Positions 1-64,000 of a DNA stretch of 64,000 nucleotides are shown piece by piece (the first letter of the stretch is position 1; each line of letters starts with the position of its first letter). Location of the stretch: positions 32,001 through 96,000 of the IMG/VR virus record IMGVR_UViG_3300022752_000025; one strand, 5' to 3'. Origin of the DNA: a virus. The position numbers and the translations under genes were made by a program. The notes below the pieces were generated by a model, which did not search any database, was not told the DNA's origin, and worked only from the letters and a program-made list of their open reading frames with translations.

Positions 1-2
1 GC

Positions 3-323
3 TCACTCAACATTCAAGCGGGAGACTTCATCCAAGTTTCCTACATCTCCAAGTGGAGAATCACAGGTGAACATACCGAGACTGAAATCTGGTATGCTGA
101 TGCTACTGAAAATGATCACTACTCAAACCTTCCGTTCATCAAAAAGATAATGTTTTGGAACTTGTCTGGTGGATACAATCTTCTCACCAGCGTTGGACAA
201 TACTTTGACATCCAAAAAGTCGAAGCAACTCCCGAACTTCTGGAAAGAGTTGAAACTACCAAGGGAATCTCTGCTGGAATCCACGAAGCGTATAATAGCG
301 GTGGACAATATAAAGGAGACTAA
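3..323 (+). CDS. Hypothetical protein, 5'-truncated by window edge
   Basis: Frame 3 open from window start to TAA 321-323 (SLNIQAGDFIQ...SGGQYKGD*); not in ORF track because it lacks a start. Confidence 0.75.
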   Translation, partial: SLNIQAGDFIQVSYISKWRITGEHTETEIWYADATENDHYSNLPFIKKIMFWNLSGGYNLLTSVGQYFDIQKVEATPELLERVETTKGISAGIHEAYNSGGQYKGD

Positions 324-324
324 T

Positions 325-528
325 ATGGACTTAACAAATAGCGTTCAAAGACTCAAAGAAGAAATCTACTACGGAAGCGAAGCTCTCCAAAGCTTAAGTC
401 GAGCACTTCAAATTGCTAAAGACAAAAAACTAAACCGCAACTATTCAATCCCTGACCATATGTGGCCTGATATAGAAGCGGAGATTGAAGAAGAAGCAAG
501 CGAATGGGCAGTTGATTACCAAGGGTGA
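325..528 (+). CDS. Hypothetical protein (start corrected from 169)
   Basis: ATG 325 directly after upstream stop, preceded by AAGGAG. Confidence 0.75.
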   Translation: MDLTNSVQRLKEEIYYGSEALQSLSRALQIAKDKKLNRNYSIPDHMWPDIEAEIEEEASEWAVDYQG

Positions 529-836
529 AAAACTTTCTCGCCTCTTTTCGGGCGACTCTCACCAAAAAGAAGGGTTGGTGGGAGCAAACTTTTCTTTTCT
601 GGCGTGTGCTTGCTGGCTTGCGTTTTTGTGAAGAAATGATAGACTTAATAAATTACAAAACAAAAAACAAAATAAAATATACTAAAATGAAAACATTCTT
701 ACGCCGTCATATCTTGCAACTCTCAAAAATTTTCTATTCTCTCGCTGTTAAAAATGGCGAAAGAAAAAATTACAAACTCGAAAAATTTTTCTACTATCCT
801 TCTGCGTTTTTGCTTGAACTAAAAGATCTCGTATAA
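525..836 (+). CDS. Hypothetical protein (true start may be internal)
   Basis: ORF track; TAA 834-836 forms the start of repeat element 1. Confidence 0.5.
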   Translation: MKNFLASFRATLTKKKGWWEQTFLFWRVLAGLRFCEEMIDLINYKTKNKIKYTKMKTFLRRHILQLSKIFYSLAVKNGERKNYKLEKFFYYPSAFLLELKDLV

Positions 837-906
837 GTCTTTAACTATCAACGACTTACACGCGCAGGGAGGGCCCGCGCGCAAATCGTTGACTATCAAC
901 AACTTA
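834..906 (+). repeat. 73-bp double-palindrome element, copy 1
   Basis: taagtctttaactatcaacgactta + 23-bp cacgcgcagggagggcccgcgcg + caaatcgttgactatcaacaactta. Confidence 0.95.
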
Positions 907-913
907 CAAAAGC

Positions 914-941
914 TTGACAAAAATAAAAAATCTGATATCCT
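914..941 (+). promoter_or_regulatory. Sigma70-type promoter, leaderless architecture
   Basis: TTGACA-N16-TATCCT with TG extension, ATG 7 nt downstream. Confidence 0.7.
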
Positions 942-948
942 TTTTTTT

Positions 949-1311
949 ATGCAAAACAAAACAAGAATCTTCTCTGAACCTTTTGGCCCTAACCTCGCCT
1001 ATTTGATTGAGGCTGATTTCCTATCTGCTGAAAGATTTTATAATGCTATTTATAATTTCGGTGGAACGAATTACAAATTACAAGATCGTGGAAGTGGTAA
1101 AGCATTTTACTTTTATGCAGAACCAGCGAAGTTTCGCAGAGCATTGTCTCTTGCTCTCTCAAGCAATCTTGAATCTTCATTTGGTGATGGCGACTGGGAA
1201 CCTCATGGAGAAGCCCTAGCAGATCAAATCATTTCAGAAATAAAACCAGCAACTTTTGTAAGGCGTTGTCATTCAATAGAATATTCTTATAGAAAATCTT
1301 TGACAGAATAG
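949..1311 (+). CDS. Hypothetical protein, paralog of 6283..6669 (start corrected from 889)
   Basis: ERFYNAIYNFGGTNYKLQ motif shared with paralog; ATG 949 follows promoter. Confidence 0.75.
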   Translation: MQNKTRIFSEPFGPNLAYLIEADFLSAERFYNAIYNFGGTNYKLQDRGSGKAFYFYAEPAKFRRALSLALSSNLESSFGDGDWEPHGEALADQIISEIKPATFVRRCHSIEYSYRKSLTE

Positions 1312-1327
1312 TAATCTGTGATACATT
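1300..1327 (+). promoter_or_regulatory. Sigma70-type promoter, leaderless architecture
   Basis: TTGACA-N16-TACATT-N6-ATG(1334). Confidence 0.75.
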
Positions 1328-1333
1328 ACAAGT

Positions 1334-1573
1334 ATGACAAACGACATCAACTACCTCGCCTCTATAACCACAGCCGAAGCCTTTGCTGATGCGGAAGCAT
1401 TCTTCGACTACATCAACTCCGCTGATGCCATCAACGATATGCTTGATCGGATGGCTCCTACCTACGACGAGCAGGATACGGAAGTAGTGCATTTTAACAA
1501 GCCTGCTACTTTCTGCGGGATGCCTTTTATCACTTTTCGTCTTACCTGTCAGAATGGAATGGAGGTTAAATAA
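1334..1573 (+). CDS. Hypothetical protein
   Basis: ORF with own promoter. Confidence 0.75.
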   Translation: MTNDINYLASITTAEAFADAEAFFDYINSADAINDMLDRMAPTYDEQDTEVVHFNKPATFCGMPFITFRLTCQNGMEVK

Positions 1574-1574
1574 T

Positions 1575-1859
1575 ATGGCATACGACTACAAAGCCTCTCT
1601 CAAGGAGTGGATGAGCCAGCACATGCTGACTCCGCTGGATGTGCGTGACATCCTCAGCGAAATTCGTAAGGATCGCGAGGAGGGGCGCGTCCTAGAATCT
1701 TCTCAATCTAACCTCTCTGATGTAGACGAATCGATGGATGGTGACTTCGATTCTGCTATGGCCTCTGCTGGTCATGGAACCGATGAGGACTATGGTGGCG
1801 GATGCTACCAGATGGAAGACTTCGGTTGGGCTGGTGATCCAGAAATTTGTGGAGAATAA
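1575..1859 (+). CDS. Acidic phage protein with MDGDxxSAxASAGxGTDEDYG motif
   Basis: GGAGG upstream of ATG 1575; motif recalled from uncharacterised phage proteins. Confidence 0.75.
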   Translation: MAYDYKASLKEWMSQHMLTPLDVRDILSEIRKDREEGRVLESSQSNLSDVDESMDGDFDSAMASAGHGTDEDYGGGCYQMEDFGWAGDPEICGE

Positions 1860-1860
1860 T

Positions 1861-1974
1861 ATGGAAAAATATATGCTTGCAATTGCAGGGCTTGGAATTT
1901 TTTTCCTTGCTCTTGCCATATTAGAAACCCTTATCAATTTTGCTGTATGGTTTTGGAATCATAAGCGCAAGTAG
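1861..1974 (+). CDS. Small single-TM protein
   Basis: MEKYMLAIAGLGIFFLALAILETLINFAVWFWNHKRK; stop inside repeat copy 2. Confidence 0.6.
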   Translation: MEKYMLAIAGLGIFFLALAILETLINFAVWFWNHKRK

Positions 1975-2040
1975 TTAACTATCAACGACTTACGCGCGCA
2001 GGGTCCCTGCCCTCGTAAGTGCTTGATAATCAAATACTTA
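1968..2040 (+). repeat. 73-bp double-palindrome element, copy 2
   Basis: caagtagttaactatcaacgactta + 23-bp cgcgcgcagggtccctgccctcg + taagtgcttgataatcaaatactta. Confidence 0.95.
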
Positions 2041-2256
2041 CAACGATGCCCATTCTCTAAAATCTTCTCGCAATTCTTTTTCGTAACTTACAAAATCTTT
2101 TTTTGCATCAAGTGGAGGATTATCTCCATCGCTCCATGGATAAAAAGTTTCTAAATTTTCGTTTAATAATTTTTCGATATTCATTTTAAGCTCTCCTTAA
2201 TCATTACAAAAAATACAAAGGTAACAATCAATAAGAATAAAGTCATATGTTGCATC

Positions 2257-2892
2257 TTAATGTTTTTTGTAGTTAATTGCAAACTCATTTTTATGCCAAC
2301 ACGCACGGCACGAACCGCACTTGTTACCTTGTTTCGATGAGGGACAATTAAACTCTCCCTTTGTGCTTGCACCACTAACGCAGAGGCCAAGGCGTTCTGC
2401 TAATCCAACAGGTGCGGGGCCATTCATCATAAGAGCAGATAAGCGGATAGTAAGATTGAAAGGAACTTCACCGCCCTTTGCTATATACTCTGAAACGAAA
2501 GAGTATTCCCTAGTTGGCAACCAAAAAGAAATATGCGGAAGATTCTTTGCAATCTTTACAATTTTTTCAAGATGCCATACGCCTTGCAAATCTCCCGAAT
2601 CGTGCCAACGGAAGTGCGGATTGTTTGTCTTACCGATAAGATAAGTCATAGCATCCACCCAAAGATCGTGAGTAAGAGAAGCAAAACGCTTTTCCATCGC
2701 TGCTTGAACATTGGGGAAAACATAACGCCCTTTAAGAGCATAACAAAAAGCACAAATGCTTCCCGCAATACTACGCATTTTTTGTCCAATAATGCAACGC
2801 TTGGCTGGCGTGGAATAAGCATAACCTGGCATCTTCGAGGGTTTGGATAGTGTTCCAACTATCGCTTCGGCTTGTTTTTTGTTTTTGAACAT
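2257..2892 (-). CDS. Phage Gp88-like protein (Cys-rich, radical-SAM-like)
   Basis: CAFCYA, FRWHDSGD, FWLPTRE and C-terminal C..CxxCxxC motifs typical of the GP88 family. Confidence 0.8.
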   Translation of the reverse strand: MFKNKKQAEAIVGTLSKPSKMPGYAYSTPAKRCIIGQKMRSIAGSICAFCYALKGRYVFPNVQAAMEKRFASLTHDLWVDAMTYLIGKTNNPHFRWHDSGDLQGVWHLEKIVKIAKNLPHISFWLPTREYSFVSEYIAKGGEVPFNLTIRLSALMMNGPAPVGLAERLGLCVSGASTKGEFNCPSSKQGNKCGSCRACWHKNEFAINYKKH

Positions 2893-2942
2893 AAAATAAA
2901 TGTATCACTTTTTTTTCTTGTGACAAGTTTTTTTTATAGTTA

Positions 2943-3015
2943 AATCTCGTTGAGTATCAATGAGTTACAACTGCAGGGAGGTGGCTTGCCTAAGTTGTTG
3001 ATACTTAAGCGGTTA
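2943..3015 (+). repeat. 73-bp double-palindrome element, copy 3
   Basis: aatctcgttgagtatcaatgagtta + 23-bp caactgcagggaggtggcttgcc + taagttgttgatacttaagcggtta. Confidence 0.9.
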
Positions 3016-3844
3016 CAGCTTCTTCTTCTGGAATCTCTTCGGTTTCTTTTTTACCCAAAAAAGCGTCAAATCTTTTTTGTGCTTTGCTAGAAGCTGAAAT
3101 AATAAAGTTCATATCCTTTTTTAATACTTGGAGCCAACTCGAAAGATAGCTCGCAGAATTATTGAAACATTTTTCAGAATTAATCCCGCAGAAGTTAAGA
3201 CAAAGACTCGCAAAAATCTCTGCGGTCAATTCTTCTTTGCTATAATTCTGTGAACCAAATCCATTCTTCACATCGTCATTGGTTGCCTTGTGCATAGCGT
3301 GACCAATCTCATGAAATGCTGTGGAATAATACTCTTCGACGCTGTTAAAGTTTTCTTTTGGAGGAAGATCAATCTTATGTTCCTGCGGATAATAGCAAGC
3401 ACGACTGCCACCATACTTAATCTTAATGATACACTTGTTGATCAACTTTTCTGCTTCTTCTACTGGCGAAAACTCCAGTTTCTTAACTTCAGGTTGTTTC
3501 CACTTCAGTCCTTCGATATCACTTAAACCAAAGACTCTGTAGTAACGCATCATAGGAAAACTTTTGGTTTCATTATCTTTTTCTGTCTTGAGTAGTTTGT
3601 AATAAACTACCATGTGAGACTTTGCACCAGCTTTGATCTTTCCACCAAGTTCTTTGATCTGATTAAAGGTAAAGAAAAAATCATCAGAAGAAAGCATCCG
3701 AAGCAAAAATTGATTGATGCCACGATAGTTCTTTTTCGACACGCCGTTGCAGAGGTCAAAAACTTTCCAAGGTTTCTGCCAAGGGCACACGCCTTTGTTG
3801 AGAGCTTCGATGAATTTTTCTGTGATGATTTCGTTTACTTTCAT
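3005..3844 (-). CDS. ardC: ArdC-like antirestriction protein (ssDNA-binding + zincin domain)
   Basis: PWQKPW, YRGIN, YYSTAFHEIGH, YSKEELTAE, SASYLSSW motifs. Confidence 0.9.
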   Translation of the reverse strand: MKVNEIITEKFIEALNKGVCPWQKPWKVFDLCNGVSKKNYRGINQFLLRMLSSDDFFFTFNQIKELGGKIKAGAKSHMVVYYKLLKTEKDNETKSFPMMRYYRVFGLSDIEGLKWKQPEVKKLEFSPVEEAEKLINKCIIKIKYGGSRACYYPQEHKIDLPPKENFNSVEEYYSTAFHEIGHAMHKATNDDVKNGFGSQNYSKEELTAEIFASLCLNFCGINSEKCFNNSASYLSSWLQVLKKDMNFIISASSKAQKRFDAFLGKKETEEIPEEEAVTA

Positions 3845-3884
3845 AGCTTAAATATATCAGCTTTTTGTTTTTTGTCTACAAAAG

Positions 3885-3957
3885 AATCTCATTCACCATC
3901 AACGACTTACAGCGCAAGGGAGGTCACCTTCATAAGTCATTAATAATCAATGAAATA
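3885..3957 (+). repeat. 73-bp double-palindrome element, copy 4
   Basis: aatctcattcaccatcaacgactta + 23-bp cagcgcaagggaggtcaccttca + taagtcattaataatcaatgaaata. Confidence 0.9.
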
Positions 3958-4012
3958 AAATTGTTGACTAAAAATAAAAATATGATAATCTATAGAAAGA
4001 AAGGAGGCAAAT

Positions 4013-4147
4013 ATGATGGATATATTCGATGACCAAAAAACATTAAACATCTGGGCAAAAGAAATGTGGGACGATCAAGCTATGGAACGAGCCTTAGAAA
4101 CTCAAGCAGAGCTTGATGCTGACCATGCTCGTGATATGGGAGAGTAA
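4013..4147 (+). CDS. Small acidic hypothetical protein (44 aa), alone between repeat copies 4 and 5
   Basis: TTGACT..GATAAT promoter, AAGGAGG SD, MMDIFDDQKTLNIWAKEMWDDQ...GE*. Confidence 0.75.
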   Translation: MMDIFDDQKTLNIWAKEMWDDQAMERALETQAELDADHARDMGE

Positions 4148-4220
4148 TAACTCTCTCATTATCAACAACTTACAAGGGCAGGGAGCTCGCCGCTGTAAAT
4201 CTTTGATACTTAATTACTTA
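4148..4220 (+). repeat. 73-bp double-palindrome element, copy 5
   Basis: taactctctcattatcaacaactta + 23-bp caagggcagggagctcgccgctg + taaatctttgatacttaattactta. Confidence 0.9.
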
Positions 4221-4237
4221 TAACTATTATAAATATC

Positions 4238-4309
4238 TAGGGCTAAACGGATTCGAACCGATATACCCTCATTGAAAGCGAGGAGTCCTAACCATTAGAC
4301 GATAGCCCC
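4238..4309 (-). tRNA. tRNA-Glu(TTC)
   Basis: Cloverleaf GGGGCTA..TAGCCCT, anticodon loop CT-TTC-AA, GTTCGAATC T-loop. Confidence 0.9.
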
Positions 4310-4393
4310 AATATGTAGTATTATTATATTTGTTATTTATCTATTTTGCAAATATTATTTGCTATTTAGTGTAATCTAATTTAGAATTTAGAG

Positions 4394-4576
4394 ATGAACT
4401 CAAAAGTAAGTGGTATATTAGAAAATTCTGCATTGTATAAAGAATTTCTTCGTGAACGAGAAGAGATATTAAAACACAAATGGATTGAAAGTGAAAAAGC
4501 TGGGCGTGATGTAGGATTTGAATGGGCTCTTCTTGATTGGAATTTCAATCACAGAAATAACTGGCGTAATAAATAA
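4394..4576 (+). CDS. DUF4032-like small protein
   Basis: EREEILKHKWIESEKAGRDVGFEWALLDW motif; GTGTAAT motif upstream. Confidence 0.7.
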   Translation: MNSKVSGILENSALYKEFLREREEILKHKWIESEKAGRDVGFEWALLDWNFNHRNNWRNK

Positions 4577-4577
4577 A

Positions 4578-4829
4578 TTAAACTTTTCTCTCAACAATAG
4601 ATATTCTATTAAGATAATATTTTAGAGACTCATAAGGAAATCTAGTCGTTTGAGAAGCTATTTCCTTAATCATCCTATCTATAATATTGGGTCTAACAAA
4701 GATCCTTGATTTATTCTGAACAAAGATAGTTAGCGGAAAATTATCAAGATTATATCCAAATCTTTGTTTTCTTCCACGAATATTGCAATAAAAAGTAACT
4801 CTTAAATTCTTATATGAAACATCTTTCAT
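4578..4829 (-). CDS. Hypothetical protein
   Basis: TTGACA-N16-TATATT-N6-ATG at 4836-4863. Confidence 0.75.
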   Translation of the reverse strand: MKDVSYKNLRVTFYCNIRGRKQRFGYNLDNFPLTIFVQNKSRIFVRPNIIDRMIKEIASQTTRFPYESLKYYLNRISIVERKV

Positions 4830-4870
4830 TTATGTAATATACTATTAATTGAAATTATGTCAATAAAATT

Positions 4871-5002
4871 TAGTTCTTCCGCTCTCTTTATTCTAGAACT
4901 AAAGAGAATATATTCCCACCTTTAATTGCCTCAGACTCTGGGCATTGGGGCTTCAATGGCTCTTATGGAGGAAGTCATCCTCACTCATTGCGGAAAGAAC
5001 TA
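4871..5002. ncRNA. Putative structured ncRNA, multi-branch junction (probably minus strand)
   Basis: Ends pair (tagttcttccgc / gcggaaagaacta) and enclose three further hairpins; intergenic. Confidence 0.55.
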
Positions 5003-5026
5003 TCTAAATCTTATCAGAGTTTAATT

Positions 5027-5260
5027 TTATTGCAAGACTTTTTCTAAACTATCTGATTTTGGCCAAAGAGAACAAATGACTTTATCTAAAAGCATTTCAT
5101 CGTGTATCTCTTTCCAGTTTAGGTCATAGATCCCCTCGTCAATAACTGCACCAGTACTATCAGTAGTACAAGTATAATTAAGTTTTTTTCCTTTATATTT
5201 GAATGTATGGAAAGTTCGAGTTTGAATATCAATTTCTTCTTTTACTTTGGTTACTTTCAT
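5027..5260 (-). CDS. Hypothetical protein
   Basis: TTGACA-N16-TATACT-N6-ATG at 5267-5294. Confidence 0.75.
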   Translation of the reverse strand: MKVTKVKEEIDIQTRTFHTFKYKGKKLNYTCTTDSTGAVIDEGIYDLNWKEIHDEMLLDKVICSLWPKSDSLEKVLQ

Positions 5261-5296
5261 ATTATCAGTATACCTTTGATTGTTTTAATGTCAAAT

Positions 5297-5328
5297 AAAA
5301 AAGGCGAGGATTTTACTCCTCGCCCTTT
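5297..5328 (-). terminator. Intrinsic terminator
   Basis: ggcgagga/tcctcgcc hairpin followed by U-tract on minus strand. Confidence 0.75.
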
Positions 5329-5348
5329 CTATGATTGTCTTTCTGTTC

Positions 5349-5609
5349 TTAAACTGGCGAAAGACCACCAGAGATCCGATCATAACGGAACTGACGATGT
5401 CCGAATCCGTCACGACCAGAAAAGCACCAAGAAATGAAAAGTTTGTTTCCAGCCTTGGAAATGTAATGAGTGGTAGGAACGCCAACGATGTAAGTATAAG
5501 CCTCGGTTCCATTGTAAGGTTTATAGTTGATGATATACCGCTGTCCCAGCACGAACCAGAACAGACCCTTAATCATCTCCCACAGGGTGATGTTGTTTTG
5601 TTTCTTCAT
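5349..5609 (-). CDS. Hypothetical protein
   Basis: ORF between repeat copy 6 and terminator; C-terminal RQFRYDRI resembles a WYL-like motif. Confidence 0.7.
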   Translation of the reverse strand: MKKQNNITLWEMIKGLFWFVLGQRYIINYKPYNGTEAYTYIVGVPTTHYISKAGNKLFISWCFSGRDGFGHRQFRYDRISGGLSPV

Positions 5610-5649
5610 TTAATAATCATACCATAACTTCATTTTTCTGCAAGAAATA

Positions 5650-5722
5650 AATCTCATTGATTATCAACGACTTACGCGGCAAAAGTCCCTGCCGTTTTAA
5701 CTACTTAATAATTAAAGACTTA
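5650..5722 (+). repeat. 73-bp double-palindrome element, copy 6
   Basis: aatctcattgattatcaacgactta + 23-bp cgcggcaaaagtccctgccgttt + taactacttaataattaaagactta. Confidence 0.9.
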
Positions 5723-6124
5723 CAGAGGTTAATTTATTCTTCTGTTTCTTTCCAATTTGGATGCGCTTTGGCCCACTTTACAAAAACAACTTCAAGATTT
5801 TCCAAGTATTTATCTATCTGTGCAATAAGTTTAGGATCTTCACCTTGCAGAACTCTTTTTTCTAAGATTTTGCTGATCCTATTTTCATGTTTCATATATA
5901 CTATTTTACAGTAGCGTTATAAATATTTCAATATTTTATTTTATCCTGTAAGATTTAAAGAAAAAATTATTTTAGATGTGTAATTACTATTTTAATTAAT
6001 TGTTCTAATGCGCCCCAAAAAATAGAAAAGCCAATAGCAGAAGCAATAATGAATGGGGCGTTTCTATCAAAAAAATTTCTCACATAAAAACTTTACAGCG
6101 AGAAAAAACTTTTGGGAAAATTCT

Positions 6125-6198
6125 CGCTTTCAGCAGGGATCGAACCTGCAACCTACGGATTAGAAATCCGTTGCTCTATCCAATTGAGCTATGAAAGC
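6125..6198 (-). tRNA. tRNA-Arg(TCT)
   Basis: GCTTTCA..TGAAAGC acceptor, loop TT-TCT-AA. Confidence 0.92.
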
Positions 6199-6200
6199 GA

Positions 6201-6276
6201 TGGTCGCCTAGGTCGGACTCGAACCGACACTTGAACGATTTTAAGTCGTTTGCCTCTGCCATTGGGCTACTAGGCG
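6201..6276 (-). tRNA. tRNA-Leu(TAA), short variable region, CCA encoded
   Basis: CGCCTAG..CTAGGCG-ACCA, loop CT-TAA-AA, 5-nt variable loop. Confidence 0.88.
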
Positions 6277-6282
6277 GATCTT

Positions 6283-6669
6283 TTAGCTATCGTTGTCTAA
6301 CTTTTCAGCAGAGACTTGACCGATAGAATAAAAATCTTGAACTTGTGCAGTTTTAACAAAACTTTCAACAGGAATATTTTTAATCGTATTCGAGACACGA
6401 TTCAGAACAACCTGTTTCAGACCACCTTTAGCACCACGAAACTTCTTTCCAAGTTTGTCACTCATACTATTCATAACATACTTAAACATCACACGCTCTA
6501 ATTTTTCAAGAGTGATCCAAAAATATGCAAAGGATTCACTCATCCATTGAAGTTCGCCATTTGTTCCACCCCAATTATAAATTCGATTGTGAAACTGCTC
6601 AATTTCATCTTTCTTTCCTTTGATACCAATAACCCAATGTGCTCCAAGATTTTGTTTAACGAGTTGCAT
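6283..6669 (-). CDS. Hypothetical protein, paralog of 949..1311
   Basis: EQFHNRIYNWGGTNGELQ; AAGGAG upstream of MQLVKQ start. Confidence 0.75.
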   Translation of the reverse strand: MQLVKQNLGAHWVIGIKGKKDEIEQFHNRIYNWGGTNGELQWMSESFAYFWITLEKLERVMFKYVMNSMSDKLGKKFRGAKGGLKQVVLNRVSNTIKNIPVESFVKTAQVQDFYSIGQVSAEKLDNDS

Positions 6670-6862
6670 TTTGTTTTTCTCCTTTTTGTTTGAAATATAA
6701 ATCAATATCTTCTTGTGTCAAGTCTGTATGTTTAGCGTATGAGTTCAGCATCCAATGTAGTGTTGGAGCTACAAGCCAGCTATACTTAATAAGGTCATAG
6801 GTTTCTTTCATTGTTTTTAGTTTAACAGGATTTGTTTTTTTGTCAAGGGTTTTCTTAATTTT

Positions 6863-6934
6863 TGGATCGCGTAGGACTCGAACCTACAACCAATTGGTTA
6901 AAAGCCAACTGCTCTACCATTGAGCTAGCGATCC
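6863..6934 (-). tRNA. tRNA-Lys(TTT)
   Basis: GGATCGC..GCGATCC, loop CT-TTT-AA. Confidence 0.92.
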
Positions 6935-6941
6935 GAAATTT

Positions 6942-7014
6942 TGGGCCTGATAGGATTCGAACCTATAACCAAAGCATTATGAGTGCTCTGCTCTAACCGT
7001 TGAGCTACAAGCCC
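6942..7014 (-). tRNA. tRNA(CAT), probably Ile2 (lysidine type) rather than Met
   Basis: GGGCTTG..CAGGCCC-A, loop CT-CAT-AA; Ile-like body, paired 1:72. Confidence 0.85.
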
Positions 7015-7020
7015 ATCTTT

Positions 7021-7227
7021 TTAGGAAGCTACTACCTTCGCTGGAAAACTAGAAGGCTTTGGAACTTGCACAAACTCGACAGCAAAAGCCTCGGCAATGT
7101 TCTGCAACTCTTTCAGAGAGCAAGTCTCTTTTGGAGTGCACATACGAATTGAAGTGTTTAAGATGACGGCTCGATCTTGACCGAACACATTCATCACATA
7201 GAATGGAACTGATTGGTTGTTTGTCAT
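7021..7227 (-). CDS. Hypothetical protein
   Basis: Start at MTNNQ just below a TTGACT..TATATT promoter. Confidence 0.7.
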   Translation of the reverse strand: MTNNQSVPFYVMNVFGQDRAVILNTSIRMCTPKETCSLKELQNIAEAFAVEFVQVPKPSSFPAKVVAS

Positions 7228-7267
7228 AGGTTTAATATACAACAGTTTGATAAATAGTCAACAAAAA

Positions 7268-7292
7268 TAATTGGTTGAATATCAATAATTTA
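7268..7292. repeat. Solitary 25-bp palindromic box related to the 73-bp element
   Basis: taattggttgaatatcaataattta. Confidence 0.55.
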
Positions 7293-7305
7293 CATATAAT
7301 AAGAT

Positions 7306-7399
7306 TGGTACGAGGGGAAGGATTCGAACCTTCATTTTGCCCAAATCTAGAGCGACCAGAGTATAAGTCTGGGGTCTTAACCAGTTAGACGACCCTCGC
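7306..7399 (-). tRNA. tRNA-Ile(TAT) with long variable arm, CCA encoded
   Basis: GCGAGGG..CCCTCGT-ACCA, loop CT-TAT-AC, 22-nt variable region, GTTCGAATC. Confidence 0.88.
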
Positions 7400-7431
7400 A
7401 TTACCAGCCGTAGCTAGTATCGGCCTCCGCT

Positions 7432-7611
7432 TTAGGCTTTCTTTTCGGATTTCTCCGAGCCAATCTTTTTAATGATAACTTTCGTGCCGTCAGGCCAAGT
7501 GCGGATAATCTTACGCCAATGCTCTGCTTCATGCTCTGCTTCGGCAAGATCAGTATGCATATCCTCGCTGACACGAATACCATCACGCAAAACGATATAC
7601 TTTACATTCAT
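7432..7611 (-). CDS. Hypothetical protein (59 aa, below ORF-track cutoff)
   Basis: MNVKYIVLRDGIRVSEDMH...WPDGTKVII...KKA*, ATGA overlap with upstream gene. Confidence 0.7.
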   Translation of the reverse strand: MNVKYIVLRDGIRVSEDMHTDLAEAEHEAEHWRKIIRTWPDGTKVIIKKIGSEKSEKKA

Positions 7612-7838
7612 TCTTCTACCTCTGCGATAATTTCATTGTCAAATAGTGAGCCACCATCTACCTTGTCGCAGATTACGATGTCATTACTGCCATCATCACC
7701 AGCATACACGGCACGAAGTTTTTTTACTTGACTATACTCTTTTTTCGTCCATTGACTCTCTGGAACGCCGAGGACTTGCAGAGCCTCAACTCTCTCTGGA
7801 GGAATTGCCTCACCACTTACTGCACAATGATAGGTCAT
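7608..7838 (-). CDS. Degenerate DksA/TraR zinc-finger-like protein
   Basis: HCAVSGEAIPPERVEAL resembles CxxCGExIPxxRLxA. Confidence 0.55.
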   Translation of the reverse strand: MTYHCAVSGEAIPPERVEALQVLGVPESQWTKKEYSQVKKLRAVYAGDDGSNDIVICDKVDGGSLFDNEIIAEVEE

Positions 7839-7845
7839 AGTTTTA

Positions 7846-8232
7846 CTATGCTACAATGTTTTGATTTTCTGTCAAGAGATTTTTGCGTGGGCGACCACGG
7901 CCACGCTTTTCTCCGCTGGGCAGAATTGCTGTTGCATTATAGTTTGTTAATTTCTCTTGTAGTTCGCCGAAACGCTTGTTTGCATCTTCTATAGTCGTGC
8001 AAGTAAAAGCCCAATCGCCCCATTGACTATCGCTAGGATACATTTCAGCGGGAGGCATTTTTACGCCAGCAATCTCATACCCATTATGACGCTTAATTGC
8101 TACAACTTCATAGTGATAGTTTTCGCTCTCACCATCATCAAGTTGTTTTTTGTAAATAGCGATGTCGCCATCACGCTTTACTTGTTGAAGTTTGAAACCT
8201 TTACTTGTAAATGATTCTTCAAGAATTTTCAA
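7846..8232 (-). CDS. Phage protein with C-terminal AT-hook
   Basis: KRGRGRPRK; YPSDSQWGxWAFT motif. Confidence 0.75.
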   Translation of the reverse strand: MKILEESFTSKGFKLQQVKRDGDIAIYKKQLDDGESENYHYEVVAIKRHNGYEIAGVKMPPAEMYPSDSQWGDWAFTCTTIEDANKRFGELQEKLTNYNATAILPSGEKRGRGRPRKNLLTENQNIVA

Positions 8233-8399
8233 TTTTTACTCCTTCTGGAAGCCAGCCTTTTGGATCAAGGTTTTCTCCAATATAGCCAACTTGGGACTCT
8301 TGCTTGGTTTTGGGGTCAATAGCATAAAGAGCATAGCCACCTTCAGCCAGCTTCTTTACTTTAGTAATGTTCATATAAAGATTATAGTATAGTTTTAGA

Positions 8400-8738
8400 T
8401 TAATTCAAGACAAAAATTTCTCTACCAATCACCCCAGCCCATTTTGCTTTATATACTGGTTTTTTAGTATCGGCATAAACAAAAGATTTATACTTGTAAG
8501 GATTATATGTCACAAGCCTCTCTCCGTGAATAGGCCATCCATCGTCTCTATGTCCGCATACAAAAGCGTGAACATTTTTTCTTTTTTCTTTTAAGACCCT
8601 ATCCCTACCAGCTTGGCTTACTCTAAATTCAACATCTTTAAGAAAGAACTCTGAACTATGCTCTAATACTTTTCCTTTTAGCATAATAGAAAGACAATGC
8701 TTATGCAGATTATAATAAACTTTATGTTTTGCTCTCAC
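8400..8738 (-). CDS. Conserved hypothetical phage protein
   Basis: VYYNLHK...FRVSQAGRDRVLKEKRKNVHAFV...YNPYK motifs. Confidence 0.8.
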   Translation of the reverse strand: MRAKHKVYYNLHKHCLSIMLKGKVLEHSSEFFLKDVEFRVSQAGRDRVLKEKRKNVHAFVCGHRDDGWPIHGERLVTYNPYKYKSFVYADTKKPVYKAKWAGVIGREIFVLN

Positions 8739-8779
8739 TAACTTAACTATAAGATAAATTCTATAAATGTCAAGCTTTA

Positions 8780-8852
8780 TAAGCAGTTGATAGTCAATGA
8801 CTTACAGCGGCGAGGTCCCCCCGCGCGCAAGTCCTTGATAGACAACGACTTA
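8780..8852 (+). repeat. 73-bp double-palindrome element, copy 7
   Basis: taagcagttgatagtcaatgactta + 23-bp cagcggcgaggtccccccgcgcg + caagtccttgatagacaacgactta. Confidence 0.95.
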
Positions 8853-8871
8853 TAATTAGTCAAATTTAGAC

Positions 8872-8901
8872 AAAAAGATGCGAGGGGTTTTGCCCCTCGC
8901 A
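8872..8901 (-). terminator. Intrinsic terminator after DUF932 gene
   Basis: tgcgagggg-tttt-gcccctcgca hairpin plus U-tract on minus strand. Confidence 0.75.
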
Positions 8902-8924
8902 CTTGTTAAGGTTTACGTTTTAGT

Positions 8925-9782
8925 TTAGGCGATCAGTTTCAAGAGGTCTTCGTCACGGGTTTGACCGCTGAAGACTTTGAGCAGATCACGATTCACACGC
9001 TCGCTGTACTCATAACGCTCTTGCGAGACATTGCGAGTCAGGAACTGAGTTGAAGCGTTGTAGAGGTTGTAGAGGTTGCGAGGCTTGTCCTCATCATACT
9101 GAGGATTCAGCCACACCGCCTCGATCCCTTCACGCACCTTGCCAGAGATAATGTCTTTCTCTTCCAGCTTGGTGAGCAGTTTCAGACCGTTCTCATTCGA
9201 GAGATCCTTCAGGGCAAGCCTGTTGAAAATCTCGGCAGACTGGTCAACGTTTGACATAGCCTTGAGAAGCGCATCATTAACGAAATCCAGATTGACAGCA
9301 AGCGTATGCCGCTTAGTCATGCTGAACTCCTTAGTGAGCGAGGTCATGCCATTCTCGCAAACGAGACGAAGGAAGCCAAGGGTGAGAGACACACGGCAAG
9401 AGCGATCATAACTGTTGTTAACAGTCAGACGCAAGCCGAGAATGTCACCTTTCTTACGGTCTCCCACGGGCTTGAGTTTGGTCTCAAACTTGGGGAAATC
9501 ATAAGATGCATAGAAGCGAGCCCCATCACGCACAACGATCTTCTTCGAGTTGAACTCGGAGAGCCTATCATGCTTGACGAGATTGGTTTCCACCATCTCA
9601 ACGAGGTCTGCATTCTTCACCACACCATACTGCTCGGTGCAAACTCCGAGTGTAATGGGTTCGGCGGTGTCACGGCGCACCATGCCGAAGTATCCTGTCC
9701 TCTTGCCGTCAGTTGTGAGGAGTGGCTCTTGGTGTACGTCAAAATCGTATACACTTTGAGCGGGTTTTGTTTTTCTAGCCAT
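8925..9782 (-). CDS. DUF932/DUF945-family protein
   Basis: NSYDRS, RLVCENG, LYNLYNASTQ motifs. Confidence 0.8.
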   Translation of the reverse strand: MARKTKPAQSVYDFDVHQEPLLTTDGKRTGYFGMVRRDTAEPITLGVCTEQYGVVKNADLVEMVETNLVKHDRLSEFNSKKIVVRDGARFYASYDFPKFETKLKPVGDRKKGDILGLRLTVNNSYDRSCRVSLTLGFLRLVCENGMTSLTKEFSMTKRHTLAVNLDFVNDALLKAMSNVDQSAEIFNRLALKDLSNENGLKLLTKLEEKDIISGKVREGIEAVWLNPQYDEDKPRNLYNLYNASTQFLTRNVSQERYEYSERVNRDLLKVFSGQTRDEDLLKLIA

Positions 9783-9888
9783 AAGTTAATCATACTATAC
9801 TTTTATAATCTGACAAGAAAAAAATAAATGTCATAAGATACTAAATATCATAGGTTTAAGACTTTTTGCTAAAATAATTTTATATCTG

Positions 9889-9961
9889 TAAACCCTTGAT
9901 TATCAACGACTTGCGCGCGCGGGGGGCCCGCCGCCCTAACTATATAATAATTAAGTACTTA
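9889..9961 (+). repeat. 73-bp double-palindrome element, copy 8
   Basis: taaacccttgattatcaacgacttg + 23-bp cgcgcgcggggggcccgccgccc + taactatataataattaagtactta. Confidence 0.9.
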
Positions 9962-10411
9962 TGTCAACTTAAATTTAATATTACTTCTTCTGTACTCTCT
10001 TACTTTTCTCATAGCATATAAACTAGCATCAACTTCACATAATTTAGCTTTAGTTCCCATGTTATATTTTCTTATCTTTTTAATACCATGATAGAACTTA
10101 CCTTTCTTATATTGATAAATATGTCTTAATTCATGAGCAATTAATTCAATTAAACTTTCTTCCCAAGTATATGTATTAACTTCTAAATATCCTCTAAATC
10201 CACCACTCTTATATGGTTTAATATATTTATTATATGCTGGGACTCCTACATGAAGTCTCATACTGCCCCATGCTCTGCCGTGCCAACCTAATTTAGTATT
10301 ACCAATATCTATTTTTCTGATGTCTTTAAGGAACACCCCTTGAGGCATACACCATTTAATAATTTCTTTTAATTTATCAGAACAATATGAGGTTGTATTA
10401 ATGAGCTTCAT
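9959..10411 (-). CDS. Zincin-like (HExxH) metalloprotein (start corrected from 10453)
   Basis: LIAHELRHIYQ plus downstream E(VDA); leaderless promoter above MKLINT. Confidence 0.7.
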   Translation of the reverse strand: MKLINTTSYCSDKLKEIIKWCMPQGVFLKDIRKIDIGNTKLGWHGRAWGSMRLHVGVPAYNKYIKPYKSGGFRGYLEVNTYTWEESLIELIAHELRHIYQYKKGKFYHGIKKIRKYNMGTKAKLCEVDASLYAMRKVREYRRSNIKFKLT

Positions 10412-10437
10412 AAACTCAAATATACAATAAATTAAAA

Positions 10438-10638
10438 TTAAGTCAAGGCACAAAGTTCTGCTTCTAGTCTTTTCCTTTCACTAGCTAAATCTTTTAATTT
10501 TTTTGCATTATCTTTAACTTCACCATACCCTTTTTCAACAGAGTCAATAACTTTCTGAATATTATCATTAATAATACTTAACTGATCTTCATTTATCTTT
10601 TTGAGCTTATCTCGAAGCTCTTGATATGAATATGTCAT
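10438..10638 (-). CDS. Hypothetical coiled-coil protein
   Basis: TTGACA-N16-TATCAT-N6-ATG. Confidence 0.75.
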   Translation of the reverse strand: MTYSYQELRDKLKKINEDQLSIINDNIQKVIDSVEKGYGEVKDNAKKLKDLASERKRLEAELCALT

Positions 10639-10668
10639 AGGTTTATGATATATTAAATTAATTAGATG

Positions 10669-10884
10669 TCAAGCGCAGGCTTTATTGACTAGATACATAG
10701 CAAATGCTTCTTCTAAAATCTCGCCCTGCTCGCCAAGTATTCTGTTGTGATTCTTATCAAAGATATTAGTTTTGATATTAAAACCAGCATTATTTAGCGA
10801 AAGCTCACAATAGTAATCTTCGCCATTATGGTTCCAAGGTACTGTTCTATACGATACAGGAGTGTACATTTGTTTTTTGGTCAT
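10669..10884 (-). CDS. Hypothetical protein
   Basis: TTGACA-N16-TATTAT-N6-ATG. Confidence 0.75.
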   Translation of the reverse strand: MTKKQMYTPVSYRTVPWNHNGEDYYCELSLNNAGFNIKTNIFDKNHNRILGEQGEILEEAFAMYLVNKACA

Positions 10885-10909
10885 AAGATAATAATATATT
10901 AAATTAATT

Positions 10910-11110
10910 TTATGTCAAACCAAAAGGCACAGAATTAGTTTGTCTTACAATAACAGGATGTCCTTCATCTAATATATCTATCCTATAATCAGTAAGATAC
11001 ATTGTAGCTTTATAGAACTCACTATCTATTTGAACAGTTATATCACTATTTAGTTGAGCTTCATTTAGCTTTTGGAGTTTATTTAATAAATCTCTGTATG
11101 TAATTGTCAT
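10910..11110 (-). CDS. Hypothetical protein
   Basis: TTGACT-N16-TATATT-N6-ATG; N-terminus similar to 10438..10638. Confidence 0.75.
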   Translation of the reverse strand: MTITYRDLLNKLQKLNEAQLNSDITVQIDSEFYKATMYLTDYRIDILDEGHPVIVRQTNSVPFGLT

Positions 11111-11144
11111 GTATTTAATATAATCTAAATTATTATTTAGTCAA

Positions 11145-11684
11145 TTAATAAAGATCTATTGGTGGTCCTACTAAATCTAGTATTACTGTAACATTTTCTC
11201 GTCCAAACATAGTTAATCCGCTCCCAGCAATCCAAGAATCATCTCCCACTCTAGCATGAATCGTCAAGAGTAAATTATTATCATAATATTGAAAGGTGGC
11301 CGTCTCGAAAATGGTCTTAGGACCATAACAATAAACCGTTTGAATTGGAGTGCTTGCGAATGTATAACCGTAAATATTAGTAATATTAGAAGGTATTATT
11401 ATATTAGTAAGATTAGCACATCCAATAAATGCGCTGGTGCCAATACTGCTTGCGCTATTTCCTATTAAAACTTTATCAATTGAGGTAAAAATTTGAAAAT
11501 AGGCTGGTATATTTCCCTCTAATGTTTGAATTAAATTCGAGTCTTGAAAAGTAGAGGTATAAGATGTGGTTGGAATATATTGGTATGGTGATTGTGATGC
11601 TCCGCCAATTATTTTTTTCTTTGGGACGTATATATTAACACCCCTTTTAAAAGATCCTAATTGTTTTGTTCCCTTCACTATCAT
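11145..11684 (-). CDS. BspA-type leucine-rich-repeat protein
   Basis: SIGTSAFIGCANLTNIIIPSNITNIYGYTF repeats; GTGTAAT-N7-ATG. Confidence 0.75.
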   Translation of the reverse strand: MIVKGTKQLGSFKRGVNIYVPKKKIIGGASQSPYQYIPTTSYTSTFQDSNLIQTLEGNIPAYFQIFTSIDKVLIGNSASSIGTSAFIGCANLTNIIIPSNITNIYGYTFASTPIQTVYCYGPKTIFETATFQYYDNNLLLTIHARVGDDSWIAGSGLTMFGRENVTVILDLVGPPIDLY

Positions 11685-11842
11685 AAAAAAGATTACACTT
11701 TATATAATATAAATTCTTATTTAGTCAATTTCTTTTTCTTAGAAGGTTTATTCCACGTAGGTTTGCTCCATATACTATGAATCATTTTAAGGTATCGCCT
11801 TCTTTCTGCCCAAGTCATTTCATAGTTTTGGAATATCATATA

Positions 11843-12043
11843 TTATTTAATTCTAGTATAAGTAGCTTTTATTTTATTAAGCCACGCTTTGCACTCTTTT
11901 AATTTAGGAAAATATAATTCTTCTGCTGGTTGGCATCCATCATATTTAGCCATATATACTGGCTTATCAACATATTCTTCCTCATAACCACCGCCAAATA
12001 AATAAGGATTTTTATTTATTACTTTTTGAATGGTATAGTGCAT
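11843..12043 (-). CDS. Hypothetical protein
   Basis: ORF track, abutting neighbour. Confidence 0.65.
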   Translation of the reverse strand: MHYTIQKVINKNPYLFGGGYEEEYVDKPVYMAKYDGCQPAEELYFPKLKECKAWLNKIKATYTRIK

Positions 12044-12250
12044 CTATTTAGAATATATTAAATTGTTAATATTTTCAATGATATTCTTATCTCGAACAAT
12101 ATTTCCTTCTGAGTCTCTTACAGATAATTTTACTCCTGCAAAAGCTACCCAAGTTCCTTTACATGGTTTAACAACACTATATATGTTATTATTATCTTCT
12201 ATCGTATAAGAAGAATAATCTGTATTATCTTGTTGATTAAGTATTTTCAT
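12044..12250 (-). CDS. Hypothetical protein
   Basis: ORF track. Confidence 0.65.
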   Translation of the reverse strand: MKILNQQDNTDYSSYTIEDNNNIYSVVKPCKGTWVAFAGVKLSVRDSEGNIVRDKNIIENINNLIYSK

Positions 12251-12261
12251 TTAGTCAATAT

Positions 12262-12296
12262 AAAAAACAAGGGCTAGGGTTTTAATCCTAGCCCAA
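12262..12296 (-). terminator. Intrinsic terminator
   Basis: gggctagg/cctagccc hairpin followed by U-tract on minus strand. Confidence 0.75.
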
Positions 12297-12685
12297 GGCC
12301 GTGTTCCCCGAAGGTACTAGCGGGCGGTGTACATTATGTTACACTTTTTGTAATGTAATGTCAAGTTTAATAATGATTAAGATAAATATAAATAGCGGTG
12401 AATATTACAATAATAAAAGAAACTATTGTGTCTCCTGTGATCATACAAATGGCAATATTAATCCTGCGATAACAAAGCCAAAAGCAATCAACATAAGAAC
12501 ATCAGCAATAATTTTAGTCATTTATCTTTTCTTCCATAGTCAAACTTACTTTCCATATAGATATATCATCATCACTAAAAGGAGATAATTGTTTTCTCAT
12601 GGGTTCAGCTTCATCTATACTGGAATATATTCTATGACAAGATAACCTATTATTGTTATCAAACAACGCATAACCATATTTTGTT

Positions 12686-12841
12686 TTACTCATTAATCCA
12701 CTCCAATAGATGATCTAATTCATGAATAGTAGTTTGTAATTCATGCACAGCATCTTGGTTGTTATCATGCTCAATCATGAGTGCTTTATATTCTGCAATC
12801 CTATTATTGATTTCTTGGACTATTTGATTACTCGTTTTCAT
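12686..12841 (-). CDS. Hypothetical protein (start corrected to MKTSNQ)
   Basis: Overlaps end of 12828..13061. Confidence 0.6.
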   Translation of the reverse strand: MKTSNQIVQEINNRIAEYKALMIEHDNNQDAVHELQTTIHELDHLLEWINE

Positions 12842-13061
12842 CTTCGTCCTCCTCGCACTCGACATCAATAGCTTCGAAGGTATAATCAACCTCGTCCCAA
12901 TCAAGGGCAAAGCCATTTGCGTCTGTGCAATTCTCGGCAAGCTCCATAGCCTTGTCAATCGCTTCAGCATCATTGATGGCTTCCACCTCGATGTCTACTT
13001 CTGCGATCTGGTTGCGTTGCATACGAATCGTGAATTTCTTTGTATTTTCGGTGTTGTTCAT
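12828..13061 (-). CDS. Acidic hypothetical protein
   Basis: IEVEAxxDAEAIDKA motif; TTGACT-N16-TATAGT-N6-ATG. Confidence 0.75.
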   Translation of the reverse strand: MNNTENTKKFTIRMQRNQIAEVDIEVEAINDAEAIDKAMELAENCTDANGFALDWDEVDYTFEAIDVECEEDEDENE

Positions 13062-13091
13062 ATATCTACTATAATGTATTTTTTAATATAG

Positions 13092-13358
13092 TCAAATACT
13101 ATTTTTGATTAATTCTACTTTCCAGTTTTTAGTAATCCAGCTAGTAATCATATCAGTATAATAAGTAGTAGTAATCTGCCACAAGTCTCTTTCGATCCTA
13201 ATCCTATCAAAGCTATAATAGATATATTGATTAACCAATTTGCCTGTGCCATAATTGCTATCAAGCACATCTATTTTAATATTAGTTAAGGTTTTTGGAA
13301 TAGAGACACGGATCTTTCCTCCAACAGCATATTCGCCAATCTTGAATGTTTTAGTCAT
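13092..13358 (-). CDS. Hypothetical protein
   Basis: TTGACA-N16-TATATT-N6-ATG. Confidence 0.75.
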   Translation of the reverse strand: MTKTFKIGEYAVGGKIRVSIPKTLTNIKIDVLDSNYGTGKLVNQYIYYSFDRIRIERDLWQITTTYYTDMITSWITKNWKVELIKNSI

Positions 13359-13395
13359 ATAATTAATATATGCTAAATTTATATTTTGTCAAGCT

Positions 13396-13469
13396 CGGAA
13401 CCGAAGGGACTTGAACCCTCACTCCCCGCCGTGACAGGGCGGTGCTTTAACCAGTTAAGCTACGATTCC
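13396..13469 (-). tRNA. tRNA-Asp(GTC)
   Basis: GGAATCG..CGGTTCC-G, loop CT-GTC-AC. Confidence 0.92.
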
Positions 13470-13696
13470 TCAATCTTCGATGCTTTGAAGCTTTCACACT
13501 CGAATCCTATGATATCTTTTATTGCTTGACCGCCTCTGCAATTAAGATTACCAAAACCAATGCTTGCTTTATATTTATTTAAGTCTACTATAATACTATT
13601 TGGAAGAATACCATTGATTATTCCATTTGGTTGTTTGTAAACTATGTCGTATAACTTATATTTCAAAATAAAAAAATATGGTTTCGGCGACACCAA
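13460..13696 (-). CDS. Hypothetical protein (start uncertain; stop overlaps tRNA-Asp)
   Basis: ORF track. Confidence 0.45.
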   Translation of the reverse strand: MVSPKPYFFILKYKLYDIVYKQPNGIINGILPNSIIVDLNKYKASIGFGNLNCRGGQAIKDIIGFECESFKASKIEES

Positions 13697-13699
13697 AAA

Positions 13700-14042
13700 A
13701 CGCTCACAGGATATATGGTTGTTACAGGGTTCCGCTTTGCAACAACATCCAATCTGTGATCTACTGCGGAAAACTTTCCACTAGGATCTCAGCGTCCTAA
13801 CACGCATCAGGCCCGAAAGGATAGACCTGCCATAGTGATTCGGTTAGTTCAACCATTTTCTCTTGAGGGACAATCCACGGCTCGCCAATTACGAGGCGAT
13901 GTTAATCCTTGGTTTGGGTTGGATAACCCTTTAATTAACCCCCATTGATATCAAAGAATTGCAGGGAACGAAAGACCATTAGGTGATCAACTCCTAACAT
14001 ATCTTCCAATACATCCTCTCGCAACCGAGAGTTTGCCCTGCA
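13700..14042 (-). ncRNA. Putative large structured ncRNA(s)
   Basis: GC-enriched ORF-free gap with at least ten predicted helices and a TTGACA promoter near 14072-14077. Confidence 0.6.
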
Positions 14043-14237
14043 TCTTTATATATTAATTGTTTTTTGGTTTTTTGTCAATAGTATTTTCTATCACTTCAGA
14101 AATTCCTTCAAAAATATTACTAAAAAAACAGAAAATATTATTGCAATCACCATAGTTTAAGTTCTCCTCGAATTGTTTTTTGCTCATACAACCTATTATA
14201 CATCAAATACAATATTTTGTAGAACTATTTTTTTATT

Positions 14238-14309
14238 CTGCCTAAATAGGACTCGAACCTATAACCATACCGTTAACAGCGGTACGCTCTACCATTGAGC
14301 TATTAGGCA
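14238..14309 (-). tRNA. tRNA-Asn(GTT)
   Basis: TGCCTAA..TTAGGCA-G, loop CT-GTT-AA. Confidence 0.92.
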
Positions 14310-14314
14310 AAAAT

Positions 14315-14390
14315 TGCGAAGGTTTACGATACCCCCAAACGATTCGCTTATTACGGAAGCGACCACCGATGACCTCACCATCACCTCACA
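14315..14390 (-). ncRNA. tRNA-like cloverleaf lacking canonical D/T loops
   Basis: 7-bp closing stem, three hairpins, 76 nt, 5 nt upstream of tRNA-Asn. Confidence 0.5.
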
Positions 14391-14539
14391 CAACAAATTT
14401 ACTTTTTCTTATTTTTAAAATAGTCTGAATGAAAATATCTAATTTGTTTATCAGTGAATTTCTTTTCAGCGTATACATAGAATGTATTGCCAATTAGAAT
14501 AACAATAAATAATTTAATTAACTTGGACATATATATACT

Positions 14540-14893
14540 TTAGGCCAATTCTAGTTCGCTGTCAAGTTTCTTGGTTTTGCCCATCCAACTTTCGGGCATA
14601 ATATTCTTAAACCAATCTTGCATCGAAGGAATACGACCCAAATCTTCTAGCACATGCTGTTCGCCAATCCAACGAGTAGGAATCTTTTTGCCGTTGGTAG
14701 ATAATTTGATCGTGTGACCAAATATCCTCTCACACATAAAGATGCCCTCGGCGTGATGACGCAACGCACGATGGCGGAAGTCTGCCATCATCATCTTGCT
14801 CTCATCAAACCAATCGTGAATCTTCTGATAATCAGATGGGACTCCTCCCCATTTTTTAACAGAGGATAATGAGTGATGGTAAGGATTAGCCAT
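14540..14893 (-). CDS. DUF6915-like protein
   Basis: ANPYHHSLSSVKKWGG, IHDWFDESK, RHRALRHH, EQHVLEDLG. Confidence 0.75.
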   Translation of the reverse strand: MANPYHHSLSSVKKWGGVPSDYQKIHDWFDESKMMMADFRHRALRHHAEGIFMCERIFGHTIKLSTNGKKIPTRWIGEQHVLEDLGRIPSMQDWFKNIMPESWMGKTKKLDSELELA

Positions 14894-15393
14894 TAGAATA
14901 TCTCCTCGGTAGTATTCACGCTTTCGATACGCTCATTAAACTCAAGACTAATCTTGCGATTAAGAACATCAAAGCTGAATGTGCCATAAGAACCTTCGTT
15001 GATCTCCCATCCCATATGCTTTGAAGCTAACTTATCATAGCATACCTCGTGAACAAGCTCCTCAACGCAACCTTCTCGAATTGGCAATTCCTCCATTTTC
15101 TTGGTCTTATCATTCCAATGATACCCTGCTTCTAGCCTAGACCCTGGAACTTTGCCGACTGGAGTAGCCACATCTTTGCCCCTATGGTCAAGATATTCTA
15201 CGCCGTTGATCTGTCCACTATCGCCACAACCATCAAATGTTGCATTGATAGTCGCAATTCTTGATTCTTGCAAGAAATCAAATAATGCTTTGGCGTTGTG
15301 TTGAACTGCTTGCTGTTTAGTTAGACGCTCTTGGGCTATCTGTTGATAGATGTCGTTCATCTTCGGCATTTTAACTTTTTTGGATTTGCTCAT
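14893..15393 (-). CDS. DUF6878-like protein
   Basis: FDGCGDSGQI and GWEINEGSYGTFSFDV; coupled to DUF6915-like gene. Confidence 0.7.
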   Translation of the reverse strand: MSKSKKVKMPKMNDIYQQIAQERLTKQQAVQHNAKALFDFLQESRIATINATFDGCGDSGQINGVEYLDHRGKDVATPVGKVPGSRLEAGYHWNDKTKKMEELPIREGCVEELVHEVCYDKLASKHMGWEINEGSYGTFSFDVLNRKISLEFNERIESVNTTEEIF

Positions 15394-15789
15394 ATAAAGA
15401 GCATACCACAAACTAAAATATCGTCAAGACTTGCGTTTCTTTTTCTTTTTCTTGAACAGATTAAAGATATCACACTTATAATCATATAGCTTTCCACAAG
15501 CCCAATAAGTGCTATACATCGATATCCAAAGTACCAGAGCTAATCCTAAGACTCTTATTTCAGTAGATCCAATTAAATTTTCAGTTACAATTAATAGCAT
15601 ATATTTAAACCCTTGGTGTTAATCCTTTCACACGAATCTTGTCTAGAAGAATTTCCAATTGATCAATCACATCTTCGTGACCGTAACTTTGTCTGTGCTT
15701 AACCTCTGAAATCTTGTCTACAACACAATCTTGAATTAATCTCCACTCATCTAGAGATAGGTTATTTTGCTTCATTTGATTAGTTTATT

Positions 15790-16050
15790 TTATTTATTTA
15801 ACTTAGTCAATTTAATTTTTGTATATCTATTATAAGAACCAATTCTATTAATCTTATTTACAGATAGATGTTTCTTATTTCGCTTCTTAAAAGTCTTATA
15901 TCTTTTCTTTATTTTTTGTTTCTTATTTAGCCAATAATGAATAGGCGTTGTGTCTACATAGTAATATTTCGCATAAAGGTATTTATAAATAGGAATAATA
16001 CTAATTAGCCCCGCACTAATTAAAAAAGCATAAGCATATATTTGGTTCAT
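15790..16050 (-). CDS. Membrane-anchored basic protein
   Basis: N-terminal TM, Lys-rich tail. Confidence 0.6.
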   Translation of the reverse strand: MNQIYAYAFLISAGLISIIPIYKYLYAKYYYVDTTPIHYWLNKKQKIKKRYKTFKKRNKKHLSVNKINRIGSYNRYTKIKLTKLNK

Positions 16051-16052
16051 AT

Positions 16053-16289
16053 TTAATAATTCTGCTCTAGTTTATTTAATATGTCAAGGACTATTTTTTT
16101 ATTTTCATCTAGTAAATTATTAGAGTATTTATTTAATAAATGTTGAATAGTATCATTCCTAAAACATTTCATAATATTTAAGTTCATTTCATAAGGCATA
16201 TTTTTGCTTTTCCACTCAGTATCTAAACAATAATAAAGATAAGCTAATTCATCTTCATTTAATGCTTTTATTTGATTGTTATTTATCAT
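16053..16289 (-). CDS. Hypothetical protein
   Basis: ORF track. Confidence 0.7.
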   Translation of the reverse strand: MINNNQIKALNEDELAYLYYCLDTEWKSKNMPYEMNLNIMKCFRNDTIQHLLNKYSNNLLDENKKIVLDILNKLEQNY

Positions 16290-16580
16290 TATTTAGTTAT
16301 TTCGTATTCTTTTATTAGTTTATTTATTTTAGGATTCTTATTTATTTCTTTTATTTCGGCCACTAATTTTAGTAATCTATCTATTGTTCTTTGATAATCT
16401 ATTATAGTATCTGATATGTCTCTTAAACTAGGCATAAGGAGATGGTTTTCGTGATTGTGAAGGGGTCGAAAGCAATCACAGGATTACCACAAACCTTGGG
16501 TTTCACGGTTTAATCTAATATACTCTAAATATATTATTTAGTCAATAAAATAACGCAAATATCCCTAAAAGGATAAAAAA

Positions 16581-17018
16581 CTATTTAAAATAATCTATAT
16601 TATCTTTTGCTTTATTAGTTAGTTTCCATCCAAATAAAGAACTAAAATACTTTAAATTTAAATCGGCGTTATTTATTTTATTAGTTTTATTAAATGTTTT
16701 TTCATTCTCTGCATAAGCAAAGTATCTATTAATAGCTAATAAACTATAATCTCCAATAGCTAAACCATACTCTGTTTCACTAGGTTTAATACATACAAAT
16801 TTATTGTTATATTTAATAGAATAGTAATAGTTTTTATCTTCTATTATTATGATATATTCATTTAGCAAATCATCATATACTCTTGAAATAATATTAGTTA
16901 TTTTTAGTTTATTTTTGTATTTTAAGTATAGGTCATCTGATACTATTACCCAATCTTTTAATATATAAGTAGGATTCTTTAGTTTATTGTAGTATTCGTA
17001 TAATTTATCTGCTTTCAT
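16581..17018 (-). CDS. Hypothetical protein
   Basis: ORF track. Confidence 0.65.
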   Translation of the reverse strand: MKADKLYEYYNKLKNPTYILKDWVIVSDDLYLKYKNKLKITNIISRVYDDLLNEYIIIIEDKNYYYSIKYNNKFVCIKPSETEYGLAIGDYSLLAINRYFAYAENEKTFNKTNKINNADLNLKYFSSLFGWKLTNKAKDNIDYFK

Positions 17019-17094
17019 CTATACTATATACTAGGTAATATAATAAAAAAATATTATTTATTTTACTTGACTTATTTGTATATATAAATTATCG

Positions 17095-17319
17095 TCAAAC
17101 CCACTTAATACCTTTATATTTATCTTTTTTATTGTTTTCTTTAATGGTATTTATGCTATTTAACAGAGTATCTTTCATATACAAGTAAAAATAAACCAAA
17201 AGCAAAGGAATAGATAAGCCTATAAACATCAATATTCCTAACAATAAGATAAAAGGCTTAAATTCATACCCTTTTAAACTCATTTCTATACCTAATAAAG
17301 ACCTAAATGCTTTTTTCAT
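17095..17319 (-). CDS. Small membrane protein
   Basis: One hydrophobic helix. Confidence 0.65.
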   Translation of the reverse strand: MKKAFRSLLGIEMSLKGYEFKPFILLLGILMFIGLSIPLLLVYFYLYMKDTLLNSINTIKENNKKDKYKGIKWV

Positions 17320-17882
17320 AGTTCTTTTTAATATATGCTTTATCTTTCGCCTCTCTTTTTAATATACTCTCTAATATTCTTTAAAGCAAGCAGTATTTTG
17401 ACCGAAAGACCAAAAACAACCAATCCAATCAATGTCATTATACCAGAAAATAATAAGAATAGCCCCAAGATCAAAAAGTTATCTGTTCCAAAATAAAAAT
17501 ACATATCTATTCCCCATAATTAGTATAAAGATACGCTATAATTATTAATGCTATAATTGCAAATAAAATATTCATTTATTTATATAGCTAAAAACTAATA
17601 TAAAAGTCAAGCAAGTTGCTAATCCTAATAAAGTATATAATTCGTTCATATTTTATCTCTATAAAAGAAAGCTATGCCCCAACAAGTTAAGGTAATAACT
17701 CCAAAAAACATCATAACTGAAAAGCTCATATTTTCTTTAGTATATCCTTTATATCTTTTTTTGAAAAGCCAAAACTTAATATTTTACTTAATACTGCTAT
17801 AAGATAGTTCTTTTCTGTTTTCTTCATTTTTTTGGCTTTCTTTTTAAATTTAGCCATTTTTTACCTCGCCCAAGCCTCGTAT

Positions 17883-18104
17883 TTATTCATACCCCGCTTT
17901 TCTATCATTTTCTTCCTCATCGGCATTTTCTCGCCTATAATCTTCAACCTCTGCTTCAATATCATCACTAGGCATATATTCAAAAAGAAGATCAATAAGA
18001 TCACTTACTGCCATATCATTATACAATTCATATATATAATTCTGTTCTTCATCAGAGCAAGTTTCAAGAAATTCTATTGCAGTTTTAACTCTAGGTTTGC
18101 TCAT
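17883..18104 (-). CDS. Acidic hypothetical protein
   Basis: AGGAG SD, ORF track. Confidence 0.7.
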   Translation of the reverse strand: MSKPRVKTAIEFLETCSDEEQNYIYELYNDMAVSDLIDLLFEYMPSDDIEAEVEDYRRENADEEENDRKAGYE

Positions 18105-18388
18105 TTTTTACTCCTAATATACTTAATAATATCTTTAATACCATCTTGAGTCAAAGGTAATTGTTTATTTTGAGCATCCTCATAAGCCATATCAAGATAA
18201 GAAAGAAGCATCTTCTTTTGCTCTTTAGTAAGATTAATAGCGATTTTATCTGCTTTCATTGTTTAATGTTTCTATTATTTTATCTATTTCTGAATGAAAT
18301 GCAACAAAATTATAATTTATTTTTTTACCTTGTGATAGTAAAAGATAGGTTTTAATTATTTCTGCTTCTCTGTCAGATATTTCTATTT

Positions 18389-18640
18389 TCACGATTCACA
18401 AGTTTGTTCTTCATTAATATATTCAGCTAAATTGCTATCAATCTGCTCTGAAATACTTTGTTCTTCGCTCTCAGTATCTACCATCTCACAAGCATCAATA
18501 AATTGTCTATTAGTAAATTCAACATCCTCATATTTTGCTTCAACTTCATCTTTAAGGATAATTAAAGCAAACAAGGGGTCATTAGGTTTTAAATAGGTTT
18601 TAAGCCACTTTTCTAGTTCTTTTCTTGTATAAATTTGCAT
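18389..18640 (-). CDS. Hypothetical protein
   Basis: ORF track, operonic spacing. Confidence 0.7.
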   Translation of the reverse strand: MQIYTRKELEKWLKTYLKPNDPLFALIILKDEVEAKYEDVEFTNRQFIDACEMVDTESEEQSISEQIDSNLAEYINEEQTCES

Positions 18641-18643
18641 AAA

Positions 18644-18937
18644 CTACATTATGTTTGCTTTTGATATTGGGTCAAGAACAAAATGCACAGCTTCTTCACG
18701 AACATACCATTCCCAAGGAGTTTCACTTCTATTAACTATAACACGATAATGTTCACTATTAGGAACGCCAGCAATTTTACCATAGAATTGAGTCCCATCT
18801 TCTGTTTGAAACATAACTTCTTTATCAATATTTCTTTCCATTACTAGCATTTTTGCCTCATCATTTGTATGAGTATCTGCTGTTTGCGGATATTTAGCAT
18901 CATAATCTAATGGGTTTGCATTAACAAAATGGCTCAT
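18644..18937 (-). CDS. Hypothetical protein
   Basis: ATGA overlap with MazG-like gene. Confidence 0.7.
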
Positions 18938-19269
18938 CTGTTATCTCCACTTCCTTTTATTTTGCCTCTTTTTAACCTATCTGCAAGTTTATTTAAATTA
19001 GATTTTGCAACATCTTCAAGACCTACCCCAAGTTCATCGGCTATATTAGCACAATACCAGAGAACATCACCAAGTTCAGCATAAATGTCTGCTTTAGCTT
19101 CTTTGGTGAGTTTCCCATCGTTATCTCGCATTATTTTTTTGACTTTATTAGCGATCTCACCAGCTTCGCCAACAAGACCTAAAGTAGTATAGTATAAGCC
19201 TTGATTCTTAAACTTTCTTGGATAAAAAGCGGTTCTACTAGCATTAGTTTGATAGTTATTAAAAGTCAT
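18934..19269 (-). CDS. MazG-like NTP pyrophosphohydrolase
   Basis: [40 protein letters not shown]. Confidence 0.9.
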
Positions 19270-19490
19270 TTCTTTTTCTTATTCTTTTTAGCGATTTCTT
19301 CTGCAAGTTCTAAACCTTTTAAAAGAGCATAATTAAATCCAATATTAATAAACTGGTCATCTGTAATAACTTGCTTGCCAAGATCAAGAAAATAAGTTCT
19401 ATTATGATCGCTCATATCTACATCAACATCATAAACATTCTTCTTTTTAAATTTGCCGATTTTAAGATAGCTTGGGTCATTCTTTTTCAT
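19266..19490 (-). CDS. Hypothetical protein (start corrected to MKKNDP)
   Basis: Avoids long overlap with 19477..19683. Confidence 0.65.
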
Positions 19491-19683
19491 AGTTTTCCTT
19501 TTCTTTGATTGCTTCAATTCTCTCCAAATAGAAACCGCATCCACGAAGAAACTCCGTAAATCTTTCACAGATTTCCTCAATATTCCATTCATTACATTCA
19601 AGAGTATTAACGATTTCTTTGCCTTCGTTATGCCACTTGTAATTGAATTTAAATCTATGATTGTTCACTCTATGATTGTTCAC
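19477..19683 (-). CDS. Hypothetical protein
   Basis: FTEFLRGCGF motif common in small phage proteins. Confidence 0.7.
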   Translation of the reverse strand: MNNHRVNNHRFKFNYKWHNEGKEIVNTLECNEWNIEEICERFTEFLRGCGFYLERIEAIKEKENYEKE

Positions 19684-19883
19684 GCTCTTATTTTCCTCTT
19701 TTTTCCATCTCTTGTCAATAATAATTTACTCCGCATTTTTTCAAATTTTTTAATTACAATAGGATTCTCTGTATTTCTTAATGCCATATCTAAAGCGTAA
19801 ATTAATGCTATCTTATCGTCAGAACCTAACTGATAAAGTTCTGGAGTTATACGAAAATTACTCATTTTAATATTTTGTGCCAA
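19680..19883 (-). CDS. Hypothetical protein
   Basis: ORF track. Confidence 0.6.
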   Translation of the reverse strand: MAQNIKMSNFRITPELYQLGSDDKIALIYALDMALRNTENPIVIKKFEKMRSKLLLTRDGKKRKIRA

Positions 19884-20103
19884 ACACTTTCACATTTGCA
19901 TTGGGGTCATTATAACCATTATCCATAGTATTATATTTGCTATTATAAAAACCTTGGTCATCTTCATTCATACCAACAGGAAACCAACCTTCTTGCTCTT
20001 TAACCTTGCCTACATTCGCACATCCAATAAAAAAGAATGTAAGAAGAATCCAAGCAATTACAACCATAACAAAAGCAACTGCTTTGCGAAAATTAAACGC
20101 CAT
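19867..20103 (-). CDS. Putative lipoprotein
   Basis: Hydrophobic N-terminus ending FIGC. Confidence 0.6.
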   Translation of the reverse strand: MAFNFRKAVAFVMVVIAWILLTFFFIGCANVGKVKEQEGWFPVGMNEDDQGFYNSKYNTMDNGYNDPNANVKVFGTKY

Positions 20104-20275
20104 CTCTTAATCCAACGCTTTCCATTATTGTTTTATTTTCTTTTACTTTAATAGTTTCTGATACATTTAACCTTGCATCTTGACAAGGAGAAAAATTACA
20201 AAACCACGCTATAAAAAATAAATCTATTGGCGACCACATATTTTATATATATATTAAATTTAAATTTATAGCAAA

Positions 20276-20491
20276 TTATTTTTTAAACTTTTTTCTAAAT
20301 ACCTCTTTACGCTCTTGACGAGTTTGCTTGTCCTCTATGATAACCTTACCATTAATAATATTATTTAACCAACGCATTGTAGGTAAAGATTTTGCGTATG
20401 CTTGTCCTACAAGCGGAAGTAATCTGTCATACGCTTCTTTTGCTGTAATCTTTTTTGATTTAACAGATTGTTTTGTTTGTAATGTTGTCAT
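20276..20491 (-). CDS. Basic hypothetical protein
   Basis: ORF track. Confidence 0.65.
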   Translation of the reverse strand: MTTLQTKQSVKSKKITAKEAYDRLLPLVGQAYAKSLPTMRWLNNIINGKVIIEDKQTRQERKEVFRKKFKK

Positions 20492-20506
20492 AGTTTTTAA
20501 AATATA

Positions 20507-20540
20507 AATAGGGCATCGGGGATTAGCCCAATGCCCTATT
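20507..20540 (-). terminator. Hairpin terminator
   Basis: aatagggcat...atgccctatt inverted repeat. Confidence 0.65.
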
Positions 20541-20545
20541 ATTAA

Positions 20546-20707
20546 TTACTTGGCCGAAACAGAAACTACTTGACCACCAGTTTTATTAGCGAAACGCTTG
20601 CTGGCGATCTTAGCACCACGGAGAGTAGGGTAGCTCTTTGGAGCTACAACTACTTGCCCGCTGGTAGCTTTTACCGACCAAGTATATTGGGTTTGAGTTG
20701 TATTCAT
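20546..20707 (-). CDS. Small protein, weakly YegP/DUF1508-like (53 aa, below ORF-track cutoff)
   Basis: MNTTQTQYTWSVKATSGQVVVAPKSYPTLRGAKIASKRF...; own leaderless promoter and terminator. Confidence 0.7.
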   Translation of the reverse strand: MNTTQTQYTWSVKATSGQVVVAPKSYPTLRGAKIASKRFANKTGGQVVSVSAK

Positions 20708-20750
20708 ATTGTTATATTAATATATATTTTGATTAATGTCAATATATTAT

Positions 20751-20951
20751 TTAAGATTTTTTCTTAAATTTTTCTTCGGTAGGAGATTCCGAAACATCTT
20801 CTCTATTAAAGATTTTACTCTTTTTTGATCTAGGATTGGTCATTCTCATTTCTTTGCTACGCTTGAGATTGCCCCAAGGATTCATACCAGAGTTTTTAAT
20901 TGAATTAACAATCTTAAATACTTCTTTTAGTTCTTGTTTTGATAGTGCCAT
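20751..20951 (-). CDS. Basic hypothetical protein
   Basis: ORF track with promoter. Confidence 0.65.
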   Translation of the reverse strand: MALSKQELKEVFKIVNSIKNSGMNPWGNLKRSKEMRMTNPRSKKSKIFNREDVSESPTEEKFKKKS

Positions 20952-21048
20952 AGTTAGTATATACTAACTGAATTTAAAATTTAGATCAAGTTATTTTTTA
21001 CAACGGCAACCAGAACAAGCACAACTTAATTTAATACCTAACAACCAC

Positions 21049-21246
21049 TTAAACGCTTTTTTTAGTTTTTTTAACACTTTTCTTTTTGCTTTTCTTTTTT
21101 GGTTTAGCTTCTATTTCTTCTATAAGCTCAAATTCTTTATCAACATTTTTTAACTCTTTCCAAAGAGTATATTTATCTTGAACAGCCCAAACTGCATCTT
21201 CAATTTTCCATTTAATTGAATCAAAAATATTTAGGAGCCAGTTCAT
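21049..21246 (-). CDS. Hypothetical protein, Lys-rich tail
   Basis: ORF track. Confidence 0.65.
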   Translation of the reverse strand: MNWLLNIFDSIKWKIEDAVWAVQDKYTLWKELKNVDKEFELIEEIEAKPKKKSKKKSVKKTKKSV

Positions 21247-21331
21247 ACTAGGCGAACCCCTAAAACACTACCGAGAGCAAAACATCCGAATAATATTAAA
21301 AGTTCCATAAAGTCCTTATTTCGTATTACAC

Positions 21332-21535
21332 CTATTTTTTAGGCTTTTCATTATATTTTTTATTATGCTCTAAAACATCATCCAGATATTTATTAATCAT
21401 ATTTTTAATAGTTCGTTCTTTTTCGTGATCTTTATGAAAATAAGTTTTATCTAGTTTTAATAGTTCATCACGCCAATGATTTAAACTAGCTATATGCTCT
21501 GATAGGAATTGAATTTTAGGTTTCTTTGGTGGCAT
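21332..21535 (-). CDS. Hypothetical protein
   Basis: ORF track. Confidence 0.65.
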   Translation of the reverse strand: MPPKKPKIQFLSEHIASLNHWRDELLKLDKTYFHKDHEKERTIKNMINKYLDDVLEHNKKYNEKPKK

Positions 21536-21899
21536 TTTTTACCTCTTGCTTCCATTGTTTTACAATTTCTTCTGTATCAGATATATCATAATTATTATTA
21601 CTTCTTAAAAGATAAAATGTTTTTTCGCTAGATTCTATTCTATTAGATAATAATTTAAAGCCATCTTTTAATTCTTGCTTATCTCTAAAATAATGGCTTT
21701 GCATATACGGATTTTTTCCATTTTCTTCCATAATAGATTGTGTCAATAAATAACCACCATTTTGATCTTTTTGACAAAGAACAACATTTTTAAACTTATC
21801 TTTTGAATAAATATCAGCAAATTCTTTTGATAAATTTAAATGAAATATACAATTATGATAATAAATGCCAAAAAAACTAATACTATCATCAATAATCAT
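21516..21899 (-). CDS. Hypothetical protein
   Basis: ORF track. Confidence 0.65.
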   Translation of the reverse strand: MIIDDSISFFGIYYHNCIFHLNLSKEFADIYSKDKFKNVVLCQKDQNGGYLLTQSIMEENGKNPYMQSHYFRDKQELKDGFKLLSNRIESSEKTFYLLRSNNNYDISDTEEIVKQWKQEVKNATKET

Positions 21900-21905
21900 T
21901 TAATA

Positions 21906-22385
21906 TTAGCCTTTATTATAAATCTTTACCTTCACTATTTTAGGATTATTATTGGCAAATTTCAAAGCATCTTTTTTATTCAAAAAGAAAATATCAATAA
22001 CAGGGTATTTACCTCCGCTTGCCTTTTTATTGATAACTGCTGTTCCAGTATCGTGAGCCACTCTAAAACCAAGATTAGGAATATAAATTCTACTAAAGTA
22101 TGGTATGATGCGAGGGTCTACTGCTACTGAAACATTAGGTTTAAGTGTCACGCCAGTAGAACTTTGGCGTTTTTGGCTCCAACCATCGGTATCACCACCC
22201 TTTGCCCAATAAGCAGTTATACGAACTTTAATTTCTTTTTTGGGAATCATAGACTTCACAAATTTTTCCACCATAGCGTCTTTAATAGTATTAAAGTTAT
22301 CTTTATTAGATGGTGCAGTAATTTCTGGTTTAAATAAAAACCAGATACCACACAAAAACACGGATAAACGGCATAGTATTTGCAT
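21906..22385 (-). CDS. 3D-domain protein (lytic transglycosylase-like)
   Basis: ITAY, VAVDPRIIP, AHDTG, IDIF: three conserved Asp; N-terminal signal. Confidence 0.85.
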   Translation of the reverse strand: MQILCRLSVFLCGIWFLFKPEITAPSNKDNFNTIKDAMVEKFVKSMIPKKEIKVRITAYWAKGGDTDGWSQKRQSSTGVTLKPNVSVAVDPRIIPYFSRIYIPNLGFRVAHDTGTAVINKKASGGKYPVIDIFFLNKKDALKFANNNPKIVKVKIYNKG

Positions 22386-22751
22386 AACTTGTCCTCTTTG
22401 AATTAAATTTAATTTAAATTGGGGAAAATGTCAAGCCAGATTAGCTTCTTCTGGCGACCACTAGACTCCTGTTATAATTTTAGACTTCATAACAAATAGA
22501 TTACACCCATAACTCAGTATTTCTACTGAATTAAGGGTGGAATCGTATGATAGTTATTTCGTTACTAAGACCGAATTGCGGAGCTTGCTAGTCAATCTAC
22601 GCTTATCAAATGATCTCCAATGACGAGCGTGCTGATTAACCTTATCAAGAACCTTTGTTTCGCTAATGGTAAATGTGCCATCAGTATTATCGGTCATCTT
22701 AACAAAATATGTTTTTGGTCTAATTGCCATAATGTTAATATTAGTTGATAT

Positions 22752-23165
22752 TTAACTATTTGTCAAATTTAATTTATCGAATTTACCTTGAATATTACTA
22801 AAATAAACATTTTTAAAATTTAATTGTTTAATCATATCACAACATCCACGGCAAGGAGCAGAAAAATCTAATACATTATTTCTATTAATTCTTGTATTTA
22901 CGAGAGTTAAGCCAGAGCAATCTTCTTCTCCGAGTTTAATAACTGCACTTAATTCACTATGAGTTCCAACAATATCAGAAATCTTTTCATTATTTTTATT
23001 AACATAATTGTATTTAAGATTAAGAGGATGAGTTTTCGGTGAATTTAATCCAATGCTTACAATACGATTTCTGTCCATAATAAAACTAAAGTGACGGCAA
23101 CGAAGATCAGCGTTATGTTTATTAATCAAAGCATAACTAACTTCAATTATTTTATTAAAGTTCAC
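22752..23165 (-). CDS. Zn-dependent cytidine/deoxycytidylate deaminase-family protein
   Basis: HSE and PCRGC motifs. Confidence 0.8.
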   Translation of the reverse strand: MNFNKIIEVSYALINKHNADLRCRHFSFIMDRNRIVSIGLNSPKTHPLNLKYNYVNKNNEKISDIVGTHSELSAVIKLGEEDCSGLTLVNTRINRNNVLDFSAPCRGCCDMIKQLNFKNVYFSNIQGKFDKLNLTNS

Positions 23166-23304
23166 TATTTAAATTTAATTTAAATTTATAATTTACGCAA
23201 GTCTAAATAAAATAAATAACAAATTCCACCTATAATTATATTAATTATAACACCTAAAACTGAGCCTATTATAATATCTGTCATTCATACACATTTTATA
23301 TAAA

Positions 23305-23631
23305 TTAGTCTTTTTTGTCTAAATCTTTATATTGTTCTTCTATTTCGTCTGCTTCACGATTCAAACGATCTTCCACTTCTTTTAAATAGCCATCTATTTT
23401 ATCTAAATCCATAGGTTTAGGAGAATAAAAATTGCTAACATAACTTGTATTTGTATTACCAAACATTAGTCGAGCAATCGTATAAGCACCAAGGATTTGC
23501 AAATAACTAAAAGTCAGATCAAAAAATGGAGCAAAAAGAAAGTTCCAAATTATCCAAATTACTGCACTATAAATAAAAGCAAAGAGAAAATAAGAACCGA
23601 TAACGCTAAACCAATCTATCTTTTTATTCAT
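23305..23631 (-). CDS. Membrane protein
   Basis: Two hydrophobic segments. Confidence 0.65.
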   Translation of the reverse strand: MNKKIDWFSVIGSYFLFAFIYSAVIWIIWNFLFAPFFDLTFSYLQILGAYTIARLMFGNTNTSYVSNFYSPKPMDLDKIDGYLKEVEDRLNREADEIEEQYKDLDKKD

Positions 23632-23956
23632 ATCTTTCCAAATATTTTGGAGTAAATTCTCCAACATACGCACCAGCTATATTAAAATCAAAATACTCAA
23701 GTGCTTCGCCATCATCGCTTTTCAAATCTTTAGCAAGTTGTTTAATCATTTTCCACTTATCATAAACTGCAATAGGATTGCCTTTTTCATTCTCTATAAT
23801 ACCCAAAAAGCAATTATCAAATCCATCAGCAAGAAGAATATTATCTTTATAATCTGGATAATTGATTTCAATAAATTGCGAGATTTCTTTTCTCGCTTTG
23901 CTCATTTTTGCGATTGCCATAGTATAGGGTGTCCTCTTAAATAAACTTATACCCAC
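23624..23956 (-). CDS. Conserved hypothetical phage protein
   Basis: LLADGFD...AVYD...EALEYFDFNIAGAYVGExTP. Confidence 0.75.
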   Translation of the reverse strand: MGISLFKRTPYTMAIAKMSKARKEISQFIEINYPDYKDNILLADGFDNCFLGIIENEKGNPIAVYDKWKMIKQLAKDLKSDDGEALEYFDFNIAGAYVGEFTPKYLERYE

Positions 23957-24072
23957 ATTTTAAATTACACGCAAGCATTATTTTTTAAATAAAGTTTTAG
24001 TATGATAGTATATATAACAAACAGGATAGGCAACAAAATAAAATAATGTTCCAAGAAATTTGTAAATAAAAT

Positions 24073-24255
24073 TCATTTCTTAAAATGTTTCTTGAGCTTT
24101 TTTACAAGTCCTTCTACTTTATCAAGTTCTTTCCAATTTACTCCCGCAATATTTTTATGATTTTCTTCGTGCCATTTAATAATACTTTTAATATCATCTT
24201 CAAGTTCTACAAGGTCTTTATTTAAGTGTGATACTAATGTTTTTGCATTTTCCAT
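24073..24255 (-). CDS. Hypothetical protein
   Basis: ORF track. Confidence 0.6.
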   Translation of the reverse strand: MENAKTLVSHLNKDLVELEDDIKSIIKWHEENHKNIAGVNWKELDKVEGLVKKLKKHFKK

Positions 24256-24442
24256 TTTATTGTCTTTCTATAATTAGAGGTTTTTCGGATGGTTCTTGGT
24301 CTACTATATATTTAAATTTAATATAAAATTCGTGAAGTTTATCTGTTGGCATTTCTTCTCTGGACTCATACCAAGCAACAAATTCCTTCATTGTTCGGAT
24401 GGCTTTTCTTTCTTCTTCCATACTATCTATAATAATAGTATT

Positions 24443-24652
24443 TTATTTTTTCTTCAACTTTAATTTTGCGTGATCTGCGAATAATTTTGGGTCATCCTTG
24501 TAAAGACTTTCAAGGCATTGTTTAGTAAATTCTCTCAAAAATTTTTCATCTTTAATAGCATCAACAATCTTTTTAGCCATAGCAGAAAAAGTTTTTTCTT
24601 CTTTTTCTAAACTCTTTTGAATCCTAGATTTTTCAATCTTTCTTTTGCCCAT
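24443..24652 (-). CDS. Hypothetical protein
   Basis: GTGTAAT-N7-ATG. Confidence 0.7.
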   Translation of the reverse strand: MGKRKIEKSRIQKSLEKEEKTFSAMAKKIVDAIKDEKFLREFTKQCLESLYKDDPKLFADHAKLKLKKK

Positions 24653-24667
24653 AATTACTATTACACA

Positions 24668-25860
24668 TTAGAAATTAAATTCAAATTGTTCTGCTTTATA
24701 TTTACCATTCGTTTCAAATTTTTCAGAATATCTTTGGCAAAGTTCATAATCCGAAAGATGAACATAAAATTCCATAACACGATCTACAAGAGTTTTACTA
24801 TCCTCTTTGAGATACGCTTGTTTCAAAGCGTTAAGAATCATCTCTCTAGGCTCAATATGTCTAATTACTTTATTCATCTTCTTTCTCTAATAAAAATTCT
24901 GGAATCATATCTTCCCTTGCGTTCTTATCTTCGATAACATCAATCCAATTACCGATATTACCATACTTAACGCCTTGCATCAAATCTTCATATAAACATT
25001 CGTAGGCTCGTTTAACCATTTCTTCGTTATCCATATCTACAATATAATTTAAATCCAAACAAACTCGTCCCATTTTCATACTTTGCTTTCTTTTATATAA
25101 TAATTGTCATAAATATCATCCCAAGATGGAAATTCAAAATAAGGTTCACCCTCATTAACACATTCGCCATCTTTAGTATAAACATCATAAAAATCTACTT
25201 TTCTATTATCATAACTTTCTAAAGAATCATAACAAGCAAAAATGTTAAAAGAAACTTCTGGCGAATAATAATATGTTGCAACTTGCTCTACCATAGTTTT
25301 CATTTTGAGTTTCTATACTCCTTTATAAATTCACTAGCTTCTTCAAGAATATTGGTGAAGTGAATAGTCCTACAATCGTGAGGACAATCTTCGTCAGCTT
25401 GATCTACAAGCTCTGCTAATAACTTAATTGCTTTTTCCATATCCTTATTTTGCTTCTTTTTCATTTTTTGGCAAGCCAAATCCTAGTTTTGGTCTTTCAT
25501 CTTCGCTAAACAATTCTATTATACGAATGTTGTCTTTCAAATGCCAGTCAGCATTTATTTTAATACATTTTTTAGCAGGGGAAATTTCTGTAACCTTTCC
25601 TTCTTGAATTGCATATTTATTGATAGGATAATTCAAGTAGAGAATCTTGCGGTCAATTAAATCTTCTAGATTCATTCTTGAGGAACCTCATTTTGCATTG
25701 ATCTAAAAAATTCAATTTTTTCTTTAAGATTAATTAATTTATCGCCAGCATCATAAGTTATAGATGTTTCATTCATAAGCTCTTGATCTTCAAGAGTATC
25801 AGCGAAAAAAGTAAGAGCAAGATCAAGCTCTCCTTCCGTAAAATAAGAAGTGATCTTCAT
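24668..25860 (-). other. Run of five small coupled hypothetical CDS (24668..24877, 24870..25079, 25076..25303, 25445..25675, 25672..25860)
   Basis: ORF track; 4-8 nt overlaps. Confidence 0.65.
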
Positions 25861-25862
25861 AT

Positions 25863-26111
25863 TTAATTTATATGATTTTTATTGTAGATTGTCAATTCAA
25901 AAATCGTCCAGTTCAAAACTATAAGAGAAAAATTTAATTTAGGGTTATGGTCTGCCTCATAATAATCTGTATTAACATTTAAATCAAAAAAAGTTATACC
26001 ATCTGCCATTTTTCTTATTTTATACAAAATGCAAAAGTCTATTGCATAATTCTTTGATATTGAAAATGTAATACAAGGAATCATTAAAATGGTTTTAAAA
26101 CATATCCCCAA
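25863..26111 (-). CDS. Hypothetical protein (start probably MIPCI)
   Basis: ORF track. Confidence 0.6.
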   Translation of the reverse strand: MGICFKTILMIPCITFSISKNYAIDFCILYKIRKMADGITFFDLNVNTDYYEADHNPKLNFSLIVLNWTIFELTIYNKNHIN

Positions 26112-26761
26112 TAATCACTATCGGGCTGTTTCTGAATCTCGTCCCACATAATGCAACGAGCGATATAAGATGGAACATTTAATCTCTTACAATTTTCCAT
26201 CCAATGTTGTTCCATAGCTTTATACTTCGCAACGCCAGTTTTTGATTTTGTATATTTTAAATCTGGCATACCATAGAAGCGAAGATGGTGAACATCGCCA
26301 CATAAAACTCTAGCAAAAAGCGGATCAATCATCTCAAAGCTAAAGCTAACTTTAGCATAACTTAATCCACGAATACGCTCTACAAGATTATCACGAACAG
26401 AAACATATCGGTTTCTCTTTTGTGGGCAAGAAAAGTCTTTAGGGTTTTGCCAGAAATCTTTTGAGAAATCCCAAATGTAATCTGTGCGTTCTTTCTGACA
26501 ACCAACGCCAGAACGAGTAAGACGCTTTAGAAGTTCTTTGCGATTGTGTTTCCAATAAACAAAATCACGAATAGCAAGATAGCCATTGATATTACCTTTC
26601 CAAGTAGTGTGAACAGAGCAGAAAGCGAAAAGCCAACGCCTAAAAATATCTTCATCGGTTTTGGGTCTTACACTCTCCCAATACTGCTTGTAAGGTTCTA
26701 CTTTGTGACGATGAAGCTCATCAAAGGTGGCAAAAAATTGATCTGGTTTAGTTGTGTCCAT
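26084..26761 (-). CDS. HhH-GPD N-glycosylase/AP lyase (8-oxoguanine glycosylase-like)
   Basis: RDNLVERIRGLSYAKVSF helix-hairpin-helix and DVHHLR; leaderless promoter. Confidence 0.7.
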   Translation of the reverse strand: MDTTKPDQFFATFDELHRHKVEPYKQYWESVRPKTDEDIFRRWLFAFCSVHTTWKGNINGYLAIRDFVYWKHNRKELLKRLTRSGVGCQKERTDYIWDFSKDFWQNPKDFSCPQKRNRYVSVRDNLVERIRGLSYAKVSFSFEMIDPLFARVLCGDVHHLRFYGMPDLKYTKSKTGVAKYKAMEQHWMENCKRLNVPSYIARCIMWDEIQKQPDSDYWGYVLKPF

Positions 26762-26801
26762 AGATCAAATATAATTTAAATTTAATTTAAGTCAAAGAAA
26801 A

Positions 26802-28414
26802 TTATTGTATCACCCAAACAATTTCGTCAAATCCTTCGCTACCAGCATCTAATACTTCTTGGTGATTGCCGTAATACCATTCAGAATTTACATCACGAAT
26901 AATTTTTGCTTCTCTTAATAACTGAACATAGGCTAACCCATCTTCATATCCTTTCACACATATATGTGTTTCTGGCGGTAATTCTTTAAGGCAATTAATT
27001 AATTCTTTTGCCGTCATATTCCATCCAATTTCTTGCGTGATAAGGGCTTGGAAAAGTTTTTACTATTTTTGCGTCTTTAAATACCCAATGTCCTTTAGCA
27101 GTAATTTGTTCTTCATAAACTGCCCATTTATCTAGAGGCTTACCAAATTCATCTTCAAGCTCTTTAATATAACGAATTACTTTATTCATTGATACCAAGC
27201 AATTTATCTAAATATTTCTGTGCATCTTTGACCGATTCAAATTGCTTTAATATTTTAACAATCATCTTTGGTTTTTCACCAATATTTTCTAGAGTAATTG
27301 TCTTTTCATACACTCCCCAAGAAAAAAGAAGATTGCCGTATTGATCTTTAATTTGATCTATGTAATGATAAGTAGTTTTCATTTATACTATGATATTAAT
27401 TTTGGCATTAAGTTTATAAACTTTATCGCCTTGTTGTTCATCGGGGTCATTTAAAGTATTACGCTTTTTCTCGCTAAATCCATAGACTTTACCATCATCA
27501 AGATCAACAATATTATTTGAACCATTCTTAATCTTCATAAAGACCGAATGATTCCCTCTCTGGACAGATTCGGGGTCAAAGAAAGAAAAAACTTCTCCCT
27601 CTTTAATCGAATCAAAGTCTACCATAGCCTCTTTATCTCTAGATGTTATTGTATATTTCATATTTAGAATTTTTTATCTGTAATTTGCTCCGATTTTGTT
27701 GGCTCTGGTTTGGTTAAGTTATTAAAAGGTATTGAATCTATTAGTCTAACTAATTCTTCTAATTTCTGTATTTTTTCAGTTTTCGTTTCTTCATCCATTT
27801 TTAATATAATTGTTGTTTGTGCGGAGGTCATATTTAAACTAGATATAACTAATTCTAGTTGTTCCTCAGAAAATGTTATTGTTTTGGTTTTCATAAATTT
27901 TAAAATGGTCTAAAGTTATACATCCTTTCTGCTATCTTACTAATATTTGATTTATTTGTCAAACTGAATCCGTATTTTTTCTTAAATTTTTCTAATAAAA
28001 CTTTATTTATAGTTTCTTTACCAAAATCTCCAATACTGCTTTCGTCAGTTAAAATATATTCGCCTTTTTTTAAATTAAATAAACGCATTATTTCTTCAAC
28101 TTGATCTTCATACCTCTCTATCGTCTTAGTTTCGGCAAAATCAATAATTTCGCCATCGTATGAAATTAATTTTCCTTTATTAAGGTCGTATCTAGATTTC
28201 ATCTGCTCCATTGAAACTCAAAAATCCATCCTAGCCAATTAACTCCACATTCAATATAATATTTGCTTGTCCTACCGAAAAATCTTGGAAACAATCTAAA
28301 TTTATATGAATTTAAAATATAAAGTCCAGAATCTTTAAATCTGATGCGATAATGAACTTTGCTAATAAAAATGTCATTTTCTTTAGCCCACTTTTCATAT
28401 TCTTCACTCGTCAT
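26802..28414 (-). other. Run of seven small hypothetical CDS (26802..27017, 26995..27198, 27182..27382, 27383..27661, 27664..27894, 27900..28211, 28199..28414)
   Basis: ORF track; abutting/overlapping on one strand. Confidence 0.65.
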
Positions 28415-28693
28415 CTTTTTTGCTTTCCTTCATAATCTGCTTTGTTAATTTGTCAATATTTTCGGCCAGACTATATAGTGAGCCATCAATACCTTGCAAA
28501 GTGCCTTTAATCTGTAATAGTATTTTTGTATAATCGTTGTTCATTTTATCCTTTCTATTAGATGATCTAATTTAAACATTAGTGATTCGTAATCAAAATG
28601 TGATGAGTCTTGATCTTTAATATGATGCAAGGCTTCATCTAATTTTAATAGTTCTTCTTTCGTGAACCAAACATCATATAAATCATTCATAAA

Positions 28694-29392
28694 TTAATCC
28701 CATAAATCTCTAAAGTAAAGTCCAAGCAAAAGAAAACCATTTCTTTGACGCTCGTAGGCTTTATTTAATTTTGAGTAATCTGGCTTAATATTATCTTTTG
28801 CCTCAAATTCAACAGAATAATTACCATCACTTTCTTTTGTTAAAAACATTTTATTATCACGAATAGGGTCAAAACCTTCTGGATAAACTTCATAGAGCTT
28901 ATCAATCTGTGCTTTAGAGTCATCTTCAAGTAAAAGAAATTCAAGAGCAAAAATAATCTCATCTAAAACATTTTCATATTCTTCTTTAGAAAGAGAAATG
29001 TTTTTATTAATTGATTTGTCAATGAAATCGCCTTGTTCTTCGCTATATTCTAAATTTTTTTCATCATATATATACGGAACAATCTTATCGTCTACTACGA
29101 GATGATGACGATTAGAAAGACTATTAAAGTTTTTGCGAAGATGTTTGATTCTTGGCAAAATAAATTCTGCGGTAGCTTGTGGAAGATTCCAACAATCGCT
29201 ATCAGAATAACCACGAATTAATTTTTGAAATGTATTTTTTATTTTAAACTTACCATTTAAAAAAATATGAGAGTAATAATTTACTTCACCAAAAAACCAA
29301 TTTAAAATAGGATTCTTGTGAAATCTAAAACTACGCATCAATTCTTCTAAAGTTTGTCTTTCGTTCATATTTTGTTTAAAATATCTTTGCAA
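28694..29392 (-). CDS. Conserved hypothetical phage protein
   Basis: RGYSDSDCWNL...ILPRIKHL...GFLLLGLYFRDLWD; start probably MNERQ. Confidence 0.75.
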   Translation of the reverse strand: MQRYFKQNMNERQTLEELMRSFRFHKNPILNWFFGEVNYYSHIFLNGKFKIKNTFQKLIRGYSDSDCWNLPQATAEFILPRIKHLRKNFNSLSNRHHLVVDDKIVPYIYDEKNLEYSEEQGDFIDKSINKNISLSKEEYENVLDEIIFALEFLLLEDDSKAQIDKLYEVYPEGFDPIRDNKMFLTKESDGNYSVEFEAKDNIKPDYSKLNKAYERQRNGFLLLGLYFRDLWD

Positions 29393-30702
29393 TAGTTTAG
29401 TGCATCTGTAATATCTTGTAAAGAATAATCTTTTGTAACGCCCCCATTAAAATTAAATCCTTCGCTTTTCTTGTGAAAAGTAACCATTAATTTTCCATCT
29501 GGATGTTGATAGCTATAACCACCTGCACTATTATATGTTTTTTGTTTGCCATAAAAATAGGCGGTTCCAACTAAATTTTCCTTGCTGGTATTATATAAAC
29601 GAATAGTAATTTTATCGGCAGGGAAATCTGCCGTTGAACTTTTATTAATAATCTTAGATGGATTAATCAAATTAGAATTTTTAACTCTAGCATTATTTTC
29701 CCAAACAATTTTATCTATAACTGGATTCATAAACCTTCCTCCTTGCATTTGTCCTCGTATGCTTTAACTTCGTTGTATTCTTCCCAACGCCCAGCGTTAG
29801 CAAGAACATTACTAGTTAAAAGAACTCGGTGTTCGTCTACATTTTTAATATTTTTTTCGTCCCAAGTCAAGAGAATAATGCCAAGACCAAAATTATCATA
29901 GTCATCAATTTTTAATTCAACGCCCTTTTTTTCTTCTTGATCTAAAATGCTTTCTACTGCTCTTGTGCAAGCCTCGCTATACCAATCACTCTTACTTATA
30001 ATTTTGGTATCAATGTCTACCTTGGCAGACCAATTATGTCCAGTAACATAAATATTCATATTAAAATGGGAGATCACCTCCTTCATCTTCGCTTTCGTCA
30101 ATAAAATCTAAAACTCTTTCATTTTCTTCGTTAGAACGAAACCATAAGATCGTATTATCCCCAACCATTTGAGCGTCTTGATATTCTAATGGACATTTAG
30201 ATAAACGCTCTTTAACAATATCTACAAAACGATTTGAAACACGAACAAATAAACTTTCATCATTCTCAATCCATTCATAGGATTCAGCAAATTCATCACA
30301 AATCATTTTAATTTTAGGATGCAGTTTCATAGATTATTTAAATCAACCTTATCTGGTTCGCCTTCTTGACAAAGAAGCTGACCTTTAATGTGCATAAGAG
30401 CTTCAACAGCAGAGTCTAAGTCATATTCTGATGTATCACTCGTATCAAAATCAATACTTTCTTGAAGATCAAGAATATCTTGAATAATTAAATCAATTTT
30501 ATCAATTTGTTTTTTGTTCATTGTTCATCTCCTGTTTAAGATTATCTACCCCTTTTTGTCCTAAATCAAGAACAAAAGCGGAAGGATGTATGTGCAAGTG
30601 CATATCTAGGTGAGGAATAAAACAATAAAACATATCAATTTTACTATCATAGTATTTTACTTCTGATATTGTTCCGTATTTTTTGCTTTTAATTTTTTTC
30701 AA
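29365..30702 (-). other. Run of five hypothetical CDS (29365..29748, 29727..30101, 30061..30330, 30327..30521, 30502..30702)
   Basis: ORF track; starts uncertain. Confidence 0.65.
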
Positions 30703-31624
30703 GATGCTCCTTATGATATTCGTGGCCTTTTTTGGTCAAAGCACGACCAGTAGGACGAATTTCTATTAAGTGATTACGCATAAGATATAATTCTACATTT
30801 TTCTGCAACATATCTTTGCTTAAATTAGTTTTTGCGGAAAGATTAGTCAAACGCAATTCACCATAATTTTTAAGAATTTTAATTACATTAAGTTCAATTT
30901 CTGTTAAGCCCAAAGGATAAATGGATAAACTATCTTTAATTTCAACCCAGCCATTTTTATCTAATTCTTTGGAATTTTTAGATGCCAAATAAGACGAAAT
31001 TTGATTTGCCATAGCTTGAGCTTGTCTGGCGTTGCCACGGCAAACACTAGCTATATCATTAATAATTTCTTCTTTTACAAAACGATTTTTTAATTTAAGA
31101 TTATTATTTATAATTTTACCGAGATCAATGTAGGAATAATCTTCAAGATCAATTCTATAAAGACGATCAAGAAGTGCGTGAAAAATCTTTTGTGCTTCTG
31201 TGGTGCAAAAGAAAAAAGAATTTTGATCGAATCTAAATTGATATGTTCCTTCATCAAAAGTAAATTGATTCATATTATTTTCATTAGGATTAAGAATCGT
31301 AAGAAGTGCCATCGTAACATCTCTAGGTAATTCACTCGCTTCATCAAAAATAATAGTTACATCTTTATCAAAAACATAGGGTAACATAATTTGATTAAAA
31401 AAACTTTTAACATTTTTAATAGTAGAACAATTAACTATAATCGTTTTTTCACGCTTCATTATATTTGCCGTCTCTTGAGCGATAAGAGTTTTCCCGCATC
31501 CTCTTGGAGCTACAAAAAGAAGATGAGGAACGATTTTTGTTTTAGAAAATCCTTCTAAAAGAAAGTTCAATTTCTTTTTTACCTTGTCTTGGCCTACGAT
31601 TTTAAAATAATTTTCTTGTGACAT
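30689..31624 (-). CDS. ruvB: RuvB-like AAA+ ATPase (Holliday junction helicase family)
   Basis: IVGQDKVK, PHLLFVAPRGCGKT, FDEA, ALLDR, RGNAR, ELYLMRNHLIEIRPTGR winged helix. Confidence 0.8.
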   Translation of the reverse strand: MSQENYFKIVGQDKVKKKLNFLLEGFSKTKIVPHLLFVAPRGCGKTLIAQETANIMKREKTIIVNCSTIKNVKSFFNQIMLPYVFDKDVTIIFDEASELPRDVTMALLTILNPNENNMNQFTFDEGTYQFRFDQNSFFFCTTEAQKIFHALLDRLYRIDLEDYSYIDLGKIINNNLKLKNRFVKEEIINDIASVCRGNARQAQAMANQISSYLASKNSKELDKNGWVEIKDSLSIYPLGLTEIELNVIKILKNYGELRLTNLSAKTNLSKDMLQKNVELYLMRNHLIEIRPTGRALTKKGHEYHKEHLEKN

Positions 31625-31661
31625 AAGATGTTTATATACCAGTTTAAAAGTAAGATCAAGT

Positions 31662-32345
31662 TTAATTTACTTGAAAATCAATCTGTTCTTCTAAACTATT
31701 ATATGTTTTAGTATTGACTTCCTTTTCAATTCCTTTTATATTTAAATTGTCGAGGAATTTCTTTGATACGATAATAACCGCATCTTGTTTCAATACTTTA
31801 TTAAGTTCGCTCAATGGAATCATTGAAAAACAAAACGAGCCTTTTTTACGCCCACGATTAGATTTCATCTTCTTCATCATCCTTTGATAGATTTTGCATA
31901 GCATTTAATAAATCATACTTCAAAGATTCTAATACGCCAATAACTTGATAAGCGGTCATATCACTTTCGTAGGCATATCTCACAATATCCTTATATAAGA
32001 TTTGTCTTAACTGATTACCAGCTTGGCAATTAAAATTATTTTCTTCGCTCATAGTTTTATTTCATTTATAAATGGATTCATTTGTATATTGTATCTAGTT
32101 ATTCTAAATCCTAGACCAAGTATAGCAAATGTAAAGATTTTTCCATATTCGTATGATTCAAATGAAATATTGGTCATTAAATTTAATTTAAATCCAAACC
32201 ATTTAGTATCATCGTCCCAAGATGCTGTCAAGCGATCTGTATATTCACAATAACCGAGAGTAGTGGCGGGTAAGATCACTCCTATTGTAGTTTGCTTACC
32301 CATCCAAAACTCTCTGCTTTGTGGAATATGTATTCCAAATTTCAT
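31662..32345 (-). other. Three small hypothetical CDS (31662..31904, 31858..32052, 32049..32345)
   Basis: ORF track. Confidence 0.6.
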
Positions 32346-33251
32346 TTATCCTTTAATGAATCTCCCTGTTTTTGGGTCACGCTTGCTATGATAGTTTTTT
32401 AACGAACCATCATTAGCGTAATCTGGAATATCATCGTCCTCATCCTCATAATCATCATCCTCGTCTCCAAACATTTCTGCCATAGCTTCTTGAGCCTCTG
32501 GACGATAAGGATGAATATAATTGTCATAGACCTTATCATAAAGTTCTTTATCTAGAGCTTTACGATACAATGCTACTACCTCTAAACGAGATGCACGAAG
32601 TTTTTGACATTCGCAATCTGTTGGAACAGATACAACATCGGCAGGGTTAATCTTAACTATTACAAGATTACCACCACCATTGAAACTTTTTGCATACTCC
32701 TCGGAACCAGCGTGATAACCAGCAGAGCAACCAACATCTGCATTATCGCAAACTTGATTACGAGCCATCTCACGAACTTGACCGATTGAAAAATCGTGTT
32801 CGCCACTATACCAATCTTTAAAGTCTGCACGAACACTCTTATACGCAAGGAAATCTCCATCGGGAGTAAGAGGCATCTTCTTATGCTCCAAGAATTTATA
32901 CAATTCATTTACTGCCCTGCGAGAAGGATTTTGCATTAGCTTATCAAGAAACTTAACAAGAGGCTCATAAGGCAAACCATTCTTAATAAAATTTAAGATT
33001 CTATCTACAACGATATTATGAATTTCCTCGCCAGCATAAGTTACAAGACCATCACGGACTTCAATCTTTCCGTGAGAGAATCGTGCAATAGCTTTGCTCT
33101 TGTCTAGTAAGTCTGGTAGATCATTAAATCTGCCTTCACGAATTGCGGTGATAGCGTCATTCCAAACTGGATTTTCGCTAGTAATAGTCTTTGGCTCATC
33201 GTTAAGAACGATGGTAAGACTACGATCAGTTAATATATATGGTATCTTCAT
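32346..33251 (-). CDS. rIIB: rIIB-like protein
   Basis: NPSRRAVNELYKFL, TPDGDFLAYKSV, CSAGYH, VKINPADVVSVP. Confidence 0.88.
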   Translation of the reverse strand: MKIPYILTDRSLTIVLNDEPKTITSENPVWNDAITAIREGRFNDLPDLLDKSKAIARFSHGKIEVRDGLVTYAGEEIHNIVVDRILNFIKNGLPYEPLVKFLDKLMQNPSRRAVNELYKFLEHKKMPLTPDGDFLAYKSVRADFKDWYSGEHDFSIGQVREMARNQVCDNADVGCSAGYHAGSEEYAKSFNGGGNLVIVKINPADVVSVPTDCECQKLRASRLEVVALYRKALDKELYDKVYDNYIHPYRPEAQEAMAEMFGDEDDDYEDEDDDIPDYANDGSLKNYHSKRDPKTGRFIKG

Positions 33252-33272
33252 TTATGTATCTTTACTCCTTTT

Positions 33273-35480
33273 TTAATTTTTGTCAATAAGATTTATATAT
33301 TCGGCAATCTTTTCAATTTTAGGTTTTGATTCGATTTGCCATACATTAACGCAGGGCAGAAAGATATTCAACATAGAATACTTTTCTCTCACAGCTTTAA
33401 TAAGTTTCTGCAAATCATAAGTCGGCTGGACATCTTTGAATTTAATATCAAACTCTGCATTTTTCAAAAACTCCAAGACTTCATTTACTTTCTTGAAGTT
33501 AGACTTTTTATAAAACATAACTGCACTCAAGTATTGAGCAAACTCACTATTGTTATTAGAGATAGAGTTATGTTTATTAATTCTTTCTGCAAGATCAGAA
33601 AACTCATCTCCATCATCTTGCTTGATATGATCTTGCCAATGCTTTGAGTCTATAACGAGTTGAGCAGTTTTATCAAACTCCTCACGAAGATTCTCCTCCA
33701 TATAAGACCATAGATTAACAAGATTTTTATTCTTGGAGATTACTTTCTTTTTGGATTCAAAAGTTTTTGTTTTAATTCCATAGATTGCCGTAATCTTATC
33801 GCCAGTAAGCTCCTCATACTTTTCTATCGTATCTTTAAATGTGCCATTACCGATTAAAGTTTTGCCATTCTTTGCTACTGCTTGAAATGTATTGAGTTCT
33901 ACATAGATAGCTTTATCATTCGCAAGATCAATGCTCATAATTTCCCAATGAGCAGACTTTGTTCCCCAATTACGAGCATCACTACGCTTAAACTTAAAGA
34001 TTTGAGCAGAATGTTTTGTGTTCTTTGGAGCAACAGATGAATTACCAGAGCTAACTTGCTGAATACTAATTTTTTCATAATCAGAAAGTTTAAGATAATT
34101 CTTATCTACAAGACCAAGTGATTTGTCAAATGTCGTTCTATCGGCATCAGTCTTAAATGTGATAACATACGCACCATCAATCTGATCGCCAAGCTGATTC
34201 CAAAGGGTTGCTAATCTGAAGGTTACACCTTGCATAGAACCAGTATCATTAACTAAAATCTTGTGAGATTTCTCGCAAATAATTCTGGAATCTTCTGATT
34301 CTGAAACTAGCTTTGTGCTTCTGCGAGATTTTTGATAAAACCTTACTACAACTTCACCAGCACAAACTTTATCTATGATAGTTTTATTGAACGGAATAAT
34401 ATGATCGTTTATAACTTTACCATTCCATTGAATCTTATTGTTCAAAGAGCTACGAACAATATAACCTAAACTGCCGTGAGTTCCAAATACTTCTTGGAAC
34501 AAACACTTAACATCAAAAATATTGTCAGATGCTTTGAATTGATTTGAAATGGATTCTGCAATCTCTTGTTTTACTTTCTTGAATTTAGCTTTAATCGCTT
34601 TCTTGGTCTTATCGGTATATTCAAGACTCTCACGACTTGCGGTAATATCTAGCTCACCTAGATCAAAGTCTACTTCAAAACCTTGATTACAAAGACTTTC
34701 TAACTCATCGTCTTTGAAATCTACATCGCTAGTATCAATATCATATCCAACACCCATTACTGCAACAGAATTAGAACGACTATAATAATCACCCTTCTCA
34801 CTATAATAACGCCAGCTTTTACCTTCAAATACTGGTTTGCGATCATAGACTTTTGCTAGTTCGTCTTTGCTTGCACCTTTGATAACTGGTTTATTTTTAA
34901 AATGTTTGAATAAATTAATCGCAGTATTCAAAAAGGTTTGAGTATCATCTTCACGAATTGGAACAGAAATCATAACACCAGAAGGTTCGGAAGATTTTTC
35001 CTCTTTGAGTTTTACAATCTTACCAATTTTAGTTTCATCAATAAAAGCGTTGTAAGTAGTCTTAACTCCTTTATGAAAAGAAATTAAAACAAAGTTATCA
35101 CCATAGCTGAATGGTGCAAACTTACCAATGCCATAATAACCGATAGCAGAATTGTTATTACGCTTTGTGGATTCACCATAGAAACAATAAAGGTTTTTAA
35201 TGTCATCAGCAGAAAGACCATTACCAAAATCTCTGATAGTTAAAGTAGGGTCTAGCTTGGTAGGAAGTTTAACTTCAATAGAACGCTTGCTATTCGCTTC
35301 GATATTAGCGTCTTGTGCATTACAAGCAATCTCACGCAAAACTGCTAGAGGTTTATTGGAATACAACTGATTACGAAGGATATTAAAAATATAAGGAAGT
35401 CCAGATTGCTTGATTCCAAAACTTACGGATTCAAAATTATCAGACTCTACAACATTGATTGGCTTTTCGATTAATTTCAT
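33273..35480 (-). CDS. rIIA: rIIA-like protein (N-terminal GHKL ATPase)
   Basis: LYSNKPLAVLRE..CNAQDA, IRDFGNG, STK, GYYGIG, ELDITASRESL; directly upstream of rIIB. Confidence 0.88.
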   Translation of the reverse strand: MKLIEKPINVVESDNFESVSFGIKQSGLPYIFNILRNQLYSNKPLAVLREIACNAQDANIEANSKRSIEVKLPTKLDPTLTIRDFGNGLSADDIKNLYCFYGESTKRNNNSAIGYYGIGKFAPFSYGDNFVLISFHKGVKTTYNAFIDETKIGKIVKLKEEKSSEPSGVMISVPIREDDTQTFLNTAINLFKHFKNKPVIKGASKDELAKVYDRKPVFEGKSWRYYSEKGDYYSRSNSVAVMGVGYDIDTSDVDFKDDELESLCNQGFEVDFDLGELDITASRESLEYTDKTKKAIKAKFKKVKQEIAESISNQFKASDNIFDVKCLFQEVFGTHGSLGYIVRSSLNNKIQWNGKVINDHIIPFNKTIIDKVCAGEVVVRFYQKSRRSTKLVSESEDSRIICEKSHKILVNDTGSMQGVTFRLATLWNQLGDQIDGAYVITFKTDADRTTFDKSLGLVDKNYLKLSDYEKISIQQVSSGNSSVAPKNTKHSAQIFKFKRSDARNWGTKSAHWEIMSIDLANDKAIYVELNTFQAVAKNGKTLIGNGTFKDTIEKYEELTGDKITAIYGIKTKTFESKKKVISKNKNLVNLWSYMEENLREEFDKTAQLVIDSKHWQDHIKQDDGDEFSDLAERINKHNSISNNNSEFAQYLSAVMFYKKSNFKKVNEVLEFLKNAEFDIKFKDVQPTYDLQKLIKAVREKYSMLNIFLPCVNVWQIESKPKIEKIAEYINLIDKN

Positions 35481-35523
35481 ATATTGAATTTAAATTAAAT
35501 TTAAAATGAAGTCAAAGAAAATT

Positions 35524-36636
35524 TTATTCGTAGCTATCTCTATCAATAGCAATCACATAAGGAAATCTTGGCACTTCGTCTGGTGTATAATTGAAAAATT
35601 TTATTGTAGCTTTCTTTCCTACTAATTCATTTCTTTGTTTGTAGAGTTCTTTAAGATAACCAAAATCACCTTTGATATTGCTCTTAAAATATTTACCTTT
35701 AGCATTTGTAAATTCCATATAGCCAGCAGTTCCTTTGCGGTTGCCTTCGCCTTCTTTGACTCCATTGATAATAAATTCAGCATCCATAAACTCTTTTCTT
35801 TTAAGAAGAAATTTGCTACGCTTATTCTCGTAAGGTTTATTAAGTCTAACCATCTGACCCTCATAACCATTCTCCATATACATTTCGTAAGATTCAGTAA
35901 GTTCTTTTTCGTTATTTATTTTTAATGTAGTAACAACAACAATACTTGCGTATTTTCTTTTATTAAGAGCATTTGAAACTGCTTCGTATCTCTCATAGAA
36001 TAAATCTTTTTCATTTAACAAACCAATTTTAGGTGAATCATAAACCCAATATTGAATACTATCTGCACTTTCTTCTAATTCTTCGTCAGTAGGTTTAGTT
36101 CTCTTTACAAGAGAACAAATCTTATTAAAGTCATTTGCAAACTTATCACAATATAGTTCACCATCAAGAATTGCATTTGGATAATCTTTAAAGAATAAAT
36201 CTAAATTCTGGCGAATATGCGGAGCAGAAATAATCTTTTTGCCATTTCTGCTAAACATTCCATCTTTTGTTACGATGCAACGAATACCATCAAGTTTAGG
36301 TTGGCTATAAACTGGATAAGCGATTTCGTGATCTTCATACTTTTGTGCAAGCATTGGCTCAAAATATTGTTTTTTATTAATATCTTTGATATCTTCAAAA
36401 TAACCAGATTCAAGTTTTTGCTTACGCTTTGCTTCTGCCTCTTTTAAGGCTTGTTCGCTTGCGGAAGTAGCATTTGCACGACCAGTATTTTTAGCCTTGC
36501 AATCTGTCCATTCATTAATAATTTTTTCACCATCTGTTTGACCAGAAATTGTGCGGTATTGATTTCCTTTGACTTCAATAGTCCATTCTTGGACTTTGCC
36601 AGTCTTTGTCTTTTTATAAATTGTAGGTAGCTTCAC
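35524..36636 (-). CDS. ATP-dependent DNA ligase
   Basis: PMLA, QPKLDGIRC, LDGELY, YEGQMVR, LLKRK, PRFP. Confidence 0.93.
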   Translation of the reverse strand: MKLPTIYKKTKTGKVQEWTIEVKGNQYRTISGQTDGEKIINEWTDCKAKNTGRANATSASEQALKEAEAKRKQKLESGYFEDIKDINKKQYFEPMLAQKYEDHEIAYPVYSQPKLDGIRCIVTKDGMFSRNGKKIISAPHIRQNLDLFFKDYPNAILDGELYCDKFANDFNKICSLVKRTKPTDEELEESADSIQYWVYDSPKIGLLNEKDLFYERYEAVSNALNKRKYASIVVVTTLKINNEKELTESYEMYMENGYEGQMVRLNKPYENKRSKFLLKRKEFMDAEFIINGVKEGEGNRKGTAGYMEFTNAKGKYFKSNIKGDFGYLKELYKQRNELVGKKATIKFFNYTPDEVPRFPYVIAIDRDSYE

Positions 36637-36667
36637 AATTCCAGTCTATACTGGATTAACCAACTTG

Positions 36668-36859
36668 TCAAATTTTGTTTTTTTTTGATTTAGAAGGAGT
36701 TGCAACTTTAAGCAAACTCCAAGTTCCGTCTTTATTATCGTGCCAATCTATCGTATCACCAGTTTTCCAGCCCATTTTCTTCATCAAAGAATTAGGCAAT
36801 TCAATATACAAATAACCATCTTTCTCTTTAACTTCAAGAGTATGAGAGTTTTTCTTCAT
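36668..36859 (-). CDS. AbrB/MazE/SpoVT-like DNA-binding protein
   Basis: IELPNSLMKKMGWKTGDTIDW. Confidence 0.7.
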   Translation of the reverse strand: MKKNSHTLEVKEKDGYLYIELPNSLMKKMGWKTGDTIDWHDNKDGTWSLLKVATPSKSKKNKI

Positions 36860-37439
36860 TGAATAAGTTTATCTTTCTGGCTCTTTCTTGAGGAGTATCA
36901 TTTAATACTGATATTTCTTCTAAACCTAATTCTCTTATCTTATCGTTATATGCTTGACCCGCATCATCTTCATTATCAAATGCTCCTAACCAAAATGTTT
37001 TACCATTTACCCTTAAAACTGAAATCCATTTATTTTTCTTTTTATTAAAATGAACACCTTTATATATTGATGTCGTAGGTTTGCCACCATAAAAACTTCT
37101 TTTAGATGAGTTTAAAGCGTTGCCAGATTTATTTAAGTCTCTTAAATTTTCAATTTTATTATTTTGAGGATTATTGTCTTTATGATCTACTAACTTTGGA
37201 AGATAACCATAATGCCAATAGAAAAATAATCTATGTAATGCTAATTTATAGGCACGACCATTTTTTGTAAAACATATTCCTAAATGTCTTTTCTCTATTG
37301 GTCTGTTTCCTTCTATTAAGAATATAGAAGCGACCTTACCAGAAGCAACTCGAATTATCTGTTGTTTATCTAAATCTATTGTAAGATATTTTCTAAGTTT
37401 TTCTGGCGTTGGAAATAATCTTTTTATTAAACATTTCAT
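36834..37439 (-). CDS. Free-standing HNH-AP2 homing endonuclease
   Basis: HRL..VDHKDNNPQNNKIENLR (HNH) and SIYKGVHF..KW..LGAF..AYN (AP2). Confidence 0.88.
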   Translation of the reverse strand: MKCLIKRLFPTPEKLRKYLTIDLDKQQIIRVASGKVASIFLIEGNRPIEKRHLGICFTKNGRAYKLALHRLFFYWHYGYLPKLVDHKDNNPQNNKIENLRDLNKSGNALNSSKRSFYGGKPTTSIYKGVHFNKKKNKWISVLRVNGKTFWLGAFDNEDDAGQAYNDKIRELGLEEISVLNDTPQERARKINLFNEEKLSYS

Positions 37440-37441
37440 TT

Positions 37442-38089
37442 TTATCTAGGAGTTAAAACTTTAACAACAAATCTAATGCCCTTCCAATTCATCCACTCTA
37501 ATCCTCTGATAAGTTTTGTAATAGACCTTTGAATCTTCCAGCTAATTCTTTCAACAGAACGAATATAATAATTAAAATAAATCCTATAAACTGGACAACG
37601 CATTTTCTTTTCGTGAAGATTGATCTCTGCTTCTAATTTTAATTGATGCTCAATTCTATCTTTACTAGGATACTTTTGATATTCTGGAAGAATTGTAATT
37701 TCTTTTACCTCACCTTTAACTATAACAGCTTTCCAGTCTGGATAAAAGTCTAGCCCATCAATATTATCTCCATATACAACACAACCAAAGGTAAAAGTGC
37801 CAGTAAAATCACCTCTAAATATTTGCTCCTCAAAATCTTTAACCCATTTATTTTTATCAAAAAATTCCCTAAACCTGCCATTACCTTCTACATAATTCGG
37901 ATTATCTTCCCAATGACCGACCTCTTTTAATTCAAATAATTTGTTATCTCTTAAAATAAAAGTAGACAGAGCATTTTCTTCTAATTCTTTTGTTTGAAAT
38001 TCCTCATCACGCCAATTACGATTTAGCGTTCTTAATGTAGCGTCAAGAGGTAATTCTTGCTCTACTCTTACATAATTAAATAATCCCAT
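37442..38089 (-). CDS. Hypothetical protein
   Basis: MGLFNY...FQTK motif; ORF track. Confidence 0.75.
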   Translation of the reverse strand: MGLFNYVRVEQELPLDATLRTLNRNWRDEEFQTKELEENALSTFILRDNKLFELKEVGHWEDNPNYVEGNGRFREFFDKNKWVKDFEEQIFRGDFTGTFTFGCVVYGDNIDGLDFYPDWKAVIVKGEVKEITILPEYQKYPSKDRIEHQLKLEAEINLHEKKMRCPVYRIYFNYYIRSVERISWKIQRSITKLIRGLEWMNWKGIRFVVKVLTPR

Positions 38090-38104
38090 ATTGTTTATTA
38101 TAGA

Positions 38105-38767
38105 CTATAATTTTATTAAGTCAATGTTATTTTTATTATCTATAATAACAAAAGAAGCTCTTTCTTCACAAAAACTACCACTATTTATATACTTATCATT
38201 TATTTCTGCTATGTGAGAATGACCACAAATTACTTTATCATAACCATTAAAATCAATATATTTAAGGGCATTTTTCTTCATATCTCCGCTTTTTTCAATA
38301 AAATTATTTGTCTTATGCTTTAATAATTTAAAAAAATCATCTGCAAATTGGGTATGTTGTCTAACAAAATAATATAATTTAACTATTATATTGGTAATCC
38401 ATTTAAATCTGGTGAAATAAATATCAAATATATCTCCGTGAACAATTAATATTTTTTCATTTTTTAATTCAATTATATGTTCATTTTTACAATCAAATCC
38501 TAGAAGTATGCTCATAAATTCAGCTTTAAGAAAACAATGATTCCCGATCAAATAAATAATCTTACATTTTTTAGAAAGTTTGCGTAATTTTGAAAGAACC
38601 TTCCAATGACTTTTGCACAATCTGTTTAGATTATGATGGTCAAAAAGATCACCAGCAATAATAATTGTTTTTGCTTTGTGTTTTTTTAAAACTTTCAACA
38701 AAATATCTACCTTACAATTTTTATCTCCAAGATGAATGTCTGAAATTATCAGATATTTGTTAGTCAT
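38105..38767 (-). CDS. Metallophosphoesterase, LpxH/UDP-2,3-diacylglucosamine hydrolase-like
   Basis: ISDIHLG, GDLFD, GNH, HGD, GHSH, NSGS. Confidence 0.85.
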   Translation of the reverse strand: MTNKYLIISDIHLGDKNCKVDILLKVLKKHKAKTIIIAGDLFDHHNLNRLCKSHWKVLSKLRKLSKKCKIIYLIGNHCFLKAEFMSILLGFDCKNEHIIELKNEKILIVHGDIFDIYFTRFKWITNIIVKLYYFVRQHTQFADDFFKLLKHKTNNFIEKSGDMKKNALKYIDFNGYDKVICGHSHIAEINDKYINSGSFCEERASFVIIDNKNNIDLIKL

Positions 38768-38909
38768 TTGGCAATTTTTTTATGTATTTCAGCGAGAGTT
38801 ATAAGAATAAAAGATAATAATATTGCTATTGATAATAGATATTCTTCACTAATTATTGAATATATTAGAGATAGTGTCCCAGCGAATGTAATTATATTTT
38901 GAATTATAG

Positions 38910-39392
38910 TCATAGTTTATCCATTTTGCTTAGAGGCACAATCCAATTATCGGGATTAAATCTACCATATCTTTTAGCGGTTTTATTTTCATCAAAATTC
39001 TTTCTTGAGATTTTACCTAATAATTCTACTGATGACAACTTCTTTTTGTCTACTCTTGCAAGAATATATGTTTCTGGATTTTTTGTTTGAAATTCTTTTT
39101 GCTTAATCTTTAACTCTGGCTCTCCTTCCCCAAAATATGTAATGGTTTTAACTTCTACTTTATTAAAGTCTTGCCCTTTATCTCTGATAGCATAAATCTC
39201 CTCATCAATCTTTTCGCCAGTAAATTTAGCATAAGCCATTTCGCCAATTAATCCTATCGTATGAGGGTCATATACAGAACCTTCTTTCATAAGAATACCA
39301 CGATTTCTTATAAAAGTATTTTTAGCGTTATGTCTTTTTTTGGCTAATTTTTTAGCAAAAAAAACTTCTTCTTTGGTTAAATTAATAATCAT
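38910..39392 (-). CDS. Hypothetical protein, possible PD-(D/E)xK fold
   Basis: GLIGEMA...D...VEVKT. Confidence 0.6.
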   Translation of the reverse strand: MIINLTKEEVFFAKKLAKKRHNAKNTFIRNRGILMKEGSVYDPHTIGLIGEMAYAKFTGEKIDEEIYAIRDKGQDFNKVEVKTITYFGEGEPELKIKQKEFQTKNPETYILARVDKKKLSSVELLGKISRKNFDENKTAKRYGRFNPDNWIVPLSKMDKL

Positions 39393-40288
39393 ATATTGGC
39401 AAAAGATTGTTCTTTCATTTTTAATTCAAAATCAATATCTACATTATGTCCGTATGTATCGGGCAAACAAGTAGCGTAGTCTGCGTGTTTGCGAGGATTT
39501 TTATGTCCAACAATACTTTCTGAATAATGGAATAATGGAATATGATTACCCCAAGTGATTCTTGCAAGATGAAACGCTTGTTCTTCTGATAAATTATCTG
39601 GATGACATTTGTGATGAAGATAATCAAAAGTAATTGGAATATTGGAAACAGAATGAAAATATTTCATAAGTCTTTTAATAGACCAACAAGTATTTTTATC
39701 GTCATTCTCAATAACTAATCTAGACTTAACATCATTTGATAGTCTTTCAAAATTACTCATAAACTTCTTTACTACATCATTAAGATTGCCTTTTGCATTA
39801 TGTATGTGCATATTCATAGGTGCATCATAGTTTAGTGGGCAACCAATTTGCGTCATAAACCAACCATAGTGATTTAATTCTTTGATTGTTTTATCTACTG
39901 CGTTGTCGTTATCACTAGCAAGGACATTAAACTCGCTAGGATGACAGGAAATGCGAACATTGGTAGATTGAACTAGATTCTTGATATTATTAAATTGATC
40001 TACAATCCTATTATAGTCTGGCAAGTCTTGTAATGATACATTAGCTTTATCATAAGTAATAAGAGGAAATAAATCAGAAGAAAGTCTATATGTATGATTA
40101 TTGTCAGCACAATATTTGATATATTGGTATGTGGTAGTCATATTATTGAGTATTCTAGAAGAAAGAGCAGAAAGAGCCTCTTGCCTTGGTAGACTAGAAA
40201 ATCTAGCGTAAGTCATAGTATTAAACTTGATTGGTTCATCTCTTTCTGCAAGAGATAAAACGATACAGCAAACACCTTTTCTACTCAT
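39389..40288 (-). CDS. uvsE: UV-damage endonuclease
   Basis: YRLSSDLFP, SCHP, LVIENDD, FDYLHH, FHYSE, HAD, ELK.KE. Confidence 0.92.
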   Translation of the reverse strand: MSRKGVCCIVLSLAERDEPIKFNTMTYARFSSLPRQEALSALSSRILNNMTTTYQYIKYCADNNHTYRLSSDLFPLITYDKANVSLQDLPDYNRIVDQFNNIKNLVQSTNVRISCHPSEFNVLASDNDNAVDKTIKELNHYGWFMTQIGCPLNYDAPMNMHIHNAKGNLNDVVKKFMSNFERLSNDVKSRLVIENDDKNTCWSIKRLMKYFHSVSNIPITFDYLHHKCHPDNLSEEQAFHLARITWGNHIPLFHYSESIVGHKNPRKHADYATCLPDTYGHNVDIDFELKMKEQSFANI

Positions 40289-40334
40289 ACTACCATATTA
40301 ATCTAAAACACAAGAATAGTCAAGCACAGATAAA

Positions 40335-40520
40335 TTATCTATAAATATATGTAGATGAACCATTTTGTTTTTTTAATTCTTTTTTAATCAACAATTTTTC
40401 TTTTTCCTCTAACCAGTTTATACTATCATAGTTTTGTTTAAACCTATTAGAAAAACAGCTCCTTGGCGAATCCCCTTTGCCAGCTCCTTTATTTGGCTTA
40501 TTTTCGTTCATATTTGGCAT
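40335..40520 (-). CDS. Small protein with GKGDxPR motif
   Basis: GAGKGDSPR...FKQNYDSINW. Confidence 0.65.
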   Translation of the reverse strand: MPNMNENKPNKGAGKGDSPRSCFSNRFKQNYDSINWLEEKEKLLIKKELKKQNGSSTYIYR

Positions 40521-40600
40521 TTTTTTGTTAGCAAATAAGCATATTTGGCTATATCCTGTTAGTAAATAGGATATATTTGGGATTTTTTTGTTAACAAATA

Positions 40601-40900
40601 TTACTTTTTAAAATCACCAAGATCGCGATCAAAAGAAAATTTTCCAGGTTTTTCTACAAGACCCTGATAAGTTTCTTCTGTGCATCCAGCCATTTCAGTA
40701 AATGGTGCTATTACTGCGAAAATTCCAAAAGCACCAATAGTCGCAGCAGATGAAATTGGACGAACAACCGCGACATCTCCAGCAGCTAAAAATCCGTTTG
40801 ATACATCGAAATCTTCGTCTATATTTGGTTGATTAACATCAGCAAATGATAATGACGCAATAATAATTGAGACAGAAATAATAGTTTTAATTTTATTCAT
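40601..40900 (-). CDS. Secreted/membrane protein
   Basis: Signal peptide; D.AVVRP...P.KFSF.R.LG motif. Confidence 0.7.
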   Translation of the reverse strand: MNKIKTIISVSIIIASLSFADVNQPNIDEDFDVSNGFLAAGDVAVVRPISSAATIGAFGIFAVIAPFTEMAGCTEETYQGLVEKPGKFSFDRDLGDFKK

Positions 40901-40955
40901 AATAATATTATATCTAAATATAATAAAAAGTCAAGTATTATTTGGCATTTTTTGG

Positions 40956-41177
40956 TTAGTAAATATCATTTTTTTTAGGTATAAAATTGACCAATGCCTC
41001 ATCTCCATATACCTTAAAAGAATAAAGTTTATAATTTTTTCTTTCTAACATAGATCTTAATTCATTAACATATTCACTTTTAAGATAAACAACTACGCTT
41101 TTTTCATTCTCCATATCTATACCATATTCATCTGAAAATTCAGAACAAATTGCAAGGGCTTCGGTTTGATTGCTCAT
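40956..41177 (-). CDS. Hypothetical protein
   Basis: GTGTAAT upstream. Confidence 0.7.
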   Translation of the reverse strand: MSNQTEALAICSEFSDEYGIDMENEKSVVVYLKSEYVNELRSMLERKNYKLYSFKVYGDEALVNFIPKKNDIY

Positions 41178-41278
41178 ATATGTTATTTATTATTACACTT
41201 TATATATTTGGTGTTTTTTCGTTAGTAAATTTGGTTATATATATGATATGTAGTTAAATATTCTGTGTAATTTTATTA

Positions 41279-41473
41279 GTGAATCCTAAGTATAAAATTA
41301 ATGATAAAGTAAAGTTTTTTTGTAAGTATAAAAATGAAAAAGTAATAGGCGAAATAATAAATATTAGACAAGCAAAATATAATTGGGATTATAGTATTAG
41401 ATATCATATTTATATTGACTTACTTTATGTTCAATGGGTAAATCAACAAGATATCATTGAAAAAGTAAAATAA
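41279..41473 (+). CDS. Small SH3-like hypothetical protein
   Basis: KYKINDKV..GEI; GTGTAAT-N7-GTG. Confidence 0.65.
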   Translation: MNPKYKINDKVKFFCKYKNEKVIGEIINIRQAKYNWDYSIRYHIYIDLLYVQWVNQQDIIEKVK

Positions 41474-41494
41474 AATTTAAAATTATTAACTATA

Positions 41495-41582
41495 TGGAAC
41501 GAGTAGGATTCGAACCTACGGATGATATTAAACCATCGGAAGTTTAGTAAACTTCTGCTTTAGACCACTCAGCCATCGTTCC
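41495..41582 (-). tRNA. tRNA-Ser(ACT)
   Basis: GGAACGA..TCGTTCC-A, GGCTGAGTGGTCTAAAGC D-arm, loop TT-ACT-AA, long V-arm. Confidence 0.88.
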
Positions 41583-41591
41583 AAAATAACT

Positions 41592-41666
41592 TCGGGGTAG
41601 CAGGATTTGAACCTGCGACCTTCTGCTCCCAAAGCAGACGCACTAGCCAAGCTGTGCTACACCCCG
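41592..41666 (-). tRNA. tRNA-Pro(TGG)
   Basis: CGGGGTG..TACCCCG-A, loop TT-TGG-GA. Confidence 0.92.
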
Positions 41667-41670
41667 AATT

Positions 41671-41742
41671 CTCCCAAACTAGGACTTGAACCTAGAACGG
41701 CCTCGTTAACAGCGAGGTGCTCTACCTTTGAGCTATTTGGGA
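41671..41742 (-). tRNA. tRNA-Asn(GTT), second copy
   Basis: TCCCAAA..TTTGGGA-G, loop CT-GTT-AA. Confidence 0.92.
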
Positions 41743-41781
41743 ATATACTTTATTATATTTGATATTTATTAATTAGTAAAT

Positions 41782-42363
41782 TTAATATTTACTATCTGGA
41801 GGATTTTTAATAACTACTGGTGGAATTGAATTAATTTTAATTTTTTCTGAAATTTTTTCCATGAAAAGAACTCCGTATTTTTTTATTCTTAACTGTCCGT
41901 GCGCTTTTAAAGTAAATCCCCATTCTTGTATACGGTCAATGAATTTATTTCTTATTTCTAAAGAATGATATTCAATTGCCATCTCATTTATACTTATAAA
42001 ATCTTTGGGTTCAAAATTTTCTGCTATTAACAATTCAAATCCTTCTATATCACTTTTAAGTGCGGTGATATTATTTATATTTATCAAATCTTTAATTTGC
42101 TCTGAATTAGATATATCAACATATTGAATAGATAAATTATTTTTATTTTTATATTTTTCTTTAAAAAAATTAATCTCTCTTATATCTTTATCTATGCCTA
42201 TTACTTTATTCGCACCATTTCTTAAAAAATATATAAAAGAAAATTCTTTCTCATTTTTGACTCCCCATCTTCCACACCCTAAATCAAGCACGTTCTGGTC
42301 TTTGATATTGAAATATTTCCAATGTTCTGATGCGTTTTCTGTTTTTATATTAAAATTAATCAT
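41782..42363 (-). CDS. SAM-dependent methyltransferase (FkbM-like)
   Basis: VLDLGCG, LKSDIEGFE, AIEYH. Confidence 0.8.
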   Translation of the reverse strand: MINFNIKTENASEHWKYFNIKDQNVLDLGCGRWGVKNEKEFSFIYFLRNGANKVIGIDKDIREINFFKEKYKNKNNLSIQYVDISNSEQIKDLININNITALKSDIEGFELLIAENFEPKDFISINEMAIEYHSLEIRNKFIDRIQEWGFTLKAHGQLRIKKYGVLFMEKISEKIKINSIPPVVIKNPPDSKY

Positions 42364-42369
42364 TTTTAT

Positions 42370-42774
42370 TTAGTAATTTTTAGATTTCCATTCAAAATTA
42401 AAAAAATCAAACGGCTTTCTATGCTCATCTTTAGGATCATAATCTACATTCGTGCAATTTAAAACCATAGCTTCCTCATTTCCTATCGCGGAAAATCCAT
42501 GCCATATTTTAGGTGGTATGGTTAAAACTGATGAAAATGGAATTAGTACATGTTTTTCACTTTTATTATTAATATCGTCAAATAATCCAACCAAAAGTCT
42601 TCCTTGAAGTAATATAAATCTATCGGTTTGTTTCTCGTGCATATGCCATGCTTTTATAACCCCAGGAAGACATGTAGTTACATATATATGTTTAATTTTT
42701 CCATCTTCTTTTTCTTTAACCAATTCGGCTAACCAGCCACGGTCATCTATAATTTTATTTATTCTTTTATTCAT
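42370..42774 (-). CDS. RmlC-like cupin (dTDP-4-dehydrorhamnose 3,5-epimerase family)
   Basis: DDRGWLAE, GVIKAWHMH, IPPKIWHGF, YDP.DE. Confidence 0.82.
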   Translation of the reverse strand: MNKRINKIIDDRGWLAELVKEKEDGKIKHIYVTTCLPGVIKAWHMHEKQTDRFILLQGRLLVGLFDDINNKSEKHVLIPFSSVLTIPPKIWHGFSAIGNEEAMVLNCTNVDYDPKDEHRKPFDFFNFEWKSKNY

Positions 42775-42779
42775 TTTTA

Positions 42780-43643
42780 TTAATATTTTTTTGGTGGTGG
42801 GTTGGGGTAGTTTACAATTATACTAGAATTATAAGAGCAATTCTTATTTATTCCATTTAATTTTGTGGACCTTGGAATTCTTACCCTCTTTGGCCAAATC
42901 CAAGGTTGTCCATCTTTATATTCTTTTATAATTAAATCCGCTGTTAAATAATCTAAATCTGGTCCGTAATCATAATATGCTCTGTATTTTGATTTATAGA
43001 TTTCTCCTATTTTGGCGTTCTTGTACAAAGAGAGAATCCATCTCTCGGTTATATAATATAATGGGTATCCACGATGATAACTTTTGCTTAAATCTTTTTC
43101 ATGTTCTATGATATCTGGAAGATTTTTTAAATAAGAAGTTTTTGCCCACCAAAAATTTCCAGAGAAAAATAATCTATGAACATATACATCTATGACGTAT
43201 TTATTATGGTAACTCATGGTTAAATTTGATCCGATTACATCATATCCATCTTCTAATCCTTTTATAGAATATTCATATTTATTTATTAATATAAATTCTA
43301 ACATTTTTCTCCAGGCCCATACGCCTTTCATTTTGTGTGGTCTAGAAACTCCTTTCGCGTGAATATATAATACATACGAGTCGTTTGCTTGTGACCATTT
43401 TTTTAATTCCCTTAAGCAGGCTCTTTCGTAATCTTTAAGATAATTTGAATAATAAATTAGATGTATTTTATTTGTCTTTTCTAATAAAAAATTAACATCT
43501 TCCTTTGACTCCCCTAGATATGTAATATAAATCTTATCAAGATCTTCGAATAATTTACTAGAATGTATCTCTTTAAATTGATCCTCTACAATTTCTTTCC
43601 AATGATTTAAACCGCATATATGCCAAAATATTACTTTTTTCAT
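42780..43643 (-). CDS. Putative glycosyltransferase-like protein
   Basis: VLYIHAKGVS, WRKML, FSGNFWW, ERWI motifs. Confidence 0.6.
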   Translation of the reverse strand: MKKVIFWHICGLNHWKEIVEDQFKEIHSSKLFEDLDKIYITYLGESKEDVNFLLEKTNKIHLIYYSNYLKDYERACLRELKKWSQANDSYVLYIHAKGVSRPHKMKGVWAWRKMLEFILINKYEYSIKGLEDGYDVIGSNLTMSYHNKYVIDVYVHRLFFSGNFWWAKTSYLKNLPDIIEHEKDLSKSYHRGYPLYYITERWILSLYKNAKIGEIYKSKYRAYYDYGPDLDYLTADLIIKEYKDGQPWIWPKRVRIPRSTKLNGINKNCSYNSSIIVNYPNPPPKKY

Positions 43644-43654
43644 TTAATTAGTTT

Positions 43655-44269
43655 TTATTTTAACCAAACAGATGTAGGATTATACGCTTCTGTGTCAAGA
43701 TAGTCCCAAACCTTCCAGTCTTTGTCGCCCTTAGAATATCCAATAATATTAGACAGAAATGCATGAAGGTCTTCAATATGCCAAACATCATCTAATAATT
43801 TTTTGCCAAGATATCTTGATTGATGAGCTACATGATCTGCGTAACTATACGCAAAAGCAGAAAATGGAGGAAGAACACATCCCATAGAGCAAAGAACTCC
43901 CTGCATACGAGAAGCAACTTCTTTTCCTCCAACAGAATGCATGGTTACGATGACTCCAGCTGGTTTGCCTAAAAGATGTTTTTTGCCCTCTATTTCTGTC
44001 ATTTTCTCAAAAAGTTGTTGCATATTCGATCCCCAACTATCCCAATATGTTCCTGTGCAAAAAATTAAAGCATCACTTTCTTTAATAATATGTCTAACTT
44101 TTGGCCAATAGAAATCTTTATGAAGGTGTAAGATTTTAATTGCTATATTTGGATCGATTTTATTAATTTTTTTTCTTATTTTTTTAATAAGAGATCCAGT
44201 ATTTCCATTTTTTCCACCTATAGAGCCATTAATTATGGTAAGAGTTATTTTCTTTTCTAGCGAGTTCAT
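43655..44269 (-). CDS. Flavodoxin-like / NADPH-dependent FMN reductase family
   Basis: INGS..GNT, SDALIFCTGTYW, GKPAGVI. Confidence 0.8.
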   Translation of the reverse strand: MNSLEKKITLTIINGSIGGKNGNTGSLIKKIRKKINKIDPNIAIKILHLHKDFYWPKVRHIIKESDALIFCTGTYWDSWGSNMQQLFEKMTEIEGKKHLLGKPAGVIVTMHSVGGKEVASRMQGVLCSMGCVLPPFSAFAYSYADHVAHQSRYLGKKLLDDVWHIEDLHAFLSNIIGYSKGDKDWKVWDYLDTEAYNPTSVWLK

Positions 44270-44722
44270 TAATATAATCCTTTATAATATTATATAATCT
44301 TGTTTCTTCTGGGTTAGCTTCTCTTTCAATATCCTCAAAATTATAAAATATATATTCTTTTAATTGATGATGTTTGAATCTATGTATGCCTTTTTTATCA
44401 TCTCCATAAACAAATATATATCTAAATGGTAACGATTCATTTTTTAATTTATATAAACTTCCATATTTTGGAAATAGTTGTTTACTTTTATCTAAAAAGT
44501 TTAATATTTTTTTAAAAATCATAAAATCCCAAATACTTTAAGTAGGACTATAGAAGATGCACTTGCTCCAACTAAACTACTAATTGTTCTAATAATTTCT
44601 AATTTATGATTATGATGATCTACCCATATTTCAAAAGGATCTCTTAACTTTCCTCTTGCTAAAAGTTTTTTTCTTTGTTTTTTACTTAATTTTAAGTTAG
44701 AAATATCTTTTAAAGTTATCAT
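44229..44722 (-). other. Two small hypothetical CDS (44229..44522, 44519..44722)
   Basis: ORF track. Confidence 0.6.
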
Positions 44723-44927
44723 TTTTTCTTTCTTTTACTTTTTACTGGTTTCCATATTTTATTATTTGTGTCTAAATTAACGCTCATATGCATGACTTTA
44801 CTGTATAAAGTATAGCCAAATCCATTTCCCCATTTCATGGTAGTAATACTTATTAAATCTCCAATTTTATATAGAATATAAGATAATAAAAACTTCATAT
44901 ATTATTATACAAGAAATTTCACAAATT

Positions 44928-45755
44928 TTATTTTTTATTTACTTTAAAAAGGTTGGATAAAAATGGACATTTACTTTTATCTTCTTCTTTTATCGTAAAT
45001 TTATAATCTAATTTATGGTGTCCTTCTCCAATTTTTTCTCCATCAGTATTTATACCATCTCTATAAAAGAATTGCCTTGTTGACATTTTTTCTCTTTTAC
45101 TATCATTGAATTCCCTTCTAGATTTTGACCAAGTAGTATGTTCCTTTTGTAGCTTCTTATTACTTTTTATATCTAAAAATTCTATATTAGTTTTTTCATT
45201 TAAATTTAATGGATAAGGTATAATTCTACATATAGGATCATTTTCATTAAATTTAATTAATTTATTTTTTTCTGTTATTTTAAAATTCATAGTAAAAGTA
45301 AATGGAGACCAATTTGTTTCTACTAAAGCTTCTAATGCCTGTAAGCCATTCACTGGAGTATTTGAAGGTCCAGATACTAAAAGACCCCATCCTGGAGGAG
45401 TTTTAAAAATTACAGGAAAACTAAAAGTAATAATTCCTTTTACGAAATGAGACATGCAACTGCTAAAATATTCATTTTGTTTTTTATGAATTATTTTTAC
45501 ATCTGACATACTCGGTCCTCCATTCCAAAATATCTCGGTTTCGTTTTGGTATAATATATTATATCCCAATTGATTTGATGCTACTAATGGAGCGCAATAA
45601 TAGGCATAATATTGTTCTTTGTCGTCCATCCAAGTCCTTTTTGGAGATGCAGGAACTATATATTTTTTACATTTTTCTATTATACCGTCATGTAAAGCGT
45701 AGCATTGTATTAATACATCATTTTTTATAATTAAATTATTTGCGTTTAAATTCAT
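44928..45755 (-). CDS. DUF6065-like protein
   Basis: RTWMD..AYYCAPL..NQLG, SGPSN, LVETNWSPFTFTMN, PICRIIP. Confidence 0.75.
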   Translation of the reverse strand: MNLNANNLIIKNDVLIQCYALHDGIIEKCKKYIVPASPKRTWMDDKEQYYAYYCAPLVASNQLGYNILYQNETEIFWNGGPSMSDVKIIHKKQNEYFSSCMSHFVKGIITFSFPVIFKTPPGWGLLVSGPSNTPVNGLQALEALVETNWSPFTFTMNFKITEKNKLIKFNENDPICRIIPYPLNLNEKTNIEFLDIKSNKKLQKEHTTWSKSRREFNDSKREKMSTRQFFYRDGINTDGEKIGEGHHKLDYKFTIKEEDKSKCPFLSNLFKVNKK

Positions 45756-46639
45756 ATATTAAATTTCTTTTTAAAAGCATAATTGTTTATTCTATTAAAT
45801 AAATCGATTGATCCTTTTGTTAAATTGCCATCCTCTATGGCTGGAATTTCTATAAATTCCCATGGTTTATATGATCTCTTGTCAAATATCATTTTTTTTG
45901 TTTTTTCATCTTTTATTCCATAACAATAATGATAAAATAAAGCATTTCTTTCTGAAATATCAAATGGTGGCATATCAAGTACATCTATAATTTCTGGAAT
46001 AATTTTATTTTCTGCAAGAGCAATATTAAATCCATACATATCACATATCCAATTCATATATAGTGGATTATTTTTAACATCAGTAGTTCTAAATAAAACT
46101 GTTAATTCTATCCATCTATTTATTATTTTCCTTAAAATATTCTCTTTAACAAGAAATGGCCAACCTACTGGTTTATAATAAGATAAAAAGTCTGTAAAAC
46201 TAGGATTTACATCTTCCATATAAAATTTTACTACTTTTTTCGTAAACTCGTTGTGGTCTGCATTCATATAATTATATTTTTGTCCCATGATACTTTGAGT
46301 ATTCGAATCAAATTTATCTATAAATATAAAATCTGCTTCAACAAATAAATATAATCTATCTAATTCTACTTCTTTTGTCTCTAAATATTCTTTAATTGAA
46401 AATGCCCTATCATAAATAACATAATCATCATCTTTTTTAAAATTTCTATAGCTCTTATTTTTACATAAAAAATACGGATAGTTTTTATTTAATTTTTCCT
46501 GATCAGTTATTATAACTGATAAAAAATCTACGCTAGGTTCATTTTTATAAAATTTTAAAAATGAATCATACATCATCTCCATTTGCCAATCAATATATTT
46601 ATTGGTTGTTTCTGTTACTAAAACTGTAAATTTATTCAT
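45752..46639 (-). CDS. HPAT/SERGT1-like (GT95/GT96-like) protein O-glycosyltransferase
   Basis: YIDWQ..MYDSF, DYVIYDR, EADFIF, WICDMYGF, HYCYG, FDKRSY in the same order as plant Hyp O-arabinosyltransferase motifs. Confidence 0.72.
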   Translation of the reverse strand: MNKFTVLVTETTNKYIDWQMEMMYDSFLKFYKNEPSVDFLSVIITDQEKLNKNYPYFLCKNKSYRNFKKDDDYVIYDRAFSIKEYLETKEVELDRLYLFVEADFIFIDKFDSNTQSIMGQKYNYMNADHNEFTKKVVKFYMEDVNPSFTDFLSYYKPVGWPFLVKENILRKIINRWIELTVLFRTTDVKNNPLYMNWICDMYGFNIALAENKIIPEIIDVLDMPPFDISERNALFYHYCYGIKDEKTKKMIFDKRSYKPWEFIEIPAIEDGNLTKGSIDLFNRINNYAFKKKFNI

Positions 46640-46784
46640 TTAAATTTTTTTAATATAAAAAAGACTAGATTTTGTAGATATTTTTTTGATATATTCTTCG
46701 GCTTTAGATTTACCATCCTTAGATAAAGGAAAAGCTCCATATAGAAATTTATCTTTTTTTGAAAAAATTGCGTAATATTTATTT

Positions 46785-47000
46785 TTATTTTTCATTTGAT
46801 ATAATTAAATTTTTTAAAAGTTTTAAATGATAAACATTCCAGTTTTCTCCATCGTATTGTTTATTTTTTAAATCTTGATATATATTGTATTGAATAATCT
46901 GCTCTAATAAATCTAAAATTTGTTGGTTATTTTTCATTAATATTATATTATATATTAATGGTGTAATTATTTCTAGAATATATGTTTTATCTCGATACAA
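46785..47000 (-). CDS. Hypothetical protein (start probably MKNNQ)
   Basis: ORF track. Confidence 0.5.
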   Translation of the reverse strand: MYRDKTYILEIITPLIYNIILMKNNQQILDLLEQIIQYNIYQDLKNKQYDGENWNVYHLKLLKNLIISNEK

Positions 47001-48160
47001 CTAATAAATTTTTAGCTATCACTGTAACAAATTCTGGTGGATTTACTGATTATTCTACAAGAGCAAGATCTGGTCATTTATATTATAAAAATGATGTATC
47101 AGATCCGTGGGGAAATAATGGAGTTCATATTGGCTCATTTGATTTAAAAACCGCTGGAACTAAAACATTTGTTTTTGGTAATAGCGGTATATTAACTGGA
47201 TCTTTATCTAATTCTGCTGTTTCAAATAAAGATAAATACGTAAGCATGTGTAATATGTTTTCTGCTGGAAATTTAGATTATCATTTTTTAACAATAGTTG
47301 TTGATAGAGATAAGCCTGGAGATTATGTTTATATTGGATGTCCATGTAGTCAAACAAATCCTGGCGGATTAAATAATACTACATATTGCGCTCCAAATGC
47401 TTTTAATTTTTTAGGCGGTTACAATTATCTTGGAGCAAAAATCTCAATCACACCTTATTATATAAATAGTAATAAATCTTTAATTCAAGGTACAACTTTA
47501 ACATCAGCAAGTATGTCATTTTGGGATCAATTAGAATTTGGTACATTAACAACTTGTCAAAATTTAAGAGCAAATAGTGCTACTTCTGGAAGATTTCCAG
47601 ATACTGCTAATAATATAAATAATATTTCGTGGACTAACGGAGATGTAATAATTCCAACACATGACTGTGCTCCAGATGGACCAGGAGCGACTGTTTGGTA
47701 TGGAGCATATCGATATTATAGACAGGGAACAGCTAATCCTGCTCAATGCGTCTCTACAATAGCGTCTTATTCATTAAAAAATGGTCAACATACTTTTGGT
47801 CAAGTATTTCAAAATCCTCTTGGAACTTTTAATAGTAGAATAATTACAACGCCTACTAGTACAAGTAGTATTCTTAATAGTGAAAGCTACTCGGTAGGAT
47901 ATACTGCTTATGATCAAATATTTGGTTCAACTAATGGGGCGCAAGGAACTGGAACAGTTCAATGCCCAATAACAACAGGAACACCGCGCGGAAATGTTTT
48001 AGGCCCAAGATATATGTTAGACATTTCTCTAAGATGTAACCCTGGCGCAAGAACAAATACTATGGGACCATATTATAATGGCAATACGTATCCAACTTAT
48101 GGAGGATATGGATTTTATTTTAAATTTATTTGGGATGCTTTATGCTATCCCTGCGTTTAA
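46982..48160 (+). CDS. Gly/Thr/Asn/Cys-rich protein, possibly virion-associated
   Basis: 392 aa, beta-rich composition, GTGTAAT upstream. Confidence 0.7.
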   Translation: MFYLDTTNKFLAITVTNSGGFTDYSTRARSGHLYYKNDVSDPWGNNGVHIGSFDLKTAGTKTFVFGNSGILTGSLSNSAVSNKDKYVSMCNMFSAGNLDYHFLTIVVDRDKPGDYVYIGCPCSQTNPGGLNNTTYCAPNAFNFLGGYNYLGAKISITPYYINSNKSLIQGTTLTSASMSFWDQLEFGTLTTCQNLRANSATSGRFPDTANNINNISWTNGDVIIPTHDCAPDGPGATVWYGAYRYYRQGTANPAQCVSTIASYSLKNGQHTFGQVFQNPLGTFNSRIITTPTSTSSILNSESYSVGYTAYDQIFGSTNGAQGTGTVQCPITTGTPRGNVLGPRYMLDISLRCNPGARTNTMGPYYNGNTYPTYGGYGFYFKFIWDALCYPCV

Positions 48161-48163
48161 TTT

Positions 48164-48619
48164 TTATAGAAAATAAACTTTAATATATTCTTCTTTTTCT
48201 GAAACAGAAAAAGACCTATAAGCAGCCCTGTCTTCTATTATTTTCTTCCAAAAATTTGCCCAATCTTCGTCTGTTTTCCCTACAACAAAAATTTTCCCTC
48301 TGTAATCTGTCATTTCTTGTGGTATTTGTCCTGAGTTAGGGGTTGATAACTCTCTTCTAACTTGTCTTGGTTTAGTAATTTCTTTAATTTTTTCTTGAAC
48401 TTTTTCATTTTTAAACATTTCATCAAGAAAATTTGCGTCTTCTGTATTGTATACTTTATTGAAATATTCATGAACTCTTTGTCCACAACTACAACTTGGA
48501 TTTTCTCTCCAACTTAATAAGTCTACTTCTATATCTTTATATTTCTCTTTTAAGATATTAAAAGTTTCATCAAGCTCTATGGCTGCTCTTAGATTTAAAA
48601 AATTAATTTCTTTAGTCAT
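48164..48619 (-). CDS. Hypothetical protein with CxC motif
   Basis: NPSCSCG. Confidence 0.7.
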   Translation of the reverse strand: MTKEINFLNLRAAIELDETFNILKEKYKDIEVDLLSWRENPSCSCGQRVHEYFNKVYNTEDANFLDEMFKNEKVQEKIKEITKPRQVRRELSTPNSGQIPQEMTDYRGKIFVVGKTDEDWANFWKKIIEDRAAYRSFSVSEKEEYIKVYFL

Positions 48620-48669
48620 ATCTAATATTTTATAAATTAGGATATAAAAAATCTAATTTATTTTTTATA

Positions 48670-49476
48670 TTATTCTGGCAACGGTTCTCCTGGAATTCCT
48701 GGAGTTACTCCCTCATGATTTCCTCCTCCGACGCAATTTGTTGGAGGTGGAGGTGGTAAAGGTGGAGGTGAAGGTGGAGGAGGTGGTGGAGGAGGAGGTG
48801 AACACCACTCAGGTCTTGGGCTTGGTGGTTGCCAATTCGGATCAGGTTTTACAGAAAAATCGATGTATCTATAAAAAATATCACTGGTACAAAAAAATCC
48901 ATCACATGGCGGAGTTCCATTAACATCTACTGGTCTTGCACCTGGAATTGGGTCAGACCCTATAACTGCCCAAGGTCTTTTACACCCTAGAAGAATGTCT
49001 ATATCTTCTGCATTTTTATCTGCTGCTTCTTTCTCTAAAAGCTCATAACATCCTTCTGGCCTTATTTTTTCTTCATATCTATTTTTTAAATCTAATTCAT
49101 TTGCTTTAATTTCTTCTATAAGTCTTTTTCCAAATGCTTGTTTATCTGATGTGCAATTTCCAAAATAAAGGCTAGACTTTGTAATACTTGAACTAATAGG
49201 TCCACATCTATATTCTAATTCAAAAGGAAATCTAGATCCCTTTTTATAAAAGTCACAAGGATCTGCATTTTTATCATAATTATAAATAGATATACCGTTT
49301 GGACACTGAATGCTTGGCGTAGGGAAAGGCCATCCTCTATGAAATTCTGCTTCGTAAAAACTTTTATAGCAACTAGAATTAGCGCAACAATCTAACTGTC
49401 TTATACAGTTTTGCAATTGCGCATTGTAATCAACTGGGTCGTGAGGAAAAACATAAGAGCACATATGATTTTCCAA
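48670..49476 (-). CDS. Cys-rich protein with extensin-like Ser-Pro(n) tract
   Basis: SP9-SP3-LP5 near C-terminus, about 15 Cys; GTGTAAT-N7-TTG. Confidence 0.75.
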   Translation of the reverse strand: MENHMCSYVFPHDPVDYNAQLQNCIRQLDCCANSSCYKSFYEAEFHRGWPFPTPSIQCPNGISIYNYDKNADPCDFYKKGSRFPFELEYRCGPISSSITKSSLYFGNCTSDKQAFGKRLIEEIKANELDLKNRYEEKIRPEGCYELLEKEAADKNAEDIDILLGCKRPWAVIGSDPIPGARPVDVNGTPPCDGFFCTSDIFYRYIDFSVKPDPNWQPPSPRPEWCSPPPPPPPPPSPPPLPPPPPTNCVGGGNHEGVTPGIPGEPLPE

Positions 49477-49484
49477 TTCCTATA

Positions 49485-52256
49485 TTACACTCTTGGGATA
49501 TTTCCTGTATTTTGAACTAAATTATATTTAATAGAAATATCCTCTTTAGAATCATCGCTTGTTTTAAATGATATTAAACCTGTGCAAATTGGGACATTAT
49601 ATTCTTTAAATTTATTTAAATTTTGAGGTGAATATGGACTAATTTTATTTATTTTATTTCCTGCATAGGCTGAATATTTGTCTCCATAATATAAATTATC
49701 TGGTATATGAGCCGCAGAGATCTTGAATGTTTTAACGCTTGCCGATGTATATCCTGTAATTTCAAAAGTTTCTGGATTTACTAATACTCCACTTTTTAAA
49801 GTTTCACTAATAGCCGAACCTAGATATGGATTTCTTCCAGAGCCGTATATATTATTTCCTGTATAAAAATAAAATCCAGTATATGAAATTGGTAAAAGTA
49901 AATCATAAGTTTTATCTGTTTCTAAATATAATTCTGGATATCTTTGATTTTGGAATCTATAGTAAACTTTTGCTCCACTTCTTTCTTGTGGAATATCAAA
50001 TTGGCTAAAAACTTTAGTTCTTAATACTAAATTTAAACTTTGTTCTCTTAAATTATCTCCACTGATCATCATTTTGCCTGTGATTGAATTTGGCGAAACG
50101 GAAAAATATTCTATACTTGGATCAATATTATTTTCCTTCACACTAAATTGAATTAATCTATAATTCCCGTTGATTTTATTATAATTTGGTTCAATAACTT
50201 TTAATCCACTTACATCACCTTTAATAGCTAAAGGCCTATGATGCGATAAGTTTGTTTGCAAGAAATTATATTTAAGGCCTTTTTTTAATATTATTTCATC
50301 TAATTTTTTATATTTATTTGAAACTGTATCGTAGAATCTATATCCAGATCCACTTAAAAAGTTAACTGAAACATATTCTTGCTTTGAGTCTTCTGTGTTA
50401 AAAGTTGGTAAATTATTTCTTTGTAATTTAAAAAGTAAATCTAATTGTACTGCTCCAGTTATTGGATTAAAATTATTTTTCTGATAAACAAGTTGACCAT
50501 TTTGATTTTTAAATAAACCAGAATAACCTTCTCTATATTTAAAATATTGTCTCTCAGTATTTAAATTTGAAACATAGGTATCTGGTTCTACATTAACAGT
50601 AATGTTTGCTTGACCTTGATAAGAAGGTAATGCTTTAGTTTTTGATGCAAATTTTGCTTTTAATGTAGAAGTTTCTGAAATTATATTTAAACCTGTTGCA
50701 TAAGCTGTAAGCCCAAATACTGGACTAGATGTAGGTAGATTACCATTATTATCATATTTTAACAATGATCCTTCTAAATTATACTCTAGATTATCTCCAG
50801 TGCCTTGAATTACGCCTAATTGATTTTCTCTAAAAGATGAAAAATAGTAATCATCAAAAAATATTTTAGTATTATTTCCCAAAGCCTTTGTAGAAGCTGA
50901 AATTAATTTAGATTTTACTAAAAAGCTTAATTTACCATCTTCTAGCATTGTGCCTGTAACTTCATTTAAAATTAAACCGCCAGTATTTGTATAGATTTTT
51001 GTTCCATTAGCTAAAGTAGAGGAATGAGTTCCAGTCTTTAGATAATTAATTCTAAAATTAATATCCACGCTACTATTTTTACCTATTGTATAATATTTTA
51101 CAAGTTGGCCAGATAAAGGATGATTATTTGGATAAACAAATTGAGTTATTTTAAATTTATCATCAATTACTTCAAGATTTGAAGAAGCAGAAGAGATATA
51201 AAAATTCTTTGGTAAATCTCCAGTATTAAATACAGAAAATGAATAAACTTCTCTATCGTTTAAAGTGCCAGATTGATTTATAGTATAATTATTATTATAT
51301 AACTTGTATAATCCAGTATTATTTGGTTGAAAATATGGTCCATATCCTAAATCAAAAGAATTTGGAGAAGTTCCTGTTGGAATCCAGGAAACAGTTCCGC
51401 TAAATACAAATATTCTACGAATTGTTTCGTCTGATGATTTAACTTTTATAGGATCATCATATTGTAAATTTCTTTCGCCCCTCATTTCTGTATAAACAAA
51501 AGAACATCTATTCGTTACACACCATTCAATATTTGGAATATTATCTTGAAAATATATTTTATTATAAGAAATTAATTGCCCAGTTTTTGTGCCAGAGATA
51601 ATACCGCTAGTTTGTGCGTCCGCATAGTATTCTGATAATCCAAAATTTAATAATTCTTTTTTCGTCCAATAATTTCTTCCTACGCTTCCTAATTGATATC
51701 CACTATGATCAACTAATTCGAAAATATTTTTATATGGAGATATAAATGGTGCCCATGGAAGATCATTTCTAACGAATCCGCAAATTTTAAATCTTTGGCC
51801 AGAGGAAATTCCTTCTGGATATCCAAAACCATCTTCTTTTCCATAAGGAAATCCTGCGTCAGGTTCAAAATTAGCTCTTATAGTCCTATCCAAGCAATAA
51901 GCTTGACCATTTACTGTAGTATATGGATCTTTATCTAAAGGATAATATGTCTTGGCAAATTTAATTTTTAATCCAGATGCTCTATAAGTTTTTAACCATC
52001 CAGATTCATACCATAATGAATTATAATTATCTTTTCTGTAAGTTTTTAAATCATTTAAATAATTTTGATTATCTCTTTTAGATATTTCGCTACCTAAAAT
52101 TACTTTAGAATTGTTTAACAAATCTTTAAATTTTGGTGTTAAATATTCTTTATCTGCATATTCATAATAAGTATTATTAATAGCAGATGCTAAATCTAAG
52201 TCTTTAGCTTTTGTTTGACCGCTAAATCCTTTTCTATATCCAGTAATTTTATTCAT
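49485..52256 (-). CDS. Large probable virion structural / tail-associated protein
   Basis: 923 aa, recurrent SG/TG dipeptides, L.LKKG.KYNF and PDNLYY motifs. Confidence 0.65.
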   Translation of the reverse strand: MNKITGYRKGFSGQTKAKDLDLASAINNTYYEYADKEYLTPKFKDLLNNSKVILGSEISKRDNQNYLNDLKTYRKDNYNSLWYESGWLKTYRASGLKIKFAKTYYPLDKDPYTTVNGQAYCLDRTIRANFEPDAGFPYGKEDGFGYPEGISSGQRFKICGFVRNDLPWAPFISPYKNIFELVDHSGYQLGSVGRNYWTKKELLNFGLSEYYADAQTSGIISGTKTGQLISYNKIYFQDNIPNIEWCVTNRCSFVYTEMRGERNLQYDDPIKVKSSDETIRRIFVFSGTVSWIPTGTSPNSFDLGYGPYFQPNNTGLYKLYNNNYTINQSGTLNDREVYSFSVFNTGDLPKNFYISSASSNLEVIDDKFKITQFVYPNNHPLSGQLVKYYTIGKNSSVDINFRINYLKTGTHSSTLANGTKIYTNTGGLILNEVTGTMLEDGKLSFLVKSKLISASTKALGNNTKIFFDDYYFSSFRENQLGVIQGTGDNLEYNLEGSLLKYDNNGNLPTSSPVFGLTAYATGLNIISETSTLKAKFASKTKALPSYQGQANITVNVEPDTYVSNLNTERQYFKYREGYSGLFKNQNGQLVYQKNNFNPITGAVQLDLLFKLQRNNLPTFNTEDSKQEYVSVNFLSGSGYRFYDTVSNKYKKLDEIILKKGLKYNFLQTNLSHHRPLAIKGDVSGLKVIEPNYNKINGNYRLIQFSVKENNIDPSIEYFSVSPNSITGKMMISGDNLREQSLNLVLRTKVFSQFDIPQERSGAKVYYRFQNQRYPELYLETDKTYDLLLPISYTGFYFYTGNNIYGSGRNPYLGSAISETLKSGVLVNPETFEITGYTSASVKTFKISAAHIPDNLYYGDKYSAYAGNKINKISPYSPQNLNKFKEYNVPICTGLISFKTSDDSKEDISIKYNLVQNTGNIPRV

Positions 52257-52388
52257 GATTTTTAGGCCTAGCTTTGTCTAGACTTCTTGTTGCTCTTTTT
52301 TGCCTCATTTCTGAACCCTGATGTTCTCAATGAAAAAGCCGGTTATCTAGATGTTAAAACCTTTCTGGTGGTTTCTTCTTGCTCTTCT

Positions 52389-52636
52389 CATGTATGTTAT
52401 TTTTCATTTTTTAAAATGAAAACTCGATGTCTCCATCGAGATCGGACTATATCTTGCTTACTGACTTTCGTTAGTAAGACTGGGTGCTCGTGTCTCTGTT
52501 ATTGTTACGGTAACTCAAGAGTTAGTCTCTACACCTTCATGCTTCGTTTTTACCGTGAAGCAGGCTTGGCTCGGTATAATCCACTTGGGACTTCCACCGA
52601 ATTCACCCAGTATGCCCATCATCTTTTAAAGAACTA
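52389..52636 (-). ncRNA. Group I intron core (IA-like), no internal ORF, splice sites undefined
   Basis: P3 ACTGGGTG/CACCCAGT, P4 TTCGGT/ACCGAG, R GTGTAGAGACTA, S AAGATATAGTCC, P8 GAAA loop, P9 GAGA loop. Confidence 0.85.
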
Positions 52637-52642
52637 TAACCT

Positions 52643-52649
52643 ATTACAC
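52643..52649 (-). promoter_or_regulatory. GTGTAAT motif (putative phage-sigma promoter) upstream of the group I RNA
   Basis: Same motif precedes eleven other gene starts in window. Confidence 0.55.
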
Positions 52650-52674
52650 TAAATAATATAATGTGAAATTATTT

Positions 52675-53667
52675 TTATATTTTTTCTTTATCACCAGAAA
52701 ACATTATTTGTAGTTCTTCTTTTATGGAGTTATTTATTTCTGATTTTATGAAAGATTTCATTTCGTCTAACTCATCAAATGAATAAAGAATATTATCTTG
52801 ATATAGCCTATATAGATTTATTTTTTCAAGAATATCACACTTATTAAAAATTAACTTATTGACCCCAGAAATTCTAATTGCACGAATTAATTTTGTTAAA
52901 TTCAACCAATTAACTAATCTTTTTCTACCAGTTGTAGAACCAAACTCCTGCCCAATATCAATAATCATATTCAATTCTGGATCATTCCAGAGATATTCTG
53001 GAAATAATGGATCTACTCCACTTTTTGTATCGTAAATTTTTGCAACGCCAATTATATCTCTAATTTTTTTTGGAGAAAAACCTAAAGAGCAAGCAGAGTA
53101 TGGAAGAGTTTCGCTACTAGTAACATAAGGATAATTTCCATAATTTATATCTAACCAAAAGCTTTGAGCTCCTTCACAAAGGATTTTGCCATAAAGATTT
53201 CCATCCCAAATATATTTTTTATCAATATAATCTTTTGCTAATTTTCCAGTTCTTAGCATTTTATCTGCATAAGCTGGGGCGATACCTTGTCCAGTGGTCC
53301 CAAGCTTTGGCTTTAAAAATTTAAGATCATATTGAATATGTCTTTCTGTGATGATATTTGCGTTTGAACTTACTTTAATTAAAGAAGTATCAAATCCATT
53401 TTTTTCAAGGTATTCTATTTCGTCAAAAAATTTATCTACATTAATAACGCAATTTGGTCCAATAACACTAATTTTATTTTGAAATATACCGCATGGTATT
53501 ATATGCGTTTTATATTTTTTATTATTTAAATAAATAGTGTGCCCAGCATTTGGCCCGCCATTCCAACGACAGACCATATCGTAATCTTTAGATATAGTAT
53601 TAGTAATTTTACCTTTTCCTTCATCTCCCCAACATAATCCAAAAATAATATCAACTAGTTTTATCAT
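52675..53667 (-). CDS. purA: Adenylosuccinate synthetase (short form)
   Basis: WGDEGKG, GGPNAGHT, GTTGQGIAPAYADK, EGAQ, YPYVTSS, EFGSTTGRKR. Confidence 0.95.
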   Translation of the reverse strand: MIKLVDIIFGLCWGDEGKGKITNTISKDYDMVCRWNGGPNAGHTIYLNNKKYKTHIIPCGIFQNKISVIGPNCVINVDKFFDEIEYLEKNGFDTSLIKVSSNANIITERHIQYDLKFLKPKLGTTGQGIAPAYADKMLRTGKLAKDYIDKKYIWDGNLYGKILCEGAQSFWLDINYGNYPYVTSSETLPYSACSLGFSPKKIRDIIGVAKIYDTKSGVDPLFPEYLWNDPELNMIIDIGQEFGSTTGRKRLVNWLNLTKLIRAIRISGVNKLIFNKCDILEKINLYRLYQDNILYSFDELDEMKSFIKSEINNSIKEELQIMFSGDKEKI

Positions 53668-53902
53668 TATTATTTGATTTTAATTCATTTAAATAATTTT
53701 CTAAATTTTCTTTAGCTTTTGTACAATAATCTTGTCCTGATTTGCCACAACAATTTTTAAATTTTGTTAAAGTGAGTGGACACCAAGTATTCCTAGGGAC
53801 TTTATTTAAAACTCTAACTATTGGAGAAAATGGGGTAGCTCTGGCGTAAGGATTATCTGGTAGTTTTATATTTTTTACATTCTCGTTTACATTTTCATTC
53901 AT
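53651..53902 (-). CDS. SEC-C-motif-like protein
   Basis: KVPRNTWCP....KFKNCCG. Confidence 0.6.
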   Translation of the reverse strand: MNENVNENVKNIKLPDNPYARATPFSPIVRVLNKVPRNTWCPLTLTKFKNCCGKSGQDYCTKAKENLENYLNELKSNNNDKTS

Positions 53903-53903
53903 A

Positions 53904-54290
53904 TTATCGGGTGCTTTCGAGTTTTGGCCTTAGTCTTTGGAAAGCCGCATTAACCTCGGCAACATTTTCAATTTTATTAGCATCCATAATAAGAAATGCT
54001 TTTTGTCCAAGTCTAAAATTTTCATCAGTTTTCGCGGATACAACAGCTTGAATTCTTGATCTCATTTGAGATTCGTTTTTTAATGAAAGATTTCTTTTTT
54101 GTTCTTGAAGAAGCTCTATATATTTTTTATTTGATTCAATTTGAGATTTTGCCAAATGATATTCCGCTCCTCTCGTAACATCATCATATTTTTGATATGT
54201 TGATTGACCTTTGCTGCTGCTAATAGCTATTAATAATGCAATTATTGCAATTGCTAGATATTTTATATTATTATAATTTTCCATGTGCAA
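53904..54290 (-). CDS. Signal-anchored coiled-coil protein
   Basis: N-terminal hydrophobic helix. Confidence 0.65.
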   Translation of the reverse strand: MHMENYNNIKYLAIAIIALLIAISSSKGQSTYQKYDDVTRGAEYHLAKSQIESNKKYIELLQEQKRNLSLKNESQMRSRIQAVVSAKTDENFRLGQKAFLIMDANKIENVAEVNAAFQRLRPKLESTR

Positions 54291-55374
54291 ATCCTTCGTA
54301 CAAGTTGTTTGCTGTAACTTTTACAGCTTTTATTTTATTTGTCCAAATGCCTCCGCGCATTTCTTCTATTGATCTAAATCCCAAATAACTCATTGCACTT
54401 CTTAAGCCATTGGCAAAATCATATACAATGTCTTCTATGGATTTATTTTCAATCAAGGGAATTAACGTGGCATCTCCTTCTACAAATAAATTCTTTTTTG
54501 TACCATCATATAAATCATAATCTTCTACGACATCTTTGCTTGCCATTCCTCTATATTTTGCATATCTTTTACCGTCTTTTTCTATTATATTTTCTTCATC
54601 TACGGAATCTGCAAGTCCAGCAAATATTCTTCCACATATTACGGCATCCGCACCACTCGCGATAGCTTTAACTAAATCTTTAGGATATCTAATCCCTCCA
54701 TCTGCTAAAATACTTGGACGATTTTCTTCTTTTGGATTTTCGTGTCTAAAATAATCTAGATTTGCTAACTGAAAATTTCTAACTGCTTTCCAAGCATAAT
54801 ATAAACCTGTGACACTTGGACATCCTATTCCAGTTTTTATTTGGGTCAAACACATTGATCCAGGTCCAATAAGATGCCTAAAACCATCTGATTTTAAATT
54901 AGCTAATCTATAAACACTTTCTTTTGTTAAAGTATTTCCAACGATTATATCTTGTTTATAGGATGATTGTTTATACCATATAAGAAAGTCTTCGACATTT
55001 TGAGATAAACCATTAGCAGTATCTAAAAAGAATATATCCGTATATTCCGAAATCATTTCAATTCTTTCTTTAAAGTCTTTAAGACCTATTGCATTTATGC
55101 AAAAATTACTTTCGTCTTTTATGTGCTTAGCTTTTTTAGCTTGATCGTCTGGAGACATAAATCTATGTAAAACTCCTGCACCACCAACTCTATTAATCTT
55201 TATACAAGATTTAACAGATGAAACTGTATCCATCGGAGAAAGTATAATTGGTATATCTATATATTTTGATTTGCTAATTTTTGTTATTGTATTAACTTCT
55301 TTTCTAGAAATAATATCTGAAAAATTTGGAAGTAAGGAGATATCATCGTATCCTAAAGCTTCTATAAATTCCAT
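54271..55374 (-). CDS. IMP dehydrogenase / GMP reductase family enzyme (no CBS domain)
   Basis: SPMDTV, GVLHRF, IGPGSMCLT, ADGGI, YRGMAS, VEG, GLRSAMSY. Confidence 0.9.
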   Translation of the reverse strand: MEFIEALGYDDISLLPNFSDIISRKEVNTITKISKSKYIDIPIILSPMDTVSSVKSCIKINRVGGAGVLHRFMSPDDQAKKAKHIKDESNFCINAIGLKDFKERIEMISEYTDIFFLDTANGLSQNVEDFLIWYKQSSYKQDIIVGNTLTKESVYRLANLKSDGFRHLIGPGSMCLTQIKTGIGCPSVTGLYYAWKAVRNFQLANLDYFRHENPKEENRPSILADGGIRYPKDLVKAIASGADAVICGRIFAGLADSVDEENIIEKDGKRYAKYRGMASKDVVEDYDLYDGTKKNLFVEGDATLIPLIENKSIEDIVYDFANGLRSAMSYLGFRSIEEMRGGIWTNKIKAVKVTANNLYEGFAHGKL

Positions 55375-55416
55375 TCTTTGATTATAGAATTGATTTTAAA
55401 AAAAGTCAATAGTAAA

Positions 55417-55710
55417 TCAAATTTTTCGTATCAAAGATCCGTCTTTTTTTATAAAATTTATAACGTCTTCAGAGCTAAATCCTAAATTATTTTTTAAATT
55501 AATTAAAATTTCTTGAGGCAAAGTATTTATTTTTTGAATAAATTTATCTTCAGCGTAATTTTCTCTAGTTTTTCTGCTACAACTACATCCTCCTAGAGAC
55601 ATATCATAGTAAGAAATATTCTCATTGAAATAAGCTAGAGTTTGTTCGTCTTTTATTTTATTTCTAACTTCTGTCACGAACTGTTGTAGATTAAGATTCT
55701 TCTCTGTCAT
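55417..55710 (-). CDS. Hypothetical protein with CxC motif
   Basis: GGCSCSRK. Confidence 0.7.
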   Translation of the reverse strand: MTEKNLNLQQFVTEVRNKIKDEQTLAYFNENISYYDMSLGGCSCSRKTRENYAEDKFIQKINTLPQEILINLKNNLGFSSEDVINFIKKDGSLIRKI

Positions 55711-56056
55711 GGTATTTCATTAAAATTACACTTATATAATATAATATCAAAGAACTAAAAAATATCAAAAATATTCTATATATATTACTAAATAATAGAT
55801 AGTCCCCTATACATAGCCAAGTATTAAGACAAATAGGACAACTTATTAATCTTGTGAAAAATGAATTATATTCCATATTTAAAAATATAGGATAATTAAT
55901 ATTGGGATACTTCATTTTTAGTTCCAAATATTCTTTAAATTTAAATATTTTATTTAATAATGGTATCTTATTAAAGTATTCAAAAAATGCGTCAGTTTTA
56001 AACCAGACTAAAAGTATAAAAGAGTTTAATGTAAATAAGAATATATTTTCTATCAT
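55691..56056 (-). CDS. Membrane protein with CPxC motif
   Basis: LISCPICLNTW flanked by TM segments. Confidence 0.7.
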   Translation of the reverse strand: MIENIFLFTLNSFILLVWFKTDAFFEYFNKIPLLNKIFKFKEYLELKMKYPNINYPIFLNMEYNSFFTRLISCPICLNTWLCIGDYLLFSNIYRIFLIFFSSLILYYISVILMKYHDREES

Positions 56057-56472
56057 TAAATATTATATTTAAAAATCTCTATATTATAAAATTTAAATAT
56101 ATCAAATGATTTTTGTTCTTTGTCGTATTCTTCTATATAAAGAATTTTTTTTATGCCATGAGATACAATATTTATCGCGCAAGATGAACAAGGGAGTAAT
56201 GTAGTCGCCATTAAATATGGATCATCATATCTAGATATACATGCTAAAGCGTTTGTTTCTGCGTGAATCATATATAATCTTCTTTCATCCCTATTATCCC
56301 AAAAATTATTTTCTATATTCTTTTTGCTTGTTAAGCCGTTGTAACCTATACTAAGTAATCTACCTTCTTTGTTCAAAATTGAGCAGCCAACTTTTTTGTA
56401 TGGATCTTCTGATCTTTCTGAAGCAGAAATCGCAAATTTTATAGCCATATCTTCGAAAGATATTCTTTCCAT
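56056..56472 (-). CDS. dCMP deaminase
   Basis: RSEDP..KVG, IGYNG, HAETNA, PCSSC. Confidence 0.9.
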   Translation of the reverse strand: MERISFEDMAIKFAISASERSEDPYKKVGCSILNKEGRLLSIGYNGLTSKKNIENNFWDNRDERRLYMIHAETNALACISRYDDPYLMATTLLPCSSCAINIVSHGIKKILYIEEYDKEQKSFDIFKFYNIEIFKYNI

Positions 56473-56553
56473 AATTAAATGTTAAATATATTTTATAATA
56501 AAGTCAAGTTTAGAAGCTTGACTTTACTAAAAAATTTTAGTAGAATAATAAAG

Positions 56554-57138
56554 ATGATTGGTATAACTGGAGTAGCTAGATCTGGAAAAGATACGCTTTA
56601 CAAATTAATAGAAAAAAAATTAGCTAAAGAATCAATATCTACAAAAAGATTTGCTTTAGCTGATAATCTAAAAAAAGATTTAAAAGAATTTATTTTAAAT
56701 AAATTTAACATTAATCTTGATTCTTGTACTCCAGAAGAAAAGGAAATTGTTAGACCTATAATGGTAGCGTATGGTAAATCTAAAAGAAAACAGACTGAAG
56801 GAAGATATTGGATAAATTTATTAGATTCAGAGTTATCTATATCAAACATAATTCCAGTAGTTACTGATATTAGATATGATGAATACCCTAGGGATGAATA
56901 TTTTTGGCTCTCTAAAGAAAAAAATGGATTTTTAATACATATATCGAGAGTACACGATGGAAAAATTATCCCTCCAGCAAACGAAGAAGAGTATAAAAAT
57001 GATAAGATTTTATCAGAAAAGTCTAACTATAAAATGATATGGTGTACAGAGTCAAATTCTGAAGTTTTATATTCGACTTATGAAAAAAATATTATAGAAA
57101 TATATGAACAATATAGAAGACATATTTTTAATAAATAA
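56554..57138 (+). CDS. Deoxynucleoside monophosphate kinase (start corrected from 56479)
   Basis: MIGITGVARSGKDT P-loop, ALAD.LK, VTDIRY; TTGACT-N17-TAGAAT-N7-ATG. Confidence 0.82.
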   Translation: MIGITGVARSGKDTLYKLIEKKLAKESISTKRFALADNLKKDLKEFILNKFNINLDSCTPEEKEIVRPIMVAYGKSKRKQTEGRYWINLLDSELSISNIIPVVTDIRYDEYPRDEYFWLSKEKNGFLIHISRVHDGKIIPPANEEEYKNDKILSEKSNYKMIWCTESNSEVLYSTYEKNIIEIYEQYRRHIFNK

Positions 57139-57703
57139 AGTAAAAACAAATTCTGATAATCAAGCTTTATTAGAATTATCAAATCGCCATAGTGGTATTT
57201 ATAATGAAATGATAAAAAAATATTATCGCCATTTAGTTAATGTAGGACTTAATCCAGATGATATAATATCTGATAAGTTATATATTCTATATAAATCTGC
57301 GATGAGTTTTGATCCATCGAAAAATGTAAAATTTTCAACTTGGGTTGGCAACCAAGCCAGATATTATTGTTTAAATTGTATGAATAAAAATAATAATTCT
57401 ATTGCCATGGAAGAAAAAGACATCAGATTAATTTTAGAGAAAAAACAATTAGCTGTTAATAATGATCAAAATTTATTAAAAGAAAAATCAGATTTAATAT
57501 TTTCTATCTTAGATAGAGTTAAGGATAGTAGGTTATCTAAAATATATAAATTAAGATATTTCTCTGGCAAGAAACTCACTCCATGGAGTAAAATAAGTAA
57601 AAAATTAAAAATTAGCACTCAAACTGCTATTAACTTGCATAATAAGGGAAAAAAACTTTTAAAAAATAAGTTGACAACCGGATATAATATAGATATAATT
57701 TAA
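57104..57703 (+). CDS. Phage sigma70-family sigma factor
   Basis: FDPSKNVKFSTW (region 2) and C-terminal LRYF..WSKISKKLKIS HTH (region 4). Confidence 0.8.
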   Translation: MNNIEDIFLINKVKTNSDNQALLELSNRHSGIYNEMIKKYYRHLVNVGLNPDDIISDKLYILYKSAMSFDPSKNVKFSTWVGNQARYYCLNCMNKNNNSIAMEEKDIRLILEKKQLAVNNDQNLLKEKSDLIFSILDRVKDSRLSKIYKLRYFSGKKLTPWSKISKKLKISTQTAINLHNKGKKLLKNKLTTGYNIDII

Positions 57704-57708
57704 TTATT

Positions 57709-58017
57709 ATGAATAAAAAAACAACTAATACAAATAAAAACGAAACACAAAAATCAGATTGGGCAAAAAGAGATGTAGGCGCTCTCTGGAAAAGAGAAAG
57801 TGCTACTCAAAAATATCTTTCTGGTTATGTAAAGGTAGATGAACTTGGTGTTGAAACAGAGGTAAAAATTGTAGTATTCTCCAACAAAAACAAGAAGGAT
57901 AATGCAAAAGCTCCAGATTATAGAATTTATCTATCTAAGCCAGCTCAACAAGCTCCAGCTTCAGTATCAAAAGTTGAGCAAGAGGATTCTTCAGAATCAA
58001 CTGATGATGTTCTATAA
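57709..58017 (+). CDS. DUF736-like / putative ssDNA-binding protein
   Basis: VGALWK, YLSG, APDYRIY, acidic tail. Confidence 0.65.
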   Translation: MNKKTTNTNKNETQKSDWAKRDVGALWKRESATQKYLSGYVKVDELGVETEVKIVVFSNKNKKDNAKAPDYRIYLSKPAQQAPASVSKVEQEDSSESTDDVL

Positions 58018-59102
58018 TGGAATTTAGCTTAAATTTACCGATAAATTCGGTATCTTTTGGACAGGTATCTACCTTATTATTAAGAGAATTATTCTTAAAA
58101 AATAAGGTAGTTCCTATTTTCCCAATAGGTCAACCAGATTTATCTTCTCAAAATATTGAAAAAGATTTTGGAGAATGGCTACAGTCAAATATAAATTTAA
58201 GTTTATCTAAACATTCTAGAAAAAATAAAATTTTTAAACTTTGGCATATTAATGGAAGTTTAGAAAGTTTTTCAGAAAAGCAAATCCTTTTTTCATTTTA
58301 TGAATTAGATTCACCAACAGAAGTAGAGCTTAATATTATTAAGAATAATGATAAAGTATTATTTTCTTCCAAATATTCTATTGATATATTTAAAAAATAT
58401 GGATGTAATAATATTGATTATTTACCTCTTGCTTTCGATAAATATAACTTCAAAAAATTAGAAAAAGATTTTTTCTCAGATAGAATAGTTTTCAATCTTT
58501 TAGGCAAACTAGAAAAAAGAAAACATCATAAAAAAATAATACAAACTTGGCTTAAAAAATTTGGTAATGATAAAAGATATCACCTTCAATGTGCTATATT
58601 TAATCCATTTTTAAAACCAGAAGATCAACAGAATTTAATTCAACACTCTATATTAGAAAATAAAAATTTCTTTAATATTTCATTTTTAAATTTTATACAA
58701 AAGAATTCAGATTATAATGATTTAATTAATAGCGCAGATATAGTATTAGGAATGAGCGGAGCAGAAGGCTGGGGATTGCCAGAATTTCATTCTACTGCTA
58801 TAGGAAAACATGCTGTAATATTAAATGCTCATGCTTATAAAGAATGGGCTAATAATGAAAATTCAATTCTAGTTAATCCTTCTTCTAAAATTGAAGCTTA
58901 TGATAATATGTTTTTTCACAAAGGACAAATATTCAATCAAGGCAATATTTATGATTTCAATGAAGATGAATTCATTAGCGCATGTGAAAAAGCTATAGAA
59001 AAAGTTTCAATATCAAAAGTAAATAAATCTGGATTAAAATTACAAGAAGAATTTAGTTCTGAAAAATTTGCAGATAATGTATTGAATATAATTCAAAAAT
59101 GA
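58017..59102 (+). CDS. GT-B (GT4-like) glycosyltransferase
   Basis: GKLEKRK and AEGWGLP motifs. Confidence 0.8.
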   Translation: MEFSLNLPINSVSFGQVSTLLLRELFLKNKVVPIFPIGQPDLSSQNIEKDFGEWLQSNINLSLSKHSRKNKIFKLWHINGSLESFSEKQILFSFYELDSPTEVELNIIKNNDKVLFSSKYSIDIFKKYGCNNIDYLPLAFDKYNFKKLEKDFFSDRIVFNLLGKLEKRKHHKKIIQTWLKKFGNDKRYHLQCAIFNPFLKPEDQQNLIQHSILENKNFFNISFLNFIQKNSDYNDLINSADIVLGMSGAEGWGLPEFHSTAIGKHAVILNAHAYKEWANNENSILVNPSSKIEAYDNMFFHKGQIFNQGNIYDFNEDEFISACEKAIEKVSISKVNKSGLKLQEEFSSEKFADNVLNIIQK

Positions 59103-59103
59103 T

Positions 59104-59454
59104 ATGCCTCAATATTTATATCAAAATCCAAAAACAAAAGAAATCATAGAACTTATACAAAGTATTCATGATAAACATGAATATATTGATGAAAATGGAT
59201 TAAAATGGAATAGAATTTTTACTGTACCAGAAATAAATACTCAAGATAGATTAACAGAAAAATCCACAGAAAAAGATTTTGCTAGAATTACATCTTCACA
59301 AAAAGGTACTGTAGGTGACCTATGGGATAGAAGTCAAGAGCTTTCTCAAAAAAGAGAAAAAGTTTATGGAGAAGATAAAGTCAAGAAAAAATATTTTGAA
59401 AACTGGTCTAAAAAACGCAAAGGAAAGATACACCCAAAAAGTAATTTAGATTAA
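59104..59454 (+). CDS. FmdB-like small protein (Cys-less)
   Basis: MPQYLYQ..EIIE..H..W.RIF. Confidence 0.6.
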   Translation: MPQYLYQNPKTKEIIELIQSIHDKHEYIDENGLKWNRIFTVPEINTQDRLTEKSTEKDFARITSSQKGTVGDLWDRSQELSQKREKVYGEDKVKKKYFENWSKKRKGKIHPKSNLD

Positions 59455-59529
59455 AATTGTTTATAACTTTCTAGTTTTTTCTTTTTTAATATCTAAAATT
59501 AATGTAATATAAGATTCACACGTAGTCTT

Positions 59530-61785
59530 ATGAACATTAAAGTAAAAAAAAGAAATGGTTCTTCAGAAAAATTTAATATTGAAAAAATACATAGAGTTAT
59601 AAATTGGGCAATAAAAGACCTTAATGGAGTTAGTTTAACTGATATTGAAATCAATGCTAAAATAAATATTCATGAAGGAATATTTACAAAAGAGATTCAT
59701 AAATTACTAATTGAATCTGCGGCAAATTTAATTTCTGCAGAAAAACCAAATTATCAATTTGTTGCTGGAAGACTTTTAAATTATCAATTAAGAAAAGATG
59801 TATGGAAAGGTAAACACGCACCAAGACTTTTAGAGTTTTTACAACAGGGATTAAAATATAAAATATACGATTCTATCGTTTTAGAAAAATATACTGAAGA
59901 TGAAATTAATAAAATGGGCGAATTCATTGATCATGAAAGAGATTATAATTTTACTTATGCAGGCATAAAACAATTGTGCGATAAATATCTTATTAAAGAT
60001 AGAGTGTCTGGAAGAATTTATGAAACACCACAATTCGCATATATTTTAATCGCTGCTTATGCATTTATTAATTATCCAATAGAGACAAGATTAAATTATA
60101 TACGAAAATTTTACGATGCAATAAGTAAACATAAAATTAATCTACCAACTCCAGTTATGGCTGGAGTAAGAACTCCAAGTAAAAATTATGCAAGTTGCTG
60201 TTTAATTGGAGTTGATGATACAAAAGATAGTATAACTGCTAGTGCTACAGCAGTCAGTATGGCTACCGCCAGCAGATGCGGAATAGGAATTGATGTTTCT
60301 AAAATTAGAGCAATAGGTTCTCCGATTAAGAATGGTGAAGTTGTACATACTGGACTAATTCCATTTTTAAAAATATACGAAAGTAGCGTTAAAGCTTGGC
60401 AGCAAAATGGATTAAGAGGTGGTAGTGCTACTTGTAATATTCAATGGTGGCATTATGAGATAGAAGATATTATAGTATTAAAAAATAACGCAGGGACTGA
60501 CGATAATCGTGTCCGTAAGTTAGATTATACAATTGGTATGAGCAAATTATTTTATGATAGAGTTCTTAAAGATGAAGATGTAACTTTATTTAATACTGCT
60601 GAAGTTCCAGAGTTATATGAAGCTTGGGGAACAAAAGAATTTGATAAAATATACAAAGAATGTGAATCTAAAAAATTAAAAATTAAAAAGAAAATATCTG
60701 CGCGTAAATTATTTTCTTTAATAATTAAAGAAAGAGTAGAAACTGGCAGAATTTATATTTTAAATGTTGATCATGCAAATAATCATAGCGCGTGGTTAGA
60801 CAAAGTTACAATGAGTAATCTTTGTACAGAGGTTATTCAACCTACAATTCCTCTTAATGATTATCACGATAAAGAAGGGGAAATTGGAATGTGTATTCTT
60901 TCGGCTATTAATATGTTAGAAATTAAAAATTGGCAGGACCTAGAAAAGACTTGTGATCTAATTGTTAGATTTTTAGATGAAATTATTGAAATTCAAGATT
61001 ATTTTAATATTGCTGCCGAAAATTTTGCAAAAAAACGTCGTAGCCTTGGAATAGGAATAACTAATTTAGCAGCTTATCTTGCTAAAAATGAATTAAAGTA
61101 TACTTCCGATAAAACCTTACCAATAATTGATGAATGGATGGAGCATTTTCAATATTATCTTCTAAAATCAAGTATTGAATTAGCTAAAGAAAAAGGTAAA
61201 TGTGAAAAATTTAATCATACTAAATATTCAAAAGGTATTCTTCCTATTGATACTTATAAAGATAAATTAGATGAACTTTGTAAAAGAAAATTATCCTTAA
61301 ATTGGGAAGATTTAAGAAAAGAAATTAAAGAATATGGATTAAGACATTCTACATTATCGTCATGTATGCCATGCGAAAGTAGCTCAGTTATTCAATCATC
61401 AACTAATGGAGTAGAACCAATTCGCAGTCTAATAACTTATAAAATGAGTAAGATGGGTAAATTACCTGTTCTCGTTCCAGGGATTGGTAAATATGATAAA
61501 AATTATGAACTAGCTTACGATTTAAAAGATAATTCTGGTTTACTTAGAATTAATGCTATTATTCAAAAATATATTGACATGGCTATATCAACTAATGTAT
61601 ACTATAATTATTCTCACTATGAAAACAATGTTCTTCCAGACGCTAAAGTAATGAAAGAAATTATGTTAGCTTATTCTCTTGGTCTAATAAGTCTATATTA
61701 TAATAATACAGATGATGGAGATAAAGAACAACTTATGAATCAAAAAGAAGACCGCGATTGTTCATCTGGTGCGTGTAAATTGTAG
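59530..61785 (+). CDS. nrdA: Ribonucleotide reductase class Ia alpha subunit
   Basis: ATP cone VKKRNG, PTPVMAG, SCC, SNLCTE, MPCESSS, C-terminal CSSGACKL. Confidence 0.97.
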   Translation: MNIKVKKRNGSSEKFNIEKIHRVINWAIKDLNGVSLTDIEINAKINIHEGIFTKEIHKLLIESAANLISAEKPNYQFVAGRLLNYQLRKDVWKGKHAPRLLEFLQQGLKYKIYDSIVLEKYTEDEINKMGEFIDHERDYNFTYAGIKQLCDKYLIKDRVSGRIYETPQFAYILIAAYAFINYPIETRLNYIRKFYDAISKHKINLPTPVMAGVRTPSKNYASCCLIGVDDTKDSITASATAVSMATASRCGIGIDVSKIRAIGSPIKNGEVVHTGLIPFLKIYESSVKAWQQNGLRGGSATCNIQWWHYEIEDIIVLKNNAGTDDNRVRKLDYTIGMSKLFYDRVLKDEDVTLFNTAEVPELYEAWGTKEFDKIYKECESKKLKIKKKISARKLFSLIIKERVETGRIYILNVDHANNHSAWLDKVTMSNLCTEVIQPTIPLNDYHDKEGEIGMCILSAINMLEIKNWQDLEKTCDLIVRFLDEIIEIQDYFNIAAENFAKKRRSLGIGITNLAAYLAKNELKYTSDKTLPIIDEWMEHFQYYLLKSSIELAKEKGKCEKFNHTKYSKGILPIDTYKDKLDELCKRKLSLNWEDLRKEIKEYGLRHSTLSSCMPCESSSVIQSSTNGVEPIRSLITYKMSKMGKLPVLVPGIGKYDKNYELAYDLKDNSGLLRINAIIQKYIDMAISTNVYYNYSHYENNVLPDAKVMKEIMLAYSLGLISLYYNNTDDGDKEQLMNQKEDRDCSSGACKL

Positions 61786-61788
61786 CCA

Positions 61789-62853
61789 ATGAAAAGCGTT
61801 TTAAATATAAAAAATATAGATCACACAAAACAACCATTATTTTTTGGAGAGGATCTTAATTTACAAAGATATGATCGTTTTAAATATCCTATTTTTTTTG
61901 AATTATTTAAAAAACAAGAAGAATTTTTCTGGTGGCCTCATGAAATAGCATTAAATAAAGACCGTAGCGATTATAAAGACCTAGCTGGGCAAGAAAGATT
62001 TGTATTTGATACTAATTTAAAATTTCAAACTCTCGGTGATAGCATGCTTTCTAGAAGTATACATTCTCTTAAAGATTATGTAAGTAATCCAGAATTAGAA
62101 ATATGCATGAATACTTGGCAAAGATTTGAAGGGATTCATAGTTATTCTTATTCATATCTACTTAATAATGTTCATCCAGACGCAAGTAAATTTTTTGATA
62201 GCATTATGGAAGATAAAGAAATTGTATCTCGCGCAGAGTTAATTAGGAATAATTTTGATAAAATTCTTGGTAATGACGATAAAAAAGATTTAAAACAAAA
62301 AATATTCGACTGCATTCTTTCAGTTAATGTAATGGAAGGCCTTGTGTTTTATGTTTCATTTGCGTGCTCTTTTTATTTTGGATATCGTGGTAAAATGGAA
62401 GGTAACGCTAAAATTATTAAATTTATTCAAAGAGATGAATCTTTGCATTTTGCTACTACTCAAAATTTAATTAAAATTTTAAAAGAAGAAGATAAAGAAG
62501 GCTTTACTTCAATAGTAAAAAAGAACGAAGATAAAATATATGCATTTTATGAACAGGCAGCTAAAAATGAAATTGAATGGGCAGAATATTTATTTAGTAA
62601 AGGCTCTTTATTAGGTTTAAATGCAGAAGTTTTAGGAGGTTATTCTAAATGGCTTTGCGATGCTCGTTTACGTTCATTAGGATATAAGAAAATTTTTAAT
62701 CAAAAAGACAATCCTATCGCAGGATGGCTAGACAGTTATCTAGATAGCAGTAAAGTACAAGTGGCTCCTCAGGAGACAGAAATATCAACCTATAAAATAG
62801 GTGCCAGAAAAACAGATATATCCGATGATGATTTTAATAATTTAAGTTTATGA
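61789..62853 (+). CDS. nrdB: Ribonucleotide reductase class Ia beta subunit
   Basis: FQTLGDS, EGIHSYSY, MEGLVFYVSF, RDESLH, VAPQETEISTY. Confidence 0.97.
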   Translation: MKSVLNIKNIDHTKQPLFFGEDLNLQRYDRFKYPIFFELFKKQEEFFWWPHEIALNKDRSDYKDLAGQERFVFDTNLKFQTLGDSMLSRSIHSLKDYVSNPELEICMNTWQRFEGIHSYSYSYLLNNVHPDASKFFDSIMEDKEIVSRAELIRNNFDKILGNDDKKDLKQKIFDCILSVNVMEGLVFYVSFACSFYFGYRGKMEGNAKIIKFIQRDESLHFATTQNLIKILKEEDKEGFTSIVKKNEDKIYAFYEQAAKNEIEWAEYLFSKGSLLGLNAEVLGGYSKWLCDARLRSLGYKKIFNQKDNPIAGWLDSYLDSSKVQVAPQETEISTYKIGARKTDISDDDFNNLSL

Positions 62854-62855
62854 CT

Positions 62856-63638
62856 TTATTCACATCTACCATTTGGATTTTTAGGTCCATAGGGTCCGAA
62901 TAGAGTTGTACCTAAAACGATAGGTATTCCTAAATTTTGTGCAAAAAGTTCACAACTATATTTTTGATAGTGGTTTTTACCTCGATGTCCACATAAAATG
63001 TTAAGCGGTGCGTAGAAATAATATGTTTCAAAATCACATGGCGTCAGTATATTATATACTAGAAAAGGCTTTGGAGGTATATAATAACCATCAAGACTTA
63101 CGGTAATAAATCTAACGTATTTTGCTCCGCTTGTATCTGGATCTTTCCAGACATCTGGAAAGTAGCCTAGACTATGAAATAATACAAATACATCTAACTC
63201 TAAATTTTCAGTATTATTGATCTCGAATGGTTTTGATAATGTTCCAGAAATTTGATTTTTCATAAAACTATCTAATGATCCTTGCTCTAAATATATAAAT
63301 ACTCTTTTGCCATATGTATAAACTTTTGAGCCATCAACCCATACTTTTTTATCTTCAATTTTATCTATTAGATTCAAATAAATGTTATTTTCATCTTCTT
63401 TTTCTACATAGAAAGCTTGTTTATAAGTTTTAGTTAATTTTTCAGATATTTTTTTATTTTTAATAATAGGTAAAGCTTTATTAAATCCAGGAAATTTATG
63501 CCAAGCCGCAATCATATTTTGACCAAGAAAATCATTATTGTTATATTTTTCTGTAGAATTATATTTTTTACTATTATATAGTATATATGCTTTTTCATCC
63601 CCAAAAACAGTATTTTTAATAAAAAAAGATTTTTCCAT
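62856..63638 (-). CDS. Hypothetical protein
   Basis: 260 aa ORF; GTGTATA variant motif upstream. Confidence 0.7.
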   Translation of the reverse strand: MEKSFFIKNTVFGDEKAYILYNSKKYNSTEKYNNNDFLGQNMIAAWHKFPGFNKALPIIKNKKISEKLTKTYKQAFYVEKEDENNIYLNLIDKIEDKKVWVDGSKVYTYGKRVFIYLEQGSLDSFMKNQISGTLSKPFEINNTENLELDVFVLFHSLGYFPDVWKDPDTSGAKYVRFITVSLDGYYIPPKPFLVYNILTPCDFETYYFYAPLNILCGHRGKNHYQKYSCELFAQNLGIPIVLGTTLFGPYGPKNPNGRCE

Positions 63639-63674
63639 ATATAAATATATACACTATTAAGTGTAATTATTATT

Positions 63675-64000
63675 ATGAATTTGGATTTAAATCAATTATT
63701 TAACATAATTTTAGGAGCTTTAACATTTCTAGGTGGATGGCTTTTTACTAGAGTATTCTCTTTATTTGATAGACAAGAGAATTTAATGAAAGAGATAAAT
63801 GATAAAACATTTACTGATTTTATAACTTTAAGAAAAGAAGTAGAAGCAGAGGGTAGGAAGCATCAACAAGAAATTGCAGACTTAGCGCTTAAAATATCAA
63901 CTACATATGTCACAAAAGAATCATTTGAAGCGTATTTTGATAGAATTGAAGCTAAACTCGATAGAAATTTTGAGATAATACAGCAATATTTAATGAACAA
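63675..64000 (+). CDS. N-terminal TM + coiled-coil protein (holin-like), 3'-truncated
   Basis: MNLDLNQLFNIILGALTFLGGWLF...YVTKE..DRIEAKLD; GTGTAAT-N7-ATG. Confidence 0.7.
   Translation, partial: MNLDLNQLFNIILGALTFLGGWLFTRVFSLFDRQENLMKEINDKTFTDFITLRKEVEAEGRKHQQEIADLALKISTTYVTKESFEAYFDRIEAKLDRNFEIIQQYLMN

Follow-up and report, generated by a model that had tools for sequence, protein, structure and literature searches.

The window analysed here, 64,000 nucleotides long, comprises bases 32001-96000 of IMGVR_UViG_3300022752_000025 (G000), a virus record of 132,273 bp that is 86% complete; the source phage is an uncultured lake phage. Ten elements spread over 11.2 kb of the record separate the small genes of one accessory-gene island, each element being 73 bp long and made of a 25-bp palindromic box, a 23-bp GC-rich core and a second 25-bp box. 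Eight lie in the window (Table 1), where an earlier note on this DNA had placed them and with the 25+23+25 bp that it had described. Its count of eight stood for the window and not for the cluster, since two more elements precede the window start, at record positions 30811 and 30971 (window -1189 and -1029), the latter in reversed orientation. The stop codons that had been placed in or touching boxes were all found (834-836 and 4145-4147 together with those in Table 1), ArdC, DUF932 and the 44-aa ORF were identified again, and the strand of the genes does flip within the cluster, while at about 10-56 kb of the window nearly every gene is minus-strand. With a refined matrix, seven of the eight window copies score higher on the plus strand, as expected from the claim that all face the same way, but the copy at 8780 is ambiguous (83.6 vs 89.0), and the claim is weak because the element is nearly symmetric and its direction is carried solely by the central GGG(A).

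Table 1. Elements, single boxes, promoters, cassette genes and terminator at the locus (window coordinates unless stated otherwise).
Feature	Position	Strand	Remarks
Element 1	834..906 (box 834-858, GC core 859-881, box 882-906)	.	First 3 bases are the stop of the upstream plus-strand gene
Element 2	1968..2040	.	Convergent gene ends on either side; left box contains stop 1972-1974
Element 3	2943..3015	.	GP88 promoter on left; ArdC stop (3005-3007) within right box
Element 4	3885..3957	.	Flanked by divergent promoters; both -35 hexamers begin 6 nt from box edge
Element 5	4148..4220	.	Between 44-aa gene end and tRNA-Glu 3′ end, convergent, without promoter
Element 6	5650..5722	.	Minus-strand promoter begins 6 nt from left box
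Element 7	8780..8852	.	Direction ambiguous; promoter of L5_gp82-like gene begins 6 nt from left box
Element 8	9889..9961	.	Final copy of cluster; right box holds stop (9959-9961) of 164-aa minus-strand gene
Single box without GC core	7268..7292	.	6 nt upstream of minus-strand TTGACT -35 hexamer
Other single boxes	record 29315, 31272, 31839		All three before the window
Leaderless-type promoter	914..941	+	TTGACA, 16 nt, TATCCT, ATG at 949; 7 nt past element 1
ArdC promoter	3851..3878	-	TAGACA, 16 nt, TATATT; -35 hexamer 6 nt from left box of element 4
Cassette gene GP88	2257..2892	-	Pfam PF17338
Cassette gene ArdC	3005..3844	-	ArdcN + zincin-like metallopeptidase; PHROG anti-restriction protein
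44-aa gene	4013..4147	+	Makes a 190-bp cassette, present or missing as one unit among relatives
Cassette gene Phage_L5_gp82	8400..8738	-	Pfam; occurs too in arrays of the 58-bp-spaced lineage
Cassette gene DUF932	8925..9782	-	Most widely shared cassette family between array lineages
Canonical intrinsic terminator	8878..8902	-	10-bp GC-rich stem + T-run, after DUF932; beside element 7, not inside

The whole-record matrix scan that the earlier note had proposed (position weights, 132,273 bp) returned exactly 10 sites above 30 bits, with the runner-up at about -39, which shows a sharply delimited family restricted to one cluster; apart from these ten elements and four single boxes, nothing similar occurs in the rest of the record. 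The consensus box from the first reading, allowing up to 3 mismatches, matched 5 boxes against 0.00 expected (100 shuffles). The same element is present in about 25 related lake-phage contigs, always as a single cluster of about 11 kb, which sits mid-record in G000 and mid-genome in a complete relative, G001 (171.9 kb, 100% complete), where every model match falls within 124.8-136.4 kb; the matches in G002 (43.0-54.1 kb) and G003 (106.1-112.0 kb) likewise form one cluster each. In a collection of 185,579 species' genomes the single real match was to a 1049-bp contig from a metagenome-assembled genome (MAG); the elements are thus not scattered through bacterial genomes.

That the lengths never drift, as had been claimed, is true of the record itself, where a scan with a single-box matrix and no imposed spacing found zero box pairs off 48 bp centre to centre, but not of other lineages. 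Across this record and contigs L003-L031, the 136 distinct adjacent box pairs comprise 122 at 48 bp, 8 at 47, 1 at 49, 4 at 51 and 1 at 58, with six of the eight 47-bp pairs in L029, whose spacing is mixed, and all four 51-bp pairs in L014; in other phage lineages the box recurs with spacings of 58, 50/51, 57-60, 42 and 34-38 bp. That core length varies between lineages (47, 48, 51 and 58 bp centre to centre, mixed in L029) argues against one rigid complex contacting both boxes.

Boxes that face promoters are phased to them. A promoter-like site lies within 60 nt of 40 of the 190 distinct element ends; of those 40, 19 have a gap of 6 nt between box and -35 hexamer, 3 a gap of 7 nt and 8 one of 16 nt, where chance predicts about 1 at a gap of 5-7 nt and 0.7 at 15-17 nt; the counted ends are not phylogenetically independent, and the 6/16-nt phasing could come partly from common descent of a box-plus-promoter module. 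Each of the four single boxes is followed, after 6 or 16 nt, by a -35 hexamer. Among the leaderless-type promoters of the record (n=59), a box accompanies 6 of the 14 inside 29.0-42.1 kb and none of the 45 outside. Since the other 8 of those 14 are boxless and the elements at 1968 and 4148 have no promoter on either side, the box is neither required for promoters in this region nor always beside one.

The 124 distinct copies align gap-free, a fit that is partly built in because the set was gathered with a 73-bp matrix of fixed spacing, and positions T9, A17, A18, T23, T24, A50, T57, A65 and T72 are invariant. Under a three-hairpin model 67.6% of the cells are paired, vs 67.9% in shuffles (383 of 500 shuffles reach the value), and under one long hairpin 66.2% vs 67.1% (497 of 500). 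The pairs with the highest mutual information are nearly all adjacent or near-adjacent columns, and none are hairpin partners. Because base-pair covariation is thus absent from the boxes in both folds tested, we read them as sites for a dimeric DNA-binding protein and not as RNA hairpins; judged from sequence, each box is probably a DNA site for a putative dimeric, sequence-specific protein. The paired sites for such a protein that the earlier note had suggested agree with the palindromic consensus, the missing covariation and the fixed promoter phasing. Searches for a candidate in G000 and G001 found neither HTH_3 nor HU/IHF-type proteins, a ParB_N search of G000 was likewise negative, and no DNA-binding family was recognised among the scanned cassette and flank proteins.

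Comparison of 14 regions revealed a common backbone in which the differences are whole cassettes. On the far side of an element, one flank family can face as many as 5 different partners, cassettes reorder without inverting, and every half-element is co-inherited with the cassette on its own side. Relatives therefore vary in both content and order with breakpoints within the 73-mer, in line with the cassette exchange proposed earlier, and identical gene order without breakpoints at the boxes, the outcome that had been named as refuting recombination, did not occur among them. Similarity switches at the dyad centre, positions 36-38 of 73 (Table 2), and for 13 of 15 junction types the best breakpoint falls within the core or overlaps it, with 11 overlapping positions 30-40. 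A chimera at L015:5491 has a box 1 identical to that of the copy at record 30811 (25/25), and its positions 37-73 are identical to L027:1923. Between the record's own elements, the longest exact run falls within box 1 for 36 of the 45 pairs and within the core for 4, so exchange does not follow homology length; a centre-specific switch is the expectation for a dedicated recombinase, whereas crossovers in box 1 would be expected of general recombination, a point against the reading favoured below. Cores at opposite ends of a cassette are slightly more complementary than random halves (0.515 vs 0.456, p 0.0016, samples not independent), and in an 87-bp mini-cassette (record 30884-30970) the ends form inverted repeats that include the variable core. 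From these comparisons of sequence, the 73-bp element looks like a built-in joint for gene shuffling.

Table 2. Identity of element segments by homology of the flanks (pair counts are non-independent, as orthologous copies recur).
Homologous flank	Pairs	Box 1 outer	Box 1 inner	Left core	Centre	Right core	Box 2 inner	Box 2 outer
Left only	119	.81	.85	.69	.60	.50	.66	.68
Right only	143	.63	.76	.53	.78	.72	.79	.82
Both	166	.88	.88	.74	.69	.71	.84	.85
Neither	10,354	.62	.73	.46	.28	.45	.68	.65

The reading we favour, whose prospects of being correct as a whole we put at roughly even, joins these observations into a shuffling device like the promoter-early stem-loops (PeSLs) of T4-type phages (Arbiol et al., 2010, PMC2839356; Comeau et al., 2014, PMC4122927). 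The element would be a joint between two cassettes, made of two 36-bp half-elements about one central base, and each half-element, comprising one 25-bp box and roughly 11 nt of the GC-rich core, would be owned by the cassette that it borders. A box at a cassette head precedes the -35 hexamer of a leaderless sigma-70-type promoter by 6 or 16 bp, two distances that differ by one helical turn, and at cassette tails the box overlaps or abuts the stop codon. The GC core would serve as the exchange point, with cassettes gained, lost and re-ordered via half-elements joined at the dyad centre, and the role may be to shuffle early accessory genes (ArdC, DUF932, GP88, L5_gp82-like, tRNAs) as modules in the manner of PeSLs. 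The putative box-bound protein would regulate or insulate transcription, and this protein together with general recombination, rather than a classical site-specific recombinase, would direct exchange to the centre; a RecA/UvsX-like ORF of 382 aa is present in both G000 and G001.

The central switch could also reflect dedicated site-specific cassette recombination, a phage analogue of the integron in which the twin boxes are bound by an unrecognised recombinase that carries out strand exchange at the dyad centre, circular cassettes with one complete element integrate into resident elements and promoters are incidental to cassette design. We consider this unlikely, although it would account for a switch away from the longest identity, for the co-inheritance of half-elements with their cassettes, for reordering without inversion in the 14 regions, for the cassette-end complementarity given above and for a core length that is exact in 122 of 136 pairs despite the core identity of about 0.45 between unrelated copies. 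Phage_integrase, Resolvase and Y1_Tnp are unmatched in G000 and in the complete G001, so the absence of a recombinase that the earlier note had seen in the window extends, for these families, to the whole record and a complete relative. The 23 bp between boxes far exceed the crossover regions of known recombinase core sites, which are 2-8 bp; a pure recombination site does not explain coreless single boxes at promoters; about a quarter of the right-flank-only signal suggests some exchanges left of centre; and no circular cassette form was seen in the contigs, the material examined. Far less probable is that the cassettes are selfish miniature inverted-repeat elements, small transposons with 36-bp terminal inverted repeats that insert into the centre of an element. 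Inverted half-elements do bound cassettes, down to the variable core of the mini-cassette, but the complementarity excess at cassette ends is small and from non-independent samples, no transposase was found in the family tested (Y1_Tnp), and there are none of these elements elsewhere in the 132 kb and only the MAG contig in the species collection.

The promoter phasing would suit pure transcriptional punctuation, that is, an insulator (operator pair plus GC attenuator) isolating adjacent promoter-gene units, with shuffling as a passive by-product of ordinary intergenic recombination, sharpened by selection for intact elements. Most cassettes in the region have no other terminator, and none of its 17 terminator-like sites, only one of them strong, overlaps an element. 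In the 58-bp-spaced lineage the core reads GACCCC, tetraloop, GGGGTC, then TTTTG on the minus strand, which, with 17/17 ORFs of the L047 array on that strand, looks like a real intrinsic terminator. In the present lineage, however, the core has no U-tract, its fold alone barely beats shuffles (mean z -0.77) and the core halves of one element are no more complementary than random halves (0.435 vs 0.456); DUF932 already has a canonical terminator next to element 7, and selection for intact elements fails to explain why exchanges avoid the longest identical stretch. We therefore hold this explanation to be quite improbable. A signal at the RNA level, with boxes and core forming transcript hairpins for processing (RNase III-type) or termination, is already disfavoured and receives next to no weight from us: the 73-mer as a single strand does fold well (mean -18.9 kcal/mol, z -2.4 vs mononucleotide shuffles) and is intergenic, but covariation is absent in both folds, mismatches are as frequent as independent half-sites would predict, an Rfam search matched no family, and convergent as well as divergent gene pairs flank the elements.

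Several known systems share part of this anatomy. Integron arrays, too, consist of precisely defined cassettes parted by imperfect double inverted repeats (attC) with a stop codon in or next to the site, and circular cassettes that each carry a single complete site make a natural model for both. However, attC sites are conserved as folded single-strand structures of variable length and sequence, whereas the 73-bp site is kept in sequence and length without covariation, no IntI-type tyrosine recombinase was found with it, and the phage cassettes own their promoters and occur in both orientations. The tyrosine-recombinase or integron analogy drawn earlier is therefore not supported as membership, given the missing recombinase match, a box centre of 3 bp, the promoters, the mixed orientation and a conservation of sequence, not fold. 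REP/BIME sequences with RAYT transposases are likewise inverted pairs of palindromic units with a short linker between genes; REPs are scattered on host chromosomes and served by a Y1 transposase, whereas our element is restricted to one 11-kb phage region, Y1_Tnp was not found and the 185,579-species collection is free of it except for the one MAG contig. In L5 and other cluster A mycobacteriophages, the site of one protein, the stoperator, recurs many times at gene ends and near stops in the early region, and the boxes resemble stoperators in being numerous and in lying at gene ends or near stops; some of the cassette genes here belong to L5 families (gp82, GP88). Stoperators are short, asymmetric, oriented with transcription and genome-wide, unlike the paired, regionally confined 25-bp palindromes described here.

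The closest known system is the PeSL promoter/stem-loop cassettes of T4-type phages, and the source phage itself has T4-like traits (rIIA, clamp loader, RecA/UvsX-like gene). In the published accounts cited here, PeSLs are also intergenic repeat motifs restricted to plastic regions full of small accessory genes, in which a G-run then a C-run adjoins both an early promoter of sigma-70 type and the stop codon that ends the gene upstream, and they bound indels or replacements between related phages, with chimeric motifs kept at the junctions. As described there, they are one-sided promoter/terminator composites whose stem-loop takes five different positions relative to the promoter (PMC2839356), with crossovers spread between stem-loop and ATG. 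By contrast, the 73-bp element has a symmetric build in which two 25-bp palindromic boxes keep a constant distance of 48 bp, its promoter is outside the repeat and optional, a core hairpin is unsupported and exchange is focused at the dyad centre. What sets it apart from PeSLs is thus that it would be a symmetric variant of fixed geometry, predicted to be read by a protein.

All eight 73-bp elements described in the earlier note (two 25-bp palindromic boxes around a 23-bp core, at window positions 834, 1968, 2943, 3885, 4148, 5650, 8780 and 9889) were recovered, and two further copies lie just upstream of the window. The window is bases 32001-96000 of a record of 132,273 bp. With a position-weight matrix, exactly 10 sites in the whole record score above 30 bits and the next best scores about -39. 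The element cluster spans 30.8-42.0 kb of the record, where GC content is 0.33-0.42 compared with 0.24-0.35 in the remaining window. A single-box matrix added a few lone boxes, and it found no other box site above 10 bits in the remaining 119 kb of the record. In IMG/VR, 29 stretches in 25 contigs match an IUPAC pattern derived from the window copies, with 1-10 copies per stretch in matrix scans. Three whole relatives were scanned with a sequence-only covariance model of 124 distinct copies, and every match fell within a single cluster per genome, at 124.8-136.4 kb in the relative of 171.9 kb (100% complete), 43.0-54.1 kb in that of 94.9 kb and 106.1-112.0 kb in that of 112.8 kb. The piling up of contig ends in the cluster was considered as a sign of hypervariability or of a genome terminus and dropped because the 9 of 25 contigs with an element at most 1.5 kb from an end are about what random fragmentation of element-selected contigs gives (estimate 2c/(l+c), about 0.4). 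A literature search that excluded supplements returned no description of the element.

Features in and around the element cluster and elsewhere in the record
Feature	Position	Strand	Remarks
Element pair before the window	record 30811 and 30971		facing each other, 160 bp apart; matrix scan
Lone boxes (n=4)	record 29315, 31272, 31839, 39268 (= window 7268)		in or adjoining the cluster; single-box matrix
Intrinsic terminator after DUF932	window 8878-8902	-	textbook; directly beside element 7; only strong one in the cluster
RecA/UvsX-like ORF, 382 aa	record 115567-116286 (window 83567-84286, beyond window end)	+	also in the 171.9-kb relative

The source phage is AT-rich, uncultured and from freshwater, and its record is linear with an estimated completeness of 86%. 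Its gene set includes rIIA, a clamp loader, a DNA polymerase (PHROG DNA-polymerase families), a DnaB-like helicase, ribonucleotide reductase, the large terminase and a RecA/UvsX-like protein; rIIA, the clamp loader and the RecA/UvsX-like ORF lend its replication and recombination a T4-like character. Of the large presumed structural ORFs scanned, most lack a PHROG match. For cultured relatives, a megablast search of window positions 1-12000 against 50,697 phage records returned only tRNA-Arg matches, in 9 records. Within the window 11 tRNA genes were called, including a tRNA-Ile(TAT) of 94 nt at 7306-7399 and a tRNA-Ser of 90 nt at 41494-41583, with an anticodon called as ACT, each of them unusual in length or anticodon among phage tRNAs.

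The geometry of the element is nearly fixed in the own lineage and differs among lineages. The 124 copies align without any gap, and as this set was gathered by a matrix that imposes the box spacing, the spacing was retested with the single-box matrix. Across the own record and 29 related contig pieces (L003-L031), 122 of 136 distinct adjacent box pairs lie exactly 48 bp apart, centre to centre; the exceptions are eight pairs at 47 bp (six in one contig), one at 49 bp, four at 51 bp (one contig) and one weak pair at 58 bp. When a pattern of two inner half-boxes with a free gap was used, 20 further contigs were found to carry the same box with other cores, at spacings of 58 bp (54 pairs), 50/51, 57, 59/60, 42 and 34-38 bp. 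The widely conserved part is thus the box, and core length is near-uniform per genome and lineage-dependent. The cores of unrelated copies are only about 45% identical, yet their length is kept, from which we conclude that selection acts on core length within a lineage.

Since every box is a palindrome and the two boxes of an element are reverse complements of each other, the element can be folded on paper either into three hairpins or into a single long one. Selection for such hairpins in the boxes, in RNA or DNA, was rejected as neither fold has covariation: paired cells make up 67.6% in the three-hairpin fold vs 67.9% in shuffles, and 66.2% in the single long hairpin vs 67.1%. Nearly all of the top mutual-information pairs are adjacent or near-adjacent columns and none are hairpin partners. 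Since the folds lack covariation support, the palindrome is a property of the consensus. Each half-site matches TAAGTCGTTGA independently of the other, which is the pattern expected for a dimeric DNA-binding protein. Invariant in the box are TAA, about ±11 from its centre, and TT and TCAA, about ±4.5 from it. Recognition helices placed in two major grooves at a distance of 9 bp, together with minor-groove contacts on the flanks, would match this arrangement. Positions 31-36 in the GC-rich core are a conserved GCAGGG, and GGG followed by CCC or GG stands at the centre of the element. A hairpin of the GC core is not supported in the own lineage, where the mean fold z of -0.77 is barely better than shuffles and the complementarity of the core halves is 0.435 vs 0.456 for random halves; cruciform extrusion at the element is therefore unlikely too. 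No Rfam family matches the element, the search returning only six tRNAs and sub-threshold antisense matches on them.

The core of the 58-bp lineage (L041-L060, e.g., L047:235-7470), in contigs of about 41% GC, has 33 nt between copies of the same 25-bp box and forms a perfect hairpin of GACCCC, tetraloop and GGGGTC, followed by TTTTG on the minus (gene) strand. The 17 array ORFs of L047 all lie on that strand, and in this lineage the core looks like a real terminator. The 58-bp arrays also carry GP88, L5_gp82, SprT-like and DUF932 genes, and DUF932 and L5_gp82-like are the only cassette families (a cassette being the gene block between two elements) common to the 48-bp and 58-bp lineages. A 243-aa protein adjoining the 58-bp arrays is PhoH-like and has a homologue at record 22038-22667.

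Elements are bordered by a gene end or a promoter on either side, and all four combinations occur. The promoters are of a leaderless type (TTGACA, 16 nt, TAnnnT, 6-7 nt, ATG), a layout that is stereotyped over window positions 1-35000. The distance from the box edge to the -35 hexamer is 6 nt (7 nt once) at 834R, 3885L, 3885R, 5650L and 8780L (elements named by window start and side) and at three lone boxes, and 16 nt at 2943L, at the right side of the element at record 30971 and at one lone box. Among 190 distinct element ends from 14 regions, which are not phylogenetically independent, 40 have a promoter-like site within 60 nt, and the gap is 6 nt in 19 of these, 7 nt in 3 and 16 nt in 8, with about one expected per class. 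The step between 6 and 16 nt is exactly one helical turn, which suggests coupling to one face of the helix with the box centre near -54 or -64. Inside the region 8 of 14 promoters are without a box, and outside it none of 45 has one. Under strict criteria, 59 leaderless promoters were called in the record, most densely at 30-60 kb. Neither side of element 1968 or of element 4148 has a promoter. The consensus is best kept in boxes facing a gene end, where the outer TAA of the box often serves as the stop codon. The earlier note's picture of cassettes with promoters of their own and with genes on either strand was borne out. An RNA-library contig crosses a diverged allele of element 1, where DNA carry-over is possible.

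Comparison of the 14 regions revealed a common backbone of an 87-bp mini-cassette, one to three small-gene cassettes, GP88, ArdC, a 190-bp cassette (44-aa gene), a small-gene cassette, a tRNA-rich cassette ending in an L5_gp82-like gene, and DUF932. The regions differ by whole cassettes: the 190-bp cassette is absent from two, ArdC together with the 190-bp cassette from one, and the mini-cassette and its neighbour are swapped in order among regions. In two lineages the elements surround largely unrelated genes: the contigs behind L005 and L021 have only DUF932 in common with the own record, and that behind L022 only DUF932 and the L5_gp82-like gene. On the earlier note's question of whether gene content or orientation between elements varies among relatives, content and order do vary, with breakpoints within elements, whereas none of the cassettes in the 14 regions was seen inverted. 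Per-cassette identity to relatives ranges over 73 to 94% from one cassette to the next, which is a mosaic pattern. The mini-cassette (record 30884-30970, before the window; L038:3884-3970 in a stretch of the own record) lies between the two elements that face each other, has no ORF and holds a pair of ~20-nt direct repeats (GATCTTAGACYAAAACCTGA). Relatives have conserved it, with its position shifting relative to the neighbouring cassette, and it may represent a small RNA or a binding site.

The exchange point lies at the centre of the element. When flanks of 120 nt were grouped into families to score partners across elements, many families had several partners, up to five, and the junction elements are hybrids. 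For example, the element at L009:11724 has its left box from the ArdC-side element and its right core and box from the element after the 190-bp cassette in L015. Element pairs were classed by homologous flank (left only, right only, both, neither). Left-flank-only pairs have homologous-level identity through the left core half and background identity in the right half, right-flank-only pairs are the mirror image, and the switch falls at positions 36-38 of 73. Among 15 junction types with identifiable donors, the best breakpoints lie in or overlap the core in 13 and overlap positions 30-40 in 11; the two outliers are at 12 and at 0-3. Among the 45 pairs of own-genome elements, the longest exact run that the two share falls in box 1 for 36 pairs and in the core for just 4; exchange thus does not coincide with the stretch of best homology. 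Some variant Logan contigs from four public runs also join the left half of one element to the right half of another with the 23-nt core kept, as in X13 (L038 10678, then 17 nt, then 9194-9229, then 10809) and X2 (7002, then 11 nt, then 9194-9229, then 10809). These hybrids are in weak agreement with the contig comparison, joints at 88% likeness often coming from relatives.

The idea that the box might be a host regulator site or a scattered REP family was not borne out. In a collection of 185,579 prokaryotic genomes, one per species, the sole real match is a 1049-bp MAG contig with two copies. A second match, a Mycoplasmopsis stretch, was rejected as it is without matrix support. The same MAG has one further box on a 1528-bp contig, and the box is not enriched in this MAG or 30 relatives (box match in 1/31 genomes, control match in 1/31). 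Because the collection gave one real match and these genomes no enrichment, the element belongs to the phage and is not a host repeat. REP/BIME elements with a RAYT would be expected in many copies across a host chromosome and accompanied by a Y1 (HUH) transposase, whereas the source record (86% complete) and the 171.9-kb relative (100% complete) have no match to PF01797. The two tiny element-bearing contigs (L036, 1049 bp, and L039, 1528 bp) were binned in a small-genome MAG of 1.4 Mb; they are possibly a binning artefact, or a hint of the host.

The integron likeness raised earlier does not extend to membership, and no tyrosine recombinase or Y1 (HUH) transposase was found in the source record or the 171.9-kb relative. 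Phage_integrase (PF00589) has no match in the source record or the 171.9-kb relative, while the controls rang in 14/14 genomes; an integron has an IntI-type tyrosine recombinase beside the array. The attC site is conserved as a folded structure and is variable in length and sequence. The 73-bp element, in contrast, has a fixed length, conserved sequence and no covariation, and its cassettes have their own promoters on both strands, unlike the promoterless, one-orientation cassettes that integrons place under a common promoter. A serine-recombinase site of the res/hix type would come with a resolvase or invertase gene, but Resolvase (PF00239) has no match in either genome. The GC stem and T-run of an intrinsic (rho-independent) terminator are not found in the own-lineage 73-bp element, and none of 17 terminator-like sites in L038:2500-16500 overlaps one. 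Integron, REP/BIME, terminator and resolvase-site memberships are each contradicted by a defining feature that was tested. With regard to MITE or transposon inverted repeats, core complementarity at cassette ends is 0.515 vs 0.456 for random halves. Closer are the PeSLs of T4-type phages, which are described as plastic-region motifs, with a G-run/C-run stem-loop beside an early promoter, that leave chimeric motifs at indel junctions, one mapped crossover lying in the loop (PMC2839356; PMC4122927). On the best-supported reading the element works like PeSLs: a plastic region, motif-bounded indels or replacements and chimeric motifs at junctions are all found with the 73-bp elements. However, the PeSL motif itself holds a sigma-70-type early promoter, whereas the promoter lies outside the 73-bp repeat. 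The stable PeSL stem-loop (often polyG then polyC) acts as terminator or attenuator; the 73-mer has a comparable central GGG followed by CCC or GG, with the weak core fold given above, and in the 58-bp lineage the core is a clear hairpin with a T-run. The element goes beyond the PeSL in its twin palindromic boxes, its fixed length and symmetry, and its focused point of exchange.

The reading with the best support takes the element as a boundary module in two halves, each comprising one box plus about 11 nt of core and each owned by the adjoining cassette. The box would act as a protein operator tied to the cassette promoter or stop, and the GC core as the joint at which cassettes are exchanged. 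A binding protein was sought among the scanned cassette and flank proteins, whose families are ArdC, GP88, DUF932, L5_gp82, DUF3846 and cell-wall hydrolase, and no DNA-binding family was among them. HTH_3 and Bac_DNA_binding (HU-type) are absent from the source record and the 171.9-kb relative, and ParB_N from the source record, which alone was covered for that family; of the candidate trans-acting factors sought, a RecA-like gene was the sole one present. DUF932, as a candidate factor, has no PDB relative by sequence, and its AlphaFold model (8 sequences) is too poor to interpret (pLDDT 59.8), Foldseek finding nothing at E 0.001 or better with this poor model; the L5_gp82-like protein has no PDB relative either. 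Because exchange is focused at the centre, we keep in play a dedicated, unrecognised recombination mechanism at the element, which we consider rather improbable. In its fullest form, which we likewise think unlikely, the element would be the recombination site of a new, non-integron cassette-exchange system in large lake phages. A protein outside the recognised recombinase families would bind both boxes and break and rejoin DNA at the dyad centre, promoter-gene cassettes (anti-restriction genes, tRNAs, ORFans) would move as precise units between co-infecting phages, and core length (47, 48, 51 or 58 bp, centre to centre of the boxes) would be the lineage compatibility key. A dedicated enzyme, if it does exist, would define a novel type of system for recombining cassettes and might serve as a tool.

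The boundary module offers practical uses, with the box as bait for its binding protein, the element as a finder of accessory-gene islands in uncultured phages and the centre-to-centre junction as a target in long-read viromes. It also touches an open question, the fast turnover of accessory and anti-defence genes in large lytic phages, for which PeSLs are, to our knowledge, the only cis-element described, and a loosely defined one. In the present elements the joint is a sharply defined one and surrounds recognisable anti-restriction and plasmid-type establishment genes, with a protein-type 25-bp palindrome conserved across several phage lineages, a lineage-specific core length and exchange at the dyad centre.

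Follow-up and report, generated by a model that had tools for sequence, protein, structure and literature searches.

Among the closest described systems are those of the extensin pathway, in which the acceptor of plant and algal HPATs proper is 4-hydroxyproline (Hyp) made by a prolyl 4-hydroxylase and the donor is UDP-beta-L-arabinofuranose. SGT1, an enzyme of about 800 aa with extra domains, requires Hyp in its peptide. In phages, Freeman et al. in 2023 reportedly described virion O-glycosylation in mycobacteriophages, where phage-encoded glycosyltransferases are said to attach sugars to Ser/Thr/Pro-rich extensions of the virus's own structural proteins. Excerpts of PMC8012813, PMC5371791 and PMC8476585 treat GT95 and GT96 as plant and algal extensin-pathway enzymes. 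In these excerpts, the two are related families (PMC8012813), Ser-Hyp(n) peptides are the substrates of both superfamily branches that have been characterised (PMC8012813, PMC5371791), and in extensin the GT96 enzyme SGT1/SERGT1 targets the Ser ahead of the Pro/Hyp run (PMC5371791); plant HPATs reside in the Golgi as type II membrane proteins (PMC8012813), and a GT-A-type fold is predicted for GT95 (PMC8476585).

Here, we analysed a locus of an uncultured tailed phage (whole record 132,273 bp, 86% complete by CheckV) in which an HPAT-like enzyme lies close to a Cys- and Pro-rich protein. The window, that is the whole 64,000-nt stretch of DNA analysed, is rich in nucleotide-metabolism genes, and DegT aminotransferase and GT1-type genes are also present in the genome. 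Our literature search found no paper describing a phage system composed of an HPAT-like enzyme and polyproline-stalk proteins. Mycobacteriophage virion O-glycosylation differs from the glycosylation proposed here in the glycosyltransferase families and the phages involved. The features discussed below are collected in Table 1.

Table 1. Features of the locus, with positions in the window.
Feature	Positions	Strand	Basis
Putative sugar-tailoring neighbours: methyltransferase-like (193 aa), FdtA/WxcM-type cupin (134 aa), 287-aa protein	41782..43643	-	Pfam; synteny
DUF6065 protein, 275 aa	44928..45755	-	Pfam PF19541, E 2.2e-64
HPAT-family (GT95/GT96-like) soluble GT-A glycosyltransferase, 295 aa	45752..46639	-	Pfam PF23452 and predicted structure
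Alternative candidate acceptor: Ser/Thr/Asn/Gly-rich protein of 392 aa, Cys pairs conserved	46982..48160	+	orthologues
151-aa protein, conserved block member	48164..48619	-	synteny
Cys/Pro-rich protein, best candidate acceptor	48670..49464 (ATG), to 49476 (TTG)	-	ORF, composition, paralogues
Stalk S-P9-S-P3-L-P5	48742..48801	-	residues 226-245; Cys before, T-N-C-V-G-G-G after
923-aa protein, function unassigned	49485..52256	-	ORF directly upstream of stalk gene; comes and goes with stalk gene

The enzyme is a member of the HPAT/SGT1 (GT95/GT96) superfamily. A sequence-only reading had called it HPAT/SERGT1-like on the basis of the ordered motifs YIDWQMEMMYDSF, DYVIYDR, EADFIF, WICDMYGF, HYCYG and FDKRSY, all of which are found in the 295-aa translation (ATG start), and the profile and structure comparisons bear this assignment out. 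A Pfam search matched PF23452 (HPAT) at E 2.6e-20 and 73.5 bits, where the cut-off is 23.9; the alignment pairs residues 4-262 with positions 1-277 of the 307-position profile, and the same match was recovered by a genome-wide profile search. Of its 87 homologues, 84 likewise match Pfam HPAT. The AlphaFold2 (AF2) model (pLDDT 95.9) retrieved 4ayl with Foldseek (E 2.3e-8) and, in a VIA structural search, 4ayj_A (Z 15.0, 211 residues aligned, rmsd 3.7), with Z of 14-15 to retaining GT-A enzymes of GT6, GT8 and GT24 and of 14.3 to the Skp1-pathway galactosyltransferase 6mw5. The predicted fold is GT-A of the retaining structural type, and these retaining-type neighbours would fit an alpha-linkage such as that formed by the GT96 alpha-galactosyltransferase. 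W18, D103, P161, W197, M201 and H237 are invariant in 32 sequences; in 87 sequences, W176, Y238 and K254 join these six at a conservation of at least 90%. E101-x-D103 and H237 are candidate metal and nucleotide-sugar ligands.

Like HPAT1-3 (GT95, PF23452), the phage enzyme belongs to this Pfam family, has a GT-A-type fold, has Ser/Pro runs as candidate acceptors, and carries in the same order an N-terminal W-Q, [DE]-x-D, W-x-x-[DE]-M, H-Y-[CT]-Y and D-K-R. By contrast, it reads E-A-D-F where plant-like rows read E-P-D-H, and it is a soluble protein of only 295 aa: the PF23452 match begins as early as residue 4, which leaves no N-terminal extension to carry a type II membrane anchor. Nor is its description as plant-type supported. 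In a 104-row tree (quick search, LG+G4, midpoint root only, no labelled GT96 sequence among the rows), the phage enzyme falls in a 20-row prokaryotic and viral clade of soluble forms of about 290 aa (SH-aLRT 96), apart from the 23-row clade that holds the four rows with plant or eukaryote names (SH-aLRT 99). It is just 20-25% identical to the eukaryotic clade, so acceptor specificity is not transferable.

The candidate acceptor protein is 264 aa long from the ATG at 49464, or 268 aa from the TTG at 49476, the ATG giving an N-terminus (MC...) that matches its orthologues in two related phages. The SPPPPPPPPP-SPPP-LPPPPP tract and the roughly 15 Cys that had been noted are both present in the translation, which holds exactly 15 Cys and 43 Pro in 264 aa, in a phage proteome of 3.5% Pro and 1.3% Cys. 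Locally the sequence reads EWC-S-PPPPPPPPP-S-PPP-L-PPPPP-TNC, and mixed CCT/CCA codons across the Pro tract indicate that it is not a homopolymer artefact. Such tracts are rare in this genome: any PPP occurs in 8 of 200 ORFs and runs of at least four Pro in five, four of which are the stalk protein and its three paralogues. The stalk protein is encoded in the window, and its paralogues form a tandem array that lies about 3-5 kb upstream of the window's start. All four are Cys-rich and share a Cys-bracketed Ser/Pro stalk of the form C-S-P(4-20)/(SPP)n-PPTNCVGGG-...-PPPE, with (SPP)4 in two of the paralogues. The frame C-[ST]-P5-...-PP-x-PP-T-x-C-x-x-GG is kept in 6/6 family members, and its invariant Ser/Thr occupies the position of the Ser targeted by SGT1/SERGT1. 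No Pfam, PHROG or PDB sequence match was found for the 264-aa protein, and no poly-Thr or other Ser/Thr-rich tags were found in the genome. The protein had also been presented as an extensin-like surface protein, a description that its features do not support: by eye, the window's protein has no hydrophobic leader at its N-terminus (MCSYVFPHD), no signal peptide, no Y-x-Y cross-link motif near the stalk, and a single stalk in place of a repeated SP3-5 array.

Comparative genomics links the enzyme to these stalk proteins. The block 923-aa/stalk protein/151-aa/392-aa/GT/DUF6065 is found in 3/3 related phage records covering the region (this record and two related phages). Among relatives closer than the two block-keeping phages, those without the enzyme are without the stalk protein too: L044 and L045 keep the 151-aa, 392-aa and DUF6065 genes and have lost the GT, stalk and 923-aa genes, and in L047-L049 five block genes, the 923-aa gene among them, are all absent. 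Counted by locus across 59 viral DUF6065 loci, a Cys-rich polyproline ORF occurs only in the two with an HPAT-like gene (Fisher p 0.009). A related fragment, G002 (34% complete), has a homologue in a replication module and no Pro-rich ORF in 51 kb.

The same association recurs separately in Gemmatimonadota, where in 3/3 loci the HPAT-family gene is convergent to an operon encoding a polyproline protein, followed by DUF6065. The operon protein is organised as PqqD-TM-polyPro(P5...P17)-S-x-C-Cys-rich. P10-coding DNA is rare in two of these genomes, with about 14 sites in 8.4 Mb in one and 5 in 5.1 Mb in the other, which puts the probability that a site falls within 3 kb by chance at about 0.01 and 0.006, respectively. 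The LLPGC segment, if it serves as a signal or anchor, would place the bacterial stalk beyond the membrane, a position that sits uneasily with a cytoplasmic enzyme. DUF6065 adjoins the HPAT-like gene in 7 of the 13 loci examined. Among 12 evaluable loci, a polyproline protein is present in 6/6 with DUF6065 alongside and in 0/6 without it, short alternative frames with P4-P5 in the GC-rich loci L036, L038 and L041 being counted as absent; since loci within a lineage are orthologous, these counts rest on two lineages only and p-values overstate independence. The remaining 6/13 loci have neither DUF6065 nor a long Pro run, and their neighbours are GT2, an epimerase, and BNR/Sortilin or cadherin-like proteins.

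We conclude, with a confidence slightly short of even, that the phage enzyme O-glycosylates the phage's own Cys/Pro-rich stalk proteins, with an acceptor, a donor and a role of DUF6065 that we infer. Of the earlier proposal that the phage glycosylates its own extensin-like protein, the tie between enzyme and stalk protein is supported by comparative genomics; the extensin features and the Hyp chemistry are not supported. In the mechanism we propose, a soluble cytoplasmic GT-A enzyme would bind a donor, most likely a UDP-sugar, via E101-x-D103 and H237, and transfer the sugar onto Ser/Thr (or modified Pro) of the stalks C-[ST]-P(n)...PP-T-x-C of four candidate acceptor proteins, before these leave the cell. 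DUF6065, as recurrent partner, may act as a substrate adaptor or contribute a second modifying activity.

Hydroxylation seems to set this locus apart from HPAT1-3, and also from the Skp1 pathway (PhyA/Gnt1...Gat1) and the P4H of chlorovirus PBCV-1, which likewise concern cytoplasmic or viral modification of Pro-rich targets and begin with a 2OG prolyl hydroxylase. The sequence-only reading saw no prolyl 4-hydroxylase in the window, and this holds for the whole 132,273-bp record, 86% complete, in which no match to PF13640, PF13759, PF03171 or PF13661 was found. Nor does the predicted fold of the coupled neighbour point to this role. The DUF6065 gene, which shares its first 4 nt with the end of the GT gene, encodes a protein with a predicted dUTPase/dCTP-deaminase-like fold: its AF2 model (pLDDT 81.2) gave 3t60_A as best match in a wide VIA search (Z 10.1, 131 aligned, rmsd 3.5), the top 22 rows were all dUTPase or dCTP deaminase (Z 10.1 to 5.2), and no oxygenase fold stood among the best 50 rows listed. 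Its invariant residues H103, E146, N157, K159 and R213 form no HxD...H pattern. A host-encoded prolyl hydroxylase could possibly supply Hyp. DUF6065 is a widespread family for which no paper was found in the literature searched.

A rather improbable alternative is that the sugar goes to another protein of the phage, above all to the 392-aa or the 923-aa protein, the polyproline proteins being bystanders of the same structural block. The GT gene always lies between DUF6065 and the 392-aa gene in the three records, and in L009 it stands directly upstream of the 377-aa orthologue of the latter, co-directional and overlapping. Moreover, L044, without the HPAT-like gene, has a 212-aa neighbour with a weak GT2-like match by its 392-aa orthologue (E 0.0016, 18.8 bits, below the 23.3 cut-off), and the 923-aa gene is lost along with the GT. 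However, the 392-aa and 151-aa genes persist in L044 and L045 without the enzyme, the 392-aa protein (orthologues 57% and 41% identical) contains no low-complexity Ser/Thr/Pro tract, and the Gemmatimonadota loci have a polyproline protein without homologues of the 392-aa and 151-aa genes.

It is unlikely that the acceptor is not a protein, the enzyme instead belonging to a set of sugar-tailoring genes acting on a host-envelope O-antigen, capsule or teichoic-acid unit, or elongating a glycan. FdtA-type cupin, methyltransferase-like and FMN-reductase-like genes lie near the GT; in the region 41782..43643, which is syntenic in the related phage L006, Pfam identified Polysacc_synt_C (E 3.2e-10) and FdtA (E 7.1e-8), methyltransferase matches staying below cut-off, and whether these genes belong to the system is uncertain. 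The DegT and GT1-type genes, homologues adjoining NAD-epimerase or GT2 genes in L010, L011 and L041, and the mostly glycan-acting nature of the closest solved folds, GT6 and GT8, also point this way. Against it, the characterised relatives are peptide O-glycosyltransferases, according to an excerpt of PMC8012813, and a glycan acceptor leaves unexplained both the recurrence with polyproline proteins and DUF6065 in two lineages and the co-loss of enzyme and stalk protein. Modification of nucleotides or phage DNA (base glycosylation) by the enzyme and DUF6065 is very improbable. The dUTPase/dCTP-deaminase fold, the nucleotide-metabolism genes and the position of the G002 homologue between primase-like and nuclease-like replication genes favour it; against it stand the unrelated GT-B nature of known phage DNA arabinosyl- and glucosyltransferases (excerpts of PMC6024577, PMC13326640), the lack of any identified hydroxymethylase-type gene beside the GT/DUF6065 pair, the absence of the GT from 57/59 viral DUF6065 loci, and the PqqD peptide-type operon context in Gemmatimonadota.

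If stalk glycosylation by the phage enzyme is correct, the short list of known phage self-glycosylation cases would gain a new family, polyproline-II peptide recognition by a GT95/GT96-type family could be studied in a tractable bacterial system, and DUF6065 would receive its first functional lead. Were the stalk proteins part of the virion, their sugar coat could affect adsorption, stability or recognition. More speculatively, and as a long shot, short HPATs and DUF6065 may decorate Cys-bracketed polyproline stalks in phages and bacteria (Gemmatimonadota, perhaps others) as a hydroxylase-independent cytoplasmic counterpart of extensin glycosylation, with DUF6065 as a stalk-recognition subunit or a new Pro/Ser-directed enzyme, and plant GT95/GT96 descended from the prokaryotic family.

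Finally, the stalk gene does lie directly downstream of the 923-aa ORF, as had been noted, with a gap of 9 nt to its TTG and 21 nt to its ATG. The earlier label of the 923-aa protein as a probable virion protein gained no support: no Pfam match reaching cut-off and no PHROG match was found for it. It has orthologues of 931 and 941 aa in two related phages and a 928-aa paralogue at genome positions 18831-21617 (26% identity over about 700 aa, E 5e-43).

All the motifs that the sequence-only reading had quoted as signs of a plant-type HPAT/SERGT1-like enzyme lie, in the order described, in a single 295-aa ORF. This protein scores 73.5 bits with Pfam HPAT (PF23452), whose cut-off is 23.9, and aligns to positions 1-277 of the 307-position profile. 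HMMER, run exhaustively on 1.84 billion representative proteins, retrieved 109 matches at E<=1e-3, and Pfam HPAT was matched by 84 of the 87 homologues of suitable length. Fragments, including P0013 and P0048, and proteins outside 230-480 aa were omitted from the alignment (A6); residues conserved in the family are W18, D103 (in E-A-D), P161, W176, W197, M201, H237-Y238 and K254. AlphaFold models the protein with very high confidence (pLDDT 95.9, pTM 0.92), and the model's structural neighbours at Z 14-15 are retaining GT-A enzymes of families GT6 (BoGT6a, GTA/GTB, alpha3GalT) and GT8 (glycogenin, LgtC), with the Skp1 galactosyltransferase (6mw5) and UGGT in the same range and a best Foldseek E value of 2e-8. 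GT8 enzymes bind metal through a [DE]-x-D motif and a distal His. The GT95 fold is predicted to be GT-A-like in PMC8476585. Since the phage protein begins at the catalytic domain, it is predicted to be soluble, whereas plant HPATs are Golgi type II membrane proteins, according to PMC8012813. The possibility of a DNA arabinosyltransferase was discarded, as the phage enzymes of that kind described in PMC6024577 and PMC13326640 are GT-B. Among 50,697 phage records, none was matched by the enzyme in a tblastn search.

A phylogeny of the family was computed from 104 domain sequences (quick IQ-TREE, LG+G4, midpoint root; rows with fewer than 200 profile positions omitted). The query belongs to a clade of 20 rows of ~290-aa stand-alone proteins (SH-aLRT 96), five of which are virus records. 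All the named rows, namely a Brassica 'HPAT-like domain' protein, an Avena protein and two marine eukaryote transcript clusters, fall in a separate clade (23 rows, SH-aLRT 99). Short forms are also carried by bacterial chromosomes, at seven loci; the short-form loci belong to Thermomicrobiales, Gemmatimonadaceae, Gemmatimonadales, Longimicrobiaceae, Rhodothermales and Kolteria novifilia. The tree placement and these chromosomal members led us to reject a recent capture of the enzyme from a plant or alga: 'plant-type' holds for the superfamily but not for the origin.

The candidate acceptor, a Cys/Pro-rich protein with 15 Cys, carries ...EWC-S-P9-S-P3-L-P5-T-N-C-V-G-G-G... at 48742-48801, and the 923-aa ORF lies directly upstream of its gene, both as first described. 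CCT and CCA codons are mixed in the Pro tract, and translation likely starts at the ATG at 49464, which would give an MC... N terminus like that of the orthologues. A scan of 200 ORFs over the whole record revealed three further Cys-rich proteins with the same ending, encoded in a tandem array immediately upstream of the window and all sharing the C-terminal pattern PPTNCVGGG...PPPE/PPTE. The six family members, orthologues included, have an N-terminal M-(G/S)-C and the frame P-L-P-x-x-C-[ST]-P5...PP-x-PP-T-x-C-x-x-G-G. Neither poly-Thr nor other Ser/Thr tags were found in the genome, and the N-domain of the stalk protein, searched against 5.8 billion clusters, matched only the stalk protein itself.

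Coordinates of the phage genes and of features at the compared loci ('genome' refers to the full phage record)
Feature	Location	Length	Remarks
DUF6065 gene	window 44928-45755 (-)		
HPAT-like enzyme	window 45752-46639 (-)	295 aa	
392-aa protein	window 46982-48160 (+)	392 aa	
151-aa protein	window 48164-48619 (-)	151 aa	
Stalk protein	window 48670-49476 (-)	268 aa; 264 aa from the ATG at 49464	
923-aa protein	window 49485-52256 (-)	923 aa	
Tandem stalk paralogues	genome 27000-28774 (window about -5000 to -3226)		
Stalk paralogue	genome 27000-27782	260 aa	C-S-P20-T-N-C-V-G-G-G...PPPE
Stalk paralogue	genome 27788-28237	149 aa	(SPP)4
Stalk paralogue	genome 28274-28774	166 aa	(SPP)4
Region of 928-aa paralogue	genome 18549-21617		
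tRNA-Ser	window 41494-41583		anticodon ACT (ARAGORN)
Methyltransferase-like protein	window 41782-42363		N-P-P-x-x-K-Y
287-aa protein	window 42780-43643	287 aa	N-P-P-x-x-K-Y
purA/923-aa gene intergenic stretch	window 52257-52649		
Terminator-like hairpin	window 52440-52423		
GT2-like protein	L044 5833-6471	212 aa	D-A-D
P-loop-like protein	L039 8895-9809; L037 8577-9365	~260-300 aa	GxxGxGKT/S-type
P10-coding stretches	G005 2314381, 2325301, 2336766		
Cys-rich protein	L010 9639-11096; L011 3793-5196	485/467 aa	DPPPPEQCC
Intein-bearing helicase and Volactin-family actin	L010 3029-5842; L011 6762-7928		

The gene block is carried by only two other IMG/VR records, both in the order 931/941-aa protein, stalk protein, ~150-aa protein, 386/377-aa protein, HPAT-like enzyme and DUF6065; in the 119.7-kb record, the glycosyltransferase gene has the reverse orientation, with an overlap at the start of the 377-aa gene. 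A DUF6065 search yielded 59 viral loci, two of which, from these same related records, have an HPAT-like gene, and a Cys-rich polyproline ORF was found at those two only. Frames with P5 or longer occur at four other loci: L071 (53 aa), L072 (853 aa, P8), L080 (66 aa) and L086 (216 aa, without Cys). The closer relatives L044 and L045, whose DUF6065 is 61% identical, keep DUF6065 and homologues of the 151-aa and 392-aa proteins and lack the glycosyltransferase, stalk-protein and 923-aa genes, while in L047-L049 all five genes are missing between purA and DUF6065. This pattern of co-loss indicates that the presence of the glycosyltransferase follows that of the stalk-protein and 923-aa genes rather than that of the 392-aa gene, which argues against the 392-aa protein being the enzyme's acceptor instead of the stalk proteins. 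However, L044, devoid of the HPAT-like gene, encodes next to its 392-aa homologue a protein with a sub-threshold GT2 match (E 0.0016), and this neighbour keeps the 392-aa protein alive as a rival acceptor.

Neither the 923-aa nor the 392-aa protein has a Pfam match at cut-off, and neither PHROGs nor the ESM Atlas yielded a usable hit; the sub-threshold Pfam match of the 923-aa protein is RavJ_Peptidase (15.8 bits, cut-off 26). The 923-aa protein has a 928-aa paralogue in the same genome (26% identity, E 5e-43); after it comes an 89-aa protein that has a hydrophobic stretch at its N terminus (by eye) and carries GGPPPPPSGCGC, in which the Pro run is GGPPPPPSGC. The paralogue region and the terminase gene share a strand and lie ~3.5 kb apart. 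For ten genes around the terminase, PHROGs yielded a nuclease match (E 1e-14) and a weak match to a family whose function is not known (E 0.008), with no structural label for the 928-aa paralogue.

A second lineage comes from three Gemmatimonadota genomes (L037, L039 and L042), in which an operon, convergent to the HPAT-family gene, encodes a 315-364-aa protein and then, overlapping, DUF6065. The 315-364-aa protein has PqqD at its N terminus (E 4e-8 in L039, 4e-6 in L037), together with a hydrophobic segment that closes with LLPGC, a stalk of [SG]-P5 units extending to P10-P17 and followed by S-x-C, and a Cys-rich C-terminal domain. P10-coding sites are rare in two of the genomes (~14 over 8.4 Mb and 5 over 5.1 Mb), and the chance that a given gene has one no farther than 3 kb away is ~0.01 and ~0.006. 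The stalk proteins of the phage and of Gemmatimonadota were not accepted as homologues: hhalign aligns only a 28-column polyPro-[ST]-x-C stretch, which is of low complexity and was therefore not counted. DUF6065 lies alongside in seven of the 13 HPAT-like loci examined; these include a Thermomicrobiales contig with DUF6065 followed by a co-directional HPAT-like gene, too short to judge neighbours. The co-occurrence of enzyme and poly-Pro proteins, which the sequence-only reading proposed as a check, depends on DUF6065 at these loci: a Cys-flanked polyproline protein is present at 6/6 evaluable loci with DUF6065 and 0/6 without it (G002, G003, G004, L036, L038 and L041), although these are counts of loci (n = 12) from only two independent lineages, which makes the statistics indicative at best. 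The 2.7-kb L040 was omitted from this count, and L019 (1,987 bp) and L020 (1,029 bp) were dropped as too short to judge neighbours. At the loci without DUF6065, neighbours encode GT2, NAD-epimerase, FGE-sulfatase, BNR/Sortilin and cadherin-like/DUF4214 proteins; in G002, a related viral fragment, the HPAT-like gene sits among replication-type genes (by eye).

In PMC5371791 and PMC8012813, the extensin pathway consists of P4H, SGT1 (GT96), HPAT (GT95) and GT77 elongases. The absence of a visible prolyl 4-hydroxylase, noted earlier for the window, extends to the whole record, which has no match to PF13640, PF13759, PF03171 or PF13661. DUF6065 is unlikely to be the missing hydroxylase, and was set aside as such, because its predicted fold is dUTPase-like: the top 22 structural matches of its model (pLDDT 81) are dUTPases and dCTP deaminases, with Z from 10.1 down to 5.2. 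Complex prediction for the HPAT-like protein and DUF6065 scored 0.00, a value that weighs neither for nor against binding. DUF6065 may be an adaptor, a uridine-nucleotide binder or the carrier of a new chemistry; our literature search found no mention of it.

We tentatively propose, at slightly less than even confidence, that the HPAT-family enzyme O-glycosylates, in the cytoplasm, the phage's own candidate Cys-bracketed Ser/Pro stalks, with DUF6065 as its putative partner in this modification. Of the earlier interpretation, an extensin-type module acting on a phage surface protein, the HPAT superfamily, here with a GT-A fold, and the link to Ser/Pro-stalk proteins are supported; the plant origin is not, nor did the record provide a P4H match. 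Virion glycosylation occurs in mycobacteriophages. In the literature, we found no account of phage or bacterial HPAT-family enzymes, although the phylogenetic tables of PMC8476585 or PMC8012813 may list non-plant GT95 members. Likewise, no description was found of the trio of HPAT-like enzyme, DUF6065 and polyproline protein, and searching for polyproline, bacteriophage and prolyl 4-hydroxylase gave only collagen biomaterials.

The ~260-300-aa protein with a P-loop-like motif encoded upstream of the PqqD-polyPro gene in L039 and L037 has no Pfam match at E<=0.01; it may resemble the HPr-kinase-like proteins of peptide clusters. The Gemmatimonadales genome of L039 (G005) holds three identical P10-coding stretches at ~11 kb spacing, which suggests, from the sequence, a repeated polyproline gene family. 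In L010 and L011, virus fragments with distant HPAT-like genes, a conserved Cys-rich protein is encoded one gene from the HPAT-like gene, with a short collagen-like G-x-y stretch and, in L010, a poly-Ser tail; its homology with the stalk protein was rejected (BLASTP E 0.33, hhalign probability 0.1%). Both fragments are GC-rich and encode, besides a Volactin-family actin, a helicase interrupted by an intein that includes a LAGLIDADG endonuclease; they may come from viruses of an archaeal host, or from large viruses.

The record (132,273 bp, 86% complete by CheckV; the window spans its bases 32001-96000) comes from a tailed bacteriophage whose gene content includes a T4-type large terminase, DnaB helicase, a DnaE-type Pol III alpha subunit, ribonucleotide reductase, PurA, an IMPDH/GMPR-family enzyme, UvdE, DNA ligase and 11 tRNAs; a tRNA-Ser is called within the window. 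The phage terminase shares no more than 27% identity with those of cultured phages, placing the genome far from them, and most genes have no PHROGs match. GC content around the HPAT-like/stalk locus is 25-32%. A promoter/terminator scan was uninformative (39 sites observed, 50.4 expected); the stretch between purA and the 923-aa gene contains a 121-aa ORF that looks spurious and a hairpin resembling a terminator. Finally, the methyltransferase-like and 287-aa proteins both end in N-P-P-x-x-K-Y, as also seen in the related phage L006, and this motif may be a shared C-terminal tag.

Follow-up and report, generated by a model that had tools for sequence, protein, structure and literature searches.

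In bacteria and phages, group I ribozymes have been portrayed as selfish introns that occupy tRNA, rRNA and protein genes; a single domesticated case, linked to a riboswitch, is the exception (PMC3984707). This exception, the c-di-GMP allosteric group I ribozyme of Clostridium difficile, resides in a 5′ UTR, where the site of GTP attack sets the sequence ahead of the start codon; its splice sites stand in the normal order and a riboswitch aptamer lies upstream (PMC3984707). PIE constructs derived from the T4 td and Anabaena pre-tRNA introns place the 3′ splice site ahead of the 5′ one; the intron is split in a loop, half-introns flank the exon, and back-splicing yields a circular exon (PMC10457212). 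Engineered Tetrahymena self-targeting and splicing (STS) constructs run from a guide through a ribozyme with its terminal G and an insert to a target NNNNNU and a downstream by-product, and they circularize by means of P1 alone and have no need of P10; they are man-made and use an IC1 ribozyme with a 6-nt guide (PMC10457212). Among natural RNAs, the giant ND5-717 group I intron of mushroom-coral mitochondria is presented by its authors as the first reported natural case; this eukaryotic, mitochondrial intron lies within a protein gene, ND5, whose mRNA it restores (PMC6545197). Bacterial circularly permuted group II introns can stand alone, interrupt no ORF and produce small RNA circles, using another ribozyme class and another chemistry, branching (PMC8637638).

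Here we describe an element on the minus strand of a phage genome, within the 64,000-nt stretch of DNA that we analysed (the window). It follows the order of the STS constructs. Unlike them, it is natural, is assigned to the phage IA type, has a P1 of 4-6 bp, carries a promoter motif and a boxA-like signal, and has a long mRNA in place of the by-product. Unlike in PIE constructs, the whole core lies upstream in one piece and the 5′ strand of P1 is the sole part to have been displaced; unlike ND5-717, the element interrupts no gene and resides in a phage. Our literature search found no phage or bacterial precedent for a ribozyme-first permuted group I element.

The group I core and its relatives

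A local Rfam scan matched RF00028 (Intron_gpI) to positions 52423-52733 of the minus strand over the full model (1-253), with 69.0 bits and an E-value of 2.2e-17 (gathering score, 50 bits). At the gathering threshold, a scan of the whole window returned 11 tRNAs only and missed this match, which we take to be an effect of the speed filter. The same happened at a second, paralogous ribozyme in the same genome, which gave no match when the whole locus was scanned and 66.6 bits for RF00028 on a narrower stretch. RNA folding of 52257-52674 gave z = -4.17 relative to 100 shuffles. In an alignment of 24 family copies, 23 of the 45 pairs predicted for the core have undergone compensatory double changes; the R and S elements, and via them P7, do not vary among 25 copies and agree with the Rfam consensus. 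The insertion between P7 and P3′ folds in the family consensus as two small helices of the P7.1/P7.2 type (columns 124-136 and 140-150), one of which shows compensatory changes. With these helices in that position, we take the ribozyme to belong to the phage-type subgroup IA. By these comparative measures the group I core is genuine, complete and under selection, and it is predicted to carry out guanosine-dependent transesterification.

The first-pass annotation, made from the letters alone, had read a full group I core here. Its positions for P3, R and S are exact, and covariance-model search, the check it proposed, found RF00028 above the cut-off in the local scan. The IA-like insertion, the GAGA-capped P9 with a further hairpin behind it, and a GTGTAAT motif about 30 nt ahead of P3 (the distance is 32 nt) were likewise recovered. 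P9 with the U-run that follows it also scores as a terminator-like site.

Table 1 Features of the element and its flanking genes (window coordinates).
Feature	Position	Strand	Basis
purA-like gene, 330 aa; upstream neighbour, outside the element	52675-53667	minus	PF00709, E 3.1e-79
GTGTAAT motif of gene starts, promoter-like; 9 nt, counted from GTGTAA, to the boxA-like element	52643-52649	minus	motif counts
boxA-like leader AGUUCUUUAAAA, putative NusB/NusE antitermination signal	52624-52635	minus	conserved motif
GGGC, internal guide that supplies the 3′ strand of P1; 3 nt ahead of P3	52614-52617	minus	pairs with 52267-52264
Group I catalytic core P3-P9 with P7.1/P7.2, then P9.1	52401-52611	minus	RF00028 and consensus fold
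P3	52604-52611 / 52479-52486	minus	sequence
R element GTGTAGAGACTA	52523-52534	minus	sequence
S element AAGATATAGTCC	52444-52455	minus	sequence
P9, GAGA loop	52423-52440	minus	sequence
P9.1, further hairpin past P9	52401-52422	minus	sequence
Candidate omega-G (3′ splice site), end of A-rich linker AUAACAUACAUG	52389	minus	invariant TG columns
125-nt "exon" between 3′ and 5′ splice sites; structured RNA, predicted circle	52264-52388	minus	GC content and conserved fold
P1 5′ strand GCCU, 7 nt ahead of ATG; predicted 5′ splice site after U52264	52264-52267	minus	guide pairing
AAAAAUC, 7-nt leader predicted on the mRNA after cleavage	52257-52263	minus	ATG 3-12 nt past the cut in relatives
923-aa ORF, downstream gene family 1	49485-52256	minus	ORF list

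Lariat-capping (GIR1) ribozymes have a rearranged core, lie inside eukaryotic twin-ribozyme introns and perform a branching reaction that leaves a 3-nt lariat. Like the predicted phage device, they are group I-derived and make the 5′ end of a downstream mRNA (PMC8637638). The Rfam matches in 52100-52800 include no lariat-capping family (E up to 10) and no riboswitch aptamer family beside the ribozyme.

An nhmmer search returned 42 hits above 100 bits. Three without the anchor word were dropped (L024, L027 and L034), two of which, L024 and L027, sit at the edge of their loci and align to the profile only from its positions 31 and 40 on; the remaining 39 represent 26 distinct copies of the element in uncultured phage contigs. 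Since L028 and L042 lack the 3′ part, tail statistics refer to 24 copies (25 with L167). The other 99 hits (at most 71.9 bits) are other group I introns, of which L015 alone was taken up. This ordinary relative shares the IA-type core, the P7.1/P7.2 insertion, the guide a few nucleotides before P3 and the absence of P2. It differs in that it interrupts a PolA-like gene, pairs P1 with the upstream exon and carries an HNH ORF, which is absent from the ribozyme-first family. A distant-mode search of the Phage GenBank collection with 51500-53700 gave no match, and a 20-mer scan of genome contigs found 0 loci and thus no lead to a host. The only RNA run listed, X9 (share 0.06), covers purA segments in 53009-53700 at below 90% identity and nothing over 52257-52649. 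Contigs of data set X3 break off within the core, at 52515 and 52585, as a two-copy repeat would lead one to expect.

Guide pairing and the order of the splice sites

All 26 copies share the first G of the guide, always 13 nt ahead of GAATTCGG. When the target was set by context alone (a U followed by AA, with GC-rich sequence before it), 23 of the 24 full copies paired with their own guide over at least 4 bp, compared with 32 of 384 swapped guides. The helix is compensated across six types (guide:target GGCC:GGCU, GCCC:GGGU, GGUC:GACU, GGGC:GCCU, GCCA:UGGU and GCCU:AGGU), and the two ribozymes of this genome carry different pairs, GGGC:GCCU in the window copy and GGCC:GGCU in the paralog. P1 measures 4 bp in the window copy and 4-6 bp across the family. 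Setting the site only as U before AA[AC], at most 24 nt from the ORF start, gave 4-6 bp of pairing in all 13 family-1 rows. In the alignment, 100 of 100 P1 cells are paired and three of four pairs are compensated, a level that none of 500 shuffles reached, while slid controls were paired at 63% at most; the count leans towards structure because the row ends were picked by complementarity. Of 25 copies, 24 keep a G·U pair where cleavage is predicted; L018 has C in place of U there, which counts against our preferred reading. Four-base-pair matches that include wobbles are common by chance, and this too is counted against it.

Upstream of the guide we found no conserved partner in the family; matches of at least 4 bp are sporadic and occur at non-homologous places. 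The spacing from GTGTAA to the guide G is exactly 14 nt in 14 of the 16 layout-ii copies, too short to accommodate a 5′ exon strand. The first-pass annotation saw no evident host exon, which is correct for the upstream side, where no exon strand is conserved; the partner strand of P1 is nevertheless present, downstream. The P1 strand that ends in U, with G·U at the cleavage site, is found downstream of the core rather than upstream. As the guide pairs downstream, the 5′ splice site is predicted to lie beyond both the ribozyme and its candidate terminal G, so that the splice sites would stand in permuted order, 52389 ahead of 52264 on the minus strand, probably on a single transcript. In the strict sense this is not a group I intron, as no host gene is interrupted and no exons would be joined in linear order.

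The 3′ splice site is placed by invariant UG (TG) columns 10-13 nt after P9.1 in the 24-row alignment, in which the L010 row is ambiguous and its end was set by pattern. The family sequences show no consistent P10 pairing of the exon start with bases 5′ of the guide and no consistent P9.0 pairing of the bases before the UG with J7/9, so G52389 is a candidate omega-G by conservation alone.

The exon, the leader and the flanking genes

The exon has a GC content of 0.40, compared with 0.23 over the next 300 nt. Its predicted fold is compensated at 14 of 24 pairs in group A (four sequences) and at 8 of 19 pairs in the paralogous group B (seven sequences), in whose alignment the L162 row is cut short by the range chosen. 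The first-pass annotation described about 130 nt of hairpin-forming sequence after the core; the tail is indeed structured, and the target at its end, GCCU/AAAAAUC-AUG, had been missed. No Rfam family matched the exon in the 52100-52800 scan. Exon lengths range from 86 to 179 nt across copies and are not consistently multiples of three. No k-mer rose above the shuffled null as a motif common to all exons, and AAUA[AG] at exon position 40-48 is found in only 8 of 14 lineages; the lack of a common motif is likewise counted against our preferred reading. We also considered a coding circle. A 28-aa Arg-rich ORF spans the predicted junction here and was judged fortuitous: junction-crossing ORFs of at least 10 aa occur in 9 of 23 predicted circles, none of them in L004, L005 or the paralog, and the peptides are unrelated between groups.

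The motif that opens the element is a gene-start motif of this phage. GTGTAAT occurs at 16 sites in the window (7.5 expected; 0 of 100 shuffles reach 16), and 24 of 34 sites in the genome fall within the approximately 15% that is non-coding. Of 31 intergenic GTGTAA sites listed for the genome, 21 by manual count have an ORF start on the same strand no more than 60 nt downstream, and the commonest single GTGTAA-to-ATG distance in that listing is 14. GTGTAA precedes 25 of the 26 distinct copies, the 26th being cut by a contig end. The element had been credited with its own promoter. It does directly follow this motif, which probably acts as a promoter, with transcription starting just past it.

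Behind the motif, the window copy carries AGUUCUUUA (also written GUUCUUUAA), and GTTCTTT[AG]A recurs in every one of the 26 distinct copies; 10 have it between the promoter motif and the guide and 16 in the P5 loop. The genome holds four instances of GTGTAA-N9-GTTCTTT: one ahead of the tmRNA gene, one ahead of each ribozyme and one within the 923-aa ORF. The boxA of E. coli rrn operons is 5′-UGCUCUUUA-3′ with the spacer acaauuua, and L008-type copies read AGUUCUUUAACAUU against its ugcucuuuaacaauuua (PMC2724277). The sequence and spacer resemble an rrn-type boxA located in the 5′ portion of a stable-RNA transcript, and the tmRNA shares the motif. We therefore call the GUUCUUU element boxA-like, with a putative protein-binding role. 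A role in guiding or pairing was rejected; a 7-bp match to the exon start in this copy is absent in groups B and C, and the element also moves from the 5′ leader to the P5 loop, which favours protein binding.

The flanking ORFs are complete, as the first-pass annotation held: the purA-like ORF ends where stated, the in-frame TAG eight codons above the ATG (52256) of the 923-aa gene is present, and no CDS or tRNA is interrupted, since 52200-52700 contains no tRNA or tmRNA and no Rfam RNA is split. The 923-aa protein and seven other downstream proteins have no Pfam, PHROG or atlas annotation, the sole match among them being a weak PHROG of unknown function (E 0.0013). The second ribozyme precedes a paralogous 928-aa gene, whose product is 25% identical to the 923-aa protein (E 5e-24, over the paralog's first 440 residues) or 26% over 766 columns in a longer alignment (E 5e-45). 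Two of the ten homologs of the 923-aa protein come without the ribozyme, which is counted against our preferred reading. Upstream genes vary among copies (purA, phoH-like and others). The 330-aa PurA aligns to residues 5-290 of the 339-aa PurA 2d7u and matches short archaeal chains of 339-340 aa end to end, so it is not visibly truncated. This match, and the closure of all three reading frames within the tail, ruled out a truncated purA completed by splicing.

A proposed permuted ribozyme and its alternatives

On balance we lean towards a domesticated, ribozyme-first group I ribozyme with permuted splice sites, in which a guanosine cut would free the mRNA and back-splicing would circularize the 125-nt exon. 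The transcript would run from the boxA-like leader through guide GGGC, core P3-P9.1, G52389, the 125-nt exon and GCCU to the 923-aa mRNA. The guide would fold back on the downstream GCCU to form P1 with a G·U at U52264. Exogenous guanosine or GTP would then attack past U52264 and release an mRNA beginning G-AAAAAUC-AUG, near-leaderless like those of the phage's GTGTAAT-N7-ATG genes. The 3′-OH of U52264 would attack after G52389, giving a circular 125-nt exon and a released linear ribozyme. Comparison of the copies shows the core, P1 pairing together with its position, the constant layout and the structure of the exon; the transcription start, catalysis, the identity of omega-G, the circle and any function the circle may have are predictions. 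The chemistry is plausible, as Tetrahymena constructs of the same order circularize (PMC10457212). The earlier suggestion of a free-standing ribozyme captures part of this design and overlooked the downstream splice-site target, and that of a UTR element on a structural gene is right in placing it before the 923-aa gene and missed the permuted order.

If correct, this would mean that phages recruited a group I ribozyme as an RNA-processing device, with a ribozyme route for defining an mRNA 5′ end. Circular RNA made by a group I ribozyme would for the first time have a natural source in a phage or bacterium. Evolution would have arrived at the layout that RNA engineers devised to produce such circles, and the family could offer compact, low-temperature natural scaffolds for that use.

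The permuted design shares its P1 evidence with a cleavage-only leader ribozyme, in which the guanosine cut matures the mRNA 5′ end, the 125 nt form a P9.x-extension tether and no circle arises. The ATG 3-12 nt past the predicted cut in the 15 family-1 copies, the lack of detectable P10 and P9.0, and an exon stem whose base joins the two exon ends in a tether-like manner all suit it. We nevertheless consider it unlikely. It gives no role to the invariant UG at a fixed distance past P9.1, and engineered constructs of the same order reach circles with P1 alone (PMC10457212). Moreover, eight full-tail family-2 copies and L018 retain ribozyme, exon and site despite an extra GTGTAA between the cut site and the gene, where L018 also has a terminator-like hairpin; mRNA release therefore cannot be the universal role, which weighs against the permuted reading too.

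An extended form of the permuted reading seems quite improbable: a two-output machine yielding a selected circle (for example, an infection decoy or regulator), a virion-type mRNA with a GTP-derived 5′ end, and a freed ribozyme that starts at or near the guide and acts in trans on phage or host GGCU/GCCU-type sites, as a guanosine-dependent endonuclease or trans-splicer.

There is a slim chance that the fold is a non-catalytic regulatory leader, whose guide/target helix masks a purine-rich AGG before the start or sets RNA stability. The targets UAGGCCU, UAAGGCU, CAGGACU and UAGGGU are indeed Shine-Dalgarno-like and lie 4-11 nt before ATG. Such a role would leave unexplained the invariance of R, S and thereby P7, as well as the specific G·U at the exact helix end, and the family-2 site lies 43-116 nt from any start codon.

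It is very improbable that the ribozyme, after or instead of self-processing, cuts or trans-splices other RNAs bearing the 4-nt target. In layout-ii copies the RNA would begin with the guide G, much as in guide-first trans-splicing ribozymes (PMC10457212). A 4-nt guide, however, gives little specificity, a matching cis site occupies a conserved place in each copy, and guide and target differ together between the two copies of this genome.

Least probable of all is a conventional cis-splicing intron with its 5′ exon upstream, in a purA read-through or an unrecognized small RNA gene (the first-pass idea of an intron within an ncRNA, which in its ordinary sense finds no support): no terminator-like site separates the purA stop from the element, the window copy has one 6-bp match with three wobbles inside purA and a local hairpin ACAUUA/UAGUGU that overlaps GTGTAAT, yet neither upstream match is kept in L004, L005 or the paralog, the upstream genes differ, all three frames close in the tail, no interrupted tRNA or Rfam RNA is present, and in layout-ii copies the promoter motif stands 8 nt from the guide.

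The ribozyme core and its setting

The first-pass annotation had placed a group I core in the gap behind purA, and a local Rfam scan confirmed it with a match to RF00028 of 69.0 bits (cut-off 50, E 2.2e-17) over a complete catalytic core. The positions it had assigned to P3, R, S, P9 and the GTGTAAT motif all proved exact on the sequence. The scan of the whole window at default filters did not detect the element, whereas the local scan did, with no credible match there to any other Rfam family. The P1/P2 that the Rfam model placed within the end of purA looked forced and was set aside. RNAalifold on 24 copies yielded P3, P4, P5, P6/P6a, two helices between P7 and P3', P8 and P9, with compensatory double changes in 23 of the 45 core pairs, which indicates that the core is under selection.

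The proposal that no coding sequence or tRNA is interrupted also held. A Pfam PF00709 match and alignment over its length to short PurA chains of 339-340 aa indicate that PurA is untruncated, and a search for tRNA and tmRNA at the element found none. In sequence, this PurA homolog (52675-53667) matches solved PurA chains at E 4e-55 and PurZ at E 6e-9, and is thus far nearer to the former; its PHROGs label is '2-aminooxy adenylosuccinate synthetase' (phrog_1211). A 121-aa TTG-start ORF antisense to the ribozyme (52287-52652, plus strand) is taken to be an artefact of a GC-richer RNA gene.

Coordinates of the ribozyme, its relatives and neighbouring features (window positions unless prefixed; G000:C1, whole virus record)
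Feature	Position	Strand	Remark
Group I catalytic core	between purA-like gene and 923-aa ORF	minus	RF00028 match, complete
purA-like gene	52675-53667	minus	one flank of ribozyme
923-aa ORF	49485-52256	minus	other flank of ribozyme
Guide GGGC, pairing with GCCU	52617-52614 with 52267-52264	minus	
Second ribozyme-first copy, paralogous	G000:C1:21616-22031 (outside window; L002 ~1320-1735)	minus	66.6 bits
Ordinary relative intron with 271-aa HNH-type ORF, in PolA-like gene	L015:6790-7830		
Phage tmRNA gene	G000:C1:~97132-97548 (outside window; L158 261-649)	plus	RF00023, 107.5 bits

Guide pairing and the order of splice sites

Every copy has a G exactly 13 nt before GAATTCGG, which opens a GC-rich 4-5-mer 3 nt before P3. 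The guide, the 3' strand of P1, has this same position in the ordinary relative L015, where its partner is the upstream exon (AUGUGU/, the slash marking the splice site). The complement of the family guide, ending in U, is found not upstream but downstream, where the tail closes. The 5' splice-site context of L015, GUGU/AA, resembles the GTGTAA motif, which may be coincidence.

Two tests of this pairing are independent of the pairing hypothesis. In an ORF-based test, the site was defined as U/AA[AC] within 24 nt of the ATG of the downstream ORF, with no other criterion. Of the 20 evaluable rows, 13, comprising all those of gene family 1 (described below), form 4-6 bp with the guide of the same copy; in the seven with at most 2 bp, the gene carries a GTGTAA motif of its own at that place. 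This test yielded no site for three relatives (L008, L016 and L018), in the first two because the ORF caller took an upstream ATG. In a local-context test, at least 4 bp formed in 23 of 24 own pairs versus 32 of 384 swapped combinations, with six helix types. An end-anchored alignment of 25 copies has 100 of 100 P1 cells paired, a count that is not independent of the hypothesis because the row ends were picked using complementarity; slid controls reach at most 63%. The terminal pair is G.U in 24 of the 25, compensatory changes occur at three of four pairs, and none of 500 shuffles reached the covariation score. By chance alone, 4-bp sites that allow wobbles are common; the features of P1 that these comparisons mark as non-random are its conserved position, the U, the AAA or AAC after it, and the covariation. 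We consider it very likely that the guide pairs with the downstream site. The exception is L018, in which the base at the predicted cut is C, not U. Its core scores best of all among the matches listed (232.9 bits), and in its tail a terminator-like hairpin and a fresh GTGTAAT separate the element from the gene behind it.

In every copy, P9.1 is followed by 10-13 nt of A-rich linker with UG at its end; the UG columns are invariant in a 24-row alignment, with one relative (L010) ambiguous. The G of this UG, G52389, is the candidate terminal G and lies 125 nt from the predicted 5' splice site after U52264 (86-179 nt across the family). Since it stands ahead of the 5' splice site, the order would run from guide and core through the 3' splice site and the exon to the 5' splice site. 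Engineered self-targeting-and-splicing constructs share this order and, in the available text of their description, circularise their insert with P1 alone required (PMC10457212).

A guanosine-dependent cut at the downstream site is probable, and after U52264 it would free a near-leaderless mRNA. A second step would make a 125-nt circle from the exon, and on balance we favour the full two-step reaction, with mRNA release and circle. The base of the predicted exon fold brings both splice sites together. Cleavage only, with the mRNA released and no circle formed, shares the predicted cut and is rather unlikely. We regard a structural or regulatory fold without catalysis as improbable. Trans-action is more doubtful still, and a conventional intron is the least probable.

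In the available text of the sources consulted, natural back-splicing by a group I intron is published for one coral mitochondrial intron, self-described as the first (PMC6545197), and permuted group II introns are known from bacteria (PMC8637638). The words 'intergenic', 'trans-splicing' and 'circular' each occur zero times in the available text of a 2014 review on group I introns in bacteria (PMC3984707). The literature searched, largely outside subscription journals, yielded no group I element from a phage or bacterium with this layout.

Family, downstream genes and exons

The 132,273-base virus record, of which the window is bases 32001-96000, contains a second copy, flanked by a PhoH-like gene and a 928-aa ORF. 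Its guide GGCC pairs with GGCU/AAAAUU-AUG, giving a predicted exon of 138 nt. The two cores are near-identical, P9 differing by compensatory changes; the 923- and 928-aa products are paralogs of only 25-26% identity. A 20-nt core word retrieved 15 viral and 27 metagenome loci, and a degenerate one at least 118 further viral loci. Among the matches listed, a core nhmmer profile gave 141 over 155 sources, 42 above 100 bits and the next best at 71.9 bits. Leaving out three without the anchor word and merging duplicates left, among those listed, 26 distinct copies, 24 with a complete tail; one locus (L167) joined the set later. The 20-nt word is absent from the genomes of 185,579 species, and the element region has no match in the GenBank phage set. 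Sequencing runs holding at least half of the region's words are freshwater or lake metagenomes by label, from two studies, of which one may be the source. Among the matches listed, loci L046-L157, on viral contigs, hold about 99 further group I-like matches of 25-72 bits, with two to four at a single locus in some cases (e.g. L128, L054, L107).

The genes behind the copies form two families. Family 1 (563-1061 aa) includes the 923- and 928-aa ORFs and has its ATG 3-12 nt past the cut site; in family 2 (264-379 aa) the ATG lies 43-116 nt past it, with a separate GTGTAA between. A family-1 profile found 10 viral loci, eight with the ribozyme; four contigs were new relative to the RNA search, two with the ribozyme and two without. 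Release of mRNA would thus fit family 1 but cannot be the sole reason the element is kept. One ribozyme-less locus (L165, ~1270-1480) has a different structured segment of ~165 nt between two GTGTAA motifs, closed by GCCUC...GAGGC and a U-run.

Across the family, exon GC is 0.33-0.49 versus 0.23-0.31 in the gene behind. The exon fold is elongated and conserved, with compensated pairs in 14 of 24 (exon group A) and 8 of 19 (group B). We found no Rfam family match for the exon, no motif common to the exons of all lineages and no conserved ORF in them. A junction-crossing ORF was rejected, being present in only 9 of 23 predicted circles with unrelated peptides. AAUA[AG] occurs at exon position 40-48 in 8 of 14 lineages (groups A, B, C and D) and is missing from the window copy and five other lineages.

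Putative transcription signals

GTGTAAT occurs at 16 sites in the window versus 7.5 expected, a number reached by none of 100 shuffles. Genome-wide, 24 of 34 sites fall within the ~15% non-coding DNA, mostly 12-36 nt ahead of same-strand starts, which indicates that it is a gene-start motif. The commonest single GTGTAA-to-ATG distance among genome sites is 14 nt. At that spacing a leader would be very short or absent, so leaderless or near-leaderless genes may be numerous in the phage.

In ten copies, including both in this genome, GTGTAA precedes the guide by 28-36 nt and GUUCUUUAA stands between the two; in the other 16, GUUCUUUGA lies within the P5 loop, and in 14 of these GTGTAA is placed exactly 14 nt ahead of the guide G. 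Both motifs resemble the rrn boxA as given in the available text of PMC2724277. P9 and its U-run score as a terminator-like site, so an antiterminator would have a purpose. From these motifs we infer a promoter, a start site and Nus binding at the element. The promoter motif and boxA-like leader of the ribozymes also precede the tmRNA gene, as GTGTAA-N9-GTTCTTTCT; in the genome, GTGTAA-N9-GTTCTTT is found before that gene, before the two ribozymes, once within an ORF and nowhere else.
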